In this document: positions 1 to 64,000 of the stretch, one piece after another
How positions within the stretch are numbered: position 1 is the stretch's first letter
How the letters are laid out: the number at the start of each line of letters is the position of its first letter
DNA from: Lepidodermella squamata
Taxonomy: Eukaryota; Animalia; Gastrotricha
DNA: 64,000 nucleotides
Reading direction: 5' to 3'
NCBI GenBank assembly: GCA_047495785.1
Contig: JBLDXI010000034.1
Location: 1,302,001 to 1,366,000, forward strand
The notes under the pieces: model-generated
What the model was told of the DNA's origin: nothing
The model's database searches: none
The model's input: the letters and a program-made list of their open reading frames with translations, nothing else
Position numbers and translations under genes: made by a program

Positions 1-169
1 CACATATCAGGTTTCCCGATAAAATGAGACTAGTGTCTGCAAATCTTTTGTTTGCATTTTCCGCTTCGAAGAAATATTATGTAATATTTGAAATTATTGA
101 AAAATTCCTAAAAAAAATTCGAGATTGAATTATTTTCAAATTTTGAATTATCATTCCATTTTATTTTAG

Positions 170-298
170 CGCCGTTGACGGATTGCGGCCCTGTGCCCGA
201 AATCGACTGGGCGCGAACCCGGTGCGCGTCAGCTACGAGTGCGAGTCCGACTTCACGCTCGAAGGCTCGTCGACGATCATCTGCCAGGAGGGCAAGTG
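170..298 (+). pseudogene. Sushi/CCP-domain exon of a host gene, frameshifted and cut off by the Polinton terminus
   Basis: After a ttttag acceptor (168-169) the exon reads PLTDCGPVPEIDW, then in another frame VRVSYECESDFTLEGSSTIICQEGK-TG. This matches the CCP pattern C..P.I...Y.C...F.L.G....C..G.W. The Trp codon is broken at 298/299 by the element end, creating TGA. Confidence 0.6.
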
Positions 299-320
299 AG
301 TAGTAAGGATGGGAACTTTG

Positions 321-490
321 GATCAGTAATAGCAGTACGGCGATTTTTACTATAGCCGTTTGGTATAAATATACGCAATTTGCGATCAGTAATGGCAGTA
401 CGGCGATTTTTACTATACCCGTTTGGTATAAATATACGCAATTTGGGGATGAGTAATAGCAGTACGGCGATTTGTACTATAGCCGCTTCT
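321..490 (+). repeat. Subterminal tandem repeat, about 2.7 copies of a 63-64 bp unit
   Basis: Units start at 321, 384 and 448: GAT(C/G)AGTAAT(A/G)GCAGTACGGCGATTT(T/G)TACTATA(G/C)CCG(TTTGGTATAAATATACGCAATTTG). Confidence 0.95.
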
Positions 491-751
491 TGTCAATATA
501 CCTTCGTTTTAACCCACTGCTATGATTTCACCTAACTAAAATAAACAAATCTTCGTTTTTTCACCTGTTATGAGCTAAACTAATCATTTTTACACTGCTT
601 CTTTAGTGCAGCTGCAATAGAGCCCTTTTTCATTCACACAAACACTTTTTATTAGTCTTAACGTTTCAAGCAATGAATTTATAGCTGGGATAAGTCTTAT
701 CAGTTTTTCTATTCATTTGTTCAGAGATTTGTAGCGGCTTGATTGGAGGGG

Positions 752-1255
752 TTAACGTCCAGATGAACCGAATCCGTTATCGCCACGGGTCGAATTTGCT
801 GCTAGAGCGTTTTTCAATGGCCCCGTTACCGTTACTGCAGATTCTAAGCGACCATATTTTAAACACACCAACTGGGTAATACGGTCGCCTATTTTAATCT
901 TGTAAGGTGTTTTGCTGTTGTTTGCAAGGCAGACTACGATTTTTCCGGTGTAGTCGGCGTCTTTAATTCATGAAAAATACAGATATTCATTAGTAATTTT
1001 CATTATTATTTGCTTCTTACCTATTACTCCAGCGACCGTATCGATTCCATGGTTGATGCTCATTCCTGATCGACTGAATAGTTGTCCATAATATCCTCGT
1101 GGTAAACAGATTTTAATATCAGTTTGAATCAGTCCCCTGGTTCCAGGTTGCAGTGTCGTCTCTTCTGCTGAATAGATGTCCCAACCCACAGAGCCTTTAG
1201 TATGCTTTGTCGGTTCTTTAGCTTTGTTACTTGTTAGCTCTACCTTCAGCTTCAT
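752..1255 (-). CDS. dUTPase (2 exons; intron 961-1020)
   Basis: All five dUTPase motifs appear after splicing: GWDIYS, SRSG, GVI|DADYTGKI, GDRITQLV, RGDNGFGSSG. Confidence 0.93.
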
Positions 1256-1425
1256 ATTTTATAATTTATATTGTTACTGAGGTTCGATTTTTATGTGAGC
1301 GGCTACCTCCTTTCAGGCATATTGTTTTTGTAATTCAATCTTCCTTAAAAATGCATTAGGGCCTTTAGCTCTGTTGACCCCTCAGTGCTGGCTTTAATGC
1401 TTTTCATCAAAGATTCTTGGTATTG

Positions 1426-1503
1426 TATACATCCTCCTTAATTGCTGTCGGTAATTCAATAAGAAAACATCATGTCAATAAATCTTATACATCCTCCCTA
1501 ATT
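1426..1503. promoter_or_regulatory. Direct repeat TATACATCCTCC(T/C)TAATT x2 in the divergent dUTPase/dNK intergenic region
   Basis: 18-bp near-perfect copies at 1426-1443 and 1486-1503. The regulatory role is inferred from position only. Confidence 0.4.
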
Positions 1504-1689
1504 AAACAATGCGATTTTTTACTTATCAAAATAAAAAGCAATTAGGATTTTTTACCCTTTACGGTGTAATTACCTTAAACAATTCAAACAAAACATCTCC
1601 CTGTTTTTTCCTTTTATGGAAATATCACTCAGACTATTTAAGAGAGATGCTTCAAGAATACACTTAGCATATTTCTTGAAGCAAGCTGG

Positions 1690-2454
1690 ATGCATCCTAA
1701 AGTCTACCATTTCGGCATAGTCGGCAACATTGGGGCGTAAGTCTCATATACTCCACCGAATAGAATTCTATTTAAAGTCTCTTGTTTTAGCGGGAAATCA
1801 ACCTTAATCGAGGGTCTCACTAATCTACCTTCACTCAACCGTAAACTTCAGGGATATACCGCGTGGCCAATTTGCGAGCCTGTTCATCGTTGGGAGTCCT
1901 TTACTGATGACGATAAAACTAACATTTTGAAAGATTACTATCAGATGAAAAATGCGTTCAACTTTCAAATTGTAGCCACGAGTGATATGTGCGGCCTTTA
2001 TTCAGCCCCTAACCACAAACCTGAAATCTACGGGGCGCATACTATCGTTCTGCATGATCGAACGCCCTTCTGTTCTAAAAACGTCTTTATCCCATGTGCG
2101 TATGCATCCAAGCGCATAAATTCTATCGAATATCACGCTCTCATGAATTTGTATGATAATTTCGAGCCGAATTTTGTAAAAACTGAAGCTATTATTTACT
2201 TGCGCTCCTCTCCCCAAATAGCTTGTCAAAGAGCCGTAGCTAGAGCTCGGGGTTCTGAAATGCTATTATCACTGGATTATTTACGCCTCGTACATGAGTT
2301 TCATGAAAAAATGTGTACTGTTGAGACTACAAACAAATCCCTACCATGTCCCGTGCTTGTTATCGACACTGATAATTTGAATGCCTCTGAGGTTCTAAAG
2401 CAAGCTTCTCAGTATGTTGCCTCTCTTATCACGCCTGTAATCTCTCAGACTTGA
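1690..2454 (+). CDS. Deoxynucleoside kinase (dNK family; 2 exons, intron 1737-1790)
   Basis: Splicing restores the P-loop GNIGA|GKST. Also present: EPVHRW, HDRTP (ERS-like motif), IYLRSSP, lid RARGSE and YLRLVHEFHE. Confidence 0.9.
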
Positions 2455-2464
2455 ATCCTCATTG

Positions 2465-2827
2465 ATGGATCCAACAAGACTTGTGCTCTCGAACAGCCAG
2501 ATTTTAGACGCTGAATCTTTGCAATGTCCAATTTGTTTATCTATCCTACTTAATCCTATTCAAACGCGCCCCTGTGGCCATTTATTTTGTACTAAATGTG
2601 TTCTCGCTATTTTTCAAAATTCAGCTCGAACAGTATGTTGCTGTCCACTTTGCCGCGAATCATTAACAGGGAAAGATTTCGTTAAACCCCCTGTAATTTT
2701 ATCGAACATTATCTCGAATTTGATTTACAAATGCCAATATTCTGATAAAGGCTGTCCCATTACTCTAACTTATGACCTCATTTTTGGGCATGAAAAGTTA
2801 TGCCAATATAAAGAACCCATCCCTTAA
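2465..2827 (+). CDS. TRAF-type C3HC4 RING finger plus zinc finger protein (putative E3 ligase)
   Basis: CPIC...PCGHLFCTKC...CPLCR followed by CQYSDKGC...HEKLCQY. Confidence 0.88.
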   Translation: MDPTRLVLSNSQILDAESLQCPICLSILLNPIQTRPCGHLFCTKCVLAIFQNSARTVCCCPLCRESLTGKDFVKPPVILSNIISNLIYKCQYSDKGCPITLTYDLIFGHEKLCQYKEPIP

Positions 2828-2869
2828 AGTTTTACATTCTTATTTCATTAGATTTAATTTTCAATAATC

Positions 2870-3391
2870 ATGGCTGAGGCGATAGTAGAATCTGCTAACC
2901 AGACAGTCAATCATCACATGTCTAGTAACTTGGTCATTCAACAGCATCCTCAGGATTCTAATCTCATCTACATAATGACTGATCGCAAAGATAAGAACGA
3001 TAAGCCTAAAAAACTCGCCTTTAGACAAGACGAATTTCTTAGCCAGTTCGTTCCTTATTTTCGACCGCCGAATGATGCTTGGGTTGCTCAGGCTCAACTT
3101 GCCCTGCTATCTCACAACACAGGCTTTAAATTTTCGATGCATGAATGCAAAATTGAAGTCTGTGTCTTTGTGCCATCATTTTCACCGATTCTTATAGATA
3201 TACGCAGGTTTTATCTGGATGCTAAAGGTATTTACTTCAAATTTACAGTAATAGCAATCTTTTTATGATTTAACTTTTTAGGAAATAAACAACCCTCAAG
3301 ACAAGGAGTCTCTCTTGATGCAGCTCAGTTTCAAGACCTTGCAACTGGGGTGTTAACTGTTGCAGCGATGATTGAAACAGCCAATGAATAA
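2870..3391 (+). CDS. PC4/Sub1-like ssDNA-binding protein (2 exons; intron 3228-3281)
   Basis: The spliced product reads IDIRRFYLDAK|GNKQPSRQGVSLDAAQFQDL, matching the PC4 motif DIR.(F/Y)...G...P.K.G(I/V)SL...Q(W/F)..L. Confidence 0.8.
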
Positions 3392-3508
3392 GCTAACACA
3401 AAACTTGACTAAAATGACTTACTGAATATTTATTTCAATCTATCCTTGTAATAAAGTTTTACCTCTTCCCAAATTCGATCAATTTTAAATTTTTAATCTT
3501 AGATTGTT

Positions 3509-6500
3509 ATGGATAACTATAGTTTACAATACTCATTTATTCGAAGTAATCGCCTGATTCATTCTACAAAATTCAAAATGTTTTCTGTGGAGTACTTCAT
3601 TCAGCCCGTAACATCCGACTTTGCCTCAACCTACATCAACAGATATGGCCAATCTTCTAGTTCGCTTGGGCCGATGATTCAATTGTCTGGTGGCGCTGAT
3701 GAACCTCGACTGGATAATATTCGATCATTTGTGCAGAACGTACCAGCCGACCAGGTGGCTAATATTGATTTGGAGACCCGCTTCAATATTCTGGCCAACT
3801 TCCTGTTCGATATTGTTGTAAATATCCATCGTGATTTACCTGTGAATTCCTTCTGCCGGCTAACACTGTACCACCCCGACTTGAAGATGCCTCTTAGCCT
3901 ACCCTTCATGAAACGCGATCGGTTGCTGGAAATTTCAATTTTTGATCAACTGAGAAAAATATTACAGAGTAATGAAGAACTCTCATTTGCTGGTCGGTGG
4001 ACAATTCGTCTCTGTGTCATTGATAACCCCAATGCAGATCTAGGTCAAATTGTTGGTGGTTCTCGGGCAGAGCGGGCTATAAACGAAACTTTGGACAAAT
4101 TTTTTCTTCGCTCCAAATCGATCGTTAGAATCGGAGCGCGCAAGAATGAAACGAACAATCTTTGCATGGGCAGAGCTCTCATCACTGGAGTGGCTTTGGC
4201 TCACATGAAGGCGAATCCTACGGATCCATCTCTTCAAGCAACCTTCAAATCGATACGTAGTACGCGAACCAATCGTCAATTTCGCGAAGCCACGGCGCTA
4301 TATCAGAAAGCGGGCTTACCTCTCAACCTTCCAGCCTACAATCTAGATGATCATTACTCAGCCCTGTGTTCGGCTATCGATCCTGAACATAATACTTACA
4401 GATTCGTAGTATACTCGTACGAATCACAGGATGTTATTAGGGAAATCCCAGAATTTGATCATCGCGTAAGCCTTGGGTTGCTTCCTGTTGTTCTACTGGT
4501 TTATCGCAACGACGTCTCTCAGCCCAACAGTCATCATTTTCATGTCATTGCGAATCTCAACTTTATGAAGGCCACTCTTAGCAATGCACAACGAATATGC
4601 CCCACTTGCTTTCAGACGAAAACGAGTACGGCTGTGCACAGATGCAAGTTGGCATGCTCTTCCTGCCGTAATTTTTACATGAAAAACCTGAATTTCACTT
4701 CTTTTATCATTAATATTATTTTAGGTGTATCAGGGAGCATTTGCCGTGTGATTTCCAACACAGACCAACAAAACTACACGCGGTGTCCGCAATGTCGTGC
4801 AGGTCTGATGTTTTTAACCTTTTCATTATTATTCAGCTCTTTTTATGTTTTTAGTTTTGTATAGCGAACGTTGTAAGCAAAACCACAAATGTGCTAAAAA
4901 GAATCCATGCTTTAAATGCGGGAGGAAATTTGTACATTTTCTCAAGCATGAGGCTATGTGTCCCGGGCGGCGCTGTCACATTTGTCAGGAGCCTTTGAAA
5001 GCCAGCGACGAAGAAAATGGCACACACTTCTGCTTCATGACTCCCTTGGTATACTCATTTTTTTCAGTCCAGCTTTTTTCAAAATACTGTGGTTGGTGTA
5101 TTTTTAGCCCTTGAAACCGGCGAATAAACTGGAACGTTATCGTAACCTAGTTTTTTGGGACACTGAGACATTTTCGCCATCACTTGCTGATAACAACAAT
5201 GAGTTCCAAGTATGCCTTATCGTTGCAAAGGTCGTATGCATACCTCACTGCATCGAAGCGAGGATTCAGCGATGCCATTCTAGTTGTGGACTTCATATTT
5301 TTTATGGAAGTCGTCCTCTGGAGGATTTCGTAAACTGGGTGCTTCTACCTATGAATTACCAGTCGATTTATTTGGCTCACAACTCAGCCAATTTCGATTC
5401 CTTATTATTACTGAAAGAAATTCAAACACGATGTTCTAAAGTGAAGATTCTTCAAAGGCAGGGATCTCTACTATGCATTGATTTCAAACAACAAAAAATC
5501 AGATTTTTGGATTCATATCTCTTTTTTCAATGCAGATTAAGGTAGGTTACCTAAGAAACACTAAGAAACTACATTGCTTACAGGTATTTGTTCAACAACA
5601 GGGATTTACCAGCAACAATGGGAATCCCAGACAAGAAAACCTTCTTTCCTTACGTCTTATGCACTAAAGAAAAGTAAGTACATCATCAACTTCTTGAGCT
5701 ATTGTGATTGAATTCGCTGTAATCCTTCGAGTTTCAATCTCGAATTCCCACAGCTGCCTAATATGATCTACTATGAGCCTGACAAAATGTCTCCTTCTGA
5801 AAGAGCAGAATTTCTAACTTTCTACAACGAAAACAAACTGAAACGGTTCAGTGTTCGCCACACGTTACTGCAATACTGCATACAGGATTGTCTAGTTTTG
5901 GAAAAGGCGTCAATCAAATTTCGGGCGCTAATGCTGGAGTTGTGTTCTACTGATGCCTTTAAAGAATGCATCACACTAGCTTCTCTCACAAGCACATGCT
6001 TCCGCAAGCTGTTTCTTACGAAGGATACATTACCTGTCATCCCGACCGCTGGCTACTGTGGCAAGGATTCACACAGCAGGCTCTCGATAGCTTTTCTTCA
6101 ATTTCTGATGGAGTCTGACCCTGAAACTTATGGTTCAATGAAACACGCTCAGAACTCACGTCAAGAAGTTCGAATATCTATACCTGGCCACCGTTATCCT
6201 TATCGCGTCGACGGTTTTGTTGCACGTCGTGATAAAATTCCGAGTGAACCCGATCTGATTGTCGAGGTTCATGGTTGTGCTGTCCATGGCTGCTTGCAAT
6301 GCTTTGAGGCCTCACAACTAAATTTTCTATCTGGACAACCAAACGGCGTAGTTTACAAGCAAACCTTGGAACGTGAAGAGTTGTTTCGCTCGAATGGTTA
6401 CATTCTTCAAAGCTTTTGGGAGCATGAAATTAGAGCTAGTTTCAAACAACACCCGAGAGCACAGGAGATTTATGATAATCTCACAATAGCTAATGTAATG

Positions 6501-8190
6501 GAGAGCCGTTCGTTTTTCTTTGGAGGTAACTGGAGGTTTTCCCTATTTAATCTTCGCGGGATTAAAACATCATGCCTACTTTTTAGGGCGGGTCGAAGCT
6601 TTTCGTTTAATGGCTATGATTGCCGAATCACACTCAACTTCAGGCGACCAAAATTTGGAAAAGATTGCTCAAATTTGTAAGGAAAGCGGGATGCAAACCA
6701 AGGACTTCTTATTTCCATCGCCCGATTATTCTATAATTTCCGCCGACTTCAACTCGTTATATCCAAGCTGTATGATGGATGGCTACTATGCAATAGGACC
6801 ACCTAAAGTATCCACCTTGGATCTCAGATTAAACAACGAGAAACTGCAGGAGATTTATTCAAAGGAATCTTTTTTTGGTGTCGTACAAGCACGCGTAAGC
6901 TCTTCGCATCTACATATCGTCTCCCTGCTTTCATCATCACCACATTATTTTGCTAGGTATTAGCGCCGAAAAACATCTGGCTACCTGTACTCTGCTTTCG
7001 TAGTAAACAAAACAAGCTCGTGTTCTCATGTTGCTATGCTTGTTCGTCGACTGCAAATCCAAACTTGTGCGTTTCAAGCCGTGAATGCACCCATTCTGAT
7101 TATGAAAGGTCCTGGATTGGTTCGTATTGCTCTGTGGAACTGAAGTACGCTACAGATGTTCATGGCTACAGATTGCTGGAAGTCTACGAGGTTAATAATT
7201 TTGTTTAGCCAACTCATGCATGGCTTCTATCAAGTTATTTTTTTTAGATATGGGAGTTCAAGAAGAGCAATACAATTTTCAGAGATTTCATTAAAAGATT
7301 CACCATTTTGAAGGCCGAATCCTCCGGCTGGCCGCCAAACTGTGCTACTAGTGAACAAAAAGCACAGTATTTGGAGCAATGGGAACGCATTGGTATAACG
7401 ATTGATAGCACCAAGTTGGATAAAAAGAACCCTGGGTTACGCGCGATCGCCAAATTAGTTTTGAACAGCTTTTTTGGTCGATTTGCTATGAATTCTAATC
7501 TAGAGAGAACAGATTATATCAAATCCCCGTTTCTGCTTCAGCAAATGCTAAATAATCCAGCTTTGGAAATTGTGGATATTCAACCACTAGGCTTACTCAT
7601 CAACTCTGATGATGTCTCTCGCTTGCGAATTGTAACACGGCCAACCAAAGATGCCGACGTTCCAAATGGATCCACCTCAGTTATAACAGCGGCCTTCGTA
7701 ACAGCTAATGCTCGTGTGAAACTGGCTCGTGAGCTGTACCGAGTCGGCCCAAAAAGTGCTATCTACAGCGGTTAGAGAATAGCGCCGCTTATGCTACCAA
7801 CATCTCTACGTTTTTTGTCTTTTGTTTTAGACACGGATTCAATTTTTTGCCTTCAAGGGCCTGGAATTACTAAAATTGAGTTCACACCCGTTCTTGGCGG
7901 CTTGGCGGATCAGCTTGATACAGGGCAACGCATCATTGCAATGGTTGTACTGGGCTGTAAGGCATATGCCCTACTTTTTGCTGACGGCAAAGCCAAGCTA
8001 ATGTTAAAGGTAATTGCTACTTGTTGTTACGCCCTCTGTTTTTTATTATTTACGTCACGCGCAGGGAATACGTCAAAGTTTTCATTCACGCAGTCTTCTC
8101 GATTTTTTCTTGTTCATCAAGCATGTAATACAAAGTCTCCACGATAACGAAACCAGCGGAAGCGGGGGCCGGGGTGATAACAACAAGTAG
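3509..8190 (+). CDS. Protein-primed family B DNA polymerase (Polinton pPolB), 11 exons, C-terminally truncated
   Basis: Introns at 4668-4724, 4803-4854, 5049-5107, 5542-5601, 5674-5731, 6526-6586, 6895-6956, 7191-7247, 7771-7830 and 8010-8064. Splicing gives one frame with ExoI WDTET, ExoII AHNSANFD, ExoIII YCIQD, FFG|GRVE, motif A DFNSLYPS, motif B KLVLNSFFGRF, motif C YS|DTDS, KAY and K|G. The start may be 3509 or 3578. Confidence 0.93.
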
Positions 8191-11100
8191 CAATTACCTT
8201 TAACATTAGCTTGGCTTTGCCGTCAGCAAAAAGTAGGGCATATGCCTTACAGCCCAGTACAACCATTGCAATGATGCGTTGCCCTGTATCAAGCTGATCC
8301 GCCAAGCCGCCAAGAACGGGTGTGAACTCAATTTTAGTAATTCCAGGCCCTTGAAGGCAAAAAATTGAATCCGTGTCTAAAACAAAAGACAAAAAACGTA
8401 GAGATGTTGGTAGCATAAGCGGCGCTATTCTCTAACCGCTGTAGATAGCACTTTTTGGGCCGACTCGGTACAGCTCACGAGCCAGTTTCACACGAGCATT
8501 AGCTGTTACGAAGGCCGCTGTTATAACTGAGGTGGATCCATTTGGAACGTCGGCATCTTTGGTTGGCCGTGTTACAATTCGCAAGCGAGAGACATCATCA
8601 GAGTTGATGAGTAAGCCTAGTGGTTGAATATCCACAATTTCCAAAGCTGGATTATTTAGCATTTGCTGAAGCAGAAACGGGGATTTGATATAATCTGTTC
8701 TCTCTAGATTAGAATTCATAGCAAATCGACCAAAAAAGCTGTTCAAAACTAATTTGGCGATCGCGCGTAACCCAGGGTTCTTTTTATCCAACTTGGTGCT
8801 ATCAATCGTTATACCAATGCGTTCCCATTGCTCCAAATACTGTGCTTTTTGTTCACTAGTAGCACAGTTTGGCGGCCAGCCGGAGGATTCGGCCTTCAAA
8901 ATGGTGAATCTTTTAATGAAATCTCTGAAAATTGTATTGCTCTTCTTGAACTCCCATATCTAAAAAAAATAACTTGATAGAAGCCATGCATGAGTTGGCT
9001 AAACAAAATTATTAACCTCGTAGACTTCCAGCAATCTGTAGCCATGAACATCTGTAGCGTACTTCAGTTCCACAGAGCAATACGAACCAATCCAGGACCT
9101 TTCATAATCAGAATGGGTGCATTCACGGCTTGAAACGCACAAGTTTGGATTTGCAGTCGACGAACAAGCATAGCAACATGAGAACACGAGCTTGTTTTGT
9201 TTACTACGAAAGCAGAGTACAGGTAGCCAGATGTTTTTCGGCGCTAATACCTAGCAAAATAATGTGGTGATGATGAAAGCAGGGAGACGATATGTAGATG
9301 CGAAGAGCTTACGCGTGCTTGTACGACACCAAAAAAAGATTCCTTTGAATAAATCTCCTGCAGTTTCTCGTTGTTTAATCTGAGATCCAAGGTGGATACT
9401 TTAGGTGGTCCTATTGCATAGTAGCCATCCATCATACAGCTTGGATATAACGAGTTGAAGTCGGCGGAAATTATAGAATAATCGGGCGATGGAAATAAGA
9501 AGTCCTTGGTTTGCATCCCGCTTTCCTTACAAATTTGAGCAATCTTTTCCAAATTTTGGTCGCCTGAAGTTGAGTGTGATTCGGCAATCATAGCCATTAA
9601 ACGAAAAGCTTCGACCCGCCCTAAAAAGTAGGCATGATGTTTTAATCCCGCGAAGATTAAATAGGGAAAACCTCCAGTTACCTCCAAAGAAAAACGAACG
9701 GCTCTCCATTACATTAGCTATTGTGAGATTATCATAAATCTCCTGTGCTCTCGGGTGTTGTTTGAAACTAGCTCTAATTTCATGCTCCCAAAAGCTTTGA
9801 AGAATGTAACCATTCGAGCGAAACAACTCTTCACGTTCCAAGGTTTGCTTGTAAACTACGCCGTTTGGTTGTCCAGATAGAAAATTTAGTTGTGAGGCCT
9901 CAAAGCATTGCAAGCAGCCATGGACAGCACAACCATGAACCTCGACAATCAGATCGGGTTCACTCGGAATTTTATCACGACGTGCAACAAAACCGTCGAC
10001 GCGATAAGGATAACGGTGGCCAGGTATAGATATTCGAACTTCTTGACGTGAGTTCTGAGCGTGTTTCATTGAACCATAAGTTTCAGGGTCAGACTCCATC
10101 AGAAATTGAAGAAAAGCTATCGAGAGCCTGCTGTGTGAATCCTTGCCACAGTAGCCAGCGGTCGGGATGACAGGTAATGTATCCTTCGTAAGAAACAGCT
10201 TGCGGAAGCATGTGCTTGTGAGAGAAGCTAGTGTGATGCATTCTTTAAAGGCATCAGTAGAACACAACTCCAGCATTAGCGCCCGAAATTTGATTGACGC
10301 CTTTTCCAAAACTAGACAATCCTGTATGCAGTATTGCAGTAACGTGTGGCGAACACTGAACCGTTTCAGTTTGTTTTCGTTGTAGAAAGTTAGAAATTCT
10401 GCTCTTTCAGAAGGAGACATTTTGTCAGGCTCATAGTAGATCATATTAGGCAGCTGTGGGAATTCGAGATTGAAACTCGAAGGATTACAGCGAATTCAAT
10501 CACAATAGCTCAAGAAGTTGATGATGTACTTACTTTTCTTTAGTGCATAAGACGTAAGGAAAGAAGGTTTTCTTGTCTGGGATTCCCATTGTTGCTGGTA
10601 AATCCCTGTTGTTGAACAAATACCTGTAAGCAATGTAGTTTCTTAGTGTTTCTTAGGTAACCTACCTTAATCTGCATTGAAAAAAGAGATATGAATCCAA
10701 AAATCTGATTTTTTGTTGTTTGAAATCAATGCATAGTAGAGATCCCTGCCTTTGAAGAATCTTCACTTTAGAACATCGTGTTTGAATTTCTTTCAGTAAT
10801 AATAAGGAATCGAAATTGGCTGAGTTGTGAGCCAAATAAATCGACTGGTAATTCATAGGTAGAAGCACCCAGTTTACGAAATCCTCCAGAGGACGACTTC
10901 CATAAAAAATATGAAGTCCACAACTAGAATGGCATCGCTGAATCCTCGCTTCGATGCAGTGAGGTATGCATACGACCTTTGCAACGATAAGGCATACTTG
11001 GAACTCATTGTTGTTATCAGCAAGTGATGGCGAAAATGTCTCAGTGTCCCAAAAAACTAGGTTACGATAACGTTCCAGTTTATTCGCCGGTTTCAAGGGC

Positions 11101-12698
11101 TAAAAATACACCAACCACAGTATTTTGAAAAAAGCTGGACTGAAAAAAATGAGTATACCAAGGGAGTCATGAAGCAGAAGTGTGTGCCATTTTCTTCGTC
11201 GCTGGCTTTCAAAGGCTCCTGACAAATGTGACAGCGCCGCCCGGGACACATAGCCTCATGCTTGAGAAAATGTACAAATTTCCTCCCGCATTTAAAGCAT
11301 GGATTCTTTTTAGCACATTTGTGGTTTTGCTTACAACGTTCGCTATACAAAACTAAAAACATAAAAAGAGCTGAATAATAATGAAAAGGTTAAAAACATC
11401 AGACCTGCACGACATTGCGGACACCGCGTGTAGTTTTGTTGGTCTGTGTTGGAAATCACACGGCAAATGCTCCCTGATACACCTAAAATAATATTAATGA
11501 TAAAAGAAGTGAAATTCAGGTTTTTCATGTAAAAATTACGGCAGGAAGAGCATGCCAACTTGCATCTGTGCACAGCCGTACTCGTTTTCGTCTGAAAGCA
11601 AGTGGGGCATATTCGTTGTGCATTGCTAAGAGTGGCCTTCATAAAGTTGAGATTCGCAATGACATGAAAATGATGACTGTTGGGCTGAGAGACGTCGTTG
11701 CGATAAACCAGTAGAACAACAGGAAGCAACCCAAGGCTTACGCGATGATCAAATTCTGGGATTTCCCTAATAACATCCTGTGATTCGTACGAGTATACTA
11801 CGAATCTGTAAGTATTATGTTCAGGATCGATAGCCGAACACAGGGCTGAGTAATGATCATCTAGATTGTAGGCTGGAAGGTTGAGAGGTAAGCCCGCTTT
11901 CTGATATAGCGCCGTGGCTTCGCGAAATTGACGATTGGTTCGCGTACTACGTATCGATTTGAAGGTTGCTTGAAGAGATGGATCCGTAGGATTCGCCTTC
12001 ATGTGAGCCAAAGCCACTCCAGTGATGAGAGCTCTGCCCATGCAAAGATTGTTCGTTTCATTCTTGCGCGCTCCGATTCTAACGATCGATTTGGAGCGAA
12101 GAAAAAATTTGTCCAAAGTTTCGTTTATAGCCCGCTCTGCCCGAGAACCACCAACAATTTGACCTAGATCTGCATTGGGGTTATCAATGACACAGAGACG
12201 AATTGTCCACCGACCAGCAAATGAGAGTTCTTCATTACTCTGTAATATTTTTCTCAGTTGATCAAAAATTGAAATTTCCAGCAACCGATCGCGTTTCATG
12301 AAGGGTAGGCTAAGAGGCATCTTCAAGTCGGGGTGGTACAGTGTTAGCCGGCAGAAGGAATTCACAGGTAAATCACGATGGATATTTACAACAATATCGA
12401 ACAGGAAGTTGGCCAGAATATTGAAGCGGGTCTCCAAATCAATATTAGCCACCTGGTCGGCTGGTACGTTCTGCACAAATGATCGAATATTATCCAGTCG
12501 AGGTTCATCAGCGCCACCAGACAATTGAATCATCGGCCCAAGCGAACTAGAAGATTGGCCATATCTGTTGATGTAGGTTGAGGCAAAGTCGGATGTTACG
12601 GGCTGAATGAAGTACTCCACAGAAAACATTTTGAATTTTGTAGAATGAATCAGGCGATTACTTCGAATAAATGAGTATTGTAAACTATAGTTATCCAT
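8178..12698 (-). pseudogene. Mirror copy of pPolB, cut inside intron 10
   Basis: Identical to the left copy up to ...KLMLK|gtaattgctacttgttgtta, then runs into the antisense of the spacer and lacks exon 11. Confidence 0.9.
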
Positions 12699-12815
12699 AA
12701 CAATCTAAGATTAAAAATTTAAAATTGATCGAATTTGGGAAGAGGTAAAACTTTATTACAAGGATAGATTGAAATAAATATTCAGTAAGTCATTTTAGTC
12801 AAGTTTTGTGTTAGC

Positions 12816-13337
12816 TTATTCATTGGCTGTTTCAATCATCGCTGCAACAGTTAACACCCCAGTTGCAAGGTCTTGAAACTGAGCTGCATCAAGAGAGACT
12901 CCTTGTCTTGAGGGTTGTTTATTTCCTAAAAAGTTAAATCATAAAAAGATTGCTATTACTGTAAATTTGAAGTAAATACCTTTAGCATCCAGATAAAACC
13001 TGCGTATATCTATAAGAATCGGTGAAAATGATGGCACAAAGACACAGACTTCAATTTTGCATTCATGCATCGAAAATTTAAAGCCTGTGTTGTGAGATAG
13101 CAGGGCAAGTTGAGCCTGAGCAACCCAAGCATCATTCGGCGGTCGAAAATAAGGAACGAACTGGCTAAGAAATTCGTCTTGTCTAAAGGCGAGTTTTTTA
13201 GGCTTATCGTTCTTATCTTTGCGATCAGTCATTATGTAGATGAGATTAGAATCCTGAGGATGCTGTTGAATGACCAAGTTACTAGACATGTGATGATTGA
13301 CTGTCTGGTTAGCAGATTCTACTATCGCCTCAGCCAT
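12816..13337 (-). CDS. PC4-like ssDNA-binding protein (mirror copy)
   Basis: Mirror of 2870-3391. Confidence 0.8.
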
Positions 13338-13379
13338 GATTATTGAAAATTAAATCTAATGAAATAAGAATGTAAAACT

Positions 13380-13742
13380 TTAAGGGATGGGTTCTTTATA
13401 TTGGCATAACTTTTCATGCCCAAAAATGAGGTCATAAGTTAGAGTAATGGGACAGCCTTTATCAGAATATTGGCATTTGTAAATCAAATTCGAGATAATG
13501 TTCGATAAAATTACAGGGGGTTTAACGAAATCTTTCCCTGTTAATGATTCGCGGCAAAGTGGACAGCAACATACTGTTCGAGCTGAATTTTGAAAAATAG
13601 CGAGAACACATTTAGTACAAAATAAATGGCCACAGGGGCGCGTTTGAATAGGATTAAGTAGGATAGATAAACAAATTGGACATTGCAAAGATTCAGCGTC
13701 TAAAATCTGGCTGTTCGAGAGCACAAGTCTTGTTGGATCCAT
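13380..13742 (-). CDS. TRAF-type RING finger protein (mirror copy)
   Basis: Mirror of 2465-2827 with identical translation. Confidence 0.88.
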   Translation of the reverse strand: MDPTRLVLSNSQILDAESLQCPICLSILLNPIQTRPCGHLFCTKCVLAIFQNSARTVCCCPLCRESLTGKDFVKPPVILSNIISNLIYKCQYSDKGCPITLTYDLIFGHEKLCQYKEPIP

Positions 13743-13752
13743 CAATGAGGAT

Positions 13753-14517
13753 TCAAGTCTGAGAGATTACAGGCGTGATAAGAGAGGCAACATACTGAGA
13801 AGCTTGCTTTAGAACCTCAGAGGCATTCAAATTATCAGTGTCGATAACAAGCACGGGACATGGTAGGGATTTGTTTGTAGTCTCAACAGTACACATTTTT
13901 TCATGAAACTCATGTACGAGGCGTAAATAATCCAGTGATAATAGCATTTCAGAACCCCGAGCTCTAGCTACGGCTCTTTGACAAGCTATTTGGGGAGAGG
14001 AGCGCAAGTAAATAATAGCTTCAGTTTTTACAAAATTCGGCTCGAAATTATCATACAAATTCATGAGAGCGTGATATTCGATAGAATTTATGCGCTTGGA
14101 TGCATACGCACATGGGATAAAGACGTTTTTAGAACAGAAGGGCGTTCGATCATGCAGAACGATAGTATGCGCCCCGTAGATTTCAGGTTTGTGGTTAGGG
14201 GCTGAATAAAGGCCGCACATATCACTCGTGGCTACAATTTGAAAGTTGAACGCATTTTTCATCTGATAGTAATCTTTCAAAATGTTAGTTTTATCGTCAT
14301 CAGTAAAGGACTCCCAACGATGAACAGGCTCGCAAATTGGCCACGCGGTATATCCCTGAAGTTTACGGTTGAGTGAAGGTAGATTAGTGAGACCCTCGAT
14401 TAAGGTTGATTTCCCGCTAAAACAAGAGACTTTAAATAGAATTCTATTCGGTGGAGTATATGAGACTTACGCCCCAATGTTGCCGACTATGCCGAAATGG
14501 TAGACTTTAGGATGCAT
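13753..14517 (-). CDS. Deoxynucleoside kinase (mirror copy)
   Basis: Mirror of 1690-2454. Confidence 0.9.
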
Positions 14518-14951
14518 CCAGCTTGCTTCAAGAAATATGCTAAGTGTATTCTTGAAGCATCTCTCTTAAATAGTCTGAGTGATATTTCCATAAAAGGAAA
14601 AAACAGGGAGATGTTTTGTTTGAATTGTTTAAGGTAATTACACCGTAAAGGGTAAAAAATCCTAATTGCTTTTTATTTTGATAAGTAAAAAATCGCATTG
14701 TTTAATTAGGGAGGATGTATAAGATTTATTGACATGATGTTTTCTTATTGAATTACCGACAGCAATTAAGGAGGATGTATACAATACCAAGAATCTTTGA
14801 TGAAAAGCATTAAAGCCAGCACTGAGGGGTCAACAGAGCTAAAGGCCCTAATGCATTTTTAAGGAAGATTGAATTACAAAAACAATATGCCTGAAAGGAG
14901 GTAGCCGCTCACATAAAAATCGAACCTCAGTAACAATATAAATTATAAAAT

Positions 14952-15455
14952 ATGAAGCTGAAGGTAGAGCTAACAAGTAACAAAGCTAAAGAACCGACAA
15001 AGCATACTAAAGGCTCTGTGGGTTGGGACATCTATTCAGCAGAAGAGACGACACTGCAACCTGGAACCAGGGGACTGATTCAAACTGATATTAAAATCTG
15101 TTTACCACGAGGATATTATGGACAACTATTCAGTCGATCAGGAATGAGCATCAACCATGGAATCGATACGGTCGCTGGAGTAATAGGTAAGAAGCAAATA
15201 ATAATGAAAATTACTAATGAATATCTGTATTTTTCATGAATTAAAGACGCCGACTACACCGGAAAAATCGTAGTCTGCCTTGCAAACAACAGCAAAACAC
15301 CTTACAAGATTAAAATAGGCGACCGTATTACCCAGTTGGTGTGTTTAAAATATGGTCGCTTAGAATCTGCAGTAACGGTAACGGGGCCATTGAAAAACGC
15401 TCTAGCAGCAAATTCGACCCGTGGCGATAACGGATTCGGTTCATCTGGACGTTAA
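14952..15455 (+). CDS. dUTPase (mirror copy; intron 15187-15246)
   Basis: Mirror of 752-1255. Ends RGDNGFGSSGR* with AATAAA near 15554. Confidence 0.93.
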
Positions 15456-15716
15456 CCCCTCCAATCAAGCCGCTACAAATCTCTGAACAAATGAATAGAA
15501 AAACTGATAAGACTTATCCCAGCTATAAATTCATTGCTTGAAACGTTAAGACTAATAAAAAGTGTTTGTGTGAATGAAAAAGGGCTCTATTGCAGCTGCA
15601 CTAAAGAAGCAGTGTAAAAATGATTAGTTTAGCTCATAACAGGTGAAAAAACGAAGATTTGTTTATTTTAGTTAGGTGAAATCATAGCAGTGGGTTAAAA
15701 CGAAGGTATATTGACA

Positions 15717-15886
15717 AGAAGCGGCTATAGTACAAATCGCCGTACTGCTATTACTCATCCCCAAATTGCGTATATTTATACCAAACGGGTATAGTAAAAA
15801 TCGCCGTACTGCCATTACTGATCGCAAATTGCGTATATTTATACCAAACGGCTATAGTAAAAATCGCCGTACTGCTATTACTGATC
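15717..15886 (-). repeat. Subterminal 63-bp tandem repeats (mirror copy)
   Basis: Mirror of 321-490. Confidence 0.95.
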
Positions 15887-15908
15887 CAAAGTTCCCATCC
15901 TTACTACT

Positions 15909-16552
15909 CACGACTGATCTTCCATTTCAAGTGAGGCGAAGGAGGATTTTGGGTGTAGGCCTCTTTCTCTCTCGTCAGAGCGCTTTTGCCACGAGATACT
16001 AACTGAGAGAACACAAGATTATTGAAAGAAATGGTATGAAATCGTTCCTACCTGATCAACACTTTCAGGTCTGCTGTCCAAGACTTGCCGAAGTCGCTCA
16101 GCAGTTTCTCGGCGTAGATTCTCCGACTCCTTCGAGGAAATTTGCTAAAAATGCATGAAGTTGGGACGTGGACTTCATACCTGAAATCTCTGCTCGGCCT
16201 CGGCCACTTTTCGATCATTCGTCATTTTGTATGTCATAAATTGTTCTTCCAGCTTTGAGATCATTTGTGTAAGTTGCTGCTTCAGGACCATCATTTCACT
16301 CTTCAAAGCCGAGTTTTCCTTCCGCAACTTTGTTAAAGAAAAGTTATATACGAAACACCTCGAAAATTAATTTGAGACCTTGTCGATTAGATAGTCTTTA
16401 TTGGATTCAATTGTTTGAGGACTAGAATCTGCCCCGCTGTAATCGCGGCTTCGGGCTCTCACTGCGCTTCGAGATGTCAAAATCGGCTCGGCAAGCACAA
16501 AGAAGGGATGTCCACCCGCGGTCGAAAACCTCGCAACCCCAGTCAGCGCCAT
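15909..16552 (-). pseudogene. 5' part of a host coiled-coil gene interrupted by the right Polinton terminus
   Basis: Four exons joined by short GT-AG introns read in frame: ...DYLIDK|LRKENSALKSEMMVLKQQL...EQRFQ|QISSKESENLRRETAERL...VDQ|LVSRGKSAL...HLKWKISR. The frame then hits AGTAGT without a stop codon of its own. Confidence 0.6.
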
Positions 16553-16910
16553 TGGATAGAACTAAACGCTAATAGCAATTCACTAAAAACAAATTCGGAC
16601 AGATGAGGTGTGAGAGCAGCGTGGCGGTTGTTAAAGGCCTACGGAGAGTTAGTGACGTGATTTGCTTAGATACCGCAAGTGCACCCGAAGGATTCGTCAG
16701 GCAGCATTTTTTTCGATCTCATCTAACGGCTCCATAGCAATAATACTCTGTTGTAAATTATGCATACATCGATAAATATCAGATTTCCGCGATCCATGTT
16801 TTATTCATACCACAGGTATTATCCGACTCTCTCTTGACCACACGGAATTAATTAAAATTTTATATAATAAATCAAGTAAAATCAATGCCAGTTAAAGATT
16901 TGAAGTGTAA

Positions 16911-18457
16911 TTACGAATTTTTAGCCGAGGTTTTGACGAAAACGGTTTTCGTCTCAAGGTAGGCGTCCAAGCCTTCCTCGCCCTTCTCTCGACCCCAGCC
17001 GCTCATCTTGTAGCCACCGAATGGCGCACCATCGCTACCAACACCGTAGCAGTTAACCCAGACAGTTCCAGCTCTGAGTCCCTCGCTAATGTAATTGATG
17101 GTGTCAACATTCTTCGAGAAAACAGCAGAGCCAAGGCCATACGACGTATTGTTGGCTCGCTCAATGACTTCGTCCAAAGTCGAAAATTTCAGAATTTGCA
17201 TGACCGGGCCGAAAATTTCCTCCCTAGCAATGCGCATGTCGTCCTTGACATCGGCGAACACAGTTGGCTCGAAGAAATTGCCCTTGCCAGCGATACGTTT
17301 GCCGCCGCATTTCAGAGTCGCGCCCTCCTTGATGCCGGATTCCACGAGCTCAGCGATCTTCTTCATTGATGGTTCATCGATTTGAGCACCCTGTTCAACG
17401 CCGATTTCAAACGGATCGCCAACCGTGCGCTTCTTGGCACGAGCAGCACTGGCTTCGACAAATTTGTCGTAGATAGACTCGTGGACGAAGGTTCGCGAGC
17501 CAGCAAGGCAGCATTGCCCTTGATTGAAGAAAAGCGCTTGGTGGGAAGCTTCAACAGCGTAGTCAACTGAAACAAAAGCTTTTTTATCAGAGGCGATCTT
17601 CCGAGCATAAACTTACAATCAGCATCCTCGCAAACAATGTTAGGACTCTTGCCTCCCAACTCCAGGGTTACTCGCTTTAAATTGGTCGCTCCAGCGGCTT
17701 GGGCAATCAAACGGCCAACTTCAGTCGAGCCAGTGAAGCTGAGCTTATCAACATCCATATGGTTCGACAAAGCAGCGCCGGCAGTTGGGCCATAGCCAGA
17801 CACGATGTTGACAACGCCATCAGGAAAACCCGCTTCCTTCGTCAAATGAGCGACGTACAAAGCCGATAGTGGTGATTGTTCAGCCGTCTTCATGACAACT
17901 GTGCAACCAGCAGCCAAGGCCGGGGCCAACTTCATCGACTGCAGCAACAGCGGGAAGTTCCATGGGACGATGAGACCGGCAACTCCCTTAGGCTCGCGAC
18001 GGGTGTAGCAGAAAAATGGACCTTCCGTTGGAATGGTCTTTCCGCAGATTTTGTCAGCCAATCCTCCGCAGTAGCGGTAGTAGTTGATCGCGATTTGAAG
18101 ATCGACCAAGTAAGCTTCAGCGTACGGCTTTCCGACGTTCAGAGTCTCGAGCGAGGCTAGGTATTGGCGGTCACGTTCGATCAAGTCAGCGAGTTTAGCA
18201 AGCAGACGGCCTCGTTGCACCGGGTCCATGGTTCGCCATGGTGAGTTGAGCGCGAACGCCTTGCGCGCTGCTTTCACAGCGACGTCGATATCCTCGGCAA
18301 GACCTTCGGCAACGTCGCAGATTTTCTCGCCTGTTGCTGGGTTGATGGCCGGGAATGTTTTGCCACTGATTGACGGCACCCATTGGTTGTTGATGAAGTG
18401 CTGGGTGAATTTCACTTCAGGGTTGCGATTCGGTGGTGGAACTTGTGGTGCTGCCAT
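16911..18457 (-). CDS. Aldehyde dehydrogenase, ALDH1/2 family, no presequence (cytosolic-type); intron 17567-17616
   Basis: [18 protein letters not shown], catalytic FNQGQCC, EEIFGP and PFGGYKMSG motifs. Confidence 0.95.
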
Positions 18458-19927
18458 TTTTTGGTTTAATTCGGGCAAAAAAGCGGTTTGTACCGGTGAT
18501 GCGCAATTGTGCGCGCTTTATACAGCCAACTTCAGTTGATAAAAAAATAACGGAATGAACGCGATAAAGCTTATTAATCCAAACCATTTGAGATAAAATG
18601 TCCAAACCAGCTGTCTCGGTGATAAACCCAGATTGGGGACGTCCGGAAAATAAATCAGTTAAAAAGGGCAGCTCGAAAATGGCACCTTTGCTAATTGAAG
18701 CCGGTTGTGTTGATGATAAGGCCAGGTTGCTATTAACATCGTTCGTGACGCTGCCTATCATTCCATTTGGCTGTAACTTCTTCCAGTGTGTCATAAGAAG
18801 TAGAAAATATCGCATAACGGAGCACTATGGCGATATACTGTCAGATCGGGAGAATTTTACAGTCGGGGTCACTTTGACATGCCGAAATGGGGCGAATTCA
18901 GCAAATTGGAACATGGCTAGGCGAAAACGCTTTGAAAGCCCAGGAAAATTGGAAAAATAATTTGATTTTTGAACGAATTTCGAGGACTCAGCAGCTGGAC
19001 GGTTTCCATCAAAATAACGAAATTGTTTCATTTTTAGAAGCCCTCTTTGGAGTCCGGCTGTATTAATACTTATTTCAAATTTCAAATTTCGAAGCTTTCC
19101 ATCAAGCACTTCCGCTAGCTATAAAGACTTCAATTGAGCACTTTTCGCGGACTGAGGTAAATATCTCAATGTTGTCGGCTTCAAATCTATATCTTTGAAA
19201 TATGCATTTTCATCGAAGTGTCAAGCAGGTCGACAGTTTTAGAACGGAAATTGCTCATTAAGATTCCTATCCACGTCGCGGCGAGTTTCAATATCGGGCG
19301 TCAATTTCAAAAATAAGTAATTAGAACTTGGATGAGGGATTTCTGCTTATATTCGCATATAGTAATGCCATAATACCAGCGTGCGAAACATGTTGAACTT
19401 CGACCACCATGTGAACCGATGCTGTTATTTGCGGTCATCATTTCAAATTAATTACCTGTTCAACTGCAAATAAATTAAGGCAATCCCATTCATCCGTGAT
19501 GTGGTATAAACATAGGCGCGGCTTATCGCTACTGCAACTGGTATATTTACACACCACCGAAAAAAAACGTTAACCACGCCACATAGCAGCCTCGTTACTG
19601 GCATAATGAAGATACGTCTGCTTATCTTCCTATCGAGTACCGCAAATTTACCCTGTTTTCTGCTACGAGAGGAGAGCCGATAAGGCTCGTTAAGCACCCT
19701 AGATAAAAAACTGCCAGTCATGTCCAAACAAATAGGTAAAGAGATACTACGAGAGCAAAAAAGGCTGTGCTTTATTTCGCCGGAAGAAAAACAAGTGACT
19801 CCCTAAAATATTTGACGAGAAAAAATGCAAGTGTTGTGAATCCTCAATCAAAAAAAATATAGGCACACGGTCGATTTTCATAAATCAAGAAGAAAAACCA
19901 GTTATTTTAATCTCAGCAGCAGTTTTT

Positions 19928-21584
19928 TTACGAATTCTTCTGCGGAACCTTGGTGATGACGCATTTCGGCTCGGTGTACGCTTCGATGCCGTAGTCGCCC
20001 TTCTCACGACCCCAGCCGCTCATCTTGAAACCGCCGAACGGCGCCTGGTCCGAGAAAATATCATAGCAATTGACCCAAACAGTTCCAGCGCGAACGCCTT
20101 GAGTCAAATAGTTGATCTTATCGACGTCACTCGAGAAAATAGCCGCTGCCAAGCCGTAGGAAGTCTTATTCGCACGCTCGATAACTTCATCGAGCTTCTT
20201 GAACTTCAAAATCTGCATAACCGGGCCGAAGATCTCCTCACGGGCGATCGTCATATCGTCCTTGACGTCGGAGAAAACGGTCGGGGCAACGAAGTAACCC
20301 TTCGATCCGACACGGCTGCCGCCAGTGTGGAGCACGGCGCCTTCCTTCTTGCCGGTTTCGATGAGGCCGAGAATCTTCTTCATCTGGCTTTCATCGACCT
20401 GGGGGCCTTGCTCGTTCTTCGGGTCGAACGGGTCGCCAACAGTGCGCTTCTTCGCGCGAGCAACGCTAGCCTCGACGAACTTGTCGTAGATCGATTCTTC
20501 AACAAAAGTCCTCGAACCAGCGGTGCAGCACTGGCCTTGGTTGAAGAACAGACCGAAGTGAGCCTGTTCGACGGCGTAGTCGAAGTCGCAGTCAGCGAGG
20601 ATGATGTTAGGGCTCTTGCCGCCGAGCTCAAGGGTAACACGCTTCAAATTGCTTTGAACAGCCATTTCAGCGACCTTGACACCAATCTCCGTCGAGCCGG
20701 TGAAAGCAACCTTATCAACGTCAGGATGGCGGGCAAGGGCAGCACCAGCAGTTGGGCCGTAACCCGAAACGATGTTGATGACACCTTCGGGGAAACCGGC
20801 TTCCTTGGCGAGGTTAGCGACGTATAGAGCAGAAAGGGGGGTCTGCTCTGCAGTCTTCATAACAACAGTGCAACCTGCTGCGAGGGCTGGTCCTAGTTTC
20901 CAAGCTTGCATCAGAAGAGGGAAGTTCCACGGGATGATCTGACCAACAACTCCCTTTGGTTCATGGCGAGTGTATGCAAAGAAGTCGCCATCTGTTATTA
21001 CAATGTTATAATTAGTTAAATGTCAGAGCCATAAGAACTCACCAACAGGGATGACTTTGCCCTGAATTTTATCCGCAATACCAGCGTAGTAACGAAGATG
21101 GCTGATCGAAAGCGGAACATCAATGTTGTATGAGGCAGAGTAGGGCTTGCCGTTATCGAGAGTCTCCAGCGACTAATAGGAAACAAAAAAATTTTAGGAT
21201 CCAAACGCAATCGGCCAAACACACCGCAATATAACGACGATCGCGCTCCATCAAATCTGCGAGTTTGTACAAGAGGCGACCACGCTGTGATGCGTCCATA
21301 CGGCGCCAAGGCGAGCCAAGACGAAAAGCATCACGCGCAGCAGCGACAGCCTTGTCGATTTCGGCCTTGTCGCCCTCGGCAACTTCGACTATTTTCTCGC
21401 CTGTCGCTGGGTTCAAAACAGGGAAAGTCTTCTTGCTTGCCGACTCAACCCACTCGTTGTTGATGAAATGCTTGACATATTTTATTTCCGGCTTGCGGAT
21501 CGGCTCAGCAATAGCAGCCGCAGACAAAGCACGGGCAGGAGTGAATCGGGCAGCAAATGCTGCACCACGGATGAGGCTCGACAT
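19928..21584 (-). CDS. ALDH2: Mitochondrial-type aldehyde dehydrogenase (ALDH2-like); introns 20992-21042, 21173-21224
   Basis: Arg/Ala-rich presequence [21 protein letters not shown], plus [29 protein letters not shown] and EEIFGP. Confidence 0.9.
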
Positions 21585-23470
21585 CACGACGTAACTCGAC
21601 TAGAAAAGAAAATAAGAATACAATAAGAAAGTTTCTCCAATCGGAATTTTCTGAATTACGACACTGTAGCTGCTTGGGAGATTACGGGTACTTATGCTTA
21701 AAAAATGGTTTCAGCGTTTTTATTAGAAGTCGACAACGAGAAGGGTAGGTGGTTTGGAGAGAAACTTTCGAAAGTGGATATTGTCTCATGTAACGGTGGC
21801 GATGCGATAAGATGTGACTGTTCCTTGAGATACACATGTAAAGGAAGACTCGTCGATCAACAGGTAACACAGTCAGAAGGCAACAGGACAAGATCGAGAA
21901 TGGTCCAAACTCCACACTCAGGGGCCTCTCTGCACGTGAAGAGCGTCACATGATCTGATTTTTGGCGCGTCTTTGCGGTTGAAGGTGAACAAATGATTTT
22001 GTTAAAAGCTCAATTACACTGATAAAACAATTTATGCAATCCCAAATATCAGTTATTGCTCTATTATCTTTATAAATTTGCCGCATGCTATTTAAAATAA
22101 AAAATCGTCTTCTCCAAGTGTCCGCTTACGCATAACGAGCTCATGAAACTACGCCGAGATAGTGCTTTCGATGAGGATTCACGAAACAATGGGAATCAGT
22201 ATATGTTACCTACTCCTTACTCCCGAATCTGACGCATGCCTTGCTTTTAAGATGAAAACTTGAATGTTGCATGGCGAATGGGTTAAACCTTGTCGACTAG
22301 CCTGCTTCGCCTAGAATTTCACACCTGGAATAAGACAATCCGAATACATCAACATTCATGACTAGATTCCACTTCTGTCCTTCATCACAGTTCGGCAGAT
22401 GCCGTTTGATCTCAGATCGCCCACTTTGTTGAGCGCATGGACTCCGTCTTGACTGAAACAGCCGACCTCAACCTCCCGGATTCCGGACGGACTAGAGTTC
22501 TCTGACTGAGTTATGATCGCACGCAGAGCCACCTTTCCCATAGGAAAGGAGAGTTTATATGCAGAATGCTTTATTCGGAGCTGCAACTAACTACACGCTG
22601 GAATTGACTTGTTTCAGCTCACTTATCGCACTTCTTCAGGAGATGACTTCTAGCCAATAATTGATGCCAATCGCTTGAGCTTTATACGATTCATCGCGAA
22701 TTAAGACCCTTCAGAAATACTTGAATTTCCCTTCGAGATCGCTATTTCACAAAACGATTGAAAGGGAAATAAGTTTTGTCTGTGAAAAAACGTAATTCCT
22801 AATTCTCCAAGGCGCTTTGCAGTAGGTGTACGTTTATTGTGCACATCGATTAGGTAATAGCACTCAGCATGTAACTCCTTGTTGTATGTACATCATTATA
22901 GATCAACGCCGCAATCAATCATCACTGAACATGATCGTGACTAAGCCCCGAGTAGGTCACTTTAACCGCAAATATACAGCGGTCGCCACTGAAGCCGCTA
23001 AAAGGAAGATTTTCACTGCTCGGTACCACATTTTCAGTGCATCATGTTAATTTCTAATGAATAAACATCACAAGATTCCCATTACACAAATCTTAGTAGT
23101 AAACGAAAATTCTGCAGTTGATTGGATTGCAGCCTCCGAATCATAGGTGGAATAAAACATGCATTGCAAAAACAACTGTTTCCACTATGTTTTACTTTTT
23201 CAATTTGCCATCAAAGCGACCAGCTCAATGCCAGCAGCAGAAGTACAAAAAGCGCATCTCAAACAAAATTCAGAAGTTAATACCATAACATGACATAATA
23301 AGCCGATGTTTCGCATAACAATGTCCCGTACCAGTGCAATAAAAATTAGTGCATGTGGAATTACTATGAGCTGATTTAGCGGTGCCTTTTTCATAATGAG
23401 AAAATATAAGAATAAAACCGCTCAGCTGGGCGGAATAAAACAATAGTGGAAAATTTGCAATAGGTATAGT

Positions 23471-24169
23471 TTAATGCGTCGTGGTTTCGTCGCCCATGCG
23501 TTGATACGGCGTTGAAGACGTTTGTCCATCGACGGCTCGGTTGGCTTCCTTGGTCAAGCCGTATTTCGTGCGAATTTCGTTGTACTTGGTCTCGCGTTCA
23601 GCCCTGCGCTCCTCGTTTCGCATGCGACGCTCTTCATCCTGTTCCTGCATGCGAGCTTCTTCTTGGCGCTCACGGCGCGAGATTCGAGACGAGGAACCGC
23701 GGCAACAACAGCAGTAAATGCAGCAGCAGAAGGTGACCAAAATGAGGAAACCACCGACGGATAACAGGCAAATCGCCATGAGCAATAAGGAAACAGCGCA
23801 GGTGTGATACTTAACCGAACCCATCGCGCAGGTTCCATCATAGGGTATACCAAAAATCGTATTTTTCGGCATGGGCAAACAAGCTTTTTTCGATTCGCAA
23901 TAGTAGCACTAAAAAAGAGGAATTGACCTATAACTTAAACATAAGATAACCAATATTTACCTCGTTGTCATATTGCAAACAGTCTGAACAGGAAGCATTG
24001 TACATTTCACAATCTATAAATATAAAATAATTTGCGGGATTCATAGATGATATTCCAGCTTCAACTAACGTATTATCGGCTTGGAAGTCGTTGTATTTTG
24101 AGCAAATACACCATCGACGAGACAAAAAGCAGCAAAAAGTGCAGCAGTCACAACAAACTTAATCATCAT
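23471..24169 (-). CDS. PTTG1IP/PBF-like type I membrane protein (paralogue 1)
   Basis: Signal peptide, PSI-like Cys domain (CSDCL...CYYC...C), TM helix followed by CCCIYCCCC, charged coiled coil, IRTKYGL and PYQRM (YxxPhi). Confidence 0.8.
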
Positions 24170-24325
24170 TGTAGTTAAATGTTCTAGGAATAAACAGCAA
24201 TGATCAGCGGGTCGTGTTGTGTAGCAAAAAATCGAAGTACAAGAATAAAATTGCAAGCTTGATTGCTAAAATCATACAAATTTTGATCAATAAATCACAC
24301 ATAAGCTTGATTAGAAAGCACTATG

Positions 24326-25019
24326 TTACTCGTTGTCCAATTTGGAATACTTGTTCTGAATACCGTACTTCATTCTGATCTCATCATAACGTGACTCGCG
24401 AGCTTCATTGCGAGCAGCACGGCCGGATTTCTTATCCTCCTCTTGCTGATTAGTCCAGGTCACCTCAATATTGCTAGTTTTTCAAAACCTTATTTTACGC
24501 GAAATGTTGAGAAAACAATTAGGCTTACTCCATGTCTACCCTTGGTCTCTTGTGGCAACGAATGCAGCAACAACAACAGATGAGCAATCCGGCAAGGAGA
24601 AGACCACCCCCCACTGACAAAATGCTGATTGCCAACACCAACAAACTTACATCGCATGTCTTGTACATGGCGGTATCCAATGAGCATTCATCATCAAGCG
24701 GTAAACCAAAAGGCATATTGCTGGGAAGGGGTCGACATTCTTTGAGAGAACCGCAATAATAACACGAAGTGGATGCATCCAAGCAAGTCTCGCAGCTCTG
24801 ACCATACTTGGAGCAATCTTTAATTCAAGCGAAATGAACAAAAAATGATCATGAAACGAATATGGCGCAAGAATATTTGGTACCAAAAGAGGCTTCAGTT
24901 GTAGTAATTGGATCAACTGAAGCAGTAGTTGTGTCAGGTTCAGGAGCTGAGGTGGTAGGGTCGTCAGCTAGTCCAGACACGAATAATAAACAAAAAATGA
25001 AACATATTGGGAACTCCAT
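24326..25019 (-). CDS. PTTG1IP/PBF-like type I membrane protein (paralogue 2)
   Basis: Signal peptide MEFPICFIFCLLFVSGLA, Thr-rich stalk, CETC...CYYC...C, TM followed by CCCCCIRC, C-terminal EIRMKYGI...YSKL. Confidence 0.78.
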
Positions 25020-26313
25020 GTTTAAGATTGACGAGTCTACGATACAGACATCATTCGTGAAAAGGTTCGTGACTTGCGAGCAATGCTTAAAACTTAGAAA
25101 TTAGCCAATGATAAAAATTTGATAGTAATTATCGCTACTATACCATTATTTCACTGCAGAAATTGAGCTTCAAAGTCCAAATGTTTCTAAGTTTGATATA
25201 AAACCATGGGCAGAGAAAAGTCATGGTTTCGAGGAAAATAGCTTCGTTAAATAGGTCAGCTCATTATTGGAAGAATGAGACTGTGTTTTCAACAATCGTG
25301 ACTGACGGTGGATTATAACGTAAAAGACAACAGATTTCCTACAAATTTATTTTTAATCTGGCTGTTGGCTGGCTGAGTTCAAAGCTGACAAGCAAGAAAG
25401 ATTTTCTTAGTTGGTAACTTCAAGTCGTCGAAGAGGGAAATCGAGACGGTCTCTGACGAGCACACTGAATTGTCCCAAATCATCAAGGTCTCTTGATAAT
25501 CACGCTCCAAATCGCATGATGTTGGCGGAGTGTATTGTGTATTGTTTAAAGGATTCAAGATGCTGAGCTTTTGAGTGAGTGTCCATAAACTGTGAAGGCG
25601 TCCTGTACAGTAGCCGCAAGTTAGCGAGATATCGGAATATCTTGGCCATGCAAAATTTTTCCCTGGGACCGAAAGAGAAAGAACCCCGATTCTACAAGTT
25701 AAAGGGGAAGACAGGTGACAGGTGACAGCGGAAACACGAAGAAGCGAACCTTCATTCTGATCTTAACATCCGGGGACAAAGATCAGAAACTATTCATTAA
25801 TGCGCGCCATAACTGCGTTGCTTTGATTTTCACGCAATTAATTAATTAAAATTTTGTAAATCAAAAAAACATACTTATAGATTGCCGAATTCAGAAAAAC
25901 AAGACAATCTTGTCCTTCAACTTTGAAGCCGCGGTTTTCGAAGCCCGACCGATCGATAAGTTCGCGCCTTTTGCTAGTGAGTTTGACGTGCCTTCCGTTT
26001 ATCCGATGTGCCGTGGGGCGTCTTTAGGCGTGCTCGCGCGGCAATTATGCCTTTAGCATTGAACGAAAATTGCTAAAATTGGCATGTACCTGGCAATTGA
26101 CACTCGACACTATCGAAGGCAGACTCAAGTGTCGATCAGTCATGATCTAGCTGATAGATGCGTTAATGGCGGGCGGATGATTATGAACATGAAGCCTAAT
26201 CTAGTCGCTAGTATAGGGTGTATCTTTGTTTAACTCGAAAAAAATTAAATAGTAGAACTCTAGTCGCCGCTAGCATATATATATATTTTTTTTTTTGCTA
26301 TGTTAGGGTTTAG

Positions 26314-32648
<6,335 letters not shown>

Positions 32649-32942
32649 CTTCCATTTTACTTGTTTCTTTTTCATCGTTTCATCATCCAAGATCTGATCT
32701 TATCAATTCGTATTATTTGATTTGCCTGTGTTTTTTCGTAAATTTCTTATACTAGTCTTTGAACGTATGCATATGTACACAAATTTGACTATTGAAGCGT
32801 ATGTTGATCGTAATTTCATCCGAATTCTTATTCATCAATAATATTTGCTACTACCGCATTTATTGTTTTTTGCTGTAGATCATGTTATTGTGTGATTTTA
32901 TGGCGTGAGAAATCGCCGTCCCCACGATACACGCGGCTCAAA

Positions 32943-35900
32943 ATGAGTGAAGTAAGCAGTGTCAGTATCGATCGAGTCAAAGTTCTAGTTTTGGGCGATT
33001 CTGGTGAGTTGTCTTTAATTTTCCATATTTCGCCAGTAATCTTTGCGTTTGAAGGTGTTGGCAAGACGAGTTTGGTGCACCTTATCGCCTCAGGTCTGGT
33101 TTTGCCCCGTGGTCCTGGTTGGACTGCTGGTTGCAATGTTGAAGTTCGATATCACGAATACGCCGCTGGGACTTGTAAGTTTTTACTGAAACCTTGAAAA
33201 ATCGAAATTTGCTGGCAGCTTAAAAATTCCAAAATGGAAATTATTTTGACTTAACTCGGATATTTCCGCTGGCGGAACGGATTTAGATGAACCGTAGCGA
33301 GCCATGTCATGTAATTAATCTGCGCAGCTATTATCTTAAATTTGTTACTTTTTGCTTTTTATTTTCGTATTATGATTACGAGAATCAGGTACCAGTTAGA
33401 TCCTCCTAGAGACTGAATTTCGACTGGTCCGGCTACATCCGGCTATGGACTAGATCAAACTCGCATTTTGATCTTTGATAACTGACTTTAGAATGTGTTG
33501 CTCGATGAGCACAGGGTTCACAATCATCGAGAATGTGGCGACCTTAAGACCATCAACCAGGTTGTGTCGAAGGATTTGTTTCCGTGCTGACGATCCGGCA
33601 TGTCCGAATCGGCGATGCCATTGAGTGTAAGTGGGTGCGAGGAGTGCGTGGTGAGACTTCTGTCGTAAAAAATAAAGCCCGTCAAGTTTGTCCGCAATTC
33701 ACACTTCTGTATTTGACAAATTAAGGTCTCGAATTTGTGCGTTTGTCTTGGTAAAAATGGCAATATTATCCTTTTCTCTGGCAGCAGGGACACTAAATAA
33801 GTTTGAGGCCAGGCCTGGTACGTACATGACGTCCTCAAGTTGCACCCAAAATGCCTACGAATCCGATGCTGCTGCTTAATTGGCACCGCGCCGGACCAGT
33901 TGACTGGAATCCAACGCCCCAGGTCCCCAGGTAGACGTTGGTTTGCTCGACAAGCCTAGTCGGGTTCCTGAAGAGACGTGGATTGTTGCCAATATGCGAA
34001 CTGGCGCCTGAGTCTAGAACCCATTGGTGAGATTGAGCCTTGCTAGCGAGTAAAGAGTAGCATTTTCTGGGTGTCATTCCCGAGTACGCATTTAAAATAC
34101 CTGGAGCAGAACTAGTATCCTTCCGAGCGGCAGCCGGGAAGTATGGCAACGATCACTTGGGATCAAGTCGTCTAGATGGATCTGGATCTAGAATTTGTAT
34201 TGTTGTTTTCATGGGAGGTTGCTGTTAAAATATGCTGATGCTTTTCCACTCGATTTCGAATACGTCGTTTGTGCATTCCAACCACGGTCTCCGATCTGGG
34301 ACGCGAACTTCTGAGCTCGTCATTAATCTCATCAGCATTGACTGGAACCAAATAACTCAACGGCATTTCATGAACATTTTGAACAGCTGAGCGGAAAACC
34401 GAAGCTTAATTGAACTGCGAAATAATTAGAAAATTCACAATTGAAAACACCTCAATATTTTCCGCTTGTTCTGGATGGTAGATATTCAGCTTCACGAATT
34501 TACGGCTTGTTTGATCAAGTGTTAGTTGGAGCAGTTGATGGGCTATCTCCTGAGCCGAATAATCGCGATTGCCAACGTCAAGGGTGAACTCAGCTCAGCG
34601 GACATTTTTTTGCTATTGGCAACATAGCCAACAAGATACTTCAGAAACCAACAATGTTGAAAATTAGGGCTAAGTCGCAGTTAGCTCTCCATGCAAACGT
34701 GATGAGTAGGTCGTAACTGTTGAGATTTTCATTCGAATTCCTCACCGCCCCAGGGGGGCATGACGGCGCGGTTAGTAAGGGGTGGGAGGGGAGTGTGAAA
34801 AAAGTCCAGCGTGACTGCAACAAATGATATTGCCTTAATACATAAGTATCGATTATTGTTGACAAAAAACTAAATACCTAACAGCGGAGGCGAATCAGAT
34901 AGAAAGCGCGCCGCATGACCACCCTCCCGTCCGAACCGTGGTCTCGTAAACGGCGAGGCAGCTCGGTCTTCAAAGCCTAGCGGCATGACAAACGATGCGA
35001 CCGCTGGAGATGTTAACAACGAAATCGGTGGTGCAGGCGGTCGATTAGTCGGCGCCTCGGCATAAGGAGTGAGAACAATTTCATATGAAAATTCGACACT
35101 ATTTTATTGAAATTTCAATTTTACGGCTCGGCTTGAAATAAATTCGGCCTTGAAAGGCTGTTTTCGTCTAATAGAATCTAAGGAAGCAAATATTGGTTAC
35201 TATGGCTCGCTACGGTTTGCCAGAAACCTCTCCGGGATTTGAATATTTTTGAAAAATTGAAACTTCATAGCAATTATCCAAAATCTGGTGTTAACCAATT
35301 TTTTAAATATTTTCAGCTCGAGAGCAGCCATATTTTGTTGAATTATGGGACGTTGGCGGCTCAGCAGCTCTGCAAGCCGTTCGCCCGCTGTTCTACGGCG
35401 GTGCCCACGGCTACATTCTCGTCCACGATATGACAAACCGAAAATCTCTTCAAAACCTGAAAACAGTGTGGCTAAACGAGCTGACCGCCGCAGCATCAGC
35501 CCAGCCGTCAACTTCCAGCCTATCGTCATCACCCTGGTCCTCCTCGTCGTCGCCCTCGTCATCCTCGAGTAACACAACAATCCTACTACCACCCCAGGCG
35601 CCTTGTCTATTAATCGGGACGAAGGTTGACGCGTTATCAGGCGGTGATAAAGTTAATGGCGAGTACGTTCTGCCGATGTCGAATCGAAAAGCAAGTTCGA
35701 GCGGGTCGAGTTGGCCTGGCCTGGGCGTCACAATAACAGCCGAATCGATATGCAAAACTGTGGGCGGCGCGGAGCATATAACAGTCGATTGTCATAACGC
35801 TAGGTCGTTAGCGCCTGGTTCTTCGAATTCGGTGGCGATTACGCGGTTTTTCGATAAAGTTATCGATGTCAAACTGGCGATGACGCTGTCTGGCAATGGG

Positions 35901-36717
35901 TTGTCTTCGTCGATGGGTGGGTCTAGCAATATGTTGAGTGTGGCGAATTCTTCGTCGAATTCGTCTTCCTCGCTGTTATCGGCCGGCAATCGGTTATCGA
36001 GTGGATCCTCTCCATTTCAACAGGTGAGACAGTTTTAATTTCCGTATAGTCTATCACGACTTGATTTTTTGTACCTGTGGAATTAGTCTCGTCCGTGGAA
36101 AAACACTTTTTATTAGAAAAATTGAGGAAATTATTCGAATCTGTTTGCTGTCTTGAAAATAATGTTTACATGGTATACGTTGATTTTCCCTATTTTCCTC
36201 TAAAATTTGGCTTCGCCCGGTTTAGACTCAAACTTGGCTGATCGCTCTGTAGTTTGTATAATAAAATTCTGAGAATATTCCCAATGTAGCGCGTTTATTG
36301 GTGCGGAATAGAATTTAATTACCATGTGTTTTGCACCTAGTGATTAATTATTATCAGCCTTTTTTCGTCAAATAACGTTATGGGACGCTGAATGTCAAAC
36401 GCGGGTGAAAAAATCGATAATTCAATAATCAAGTGACATGTTCATGTATTTTTCAACTTTTAGTAATAATTTTCTTGTTAAAACTGCCTGGGGAGTTTTG
36501 TTGGGGATTTTTCAGCCTATATCAGGCTTTCTATTTTCCGATTCTCGACAAGTCGATTAAAATAACCATTTTGTAGAAATTGCTCTGTGTAATAACGTGA
36601 AAATTTGGTTAATTAATTTTTTTACTAGGCATTCATAAATGTTTTTGCTGTTTTTTAAGGCCAGATGTTTTTTGAATGTTTACTTTTTATTTTCTTATTT
36701 AGGTTCGCCCCCGCTGA
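32943..36717 (+). CDS. RABL3: Rab-like protein 3
   Basis: [10 protein letters not shown]|[58 protein letters not shown] and RFFDKVI. The last mini-exon (36703-36717) is uncertain. Confidence 0.88.
33300..34620 (-). mobile_element. Degenerate Ty1/Copia LTR retrotransposon fragment in a RABL3 intron
   Basis: Protease [18 protein letters not shown]-pre-integrase WHRRFGH...CEPC and integrase start DLVHS-DVAGP appear in Copia order with frameshifts. Boundaries are approximate. Confidence 0.8.
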
Positions 36718-36994
36718 TGTGACACTGCTGAGTAAACAAAGCCTATCTCTTTCGCCTTCCATTCCCAACCGAATCGTAAAATATTCTTCATAATTCATTA
36801 TTTTTGTTGATATCATGGAAACATTCCATAATAATTAAATTATGAAAAATTTGAATTTCAAACGATGAAATATGCATTTTATTTTCATTTTGTAGGAATA
36901 TTAATAATAGATTTTTCCAATTTTTCCTGCTGGGATATTTTGTGTTTTTGTGACAAAAAAAATCTCACGAAAAAATGGCTGATTCCCGGTTGAA

Positions 36995-39359
36995 ATGACG
37001 TCGGCATTGTGCGAGGCTGCGACATTGACACCCGAGCCTAATTTCAGCGACAACGCGACCGATCAACTGTCGAAAAGCCCGTCTTTCGTCGAGCAGCAAT
37101 TCGTGCACGATGTGTACAAAGAAATCGCGCACTGCTTCACAACGCCGGAGAACCGCCGATGGCCGAATGTTGTCAGCTTTCTGGACTCGCTAGACGACGG
37201 AGCACTGGTTTGCGACGTCGGCTGCGGCGATGGCAAGTACATGGCGACCGAGGCTGCGCTCAATGGCAAATTAGCGATAATTTCTGTCGATTTGTGTGCC
37301 AATCTGTTGGAGTCTGCGGTGGCTTATGCCGAGAAAACGCCGGCCTGTGACGTTGTGGCTTCGAATAACTTGTCGTTAGGTAAATTTTATGAATTTTATT
37401 CAAAAAATGGAAAGAATTTGTTAGAAATTTCAAAAAAAGAATGATTTTGAGAAATCCAAGTCACTGAGCTTGCTTACCACCAAACTCGGGTTTTCACGTC
37501 GAAATAATTTTCCTTTTAGTCCGATTTTAACTGGCGGTGGGGTAATGTGATATCTTCGTTTATCTCAATAACTTCATTAAAATCTCGCGGTTTAAAAATT
37601 TTACTTCCACTTATTAACCTTTTTTGGTTGAGTGGGCAAAGTTCACTTACAAAATTCTTAAAATTGCTGGTAAGGGTTCCATAAGGTCCAAAGGTCCATG
37701 AGATGTTGATTTTAAGAGGTTTCATTTTCATTCGTAATTTAATGTATTTAGGTTTCCGAGATGGCTGCTTCGATGGCGTTGTTTCTGTCGGAGTACTGCA
37801 TCATTTCTCGACCGTCGATCGGCGAGTTCAAGCTCTCCGCGAACTAGGCCGGCTGCTCCGACCCGACGGTGGTCGTTTGTTAGTCTACGTCTGGGCGCTC
37901 GAACAGCCGCGGCGCAATTTCTCAGCCCAGGACATTCTCGTCCCAGCCGACGTCGATGTGCCATCGCCTAGCCGCGGTCGCCTGAAAAAAGCGAGTTCAG
38001 TCGCGGTGACCCCCGAAACGGCATGGCCGGTGAAAAATGGCCATCGCGTTGTGTTCGAGGAATTTCCTAACTGGCCGAATGGCAATAGCGCAATCAACGT
38101 GTCTGTCGATAATATTGTGAAAAAGCTCAACGACGAAAACGGCTGTGTCACCAATGGCGATGTGGCGGCTAGCAGGAAAAGCTCATTATCAGCAGCTATG
38201 TAAGTGATTGCCTCGCTTTTCAGCTTCATACCGATCCAGCTTGTAGAATCGATCAAGTAAAAATTCAGGATTTTTCGATATCAGAAGTTTTAAAAACAAA
38301 TAATAATTTGGCGGGGCCAAATATATACAGCATGCCCTATAATTTTCTCAACCATTTTTCATTTTGCGAATTTTTTGAGGAAATGAAACTAATTTTTCGA
38401 AAAAATGCCCTCTGGGGGATTCTTTCATCCTTTATTTAAGATTTTACCGAAGAAATTTAAAATTGAAAACCCCAATGGTAACTGGTTTGGAAATTTTCGG
38501 TTTTTACCTGGCTGGATCAAATTTCTTCGGATTTTTTAATCCCATTCACAAGAGACATTACTTTGTGACTATTCTTATGGCACTTTCTATTTTTCTGAGA
38601 TTTTTCTGGCAATGACTGTCAAGTCTTTTACAGAATTTCTTGCTAAATTTGAAAATAATTTATTCAGAATAACGCTGGTCTATAATAATAGCTTTTCAAG
38701 TTCTGAACAGTGCTTTCAGGACCACTTAAATATTCCAAAAGCTGGTTTTCCTCACCCTTCCGGAAAAGGAGCGCCCCTTTTTAAAAATATTTTTTTTCAT
38801 ATTTCTTTTATTAATTTGTATCAAGTTGACTCATTAGCCAGAATTTTTAGACACGTCAATAAAATTACCCTATTTCATTTTTTTCAGTTCTGCACCGGAA
38901 ACGAACCCTGAGCCAACGCCGTCGCTGTTTTCCCGCATGTTGCCGCCATTCCTGCGATCGAAACGTGACAAAAGCCCGAATGGACTCGTCAACAAGCCTG
39001 CGAACAAAGAAGTGCCAGCTGAAACCCCGTCGCCAGTAGCTGAAGCAGCAAGTTGTGAAAATAACGAGCCGACCAGCCAACGTGCCCTCTACCGGTATTA
39101 CCACGTGTTTTGCCGCGGTGAATTGGAGAGCCTAGTCGAGACGCTGAATCGCGAGTGCCAAGACCTCAGCGACGTCCACTGCACGAAAAAACCGCCGCAT
39201 CGCCCGGTCACGACAGCCTCATCTCCGTGCTTAACCGCTGTTGAAACTAATTCGTCTAGTCCGATGTCAAGCCATCGCAATGTGAAATTGAACCTCAAAA
39301 TCGTGCGATCGTTCTACGACCACGCAAACTGGGCTGTTGAGTTACAGCGCGTTTACTAG
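36995..39359 (+). CDS. Trm9-family tRNA methyltransferase (TRMT9B/ALKBH8-like), 3 exons
   Basis: EQQFVHDVYKEIAHCF, WPNV..FL, DVGCGDGKY, VLHHFST..RR..ALREL.R.L, YVWALEQ, RYYHVF..GEL..L and YDHANW. Confidence 0.88.
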
Positions 39360-42138
39360 TCAGAGATTTCACTTCATGGCCATCAATCGTCTTTTTTGTA
39401 ATCTCATCATAGCTTTCGTTTCTAAATTTTCATGGCGTTTATCCGGTGAATTTTTAGCCGTGGTTCTTTAGTTTTCCTCTGCCATTTTTTCGAGTGAACT
39501 GACGATGTCTTCTTCATATAATTAGCTGATGTTTGGAATGTTGTTGCGTTTTTCTTCCCGAATTTTACGTCCATAATGAACAATTCTCTTCGTTATATAG
39601 CTTTATGGTCTAAAGCATTCCACTCATGAAAAAATAAGAATCTGAAAACGCGTAATTCGATATAATAATTTTTCTCAGCCAAATTCACATCTTCCTCGAT
39701 TTGTTGAATTACCAATTGCTTGATTTGATTTGATTGTTTTATCGGTCGCGTGAAATATTTCTCATTGTTGCTCACTTAATTTTCGTGACGGCTTTATTCT
39801 ATCGACTCTCGGTTTTATTTTGATACAATATTCAGAGCTACTCTGCACGCGGGTTGTATTACTAAAGTGTTGTTGTCATACATAATATTTTGTTTCGGCT
39901 GTAATGTCGTGCGTTATTGACGGAATTCTACTATTTTTGATCTAATGCACACTGCTTGGCGGGTGAAGTAAAAATCTGGTTTTTTTTGAATAAAACTATA
40001 AGTGATCGAGTGCAGCGAACGTGAAATCAGTGGTGCGCATCGAGGCGCGAAGATGCTGGCGTAAATATGAAAAATTGATGCAACGAGTGTCATCGATCGC
40101 CCGCCGGTGTTCTATTATCTGGCGACGTCTTGCGGCGTTGTTGGCTAAATGGGTTTTATAAAGACGCCGGCGTAAATAACGCGGACAGGTGTGCTAGTTG
40201 CAGCCGCCATTCAATGATATAATAACGGCTGGATAGTATCGCCAATTTCCTGCGCGCCTGAAAACCAGGCGACTGATTGGTTGCCAATTATCGGCTCGGA
40301 AATGGGCTGATTTTACGTTATCCCCATAGCGCTGTGAGCAGCTGATCGTTTTTTCCATGAACAATAGGTACTCACTCTAATGCTGAACCGGCCTAATCCC
40401 GTCCCATGGGTTCGGACTTTGTTTTTGCGACTCATAAAAAGAGACGGCGGAGAGCAGGCCAAGTGGCTCGTTATTATCATGTCAGTATAGTAACCAATAT
40501 TGCGCACAATACTAGCTGTTTTTCGCAATTAATATTATTTGCTTATGTTCTGCTTATTACTGTTCTCGCTACATGAGCAGATATTCTTCCAATTATCAGC
40601 CTTTTACATCGAGGACATTTCAGGAAAACCCTCCATGGCGAAACGTCGATACGAATTTTATTAGGGAAATGACAGGTATTTCATTCCGTATTTGAACCTT
40701 CGTCTTTCATTAGTCAGCTTTATGAACAGTCGAGGACGTGGAAATCAGGGTGGTATGCCCGTAGCGACATTTGTATCTCGCATCATTAACTAACTACCTA
40801 CCCACCGAAATATTTCGCGAAAAAACAAGCACAAAGTAGGTAACCTTCCGATGAGGTTCGAGGAAGAGTTAAGCTAATCCCGGATAGCCTCATCAACTGC
40901 ATTTATTCCCTCGATCGAAAAGTTGAAAATGTTGATGTTTTGAAGCAAGGCTGGGCTCTCTGCCAATGCAATTGCATAACAACCTAGAGCTTCACCTGCA
41001 AAACAACCCCCCAGTTATGGTGTCTCATCAGGGTGGTTGGAAACTCCAGCCGTTATCGCAATTAATCATAATTATCAAGAATCAAGAATCAGCAGGCACT
41101 TGACCCATGCATTTCTCCAACTTCCCCAAAACTTACTTTTAGTAAAAATCGACGTTTGAAACTTTTCGAAAATGTTCCAATCCTTCAGTTTTCGCTTGCA
41201 GAATTTTAGGTACTTTATCTGATGGCACGTCGGTCATAGGCTATTTATAGCCATACAAATTCAAATCGCCCTTTCTCTGTAATCTGCAAACCTAGAACCT
41301 ATGCAGTTTCTCGTCTCTGCGGTGAATCTGTCGCATTCAGTAATAGCTAGTCAGTAGTCAGCAGCTACAATCGAACAATTTATGGCGATTGCGCTTTATG
41401 AAGTAAAAATAGTCTGCATCGCGTGAAAATGAGGCGTGCTGGTTATAGAGGCGAGCCGTACACCCCCGTTGTTTATTTATACCGATGAAACCGATTACCT
41501 TGGCACGTATAACTAGAGGTCTCGACGCCTGTACTTTTTAAGCATTATTTACATAAGCAGGCGAATTGAGCTATGCGGAAGTTATCAGCGCGATCATGCG
41601 CGTTTCTTTCACTTTTTCGCCCATGCACCGCTAGTTGAGTATTGATGCATTGCCCATTCTGGAAAAAAGGAAACTGCCCGAATTATCGCAGTCTCATTTA
41701 AACCCTGTTGTCAAAACAAATCTTAGCTAGCAATAAAATGCACTAAGAATCAAGACAATTTTCAGTTAATGCATATAATGTTGTGTCTTGTGTCTTGTTG
41801 TGCCCTCCTCAGTGATCAGATCGATGCTGGCTGGTCTCTACTCGCACTGCACGGCACGTGTTACCTCTTGCCACAAATCGATTTTGTGTTTGCTGCTCTG
41901 CCCTCGCGCGCGATTTTCGTCCAGCAATGAGCTTCTTATGATTAATATTTCACGAGGGCCCACTAGTACCACGCCGTATAGTAGAGGATTTGGAGAAACT
42001 CGTATACCGTCTTCGGTCCTCCAGGTCGAAATGCGACTTCGATGAGCTAATAATTACAATATTCCGAACACTCAGAAAACCGCCGGCTGAATTTATGATA
42101 AATATTTCCCATTCTATAGGCTTTGCATCTTTGTAAAC

Positions 42139-43645
42139 ATGAGACCACGGAAGAAGATTTCGGTGGCCACATTGATATTATAGCCAATAAATTGGGGCAT
42201 GGTGACGCTGCAGTTTCAGTCGACGAAGGAAGTGCATCTCCTCACCACAACCGCTGCCATTTCCGTCTTTCTATGGGGCATGTCACTTAGCCACGTCCTA
42301 ATCTATACGAACAACAGTAAAAAACTCCTTTTAACCTAGTTCTCCGATATTCACACCTGTTTTACAGAACTTCTTGTGCTCATTGCCATATTCTTTCTAA
42401 TTATATGGGTAGCCTGCTTACTGGTGACAAGTGAGTTTGAGAATATTTGGGAATTTAATGGCGTTAATAAATTGTTCCTTAGTTTATAAACTCGTTCAGG
42501 TGTTCAGAAGAAAACGGCAAGAGGAAGCGAATCAAAAACTGGCTACGAAAAGATGGCTTTGTTCCAGACCTTCTTCGGAAATAGGAACTAAAGTCGGCGA
42601 GAGCCAATCGCCCCCACCACTTCCTGTCCCCGCCACAACAGCCCCGATCTCAATAACCTGCGTCTACAACATGCTAACAGTTAGCTACGTCTCAACACTA
42701 TGGAGTTCCTTGATTATAGGCTCGAATCTCTTCCTATGCGTCGTGGTTTACATTGACGCAACTCGTGAGTACGCGCCTGCAGTATTGGGGTCAGAACCGC
42801 CGCCAGGTAGTGATTCTAGGGAGAACCAAGACGAATCAGATCCAACCTTCCTCACAAAACACATCGTCATACCTCTTATTGTCTACATAGCCTCTATTGT
42901 TGCCTGGATGTGCTCCATAATTTTTGGCAGTTTGCTAAATCAACCCCTCGAGGATGGTGACGATGTCCCCATGTCATCGACGACTTCAGGTGGCCATCAC
43001 GGCGGCGGGGATGACGCGTCAACCCTGCATTACTCGCTGAATTACGGAACTGGCCATGGTTTGCTTGCTCAACAAAGTCATCGGCAGTCAATGGCTAGGT
43101 CCGATTGTGAAAATATTAGAACTAGCATCCCGTCGCCTGGATCTGGGCCGACCCTCGACTGTGAGGAGAGGAAACAGCGGCAGCACACTGTTGTAGTCTC
43201 TTTTGCGAACAAAATAGTGACAAGTCAAGTAGCACCAGTCAGCCATGACCAACCCGCGAGTTTCGAGTATGGAATCGAAGGTCTTACAGAGGAACCTCAG
43301 GTCCAGTACCCTATACCCTACAGATCTCCGTCGAATCCTACTTTAAAACCTGTTTATGCGCGAGTTAGAGGCTACGGCGCTAACGAGCAGTCTTCATGTT
43401 CAACATTGACAGCTGTCTCGCCCTGTGAAGAAAGTAGACCTATTGTCGCCAAAGTTCCGTTTTCAGTATCAGCCCTATCCAGCTTAACAACTAATTCTTC
43501 CGAATCATCTTCTGCCTATCCTTACAATGATGATCAGTCCGATGGCACTACGACAATCATTTTGACTACGGCAAAAAATGCTGCGGTTTCAATGTTACCG
43601 CCATCGCCGACTCGCCAAGGTATTCCGAGCTCACAAACGTATTGA
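42139..43645 (+). CDS. Multi-pass membrane protein with long Ser/Pro-rich tail, unknown family
   Basis: 404-aa ORF with hydrophobic helices, plus upstream hydrophobic exon candidates bounded by GT-AG. The 5' end is uncertain. Confidence 0.5.
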
Positions 43646-43897
43646 TACCCTTCTGCCTGGCTACCCTCTTTCATTTTACCTCATCAGGGAGTGAAAACTG
43701 GTTAAACTTGTTCGATTTATAGCGATTTTATACAATTTTTGTCAAGTCAAGCTTATTTTTTGTAGAATTTGCGCTTTGATAATAAAATCAGCTTTTGAAT
43801 TTTCCGGTAACTTATTTATTTTCAATTTTGACTTTCATTTGTCTGAAGAAAAGCAGATCGCTAATAAGCAGCCTAAAGTTATGTTATTCAAGGAGTT

Positions 43898-45303
43898 CTA
43901 ACATTGGAGCTTTTGAATTTCGCCAATGCTGACGGGTTCGACAGCCTCGAGCTTCTGGCCCTTGCGATCAACGCAGTGGCAAACAGAGCCGATGCATTGA
44001 ATGGGGTTGTAGTTGCCGAGATTGTCGCAGGAGAAGAGGAGGCCGACCATGCCAGTCTTCCTGAAATCAGCCTGAGCACGGGCGCATTCGCAGTCCATCT
44101 TCGAGGCGAATCCAACGTTAGCAGAGTGGCCGGTGGGGATGCCCTGGCTGTCAACGCACTGGCAGACGGCTTCGCGGCACTGGCGAGGGTGGTACGAACC
44201 ATCTTCGAGGCACTGAGGCTTGTGGCGACCGCCCATGCGGATGGTTGAGCTCTGTTGGATGAGTTCGACTTCACGAGCGCAAGCACCCTGTTCGACGGCT
44301 TGACGCTTGTCAGCAGCGCAGCTCAGGGTCGAGATCATGTGGATCGGGACGGCTTCGATGGCTTCGAGACGCTGACCGACCTGGTCGACGCAGTGGCAAA
44401 CAGAGCCGATGCACTGGACGGGGTTGTAGTTCCCGAGGGCGTCGCACGAGTAGGTGAGACCAACGAGGCCAACCATGCCCTTGCGCTGGTAGTCGGCTTG
44501 TTTGCGAGCGCATTCTAAAACAGAAAATTGTGATCATTGAATTCGACAATAAGGCATTTTTTTAATTTGTAGAAGGCATTGATTTAGTAGTTGAGACTCT
44601 GAGAGTAACTAGAAGTAGTAACTTGAAGCTTACCGCAGTTCATATCAGCAGCCTGGGAAATGTGAGCCGAGACTTCAGTCGGGCGGCCCTTAGAGTCGAC
44701 ACAGGTGCAGACAGAGCCGAAGCACTGGCGGGGGTGGTACGAGCCATCTTCACGGCAGACTGGTTTCTTCTGGCCAAGACGAACCGGGCCCTGTTCGAGG
44801 AGCTCGAGCTCACGGGCGCAGGCACCTTGTTCAACAGCCTGGCGCTTCTCCTCACGCTGGGCGCAGGGGAGAGTGGAAATCTGGCTGATGTGAACTTCTT
44901 CAACAGCCTCGAGCTTCTTGCCCTTGGTGTCGACGCAGCGGCAAACTGAGCCGGTGCACTGGACGGCGTTGTAGTTGCCGAGCTCGTCACAGTCGAACAT
45001 AAGACCGACCATGCCGGTCTTCAGGAACTCAGCCTGGTCGCGGGCACACTGGCAAGTCATTTTGTAGGCGGAGCCAACGTTAGCGGAGTGGCCGGTGGGC
45101 TTGCCCTGGGTATCGACGCACTGGCAGACGGCTTCACGGCACTGGCGGGGGTTGTACGAGCCATCTTCAAGGCACTGAGGCTTGTGGAGACCGGGGCGGG
45201 CGATCATGGAGGTGAGGCCCTTGAGCTCACGGTGGCAAGGTCCCATTTCAGCAGAGGCAACACCGCAAAACGCGGCGACGGCCAAACATACGATGAATTT
45301 CAT
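43898..45303 (-). CDS. Secreted thyroglobulin type-1 repeat protein (thyropin-like), six domains; intron approx. 44515-44633
   Basis: Signal peptide MKFIVCLAVAAFCGVASA and six C...C...G.Y...QC....C.CVD..G units. Confidence 0.9.
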
Positions 45304-45919
45304 TCTAAGGTTATTGAAACTTGATCAATTGTGAAGATTTAGGGGTTCCCCTAGCCTATTTATACTGCTGGGTGCAGTCTGCGAAAACAACTGTCGGCAT
45401 GTCGGAGCTTCCCACGCCGTGAGCATTTTTTTACCAGCTTCGTAATCGGTCTCGTGATTTTTGAGGGGGTAAGAAAAAACAAAAATAATAGAGCCTTATC
45501 GCATGGAAACACTACGTCTCACTGGGTGGGAAAGTTACGCCCAGGGTTTTAGAACTGGTTTCATGCTGAAGGAATCCGTTTTGCAATGTCTGGTTTGTTA
45601 TCTAACGCACGTGGATGAAATTCGTCGCATTCAAGAACAAAACAGTGTCCCATGACGTCACACAGCGTCTGAAAGGAGGCAAATCATGGTGTGACTATTG
45701 CTATCTAAATGTAAATAAACAATAAAAAACTTGCACCTATGGAAGAAGTTCGCTCAAAATTCGGCGAGGGCAAAATGGACAGAAAACACACTTCTCGAAT
45801 TTCAAAACAGAAAACGTGACTTTATTAAATAATTTCGAGCGGCTGTTGTGTAAAAATAATTCTACCAGAAAAAGCAAACGGAAACAACAAAATATTCACC
45901 GGGAAAGGTTCATTCCCAC

Positions 45920-47701
45920 TTAGGCCTTTCTCGGATCACTTCCTTGAGAGTTGACATTGGATTTGCCGTAACTTTTCAGGTATTCAACAACCTGAGTCCT
46001 TCCGAATCTCTCAGCATCATCGAGCGGCGAAAATCCCCAGCGATCTCGAGGCGATGGATTGCAGTGGCACTTCTCAAGGATGAACTTCACAACATCCAAA
46101 TGCCCCTCAGCGGCTCCCAAATGCAAGGCAGTTCTTCCATCATAATCTGACATTGAAATATCAAGTCCTTGAAGGTAGAACCTCCTCAGGGCCGAAACGT
46201 CGCCATTTGCAGCACTAAATAAGAGAGCTACGACTTGATTCGACTGCGATTGAATTTCGCGCCGCCTGGGGTCGTATTTCTGCGAGCCAGAGTACCTCAC
46301 ATTATCGTAGTTGTGAAAATTGAAAACTCGGACTAGATCTTCACAAAATTGGATGCCTCGAACCGAGTTGCCTAATTCGTCCAAAGGCGGGGACCAGGTG
46401 CAGATACCCATTACATTAGGGACTACTAACATGATACATCCGGACACCCCAGATTTCGCAGGTAGACCAACTTTAAAGGCAAATTTCCCTGAGTAATCGT
46501 ACATTCCACAGGAATGCATTAGGGACAACGTGTTTCGCACAGCTTCACCAGCCAACACTCGCTCACCAGTTAGAGGGCAAATACCGCCATTTGCCAGTGT
46601 TGAGGCGATTACGGCGCAGGATTCTGCCGTCACGTCAACCGAGCAGAATTGGAAGTAAAGATCTAATGTATCAGCCAGCTTAGCATTTTCTGGGAAAACC
46701 TTATTCTCCTGCATGTAGTAGGCCAAGGCGAAATTCCTATCCGCTGTTTCTCGCTCTGATAGGAACGTAGAATTGCTGAAGCCGACGTACTCACCCCCAG
46801 CCAGTCGCCTATATTCGTTGAATACGTAGTCAAATCGATCTGACATAGACCATTCAGTTTTCAGGAGGGAGCAAATAGCGATAGCTCCTGCATTAATCAT
46901 TGGATTATGAGGCTTTTTGTGGTAATCAAGGCTCAGTTCATTGAAGGACCGCCCACTCGGCTCCTGGCCAACGTGAGAATGAACCTCCTCTGGAGTCAAA
47001 TCATTCAAAGCAATCGCGTAATTCAAAGGTTTGCTCGCAGATTGGAGGCAAAACGGCACTTTTGTGTCTCCGATTGAGTATCGCTGACCGTCGACGGTGC
47101 AAACTGAGATAGCCCAGTAGTTAGGGTCGAACCGGGCTAGCTGAGGGATGTAACTAGCCACTTTACCACCAATATTGCTTCGACAGCTTTCGAAGAGATT
47201 GTCGATTGAACGGCAGAATTTGTTAAATTCAGGAATAACGAATTCGCCCTCCAAGGCTTGGCAAATCAATTCACAATTTTCCTGTAACAATAAACCAAAA
47301 CTTACATCGTAGCTCAAACGTGATAAATTGTAAATACCTGAATGCAGTCGATGAATTGATCACGGGATAGCTGTAAATCTTCGCTAATGCCACCCTCGTC
47401 ACTTTCTTCAGAAGAATGTCCAGCACAAACTTTTAGTTTCTTGAAGAATTGTTTCAGTCGAGGATCTGATCGTCGTAGCCCGGTGTGAGTTAGCAGCTGG
47501 ACAAATCTTGCCATCGAAACCATATGAGTGGTCTCATTCTTCAACAGCTCATACAGCAACTCCAACTTGCGAGAATCCGTCGCTGAGTTAAGCTCCGCGG
47601 AACTAAAGAAATAAGCCGAAGTTCAGCAATAAATTTGCCAAATTTGTGCTATCAACTCACATTTTAGTTATCGTTGCATTCAAGTCTTTGCTTCCAGACA
47701 T
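45920..47701 (-). CDS. GLS: Glutaminase with C-terminal ankyrin repeats (3 exons)
   Basis: GKVASYIPQLA, catalytic QSASK, EPSG, NPMINAGAI, CGMYDYSG, PAKSGVSG and ankyrin DYDGRTALH. Confidence 0.95.
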
Positions 47702-49218
47702 TTTCAACAATATTTTTGGACAAAAATTGTTAGCAAATCAGGTTGCCTGATATTCCACACAAGGACCAACCGCCAATTCACGCAATGCTTTGTGTAATCA
47801 AATAATGCGTTCAAAATAAATCGAAAACTAATCTCAGCGGAACTCTATTGCCAGCCTGCGGATTGTAAAAAACACGGTCAGTCAAAATGGTTCACAGCGT
47901 GCGTGTGCGACGGAAACTGCGAGGCTATAAAAGAGTTATAGCGCTTGTATTAATACAATCGATTTTATTGGTCGCTGATGCATATGCAATAAATACTGCC
48001 GGATATATCCTGCATTTGCATGCTACATCTATGAATAATGCGTAGTTTGTTTTATTCCGAAAGTGTCCGCTTTTGATCGATAACATAAACGAATGAATGA
48101 ATGAAAGCAATGATTAGAAATGGCGTTGCTCTTCACTCCTCTTGATTTCGCCGCTTTTTGTGCCCTGTCGAGAGATTTCGAGCGAAGCTAATGGGCTTGC
48201 TGTGACGCTATATTGCGACAATGGGTCAATATTTGGCAAGAATTACTTCCCGTTTCGGCGGTTTTGCCCGCATCAAAAGGGTTCGATGTGGAATGGGTGG
48301 GAAACTGCAATAATCTAGGGGTGATCATTGCGAAAGCTGAGCGAATAGCGAAAATGAAGTTGAATGACAATGCGAAGAGAAATCAGGCAGGAAAAACTGC
48401 GGCCAACATGTCGATTTTGGCACACATCCGGACACAGCAAGTGAAATGTAGCTTTCATCGCTCAATTTCTTGAATCCTATTATAATATGTTAATTTCCAT
48501 GCTTTCACTAAGAGTATTGCTATTATTACTCTTTTAATCGATAAATCTCATTTTTGAGCTAATTTTGCGCTATAGCTGGCCTTTTGCCTATTTAAATATC
48601 AAGAATCGATTTCGCCCGAGAAAATGTTGCCACTATATAAAACTAGAACCTCAATTTTCAACTCAAATCTTCGTACCGGCCCCAAGACTTCAGCCCAATC
48701 CAATGAGTCACCTATCCGCTAAGAATTTATTTAGCTCCGCGATTATCAGAACAATAAAGCAATAATATTCGCGCTGTTGTCGCTCATCTGTCATCGCCGT
48801 GCGGACCGCGCTCATTTGCCATTCCGGTGACACAAAACCGCGATCGCGCACGCACTGACCCGCAAAGCATTGTTTGCAGTGCGCGGCTGCATCGCAGTAC
48901 CACCACACCTATATATTCGCCCGAGCTCGCAGTTGCCTCGGGTAAAGGGTAAACAATTCGCATTCATTCACACAATTACATCAGCGCATTACTATATGCA
49001 ATAATGGCCAGGTACATGTGCGCAAATATTAGTGGCTCTTGCTGCCCGTCTTATATAAGAAAAGCTAAGTATTCTGACGTTGACTTGTGGTTTCTGATTG
49101 CATTCTTAAGCTTTCGGAATTCTGCACACTCCTCATGGATTTTGTGATGAATTGCCGCACAAACGATTACTCTTCTTATCATTTCTGACATTTCTTGTTC
49201 ATTAGGATACTTGGTTTT

Positions 49219-50482
49219 ATGATTGTAAAGCGATCCGCACTGCAATGCACTTTATTCATCTCGATTCTACTCAATTTCGTCGTGATTTACATATACTTCT
49301 ACCCAGCTCGGAGGTTCAAACGCTTCATCCGCGAGAACTCTTCGTCCACAGATTTCACCGAAATCAACTGGCTGAATCAATTAGTTGACAACAGCCCGTC
49401 CGACTCTTTGCGAATTTTCACCTCAGATCGGCAGGATTTTGTTCTGGATCAGGAGCATAAATGCGACCTGGCCCGTGGATACCGCATAGTCATAACCTAT
49501 GGCTCACACGGCCCTTATCTAAAACAAGCCGAGGATCACTGCCAAGTGGCCGTGTCAATCAGAGGCATTGACGCTTGTATAGTTGTTAGGCCATCTTTTC
49601 TAGACGTTAAGTTTCGAGACCAGAATTGGGACAGTATTCTGTCGCGCAAACGCGGAGCCGGTTACTGGTTGTGGAAACCCTACATTGTCTTTCGATTTAT
49701 ACAGCAAATGAACGCTGAGGATGTGCTGCTCTACCTTGATGCGGATAAATTTTTGATAAATAACCTGGAAGAATACGTCTGCTTACAGGTATTTTTCAGA
49801 CATTTTTTATTTGATTTTTCAATTCAAAATTAATAAACGGAAATTGAGGTTATAGCAATTAATTTGAGCAATAATTGTTCTCTTCATGATTCATGATCGC
49901 ATCAATTTCAAAAATTTGAAAAATCGATAGGTCAAAAAAGTTACCATGGACTATTTTAAAAAATTTCTTAATTTCCCAAATTAGGCTGAGTTGAAGCAGG
50001 ACGTAGTTGTCTTCTACCAAGCTTTCAACGACAATGTATGGACAAAAGCTGATACCTATCACCTAATGAACATCGACCACAAAAACGTGCAATTTTTCAA
50101 CGAAACCATGCAAATCTACGGTGGCTATTTAATGCTCAGAAAATCTATACATTCCATCCGATTTGTAAGCGAATGGTTGACCTATGCTCAAGACCCTCGA
50201 ATTGTGACCGACGAACCGAGTCGTCTAGGCAGTGAAATTTCGAATTTCGTGGAACACCGCCACGACCAGTCGATTTTAAGCTTATTGGCTAAAAAGTGGA
50301 ATTTATCAACGTGGCCGAGCCCGGAATGGTGGGATTTCACGTGGTCGCAACAGGGTCGAAATCAAGACCGTGACGGGCGGCCTGTTAACAGTCACAATCC
50401 GTTGAACATTGCAAAAATTCGTGAAAAAGGATTCACAATACCTTCCAGAACTGTCATTCGGCTAGGAGAAGAAATTGTTTAA
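49219..50482 (+). CDS. Type II membrane putative GT-A glycosyltransferase (intron approx. 49789-49985)
   Basis: N-terminal TM anchor, RGAGYWLWKPYI, LYLDAD (DxD) and EHRHDQSILSLL. Confidence 0.65.
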
Positions 50483-50524
50483 CAACAAATTATTTTATTA
50501 TATCACATTATTTCGCAAATAAAT

Positions 50525-51999
50525 TTATTGATTTGGCTGATTTGACGGTTCTTGTTCGCTGGATGTTGGCTGATTATTGTTGAGATCGCGGCCACGGAAT
50601 ATCCATGGCGATTCTTCGGGTTTCAAATTTCGAATCATATCAACGATTTTACGCTGAAAATAGGATCGAGGTTCGCGTGGCTGATAATTTTCTAAAAAAG
50701 AATAAATAAATATATGAGTTGTTCGAAATTTCAAATTGATTTAAATTTTTTTTGAAAATAATGTTTTCTGTGAATTTTATGTGAAGACGATTTTTCTTAC
50801 GTTTTTCGGCGATTTCATAGCCATTTTTGAGCAATTCACTCTCAGTCATCTCCATCTCATCAGCCGCCATCTTGTAGCTGGTCCTACCGAATGGTCTCAT
50901 CCCGTAGAGCAGAACTTGAATTTCCAAAATAATTAAAAAAAATGAAGAGTTTTTTACTCTTACACTTACACACTTACATTCGATGAGTTGCATCTCGAGA
51001 TGATCCAAATGATGAAAAACAACGGCAGTATCGCTGATCCCATCAATACCCGGCGTGAATAGGTCGAAATCAGGTGGGTAGAAACTGATGGCCGTATCGA
51101 CGGTTCCGTTCAGGTACTCGACGGGTTTTAGCGGGAAAAAACGCTGCCGGCCTTCAGCGTCGCGAGAATCGCCAACTTTTACCCCGAGTTTTTCCATACA
51201 ATGACTCATTGAAATGTCCTCGCTATAATGAATGCCTCGGACGCATTCTGGGACATTGTTCCCACGTTCTCCAAATCTGTTCAAAATTACAAATAATTAT
51301 TCACTGAAAATGTAATTATTTAATAAAATCCATGATCACGAATATTACGTATTTTTTAATTAAATGTTTACCTCTTGAGAGCAGATCGGGAGATCGCGTA
51401 TCCAGATCCAGAGAGGAAATGGTAACGATGCCGGCCGACCATTAGCGGTTCATTAGGTGAATATTGGCTAAGGACCAGCTTCAAATTTTCCATCACAACA
51501 TAACTGTCGTCATCAACTTTGAAAAACCAGTCGTAATTATCAACGTTCTCCTCATAAACCCTCCTGAAATTTAAAAATTAATCAAATTAATTTTCTTGTA
51601 ATTTTGCCGTTCATATACTGACCTGAAAGCGTTGCGCGTTTTGTACCATAAAGCTCGATAGTCTGAATTACTCGTGACCTTTGTCGCGCCCAAAACTGGG
51701 TCATGCTCGTCACTTGCAATGAAAAGGCCGTCGCATCTTTTGCCCCATAATAATTTGGCTAATTTAGCTCGGCTTTCGTGAAATTTCCGCGTCGTCAGCA
51801 TCACGCACATTATTCTAACCGATCGCGACAGCAATTCGCCCGCTGATACCAAATTCGGAGCAGATATGGGTTCGGGTGCAGGCATTGGTTCATTCTCAAG
51901 CCGGGAAATCGAAATAAGGACAAGTAGTAAACAGGCGGAGAAGCCGAAAATAAATGGCCCAATGGCCTGAAAAATCGAAGATTTTCTCACGTAAATCAT
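50525..51999 (-). CDS. Core 1 beta-1,3-galactosyltransferase-like (GT31, C1GALT1 family)
   Basis: TM anchor, WGKRCD, LWYKT..AF, DWFFKVDDDSYVVMENL, SGSGYAISR, ED..M..C, DSRD..GRQRFFP and VFHH. The 3' exon structure is uncertain. Confidence 0.85.
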
Positions 52000-52795
52000 T
52001 TTTGTGGAATAAATAAAATGAAAAATCATTTAGAGTAGTTAGAAAACGTAAATTTAGTCGTGTGCCTCACAGACACGCGCACGAATAATCAATCATCCAG
52101 TAAAAATAAGAAATTATCGATATTTTTCGAGTGGTTTGTTCGTTTGTGAGCCTGCTCAAATAAGAAGCAGGAAACTTATTAGCAAAGATCACAAGAGTCA
52201 TTTTTACTGTCTTGGCCCGGATTGGCTATCATTCAATATCCTGTGCCTCCTAAACATCGATGCATTTCAAAATGCATATCTGGCTAAAAGTATTTTGAAA
52301 ATAAATTTCAGCTCGTTTGGCCAAAAATGCCAACAAGGTATTGGATTATGGATGATATTTCCCCATTTTCTGCCCCTATTCCTATTTGCACAACATTATT
52401 TGGTATTATATCCTTTTTTACACAATATTGTGGTACTTTGCTATTTTACATAACTGACCTTAACTCCAACCCCAACCATAACCCTGACCGCAACCCTAAC
52501 CTGGAAGAAGGTATCGCCTGGTATCAATAATTTCACCAGTTGCGCGGCAGCTTCAACCTTTTAAAGTTTCGAACTCATACGAAAAAATATCGACAAATTA
52601 ACAAAACATAGTTTACAGCTTTATTCGTGATAACTTATTATTAGAACTTGAAACTTGACAGGAAAAAACGAAAAATTGAGAAAAAGAATGCTCTGAATAG
52701 CTTCTAGCACTTTCAGAATGTAAGTGTTGGCAACGTCACAGTCCATAATATAATCCAATCTTGCAAGCAATAGGTCAAATTGAAAGCTCATAATA

Positions 52796-54652
52796 TCAAG
52801 CAATGTCGGCTGCAGGTGGCCTGTTGCCGAATTCACAGAGATTAACCTTTAACTGGTCAATTCGTTGCGCCAATGTCTCCTTCACGTGGGCATCCACGCC
52901 CGGATTTGAAATGGAAATAGACGAGACAGCTCGTTTGAGTTCAAGCTCAGTCATGTCGAAAAAGTCGGCGGGAATGCTAACGATAGCCATCTCATCCCAC
53001 CTGATAGGCTCATCACAACCATATCCTTTTTCGATCAAGTCCAACTTTACGTCGAAAGTTTTGAGGGCCGCACATGCACGTCTGAGCTGTTGCTGGCGCT
53101 GGCCAATGGGCTTCAGGGCTGACATCCAATTACTGAAACCGCTCAAAGCATCGATGCTATCAGATTTACCGTCCAATAAACTAACAAATTCACATAAAAA
53201 GAGCAGACTTTCGTTAGTTAGTGGAAGTGAAAACATTTTATCAATCAAATATCCGAACAAATACGAGGTGGGACGGTTGTCACTCAGAATTAACCCTGCC
53301 CTAACAGCGATGAGCTCGGCCAAAATGTAAATCCAGATTTCGTGGAGATCGTGTGCCATGACAACTTCGATTACTTGTCGCCTTAATTCTTCGACGTCGT
53401 ACTTGTCCGCATCATCCAGCAGAAATTTGAAAATTTCTTTATAACTTTCAACTTTGATACTTTCGAGCTGCCGCCTGCGGAACTCCAGCTTCTTCGTCTG
53501 AACATGTGTAACGACTGGAGGCTCAGTTCTTCGAATAAAGAAAGATCTGCCGTCGCTATTCCAGCGGGAAATTAATCGCACTGAATCGCCTCTTGGAACG
53601 GCGCCACAATTCGTCGAATTGTTGCAACCTTGAACCTGAGTCCATATCAACCCACAGTGAGGGCACTTTCGAAAGGGATGCTCTTTATCAAGACTGTCCG
53701 TCAAATAGCTCCTGAATTGCTGGCAATGGGCGAAGTAACCATTAATGATGGCGTTAAGTTCCTCTCGAACCTTCTCGTACCAGAAGTAATCATCGAAATG
53801 ATTGGCGTCCAGCCCGTTTTCATCCACAAACCGTTGGACAAGTTCATCACAATAGCTTCGTATTTCCTTCAGCATTGAAAACATAAAATCCTGCCTGTCG
53901 AAAATGTCCTCAATTGACTGCAACTTCTCCATCACGCAGCTGACGAAAACGTTCGCTTTTTCATTCATTTCCTGGGCCGATCTCAAAATTCCCCGTTCAC
54001 TTTTCTTCAAGTCGAAGTAGCGAGAAAGATTGTCGACGGAAATGTTGATCTCCTTTGCACCAGGCAGGTCGTCTCGGCCGATAAATTCGCCTATGACCTG
54101 CTCGTAATTTGTATTCAATTTGGAAACAAACACGACGCTTTTGATATTGAAGCGATGCAGCATCGTAGACCGAATCTTTCCTTCAAGATCGGCTGAGCTC
54201 GTCCGCAAATTGTCGGCGTGATCCCAATGTGTCACCATGATGGTCATGTTATCTTCCAGGTCTTCTGCCATAGGATCGACTACGGTCTCGACGTCTCGAA
54301 CCATTCTATCGATTCGGTTGTCAAACTTGCAAATAATGAAGATTCGCGTCACAAGCCGGTAGCATAGCGCTTTAGCAATGTGTATGGCGTGTTCGACCCT
54401 TTTGTCCATAGGCTCGTAACCAGGCGTGTCGGCGAAGTCGAACAGCGGCATTCCATAAACAGTGGTTTCAGTTGTAACGCTCACGGCACAATCGCGAGTC
54501 TCATTCGCCTCCAATTCACGGCCAATCAATCCCTCGGCAATCGTTGTCTTCCCGCTACCTGTCGCTCCGATGAGAACAACGTACTGCAAGGCTGCAACGA
54601 CAGAGGGTTTACAAATTATCGACTGAGAAATGAGAAAGCGTTCTATCCCCAT
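52796..54652 (-). CDS. P-loop GTPase (AIG1/GIMAP-like G domain) with helical and Cys-rich C-terminal domains; possibly the last exon of the upstream kinase
   Basis: G1 GATGSGKT, G2 SVT, G3 DTPG, G4 THWD, and later FRKCPHCGLIW....GC.....CG. Confidence 0.75.
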   Translation of the reverse strand: MGIERFLISQSIICKPSVVAALQYVVLIGATGSGKTTIAEGLIGRELEANETRDCAVSVTTETTVYGMPLFDFADTPGYEPMDKRVEHAIHIAKALCYRLVTRIFIICKFDNRIDRMVRDVETVVDPMAEDLEDNMTIMVTHWDHADNLRTSSADLEGKIRSTMLHRFNIKSVVFVSKLNTNYEQVIGEFIGRDDLPGAKEINISVDNLSRYFDLKKSERGILRSAQEMNEKANVFVSCVMEKLQSIEDIFDRQDFMFSMLKEIRSYCDELVQRFVDENGLDANHFDDYFWYEKVREELNAIINGYFAHCQQFRSYLTDSLDKEHPFRKCPHCGLIWTQVQGCNNSTNCGAVPRGDSVRLISRWNSDGRSFFIRRTEPPVVTHVQTKKLEFRRRQLESIKVESYKEIFKFLLDDADKYDVEELRRQVIEVVMAHDLHEIWIYILAELIAVRAGLILSDNRPTSYLFGYLIDKMFSLPLTNESLLFLCEFVSLLDGKSDSIDALSGFSNWMSALKPIGQRQQQLRRACAALKTFDVKLDLIEKGYGCDEPIRWDEMAIVSIPADFFDMTELELKRAVSSISISNPGVDAHVKETLAQRIDQLKVNLCEFGNRPPAADIA

Positions 54653-54947
54653 TTCACATGCATTTCCCGCGACACTCCATAATAATTGAGATTTTTAGAT
54701 AGGTTTCGTTGTTATATTCGAGGAAGCATCAAAATTTCGAATATGTCAACTTCGTTTAATTGACAATGCCGCCCGCAGTTAGTCAGCCTACGCTTTGCAC
54801 CCAAGACCGAAGTCAGGTTTGAAAAAGTGACAAGCTGACCAATCAGTGCACGGCGGTTTCGAAGGTTCCAAGCTCAATAACGGGAAGAAAAAATGGGGCA
54901 ATGGAACTTTCCTCCTTGTATCAAAGAAATTCAAGATATTATTATAC

Positions 54948-57588
54948 TTAAGAATGGATGTCCAGATGCTTGTGACATGGTGAATCGCTGCTCCGGCTTC
55001 TCCCTCATCAAATTGATCAGCAAGTCATCCAAGTTTTCCGCATCGCGATAGCCAAATTCCGATGCCTTTTTTGGTGACTTGAACTAAGCAATTTCTTGCA
55101 ATCAAACACAAGATTTTTATAAAAAATAAGAGTTCCAACCTCCATGTCGAGAGAAACAAGCTCATAAATTGTAGCTCCCAGCGACCAATTATCACATTTC
55201 AAAGTATAAATTGAACCAGTCGCAAATTCCGGTGCAAAGTAAGCAAGAGTGCCAGCCAATGTATCAGTGACCCTTTCGTAGATCGTAGACAATAATTCAC
55301 ATGCTATTGTAATCTGAATGCAAGCGGCTTACTCAGTTTTATCTTTCGCCAGCCCAAAATCTCCCAGCTTGATCACGCGGCGTCTCGAACAAAGAAAGAT
55401 ATTCTGATAGATTGAATATGAAAACAGTAATAAGATGGAAATGAAGCGAATTGAATGAAACGATTACGGAAAAGGTTAAAATCTAGTTATCCAATTTTCT
55501 TATCCTCTTTGATGCTAACAATCCGATTAGCGCTATTCCACAGACGGAAACAACTTGCACATGCTCATACTTCTCAAAGGGGCTATAAATGTTGTAAAAA
55601 ATGTAATTTCGGAGATCTATACTATGTACAATCTATTATTGGCCGGTTACCCTTTTCCTTTCTTTCAGGGTTATAGGTAATTGAATCTTTGCTGCACAGT
55701 ATTTAAAATGAAAACTTCTCGAACTTACATCAGGCTTGATGTCCCGATGCACCAGGTTGCGTTTGTGAACAAAGTTGAGCGCATTTATCATCTGCTTCGA
55801 CCAAGATTGAATTGTCAGCATCGAGAATCGCTCATTTTTCGCCCTCATCTCATTGATGGCATCTCGCAACGACCCGTCCTCGCAGTATTCCATAATAATG
55901 TAAAAAACAGGCCCATCCACGCTATTTTCTGAAATACAAGACAATATTTTTCAGACCAGGTCGCGTCATGGGGGCCGAGGTTAATAGCTTTCAAAATTAA
56001 ATTAAAAACATAATACGGGTCCTCCTGTACCGGAACCAAATTAGCTGTAAGCGGAACTAAATTTCGCAATATTTTTTGGGCCTGAGACCACTTTTCAGAA
56101 TATCCAGAGATATTAAAATAGACCATCGTATAATTTTATATACATTATTTTAAATTTCAGCGTGAAAGTCTGTGCAAGACGTAGCATTCACTATAGAAAT
56201 CATTCGTTGCCAAAAATTCTTAGAATTTTTCGGAAATCAACATTTAACTGCACCAAATTTCAAATCAAAAGCTGGCACCTAACACAAATGATCAAAAGAG
56301 CAACTTTTCGAATATTTTTTCTATACCGATGATTAGGAACTGGGGTTAGGGGGCTAGGGCGGTTAGAACTAGAATTAGGTCGATTTTCGAGCTTTTCCCA
56401 ATATCAATTTTAGGGCCCTTGTACTTCACCAAAAACTATTTTATTTTCAAGTGGAAAAATGGCTACGCGTTTTCGTAACCTCGTTTTTCGTTTGTAAAAA
56501 CCGAAAATTTAACAATTTCAAAATTCAGATCACTGGTAAAAACGTTGAGCGAATTATTCTAAAATGAATAAACTTTAGCTTATCGACAGAACTACAATCG
56601 CTTCTAATTGAATCCTGAATCTCTACGAATGACTGTGCATAAAACTGGGTGAATTTTATAGGTCAAATTTTAACGAATTTTAGGCAGGATTCTATATTCT
56701 AAGGTCTAAAATGTGGCTATTTGTAATTTGGCCCTTTTACCTTCCTTTACCTATAAGCCAGTTGGAGCATGCCTGTTTTTCGCCGTTTCGGTCTGCGTGA
56801 CAATCGGCATTGTTTGTTCCCATGATTCCTCAAATTTTAAGCAGACGTTCAGTTTATTTTGTTTATTTTGTAAGGCAAATTTTGCCCTGAAATCGTGCCG
56901 CGAGCCTAAATTTTTATTGCCCATTTGTCATTTGACACGTCCATTATGTGACCACTTTTTAGGCGGGAAACGACGCCTTCTCCTATTGGTTCATTCAAAT
57001 ACTACGCGGGCGATTCAAATAGTTGTTTTTTGTGGAAAATGATCGTTTTTACAACAATTGGCACGCGTTTTTCGATAAAATAGCGCCATTTAGCGCTAAA
57101 TTGTTGCCAAGCCTATTTTTTCTAATGAAAAAGTGATCATTTGAATCGCCCGCGTAGTATTTGAATTAACCAATAGGAGAAGGCGTCGTTTCCCGCCTAA
57201 AAAGTGGTCACATAATGTCAATTTTTAAAATAATCCTATTGATAAAATTTCCAATAAAGCTAACCTTCGAAAGACTCGATCACCGAGACAATGTTCTTGC
57301 ATTCAACGTGTTGCATGTTCTCAGCCTGAAATGTGTTTAAAGAGCAGCATAAATAAGCAAAAGAGAAGCGTAAAAGTCAACCTCTTTCTGTGCCATTTTC
57401 CACACTTTCTCGCAAAGATTAGGACGTCCCAATGTCAACGCAGCTATCGCAGACTTGTAAACGCGCTTCGCGGCAAAAATCGTATCGTCGGCGTCTATTT
57501 TCTTGCAACGGAATACATCGCCGAAACCACCCGATTTTATACGATCGATGGAGTGATACTTTCCGGAACCTCGCCAAATTCCCGCCAT
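54948..57588 (-). CDS. Ser/Thr protein kinase domain (NEK-like), about 6 exons
   Basis: SGGFGDVF, AAKR, KE, IIMEYCEDGSL, HRDIKPD|NIFL, KLGDFGLAK, GTLAYFAPE, CDNWSLG and PEQRFT...HPFL. Confidence 0.85.
56942..57217. mobile_element. MITE-like element in a kinase intron
   Basis: About 79-bp near-perfect terminal inverted repeats (56942-57020 and 57140-57217), 276 bp total, non-coding. Confidence 0.8.
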
Positions 57589-58861
57589 TGCAACGTCGCT
57601 GCAGTGCCCACGGTTACCCAATATTTCAGTAATAATAATATCGTCTATCATAATATAATATTAGGTCCTAAACTTCGACGAACGCCTTTTTCAATTTTTA
57701 AAATTCAGTTCGCTCGTAAAAAATGCAAAGAAATTTGCCTGAGGAATCTTGATCGACAGGTAAATTGTGGAGATTTTAGGAGCTCACCTTGATTTTTGAA
57801 GATATGTGAAGCAACCTGTAAATTTGGACATTTTCCCTAAGATTTGGACACATTATTGAACACGCATATGCTAATTAGACCATATTAAATAATAAGTTAT
57901 ATTAATTACTGACTCGTCTCATTGAGAGGGAAATTCTGATAATGTTAAGGCCTAATCATAAAATCAAGGTGAAATAAAAAAATTTCGAAAAAGTAGAAAG
58001 AAATCACAAGGTTTTTATTTTGATGCTGACCAAAATGATACATTTTCATGCAAAACTATAAGGAATTTTTCAAGACATTTTCAAGCTTAAAATTCTCGAT
58101 GAAAAATAATCAATGAGAAAAATATTGAGGCGAACATGCGATCAGCGATTTCAAGGAAAATTTGCATTTATTGGAAAAATTCTTTGTACTAATATATAGG
58201 TTTTGCATATCGAATATCAGCGCTTAAATATTAGGTTCACCCTTAAACACAATATAAAACAAAATAAGTCATCAAACCGCAATCGCAAATAATGAGCTCC
58301 AATCTCACAAATGCGCACAAATAGCCAAATGAAGAGGCAGAAACAAAAGACTTTTGACTTGTCACCTATATCACCTTGAAATGGATGTAAACAAGCCTAA
58401 ATCCGAGTTATAGATTTACGCTAACGATTTATATAGATTTATAGCGATGATTTTTAGATCGAAATCGGTGAATATTTAGCGAACTTCTCAACTTGGATCG
58501 AAATTCCTCAGGTTGATTCAAAATTAAAAAGCAGAATGAAAGCGAGAGAATAAGCAAGGCTATATCGTAGCATCGTTTTTCAGTAATTTAAAAGTAGTAA
58601 AAGTATAAGAAATTGGCACACGTGTGTAAGCAGCAGAGCACGCGCCAATCAAGCTGGATCAAGTTGACGTATGAAATTATTGTTCTAACATGTCAGCATC
58701 CGTAGTGACAAGTCGACTTTCGATGAGAAATTATGAAAAATTGCCAGCCACAATATTAAAAGAAATTGAAATTTCGGGGAAAAAACCGGAGAGAGCCAGG
58801 GAATGGAACCATCACGACAAAGGGTTCACAACAACAAAAAATGGCGTATTCATATTGAATT

Positions 58862-60208
58862 TTAATGCGAAAAATTGGGCATTTTCAAGCCTAAAAACCA
58901 ATAATCAATTGAAAAATGTTTCGCGACAACACGATCCAACGCCTTCCTAGCTTCCAAGTCCAAGTAAGCCGCACCTTTCGTATTAGTATCAAACTGATAT
59001 CGATCGGTTCCAGCTCCTGGCTTGCCTGACGGCTCCGGTAACCTCGGCACTTTTTTCCTGCCAGTAATTTGCCTGGCAAAATATTCCAAATCGCACGCTA
59101 GATTGTCGAAATGGCCAACAAAGTCGTAGTCGATAGCGCAGAAATGGCACAGATACAATTGACCTCGCCAATGAGCTTCCAGCTCGCGTGGGTAATTTTC
59201 GGTATTCAAATACTTGATGAAATCGTCGAGTCGAACTGGCAGGCCGATGTCGATTTCTGACTTCGAGGCATTCCTCCATATTCTTTGCCGCACCTCTGAA
59301 CCAACTATCTTAAAAATTGAATTTTTAATAATACTTATTCGAAAGCTACCGAAAATTGAAAATTTTCGAAATACCTTGTAGTGATCTCGCCAAATGCCGT
59401 CTGATTCAGACGTGGACAACTTTTCACGCCATGATGATACGACACGCTCGACTGGGTCGCGGATGAATGCGATTTTCTTGTAAGTCGCCATGATTTTTTT
59501 AGCCTCTTTCACTGAGTATTCGGTCAAGCGTCGCGAGTGTTTAAGACCCGATCCGAGCCGATGAATTTGCAGCATTTCAGATCGGTTGTACGGGTACGAT
59601 TCCAGCTCAGAATTTTCACTCAGGTGATTCAGGTAAAGCCGGACGTTAGTATTACCGACCTTCGGAGTCCTTAAGTCAACAAGATAAATTTTTGAAATAA
59701 TTCGAAAACGAAAAATCATTCAAATTTACGCGCAGTAAACAAGTTTGTATTTGTCATTTATCGCCAGATCGTTCCACCAAAAATCGGGCAAGCTGATATT
59801 TGAAATTAAAAATTAATTTAAATATTTTTGAAATTTCACAAAGCATACTAGCAATTTGAAGTGATGTTGTTAGCGGCTGCCCAAGAGAAAAATCGCCATT
59901 CCGGAGTTTTTAGCGGCTGGTAAAGGTCGCCTCGCCGCTCAATTTTCTCGCAAATTTCCTTCATCCTTCGAATTCGAGCCTTCGACCGACTAGCTATCAC
60001 TTCATCAGGCTACTGATGTGAATTTGAAATTTGTTGCTGAATATTTGAAAAAACTGACCTCACATCGTTGATGCGAGAAAGTATCGCTGGACAATTGCAC
60101 TTCGATTTTTGCCGATAAATCGATGTGAAGAGCCAATAAAACACCAATAATAAAGGCGAGCAATAATCTTAAATTCGCGAGAATTTTATTAGGATGACCT
60201 AGACTCAT
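58862..60208 (-). CDS. Golgi carbohydrate sulfotransferase (Sulfotransfer_2, CHST8-14-like)
   Basis: TM anchor, 5'-PSB PKVGNTN, 3'-PB FIRDPVERVVSSWREK, and HWRGQ...CHFCAIDYDFVG. Confidence 0.82.
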
Positions 60209-60267
60209 TTTTATGAATAGAAAAATACCTATATAATAAAGAACAGGCAAATTTTACGGAATTATTA

Positions 60268-61620
60268 TTAGACTTTATTTTTCTTCGATTTGTCATTTTC
60301 TAGGTTAAAATAGGGCCGGTCATAGCCAAGAAGCCAGTAGTCAGTTTCGTAATGCTGCCGAATAATTTGATCAACTAAAATCACCTTCGTTTTATTTCGC
60401 CGATTTTCAATAATCGATTTTACGAGTTTGTAATCGCTTCTGTTGTTGGGAAATCGATTTAGGGAGCTTCGATTGCCAATAATTCGCGTGACGTAGTCAA
60501 ATTCACAGTCCAAATTTTCGTGGAGACCAATAAAGTTGTAATTAATGGCGCAAAAGTGGCACGAGTCGAGCTGTGGCCGTAAATTGGTGTCGAGTCCCTT
60601 CGATGGCTGATCGACCGCCATGTATCGCAAAAAATCGATCAGATCGATAGGCAACAGCTGCTTAGTTTCGTTCGGTTTGTTCGATTTCGCCAAAATAATC
60701 CCGCCGAGGTCCTAATAAATATTTGGATTTGGATTAAAGATTAATTTGGATTTAGATTTTTCATCTCAATTTTTTCTTGAGGTTCTAAGATTTTTCAAAT
60801 TTATTATTCCAAGTGATTGACCTACCTTAAACGACTGCTGATCGGTAGCATTTTCTGACAGATGATCGCGCCAAAAAGTCAGCATACGTTCCAATGGATC
60901 GCGAATGAAGGCAACTTTTTTGAAATTTTCCATCATCCATTTTGCTTTGTCAGCTTTGAAATCATTCAAGCGGAACAGTTGGTAATTTCTCTCGCCTGAT
61001 CTCGTTGGACCTAGTTTTCGCTGATCAAAATCGGATAAAAAGGAGAGGATCCCTTCATTGATAACCGAAGGTGACCTAATAAAATATCCTGATTGAGATT
61101 GATTTATAGGATTATTTTCATAATTACCCGCAAAAAATGAGCTGCAGATTTTCGAAGACATACAAATTCTCCCACCAGGATCTAAAAGGATAATATTTTA
61201 TGAAAATATGAGTAAAATAAACGAAAGCCTACAAGACGCTTGTTGATGATTGACCAAAGTTGTCCCAATCTAGGTCGAAAATCGGCGTCTTATCAAAAGT
61301 TCGATTTTCACTCGCGATTACATCGCAAATTCGCCTTGTTCTACTCTGCCGGTACGCATTGTGTGGTTTCAAGCTTGCATCTTCCTAGAAAATTCAAAAA
61401 TTATCACGTATCTTTGAAATTTACAACCGAAATAATGACACACTGGGCATAAATTTGAAGCGTCGAAAGCAGCTGATTCGATCGATGTTAATTTGAGTTT
61501 TTCACTTGAAAAATCGTCTAGTGATTTTTCAAAATTTCTCAGGCTAAGCGCTACGATGAAACCGAATGAAAGCGAGAAAGTAAGCTTGGCTATTTCATAA
61601 TATTGTTTTTTCACTGTCAT
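60268..61620 (-). CDS. Divergent carbohydrate sulfotransferase paralogue
   Basis: TM anchor, FIRDPLER, PQ..SCHFCAINYNFIG and DYWLLGY. The 5'-PSB region is degenerate. Confidence 0.72.
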
Positions 61621-63813
61621 TTAGCAATGTTTTCAGGCCAGAAATGTGTTCAGCCTTAAAAAGATGAATGAAAAAGTTGCACCAATATAAAGTGTTCAAG
61701 AAGTAGAGCACGTGCCAATGCGATACACCAGAAAAAAAATCACTCACCCTACTAGTCCGATTTTCTATCAGCCATCACCCTTATTAGGGAATCGGGAAAT
61801 CGGATTTTTTTAGCATTTGAAATCCCGTCAATTAGGGCATAGGAGTATCCTATGTCACCTATGTTCACCGTCCTATGTCAGCTTCCTAAGACTTGCATGC
61901 TTTCGGTGGAGGATTTACGGTGATATTTATTTTCTGGTCTACGGTCAAAAAATAGCTATGAAACGAAATAAACAGTGAGCCTGTTGAAACTTGGCATCTG
62001 AGTTGGCGAAATACCATGAATACGTATGGCAGAATGTGGACGACACTTCTTTGATCTTTGCTTATAGAACTGGACATAGAAATGCTTATCCATAGCTCTA
62101 GGAAAGTGCTTCGTACGTTAACTAAGATAACGCAAATGCATCTGCGTTTATTTCTTATGAAACACGATCAGGTATCGCATTGGCTCCCTGTTGCCCGAAG
62201 ACATAGAAATGAGACTGGTGAAATGTTTAAAGAGACAACAAGTGAAGAATATACCCAACAGGCAAAACAAAAATATCTACTGGCTATATAGGTGCCGTTG
62301 GACAATTACTTTATTGTCCCTGATTACGGAGAGAACAATTTCTTGAAGTAGAGATTATCAAATATGCCACTTGACAATGGGATCAAAAGAATCCGTAGAA
62401 ATTTGCTCCAACCGGGTAAAATACCATCTCACGTATTGCATTTTGAATGTATAATCTTCCGTGAATCAATTTTTTCCTTACAGCGCTGTTTCATGCTTCA
62501 CTGGAGTAGCCTCGAGAAAGGGAAGGGAGTTACGAGACAGCGATTGAAATGTAGGCCACCGCTGTATAGGGCGCTGGAAATAACAGTTTTTCAGCAGGTT
62601 TTTAAATAAACCGGACTCTCAAGGTCGGAGTAACTTTTGAGGTCCCATTTGTATACTAATGCTTCTTAATGCATAATTCCTCAAATTATGTCTCACCTGA
62701 AGGTGATGGCTGTAAAGAATAGAAGAGAAACCTACTTGACAAATTATCAATCAGTATTTTGAAACTTTATTATGATGGTGGATGCTCTGTTTTGCATGGT
62801 TTTTGCGCGTTCTGTCATAATCCGGACTTTTTCACCTTTAAAACGGCCAAAAATGCATATGGTTCGAATTACGAAAATTCCGGATAATGCAATGTTTCTA
62901 TATGTAAAGTAAGCGATTTCGGCATGAGCCACCTGAAATTACGCGAATTTCAGCCTCCACAAGTTCGAACTAAACCTACTGTAGGTGTAAGAGAATGCAA
63001 CACACCCATCAATGGAGTATAATTTCACGCAATCGGGCAAGCTCGAACTTTTGACTTTCTACATCTACATCGCGATGCTCAAACCCAAGCCTCACAAGTT
63101 TTATAATTTGGCAATACGCAATGAAACCTAATGAATACAGCTTGTCTTACTGAATGAAGTAGGGGAACGTTAAAACCTCTGTTTATTTGACAGAGCTATC
63201 CGTATAGCTAATTTATGACTGTTTCCTTTAATTAATTAATGAGTTATGCATGAGAGTATACGTCATACATCATTGCGTTACAGTTTTTATTCCTAAACCT
63301 AGTGGCTGACTCATTCGCTGGAGTTCTGTCCCATCAGAACTGCCGCTATGTCCAAGCCATGTGACGTAGATATCGATGTCACATGGTCCAAGCAGGTGTA
63401 TCTATGCGTTGTCAAGTTTTCGATCGTAACCATGAGCGGAATATGAATTATTATCACTTCATTCCTAGCTGTTTTTCATGGTTGCAATCGAGCTTATATT
63501 TTAACGTACATTACATATTCGTCTTTTCATTCGCTAGTCGCGAAAAAACAGCGTAATTTTCCAATGTGCAAACAAAGTAATTTGCCTTAAGGCAGGTGAA
63601 AAATGTTCCCGGGGAGGAAAAGTATAAAGCTTCATTCGCATTCATTATCAAGCATTTTCCTTTTGAAGGTTCCAACATTTTCGGTCTTATTCTCAAATCT
63701 TTGAGACAAGATGCTACGATACGCTGCATTGGCACTTCTGGTAAGATGTCTACCTTTAAAGTGAGCATGTTCTATTTCAAAACATTTCTCATAAGGTCGC
63801 CAACATTTTCGGC

Positions 63814-63996
63814 GAAGTTCCATCTGAGCAGAGCCGCCTGAGCGCTGAAGGCATGCGCGATAACGAGTCAATGAGACCTGTCACTGTGCCACCTCCACCA
63901 CCGACTATCGCTTGGAAATACAGGACGGGAAATTGCCGCGAGGTTGAAGTTCCATCCGAGCAGAGCCGCCTGAGCGGTGCAGGCATGCGCGACATC
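63814..63996 (+). repeat. 51-bp direct repeat at 132-bp period, probably within a coding exon running off the window
   Basis: GAAGTTCCATC(T/C)GAGCAGAGCCGCCTGAGCG... at 63814 and 63946. The plus-strand frame is open and gives EVPSEQSRLS..GMRD twice. Confidence 0.6.
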
Positions 63997-64000
63997 AAAC

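What the first reader, a model, noticed from the sequence alone, without database searches (positions are those of the whole stretch)
299..15908. 15.6-kb palindromic 'snap-back' Polinton: replication half duplicated head-to-head, virion/integration half missing
Seen: two apparently identical 7.73-kb inverted arms around a 148-bp spacer, both ends AGTAGT, and only replication/nucleotide genes present. Established: Polintons are about 15-20 kb with TIRs usually under about 1 kb and normally encode integrase, packaging ATPase, adenain protease and capsid proteins. Inference: a template switch during protein-primed strand-displacement replication copied back along the nascent strand. The product has two intact origins/integrase ends and near unit length, like copy-back or snap-back defective-interfering viral genomes, and could be mobilised in trans by a helper Polinton. 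The main alternative is an amplification or assembly fold-back artefact.
Basis: partly seen in the sequence, partly recalled or inferred. Interest (0 to 1): 0.9.

Follow-up and report, generated by a model that had tools for sequence, protein, structure and literature searches.

The report
Fold-back mis-join of an active Polinton
The mirror-image virus-like element is in the assembled sequence, but it lacks the insertion footprint and its central junction is not seen in contigs of three public runs, so it is likely a sequencing and assembly composite of an actively expressed, intron-rich Polinton rather than a newly integrated defective virus.

Summary
The palindrome is in the window: two 7,734-bp arms, 0 mismatches, 148-bp spacer, AGTAGT termini. 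It is not one integrated element. There is no target-site duplication. The left end cuts a sushi-domain exon whose continuation in run X1 is not the window's right flank; the right end cuts a predicted, unrelated gene running the other way. The spacer is native polymerase gene. In 3 of 3 laid runs the element carries on past 8186 into sequence absent from the window, and no contig covers the turn. The turn sits on a 9-bp inverted microhomology, as in amplification chimeras and in true snap-backs. Best reading (0.57): a fold-back chimeric read bridged the left halves of two separate insertions of a young multi-copy Polinton. An in-vivo snap-back molecule with mis-assigned flanks (0.24) or a real rearrangement (0.15) is not excluded, because contigs drop rare junctions. 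What is solid is the parent: a divergent Polinton with short terminal repeats (inferred), dUTPase, kinase and RING genes, and 13 spliced introns shown in cDNA-like contigs.

The parts
171..298 (+). Host exon with sushi/CCP domain, cut by the element after 298 (insertion site A)
   Evidence: Pfam Sushi E=1e-4; X1 contig leaves the window after 298 and continues the exon in frame
293..298 (+). 6-bp target of site A (CAAGTG); not repeated at the window's right end
   Evidence: X1 loose end of 24 nt ends 30 nt after 292, as a 6-bp duplication would cause in a 31-mer graph (inference)
299..8029 (+). Left arm = left half of the Polinton, starting AGTAGT
299..438 (.). True terminal inverted repeat of the parent, about 77-140 bp (inferred)
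   Evidence: contigs diverge into one other sequence at 375 (X1, X3) or 438 (X2), one 63-bp period apart (table 7)
320..485 (.). 63-bp tandem array, 2.6 copies (mirrored at 15722-15887)
755..1255 (-). dUTPase, one intron 961-1020; T-run at 487 marks a poly(A) end
   Evidence: Pfam E=9e-15 and 5e-10 for the two exons; splice joint and T-run in X2
1690..2454 (+). Deoxynucleoside kinase, one intron 1737-1790 (start codon inferred)
   Evidence: Pfam dNK E=1e-18; joint in X2 and X3
2465..2827 (+). RING-finger protein
   Evidence: Pfam zf-C3HC4 E=4e-7
2870..3391 (+). Spliced ORF (intron 3228-3281), possibly PC4-like single-strand-binding protein
   Evidence: joint in X2 and X3; PC4 only E=0.12, below cut-off; Atlas uninformative
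3509..8186 (+). Protein-primed PolB, 11 exons, no stop in 1,365 codons, then cut by the fold-back (stop at 8188-8190)
   Evidence: DNA_pol_B_2 hits in separate exons; 10 joints in X2; exon phases; nearest relatives 25-41% identical over exon 6
8021..8029 (+). First half of the 9-bp inverted microhomology (inside the last intron)
8030..8177 (+). 148-bp spacer: native end of intron 8010-8064 plus native exon 11
   Evidence: covered unbroken by X1 contig 7354-8186 and spliced at 8010-8064 in X2, X3
8178..8186 (+). Second half of the microhomology; the fold-back junction
   Evidence: loose end at 8186 in X1, X2, X3; no contig depth over 8187-8215
8178..15908 (-). Right arm: exact reverse complement of the left half; its polymerase copy stops inside the last intron
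15909..16552 (-). Predicted 4-exon host gene (coiled-coil-like) reading into the element and cut at 15909 (insertion site B)
   Evidence: 169 codons, GT..AG introns of 51, 36, 49 nt, all phase 0, no stops; only sub-threshold Pfam hits; not checked against RNA

Best explanation
The window holds a perfect 7.7-kb inverted duplication of a Polinton's left half with no target-site duplication, and it is likely a composite: a fold-back chimeric read, probably made by a strand-displacing polymerase during amplification or library making, that the assembler likely used to join two separate insertions of a young multi-copy element. Steps: (1) shown: a spliced, expressed parent whose polymerase runs on past 8186; (2) shown: the turn lies on a 9-bp inverted repeat 148 bp apart; (3) inferred: a displaced 3' end ending in the second 9-mer primed on the first and copied back towards the left terminus; (4) inferred: because copies are near-identical, reads from site A (sushi exon) and site B (minus-strand gene) overlapped the two arms of that read, giving flank A - left half - inverted left half - flank B.
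For: No TSD. X1 shows the left flank continuing with sequence that occurs nowhere in the window, in frame with the sushi exon, and the right flank is a different predicted gene cut in the opposite direction. The X1 loose end at 298 is 24 nt, i.e. ends 30 = k-1 letters after the start of the 6-mer, the pattern expected if a normal TSD-bounded right junction of site A exists in that run (inference). 3 of 3 runs leave the window at 8186 into one shared sequence; X1's contig is unbroken from 7354 to 634 nt beyond. Last-bin depths 1368, 43.5, 10.1 equal the native contigs alone (1533.3x240/269, 63.3x185/269, 14.7x185/269), so 0 contigs cover 8187-8215. Zero mismatches in 7,734 bp. Element depth in X1 is 1533-2186 against 91 in the flank bin, so many near-identical templates are likely (depth is not a copy number). 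Junction type matches phi29 chimeras: 406 of 475 inverted, 2-21-nt complementarity, mostly <10 kb apart (PMC1855051); such reads cause long-read misassemblies.
Against: Library type of X1 is not on record, so amplification is assumed, not shown. Only contigs were available; they drop rare variants, and a one-copy junction beside a 1,500-deep path could be pruned, so the missing junction only shows that it is not a major form. The same microhomology is what an in-vivo switch would use. The X1 empty-site contig may come from a paralogous sushi exon (other diverged sushi pieces are laid at 160, 220-287). Depth falls linearly from the terminus inward (r=-0.994, 8 contigs), which terminus-anchored snap-backs in the cell would produce. 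Unchecked earlier notes describe real palindromic Polinton families in other animals. X1 may be the sample behind the window and is then not independent.
Confidence: 0.57

Rival explanations
1. The junction is biological: the element's own protein-primed polymerase switched template at the 9-bp repeat and made a left-left snap-back genome, free or integrated (for instance at site A with a proper TSD); only the pairing with flank B is an assembly swap across 7.7 kb of identical arm.
For: Polymerase is expressed and spliced (X2, X3). The 9-bp stem is predicted to pair at 0.84-0.997 in the isolated 172-nt strand. Linear end-to-centre depth decline independent of GC (partial r=-0.992). The k-1 signature at site A cannot tell a right end from a second left end, as the terminal 77 bp are shared. 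Snap-back genomes are a major class in AAV (PMC8235507, passages); phi29 and pGKL1 inverted dimers are recalled, not read. Earlier AI notes on palindromic Polinton families, unchecked.
Against: No contig with the junction in 3 of 3 runs; it is 1 of 8 comparable inverted repeats in 500-8186, so nothing marks it as special; a real integrated palindrome at ordinary depth should be bridged to its true flanks by long reads (inference; read length unknown); smooth depth gradients also arise from amplification bias.
Confidence: 0.24
2. The whole structure is a real chromosome rearrangement: two inverted insertions (A and B) lost everything between the two 9-mers, which are direct repeats across inverted copies, or a snap-back molecule was integrated end by end at two sites.
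For: Explains no TSD, two cut genes, exact termini at both flanks and the microhomology with no technical error. Polintons have driven inversions at C. elegans eri-6/7 (PMC11414722, passages). Geometry resembles Tn10 nearly precise excision (recalled).
Against: Would remove the 3' parts of two genes; a 7.7-kb perfect inverted repeat with a 148-bp spacer is expected to be unstable (own knowledge); X1 hints that site A has a normal downstream junction; no junction contig.
Confidence: 0.15
3. As first proposed: one palindromic defective element integrated as a unit at this site by a helper's integrase.
For: Near-unit length, both ends AGTAGT; the inverted repeat extends 3 bp outside both ends, and CAAGTGAG recurs at 15928, 19 bp beyond the right end (3 copies on the plus strand of the window).
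Against: No abutting TSD; the sequence after the second CAAGTG is not the sushi continuation seen in X1 and lies inside the right-hand reading frame; a third X1 site ends in TCCAGA, so GTG is no fixed target.
Confidence: 0.04

Closest known systems
Polintons/Mavericks of animals (Eupolintoviridae, adintovirus type); 10.1101/2023.08.22.554363 and PMC8097293, passages read
   Same: Protein-primed PolB, (AGT)2//(ACT)2 termini, short TIR and probable 6-bp TSD in the parent; a possible VSR-type insert in PolB (motif recalled; only its two nearest homologs hit Vsr, E about 0.013).
   Different: The window has two left halves, no TSD and none of the integrase/virion genes. The parent has 13 introns in its left half, whereas intact vertebrate elements are described as intronless (PMC8097293); PolB exon 6 is 25-41% identical to the 150 best library hits.
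Inverted chimeras of multiple displacement amplification (PMC1855051, first of four parts read; PMC13265396 and 10.64898/2026.06.11.730069, passages)
   Same: Inversion with a short unduplicated spacer, primed on 9 nt of complementarity, partners 148 bp apart, no mismatch between arms.
   Different: One chimera copies one molecule and would mirror the flank too; here the mirror stops at the element ends, so a second error (join to another insertion) is required.
Snap-back defective genomes of linear DNA replicons: AAV (PMC8235507, passages); phi29 palindromic replicons and pGKL1 inverted dimers (recalled; not held)
   Same: One terminus and its adjacent genes duplicated in inverted orientation with an asymmetric loop.
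   Different: Those were shown as molecule populations; here no run shows the junction and the piece is embedded between two unrelated host loci.
Intron-bearing eupolintoviruses of dinoflagellates (PMC12166617, passages)
   Same: Spliceosomal introns inside a Polinton-type element.
   Different: There the introns are introner transposons; here the 13 introns are no more alike than shuffles (best local score 10 vs 11.5) and the host looks like an animal.

Membership tests
Polinton/Maverick | Protein-primed PolB | tested here: met
   DNA_pol_B_2 hits in exons, E 5e-7 to 7e-8; 1,972 library clusters at E<=0.001
Polinton/Maverick | (AGT)2 terminal motif | tested here: met
   299 and 15908; independent junction at 299 in X1
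Polinton/Maverick | TIR of about 100-1,500 bp with unique interior | tested here: not met
   Window: 7.7-kb arms. Parent inferred to have about 77-140 bp
Polinton/Maverick | 5-8-bp target-site duplication | tested here: not met
   CAAGTG vs CACGAC; a 6-bp TSD at site A is only inferred from a contig end in X1
Polinton/Maverick | Integrase, packaging ATPase, protease, capsid genes | tested here: not met
   None among the ORFs scanned in the window element. The parent's right half was not examined
Integrated snap-back (defective interfering) genome | One terminus duplicated in inverted orientation via a short inverted repeat | tested here: met
Integrated snap-back (defective interfering) genome | Junction exists in independent molecules in vivo | tested here: inconclusive
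   0 of 3 runs show it, but these are contigs, which drop rare variants
Integrated snap-back (defective interfering) genome | Single integration site | tested here: not met
   two different flanking loci, no TSD
Integrated snap-back (defective interfering) genome | Helper-dependent replication or interference | not testable with these tools
   no data
Amplification fold-back chimera | Inversion on 2-21 nt complementarity between partners <10 kb apart | tested here: met
   9 nt, 148 bp against PMC1855051
Amplification fold-back chimera | Amplified library and junction confined to one or few reads | not testable with these tools
   library not on record, no raw reads served

The most novel reading that the evidence does not exclude
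This animal carries a Polinton that is replicating at high copy and sheds a swarm of terminus-anchored snap-back genomes with scattered turn points, which would give the linear end-to-centre depth decline; the window caught one of them, and such molecules would be the birth stage of palindromic Polinton satellites and direct evidence for protein-primed strand-displacement replication of an animal Polinton in vivo.
Probability: 0.2. Interest if true: 0.8.

Novelty: not a real feature. Interest (0 to 1): 0.3.

Why it matters
As filed, it is mostly a warning: perfect giant palindromes bounded by Polinton ends can be produced by one fold-back read plus a repeat mis-join, and a missing TSD with two cut genes exposes them. 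The by-product is real and useful: an animal Polinton that is spliced, polyadenylated, without listed letter differences inside the element in three runs dated 2014-2024, and inserted into exons, so probably active now. Polinton replication has mostly been inferred from sequence; a host with an active element makes it testable from raw reads. If the junctions prove to arise in the cell, they would show how fold-back Polinton satellites originate.

Tried and rejected
No whole genome is held for this window, so other copies could not be counted. Viral-contig scans with exon 6 and with a 3-sequence alignment found no relative (7 and 69 pattern matches, 0 confirmed). An 18-nt terminus scan of metagenomes gave 7 loci, 0 of 7 similar to the window by blastn or tblastn. 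Solved-structure search with exon 6: nothing. Atlas for the fourth ORF: scores <=0.85, uninformative. Vsr insert: no direct hit in Pfam, NCBIfam or PHROGs above noise. Rejected: that both ends sit at GTGAGT splice donors (X1 shows the left exon continuing through TG|G); GC bias as cause of the depth gradient (r=-0.49, partial 0.14); introner origin of the introns. Nine paper searches (listings only unless cited as read) listed no report of an integrated snap-back Polinton; the library lacks most subscription papers, three wanted papers or ids were not held, and no supplements were opened.
Full report
1. Observation. A self-alignment of the window gives one long match: 296-8029 against 15911-8178, 7,734 bp, 100% identical, no gaps. 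The spacer is 8030-8177. The element proper starts AGTAGT at 299 and ends ACTACT at 15908, the commonest Maverick end motif (PMC8097293, passages); a contig in run X1 joins different DNA to the element exactly at 299, confirming the terminus. Each arm carries dUTPase, deoxynucleoside kinase, a RING protein, an ORF with a sub-threshold PC4 match and a protein-primed PolB. No integrase, ATPase, protease or capsid family was hit.

2. The flanks are two loci. Polintons make 5-8-bp target-site duplications (10.1101/2023.08.22.554363, passages). The 6 bp outside the ends are CAAGTG and CACGAC. The left flank is a sushi-domain exon (E=1e-4). An X1 contig follows it to 298 and continues for 24 nt with letters found nowhere in the window, in frame with the exon. 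The right flank models as a different four-exon gene on the minus strand, 169 codons without a stop, that reads into the element and is cut at 15909 (prediction, not checked against RNA). So two genes run into the element from both sides and neither has its 3' part here. The 24-nt loose end stops 30 letters after position 292; in a graph of 31-letter words that is where a contig must end if a second path (element end plus duplicated 6-mer) enters, so X1 probably also holds a normal, TSD-bounded far junction for this site. This is inference from one contig end, which could belong to a paralogous exon. The right flank has not been laid with reads.

3. The centre. One run search listed 4 runs, 3 holding the stretch (0.87, 0.77, 0.30 of words; three studies). 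I laid those 3 on 1-8215. All 3 follow the window through the spacer to 8186 and then leave it into one shared sequence; the X1 contig 7354-8186 goes on for 634 nt unbroken. So the spacer is native (end of the last intron plus exon 11), and 8178-8186 is both native and the reverse complement of 8021-8029: a 9-bp inverted microhomology. It is 1 of 8 such repeats (>=9 bp, <=300 bp apart) in 500-8186 and is predicted to pair in the isolated strand. The mean depth of the last bin equals the native contig alone in each run (1368.0, 43.5, 10.1), so no contig covers 8187-8215. Contigs drop rare variants, so this shows that the junction is not a major form, not that it is absent. Both polymerase copies in the window are cut: the left leaves native sequence at 8186 and stops at 8188-8190, the right ends inside the last intron; the homolog P0001 has about 80 residues after the position of exon 10.

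4. The parent. Contigs diverge from the left terminus into one other sequence at 375 (X1, X3) or 438 (X2), one repeat period apart, so the real TIR is likely 77-140 bp and the window has two left ends. Of 14 joints listed, 13 are spliceosomal introns of 52-62 nt (13 in X2, 5 in X3, none in X1); the polymerase has 11 exons and no stop in 1,365 codons up to 8186. A T-run at 487 marks a poly(A) end for dUTPase. No letter differences inside the element were listed in any of the 3 runs, although 29 of 136 X1 pieces were under 99% alike. X1 depth on the element is 1533-2186 against 91 in the flank bin (17-24 times; summed contig depth, not a copy number), and falls linearly inward (r=-0.994, partial on GC -0.992; the 8 contigs shown). 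Exon 6 of the polymerase has 1,972 relatives at E<=0.001, the best 150 at 25-41% identity. The host looks like an animal with short introns. The right half of the parent was not examined, so its integrase and capsid genes are untested.

5. Mechanism. Shown: parent continues; junction on a 9-bp inverted repeat; no TSD; left flank continues elsewhere. Inferred: a displaced 3' end folded back and copied towards the left end, and the flanks come from two insertions. A fold-back of one chromosomal molecule would mirror the flank too, and it does not, so a second event is needed in every scenario. Best (0.57): the switch was made by a strand-displacing polymerase in the tube and the assembler joined sites A and B through that read. 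In MDA 406 of 475 chimeras were inversions, most primed on 2-21 nt and under 10 kb apart (PMC1855051, first of four parts read); about a third of mitochondrial reads were palindromic in amplified tardigrades (PMC13265396, passages); long-read assemblers misassemble such data (10.64898/2026.06.11.730069, passages). Whether this assembly came from amplified DNA is not on record. Rival (0.24): the element's own polymerase made the switch in the cell and only the flank pairing is wrong; the depth slope, AAV snap-backs (PMC8235507, passages) and unchecked earlier notes of palindromic Polinton families in other animals favour this and raised my odds for it. Rival (0.15): a real deletion between two inverted insertions, for which the 9-mers are direct repeats; Polintons have rearranged the C. 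elegans eri-6/7 locus (PMC11414722, passages).

6. Comparison and novelty. The arm is a Polinton left half by polymerase and termini; the window structure fails TSD, TIR size and core-gene tests and should not be filed as an integrated Polinton or a defective-interfering genome. It works like a snap-back in geometry only. Nine searches listed no integrated snap-back Polinton, within a library that lacks most subscription papers. Introns in Polintons are unusual in print (none in intact vertebrate elements; introners in dinoflagellate elements, PMC12166617, passages; PMC8502044, passages gave nothing on spliced introns) but earlier AI notes of this scan report several intron-rich ones, so the parent is a new member of a recurring kind. 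Verdict: probably not a real feature as assembled; interest 0.3, with a 0.2 chance of an in-vivo snap-back population worth 0.8.

Noticed in passing
window 755-8186: 13 spliceosomal introns of 52-62 nt in the element's left half (10 in PolB), all 13 spliced in X2 and 5 of 13 in X3; similar in size to the modelled host introns next door.
   Followed up: yes
window 419-8186: X1 contig depth falls almost linearly from 2186 to 1533 with distance from the terminus (r=-0.994, 8 longest contigs shown of 136 laid); cause unexplained.
   Followed up: partly
window 3505-3596: One X2 contig changes strand between 3505 and 3596 (depth 20.8), a small fold-back at the start of the polymerase gene; may be a cDNA artefact.
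   Followed up: no
window 56942-57217: 276-bp non-coding element with terminal inverted repeats of roughly 80 bp; MITE-like.
   Followed up: no
window 16911-21599: Two aldehyde dehydrogenase-like genes in tandem on the minus strand (names from reading the ORFs, not scanned).
   Followed up: no
window 43898-45324: Gene made of several cysteine-rich repeats resembling thyroglobulin type-1 domains (recalled, not scanned).
   Followed up: no
window 52796-54694: Intronless 632-codon ORF with a P-loop GTPase-like N-terminus and a C-x2-C motif in an otherwise intron-rich region.
   Followed up: no
window 45920-47359: Glutaminase matching mammalian kidney-type enzyme over 447 residues including the C-terminal part (E 7e-186), used as a sign of an animal host.
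   Followed up: partly
window 15928-15935: CAAGTGAG, identical to 293-300 at the left junction, recurs 19 bp beyond the right end; probably chance.
   Followed up: partly

Follow-up and report, generated by a model that had tools for sequence, protein, structure and literature searches.

The window (the whole 64,000-nt stretch of Lepidodermella squamata DNA that was analysed) carries part of an animal Polinton/Maverick-type element interrupted by 13 spliceosomal introns of host-like size, ten of them in the gene for the protein-primed family B DNA polymerase (pPolB) and one each in the dUTPase, deoxynucleoside kinase (dNK), and PC4-like genes. We consider it moderately probable that this element gained its introns one by one in host nuclei and is still active. 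Sequence and Pfam profile searches located PF03175-type pPolB, dUTPase, dNK, RING, and PC4-like genes within positions 752 to 8177 (Table 1); PF03175, found in four ORFs, identifies the polymerase as protein-primed family B. No integrase, packaging ATPase, protease, or capsid gene was found within the 64-kb window. The element terminus, which starts with AG and has short AGT repeats, is of a form that we take to be Polinton/Maverick-like, and a Sushi-like host fragment lies directly upstream of it. Profile searches gave no match for the end of PC4-like exon 1, exon 6 of pPolB had no match among solved structures, and the inserted region, possibly a VSR-like domain judging from its motifs, had no Pfam nuclease match.

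Table 1. Features of the element and of its fold-back copy in the window
Feature	Positions	Strand	Evidence
Element terminus, begins AGTAGTA; three 63-nt tandem repeats follow (314-503)	299..503	+	Sequence, repeat analysis
dUTPase gene, two exons	752..1255	-	PF00692 positions 2-68 in exon 1, 70-129 in exon 2
dUTPase intron, 60 nt, phase 1, GT-AG	961..1020 (1020-961)	-	RNA joint, X2
dNK gene, two exons, start codon inferred	1690..2454	+	PF01712, E 1e-21
dNK intron, 54 nt, phase 2, inside P-loop	1737..1790	+	Joints, X2 and X3
RING-finger ORF, no intron seen	2465..2827	+	PF00097; no RNA joint
PC4-like gene, two exons, weak label	2870..3391	+	PF02229 at no better than E 0.33, exon 2
PC4-like gene intron, 54 nt, phase 1	3228..3281	+	Joints, X2 and X3
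pPolB gene, 11 exons in window, 3' end lost at fold-back, start codon inferred	3509..8177	+	PF03175, exon frames
pPolB intron 1, 57 nt, phase 1, in frame, stop-free	4668..4724	+	Joint, X2
pPolB intron 2, 52 nt, phase 1	4803..4854	+	Joint, X2
pPolB intron 3, 59 nt, phase 0	5049..5107	+	Joint, X2
pPolB intron 4, 60 nt, phase 2	5542..5601	+	Joint, X2
pPolB intron 5, 58 nt, phase 2	5674..5731	+	Joint, X2
pPolB intron 6, 61 nt, phase 1, in FFGGR motif	6526..6586	+	Joint, X2
pPolB intron 7, 62 nt, phase 0	6895..6956	+	Joint, X2
pPolB intron 8, 57 nt, phase 0	7191..7247	+	Joints, X2 and X3
pPolB intron 9, 60 nt, phase 1, first Asp codon of catalytic YxDTDS	7771..7830	+	Joints, X2 and X3
pPolB intron 10, 55 nt, phase 0	8010..8064	+	Joint 8063/8200, X2 and X3
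Fold-back centre with 148-nt spacer; the 9 nt at 8021-8029 recur in reverse complement at 8178-8186	8021..8186	.	Sequence
Mirror arm, x maps to 16207-x, ends at second host flank	8178..15908	-	Inverted-repeat comparison

The earlier note had claimed 13 GT-AG introns, and RNA confirmed them. All 13 segments have GT-AG ends and are 52 to 62 nt long; every one was skipped in RNA run X2, and at least 5 of the 13, among the matches listed, were skipped in RNA run X3, which belongs to a second study separate from X2. The DNA run X1 contained none of the 13 intron-skipping joints, and the stretch was absent from run X4. No run listed as containing the stretch is labelled as RNA, but X2 and X3 behaved as RNA on alignment: ALDH ended in poly-T, host genes were spliced, and depth was zero in two intergenic bins. 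Both consist of assembled contigs, in which low-level intron retention is hidden. The RNA contigs aligned to the mirror arm, with exact skip sizes and with placement within the 0- to 3-nt slide that the flanks allow. In one RNA contig of 4,731 nt, every one of the ten pPolB introns is missing. In X2 record 9, 3,874 letters equal a 4,400-nt span less nine introns, and the record also contains the intron 10 joint, the two sides of which lie on opposite strands and correspond to a 55-nt skip. The dNK intron joints have short sides of just 29 (X2) and 28 (X3) letters. An alternative acceptor for intron 4 at position 5583 (42 nt) was ruled out, since the RNA skips 60 nt. Over the RING gene, X2 record 10 spans the mirror of positions 1881 to 2955 uninterrupted, with no joint.

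Each of the 11 pPolB exons is stop-free in the frame passed on from the preceding exon. Of the ten introns in pPolB, nine contain a stop or would put the downstream sequence out of frame, so production of the polymerase would depend on splicing. The exon ended in AG at 7 of the 13 sites, compared with a 5% background (P = 1e-6). A bare GT..YAG count was nondiscriminating (22 matches on the coding strand versus 18 on the other); we take the proof of the introns from RNA and homology. Intron size and ends point to removal by the major (U2) spliceosome. The motif splits described earlier (YS/DTDS, FFG/GRVE, K/G, GNIGA/GKST, and GVI/DADY, with the slash marking the intron) are present in the sequence as stated.

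A protein search returned 1,972 pPolB relatives (E ≤ 0.001), the Nasonia vitripennis polymerase (P0151) being among those named. At the intron junctions, 833 of 858 crossings in 152 proteins agreed within 5 residues, and two of the 858 had 15 or more extra residues. RNA skips and homologues without extra residues thus bear out the explanation of the fragmented ORFs as introns. Judging from these long proteins, homologues appear to be intron-free at the same sites. Since the homologous proteins run through the intron sites, intron gain specific to this lineage would be the likely reading, and to that extent the earlier claim of lineage gain stands, although identity to the nearest homologues is no more than about 30 to 37% (25 to 41% among the best matches of the protein search). 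The pPolB terminal branch is long (1.36 versus a median of 0.64 in a core-region tree that kept 64 of the 152 homologues). Scans for exon 9 gave 7 pattern matches in IMG/VR viral contigs and 593 in JGI metagenome contigs, with 0 confirmed in either set, and a word-based search found only two distant pPolB relatives and one dNK relative. Because no close relative was found, the gain is neither datable nor polarised, which leaves room for inheritance from an intron-rich clade.

The introns had been counted as 13 per arm. The number holds, but the earlier reading overlooked that the second arm mirrors the first: the arms form a 100% identical inverted duplication of 7,734 nt, and there is a single intron set. 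Both element ends in the window are one end mirrored, and the true far end lies outside the window. Position 8186 is the limit up to which other copies match, and in X1, X2, and X3 the element continues beyond it into sequence absent from the window. The host flanks (CAAGTG and CACGAC) are not a direct repeat of the kind expected from a 6-bp target-site duplication, but they probably come from two insertions, since X1 has different host sequence ahead of position 15908. Strand-displacement synthesis yields fold-back chimeras, which the palindrome resembles in its perfect inverted duplication, short loop, and short complementary match at the turn. Most likely the palindrome does not show the native layout but is a chimeric or defective fold-back copy, with unrelated host sequence attached on either side, that arose by amplification or assembly chimerism or as a natural defective copy.

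Depth in X1 was ~1,500 to 2,800 within the element and 78 to 177 on host DNA (~20 to 30 times the flank), contig depth not being the same as copy number. Element sequences had 0 differences from the window among the 6,425 letters listed, with 45 differences and 392 pieces beyond those listed, compared with 36 differences in about 1,800 letters (~2%) of host DNA. High depth in X1, together with identity over the letters listed, suggests a young, multi-copy family, which may have been mobile recently.

Short host introns shown by RNA measured 50, 51, 51, 52, 52, 55, 56, and 66 nt. The element introns belong to the same size class, as had been claimed, but are slightly longer (median of 58 versus 52 nt; Mann-Whitney P = 0.03, with the host sample consisting of the eight best-supported joints). 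Sizes are narrow in the element (52 to 62 nt; SD of 3) and similarly so among short host introns. According to the reading that we favor, introns would have accumulated singly during a long stay in host nuclei, with the element active throughout and its mRNAs made by Pol II and the major spliceosome of the host; the introns may persist mainly through efficient removal and low cost. Because RNA shows all 13 introns spliced out, the element is likely still functional. Intron density in pPolB is 2.4 per kb of coding sequence, which looks higher than in neighboring host genes, and pure tolerance of introns leaves this higher density unexplained.

It is doubtful that the introns are an adaptive camouflage, selected to pass surveillance of intron-poor foreign RNA, as the earlier note had suggested, or for splicing-dependent export. 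Four of the five genes seen in the element bear an intron, transcripts occur in two studies, and, in the available parts of the sources, introns work against silencing, both the co-transcriptional kind in C. elegans (10.1101/089763) and that by HUSH in vertebrates (PMC7619638). However, intron-free coding stretches in the host are themselves long (an SMC3 ORF of 651 codons, a GTPase ORF of 632, and a glutaminase exon of ~460 codons), the RING gene has no joint in RNA, and pPolB exon 1 extends over 1,159 nt. The core genes of vertebrate and nematode Mavericks, as far as the accessible accounts go, are also intronless despite the documented surveillance in those hosts.

Doubtful as well is the proposal that the element arrived already spliced, its introns either coming down from an older, intron-rich clade of Polintons or having been gained in an earlier host. 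The slightly greater length of the element introns is consistent with such an origin, as is the finding, made post hoc, that among 54 truncated homologues 13 break off at a dipeptide resembling a splice donor (10.6% background), two of them (P0167 and P0249) stopping inside motif C. Nevertheless, the suspected intron in these two is displaced from intron 9 by two codons in the downstream direction, the two proteins are not closely related to the one here, and 58 of 150 homologues extend as one protein to the C-terminal end of the profile.

An introner-like origin, also raised in the earlier note, did not survive the mutual-similarity comparison, as pairwise scores between introns were no better than those of shuffles (best score of 21 versus a shuffle mean of 20.7; 300 shuffles). 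With introns so unlike each other, there is no support for a recent introner burst. Local tandem duplication is likewise unsupported, the introns being unlike their own flanking exons (12 introns; P = 0.12 to 0.99). An old burst whose introns have since diverged past recognition is improbable: it would agree with the narrow size range and with the introners known in dinoflagellate eupolintoviruses (PMC12166617, in the text available), but boundary repeats are only 0 to 3 nt, the rest of the 64-kb window gave no clear match past words of 11 to 15 nt, and short host introns are similarly narrow in range.

It is very unlikely that the element is a relic, domesticated or no longer mobile, whose genes are transcribed like those of the host. 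Intron gain is often taken as a mark of long endogenisation in what is accessible of PMC12768974 and 10.64898/2026.10.09.758095, and integrase, capsid gene, and target-site duplication are missing from the window; against a relic stand the depth in X1, the near-zero divergence across runs among the letters listed versus ~2% in host DNA, a terminus that is intact, and the different sequence that X1 contigs have at the 15908 boundary. Frameshifts or coding insertions in a decayed element, to which the in-frame, stop-free intron 1 and the chance frequency of GT..YAG might have pointed, are refuted by the skipping of all 13 segments in RNA with canonical ends and by homologues without extra residues.

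RNA shows here that a core replicase can bear ten introns and yet undergo full splicing, in a family that appears to be young. The 13 probable gains, with relatives intron-free as judged by long proteins, offer a handle on intron origin and on possible protection from silencing. We put forward only tentatively, as possible but less than probable, the broader claim that this is an active multi-copy animal polintovirus with spliced core replication genes, one of widespread hidden intron-rich Polintons, shielded from silencing by its introns. In the available text of the sources, both descriptions of Mavericks and screens for them take these elements to be intronless (PMC8097293, 10.1101/2022.07.12.499685, PMC10120064), surveys of Polintons and integrated DNA viruses either equating intact elements with intronless ORFs or using prokaryotic gene finders since such viruses are said to be intron-free (PMC8097293, PMC10120064). 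ORF-based surveys are for this reason likely to score the element as decayed, as the earlier note had anticipated, and the usual searches for elements of this kind, which take no account of introns, would see it as broken. Because these surveys demand intronless ORFs and the element here is spliced, counts of active Polintons are likely too low.

The element shares with other animal Polintons/Mavericks (eupolintoviruses, adintoviruses) a PF03175 pPolB and apparent multi-copy status. As those are described in the accessible text, intact vertebrate Mavericks are defined by intronless ORFs and have no introns (PMC8097293), and in nematode Mavericks introns are confined to cargo genes, the core genes having none (10.1101/2022.07.12.499685); in contrast, the core replicase here has ten RNA-shown introns and departs from "intact" as used in PMC8097293, where it means intronless conserved ORFs. 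Our literature search found no spliced pPolB in print. Dinoflagellate eupolintoviral elements also contain intron-type insertions, which the available part of PMC12166617 presents as recent repeated introner families, about 25% of them in coding regions, with element intactness left unclear; the introns here are unique, lie wholly in coding sequence, are shown to be spliced, and occur in an animal host. A homing endonuclease cannot fit in introns of 52 to 62 nt. Host-type GT-AG introns also occur in functional DNA viruses of other groups with protist or algal hosts, namely the intron-rich mirusviruses (PMC12768974) and the endogenous giant virus punuivirus (10.64898/2026.10.09.758095), and the portions available link them to nuclear transcription or latency. 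The mirusvirus episome described there has 0.65 introns per kb, compared with 13 in 7.4 kb here (1.75 per kb), concentrated in the replicase.

The 13 short introns of the element's genes are real and spliced. Four public runs were compared with positions 8030 to 18700 of the window. Contigs from X2, a run that behaves as RNA, carry joints at 13/13 sites that match the predictions in size and show canonical ends, and X3, an RNA-like run from a separate study, has joints at at least 5 of the 13 (pPolB introns 8, 9, and 10 and those of the dNK and PC4-like genes). The DNA run X1 had an intron joint at none of the 13 sites, among the joints listed; five weaker joints fell outside the listing. The RNA status of X2 and X3 was judged from their contigs, not from run records: poly-T ends occur on host genes, host introns are spliced, and depth falls to zero in two intergenic bins. 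A single X2 contig, 4,731 nt long, aligns to the arm over 3,874 letters, which is precisely what the 4,400-nt span leaves once nine introns are removed. This contig also has the intron-10 joint of pPolB; the majority path of pPolB transcripts is therefore fully spliced, contigs being blind to minor retention. If retained, four pPolB introns would bring an internal stop and five would shift the frame; intron 1 is in frame. The GT-AG introns claimed in the earlier note thus hold, and the retention in transcripts named there as a refutation gives way to joints at every site.

Each arm holds dUTPase, dNK, a RING ORF, pPolB, and a PC4-like gene, the last label being tentative (E = 0.33), and a GT..AG segment of 52 to 62 nt lies at every frame switch or stop. 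With ten such segments removed from pPolB, 11 of 11 exons are stop-free in the handed-on frame (GC, 34% in introns versus 43% in exons). A second proposed refutation, that the segments are coding insertions, fares poorly: when 152 pPolB homologues were aligned with X placed at each junction, 833 of 858 crossings were within 5 residues and 2 had at least 15 extra residues, so coding insertions they are not. The best relatives share 25 to 41% identity across exon 6. In a midpoint-rooted core tree (648 columns) of the 64 of 152 homologues spanning the core, the element polymerase has a branch of 1.36 versus a median of 0.64. From long proteins on 16- to 23-kb contigs (P0138 and P0153), we infer that homologues are intron-free. 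Among homologues broken off early, 13/54 end in a donor-like dipeptide versus a 10.6% background (P = 0.004; pattern picked post hoc), and P0167 and P0249 both stop at the same place within motif C, fitting an intron two codons downstream of pPolB intron 9. These endings suggest, as leads only, that public contigs hold further pPolB genes with introns. The unrelated ORF calls P0167, P0249, P0202, P0221, and P0282 end as if running into a splice donor.

Features of the window and their positions
Feature	Positions	Observation
Sushi-domain fragment (PF00084), left host flank	171-298	Cut by element end; frame seems to change upstream; likely a disrupted gene
Arm	296-8029	7,734 nt; 100% identity to mirror arm
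Divergent region between dUTPase and dNK	1256-1689	Short duplicated motif, with copies near 1425 and 1487; may be a bidirectional promoter
pPolB insert	6141-6440	Also present in homologues; no match in Pfam or PDB; motifs presumably those of VSR-like nucleases
Fold-back signature	8021-8029; 8178-8186	Reverse complements, 9 nt
Mirror arm	8178-15911	Spacer to first arm, 148 nt
Element terminus in X1	15832-15908	Several loose ends at or near terminus, pointing to other insertion sites and related terminal-repeat variants
ALDH tandem pair	16784-21600	Separated by ~3 kb; both genes yield polyadenylated transcripts; intron positions differ between the two, among joints listed
Inverted repeat	56942-57217	90-nt arms, 93% complementary, 96 nt between; possibly a small non-autonomous element

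The introner-like origin raised earlier, with mutually similar introns, was not borne out, as intron pairs are no more alike than shuffles (top pair, 21; shuffle mean, 20.7). None of the 12 introns tested copies its flanking exons, and AG ends the exon at 7/13 sites versus a 5% background, the usual proto-splice context. Host short introns seen in RNA (n = 8; 15 of 33 joints listed) span 50 to 66 nt; the suggested host-like size stands as to class, the element introns being slightly longer (58 versus 52; P = 0.03). Because of this lack of mutual similarity and flank copying, the proto-splice AG, and the host-class size, the sequences favor introns that were gained separately and long ago, in this host or an earlier one, rather than in one recent burst of introners. 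That the host is an animal follows from the SMC3, glutaminase, ALDH, sulfotransferase, and thyroglobulin-repeat genes in the window; the glutaminase has 62 to 65% identity to its best named relatives, including nemertean, hemichordate, annelid, and mollusc proteins. The host is thus probably an invertebrate with no near kin among the named proteins of that database.

In the preferred reading, the element's transcripts are handled by Pol II and the major spliceosome of the host, and the introns are probably tolerated since they are efficiently removed. It is also plausible that they act as camouflage, shielding transcripts from host silencing: in the parts of these sources available, introns impede nuclear silencing in Caenorhabditis elegans (10.1101/089763), intronless DNA is silenced by HUSH in vertebrates (PMC7619638), and punuivirus latency genes are intron rich (10.64898/2026.10.09.758095). 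Also in favor of camouflage, the pPolB density of 2.4 introns per coding kb looks higher than that of host neighbors, whose density is partly measured. However, the host itself has intron-free coding stretches of 460 to 650 codons, the RING gene has no joint in RNA, and vertebrate and nematode Mavericks remain intronless.

The earlier count of 13 introns per arm needs amending: the introns form one set, the arms are not independent, and the remainder of the element is missing from the window. X1 and X3 contigs run beyond 8186 into sequence absent from the window, and an X2 contig continues for 733 more letters; no straight read-through of the palindrome center occurs among the contigs listed. 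The two flanks of the element do not form a direct repeat, and X1 has different host sequence ahead of 15908. The copy in the window probably arose as a chimera, technical or natural, of two insertions joined via fold-back, with the assembly at 8021 to 8186 likely chimeric or the copy defective. X1 depth, which does not equal copy number, is ~1,500 to 2,800 on the element (4,808 in the terminal bin) versus 78 to 177 on host DNA. The element shows 0 differences across 6,425 letters in seven contigs among those listed, and the X1 host flank shows 36 in about 1,800 letters (~2%); a further 45 differences and 392 pieces lie beyond that listing. We infer a young, multi-copy family or extrachromosomally replicating DNA; the depth, roughly 20 to 30 times that of the host, could mean that the family expanded in a recent burst or that free DNA is replicating.

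The element behaves as a Polinton and probably belongs to that group; no integrase or capsid gene lies in the window, which holds one element end. Our literature search, which covered few subscription papers and neither Repbase nor supplements, turned up no animal pPolB described as spliced, and an earlier mention is possible. The accessible portions of PMC10748475, PMC12220804, PMC8502044, PMC11296320, 10.1101/2024.03.25.586562, 10.64898/2026.07.28.741278, and 10.64898/2026.10.13.758929 do not mention a spliceosomal intron in pPolB. As far as the text consulted goes, introners are present in dinoflagellate eupolintoviruses (PMC12166617), mirusviruses are intron rich (PMC12768974), and endogenous viruses are said to be without introns (PMC10120064). 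Intact vertebrate Mavericks have intronless ORFs by definition, with introns unseen, in the excerpts of PMC8097293, which cites Kapitonov and Jurka 2006 as in agreement; nematode Maverick core genes are called intronless in those of 10.1101/2022.07.12.499685, with introns confined to cargo. In contrast to these vertebrate and nematode Mavericks, the element described here carries introns in its core replicase.
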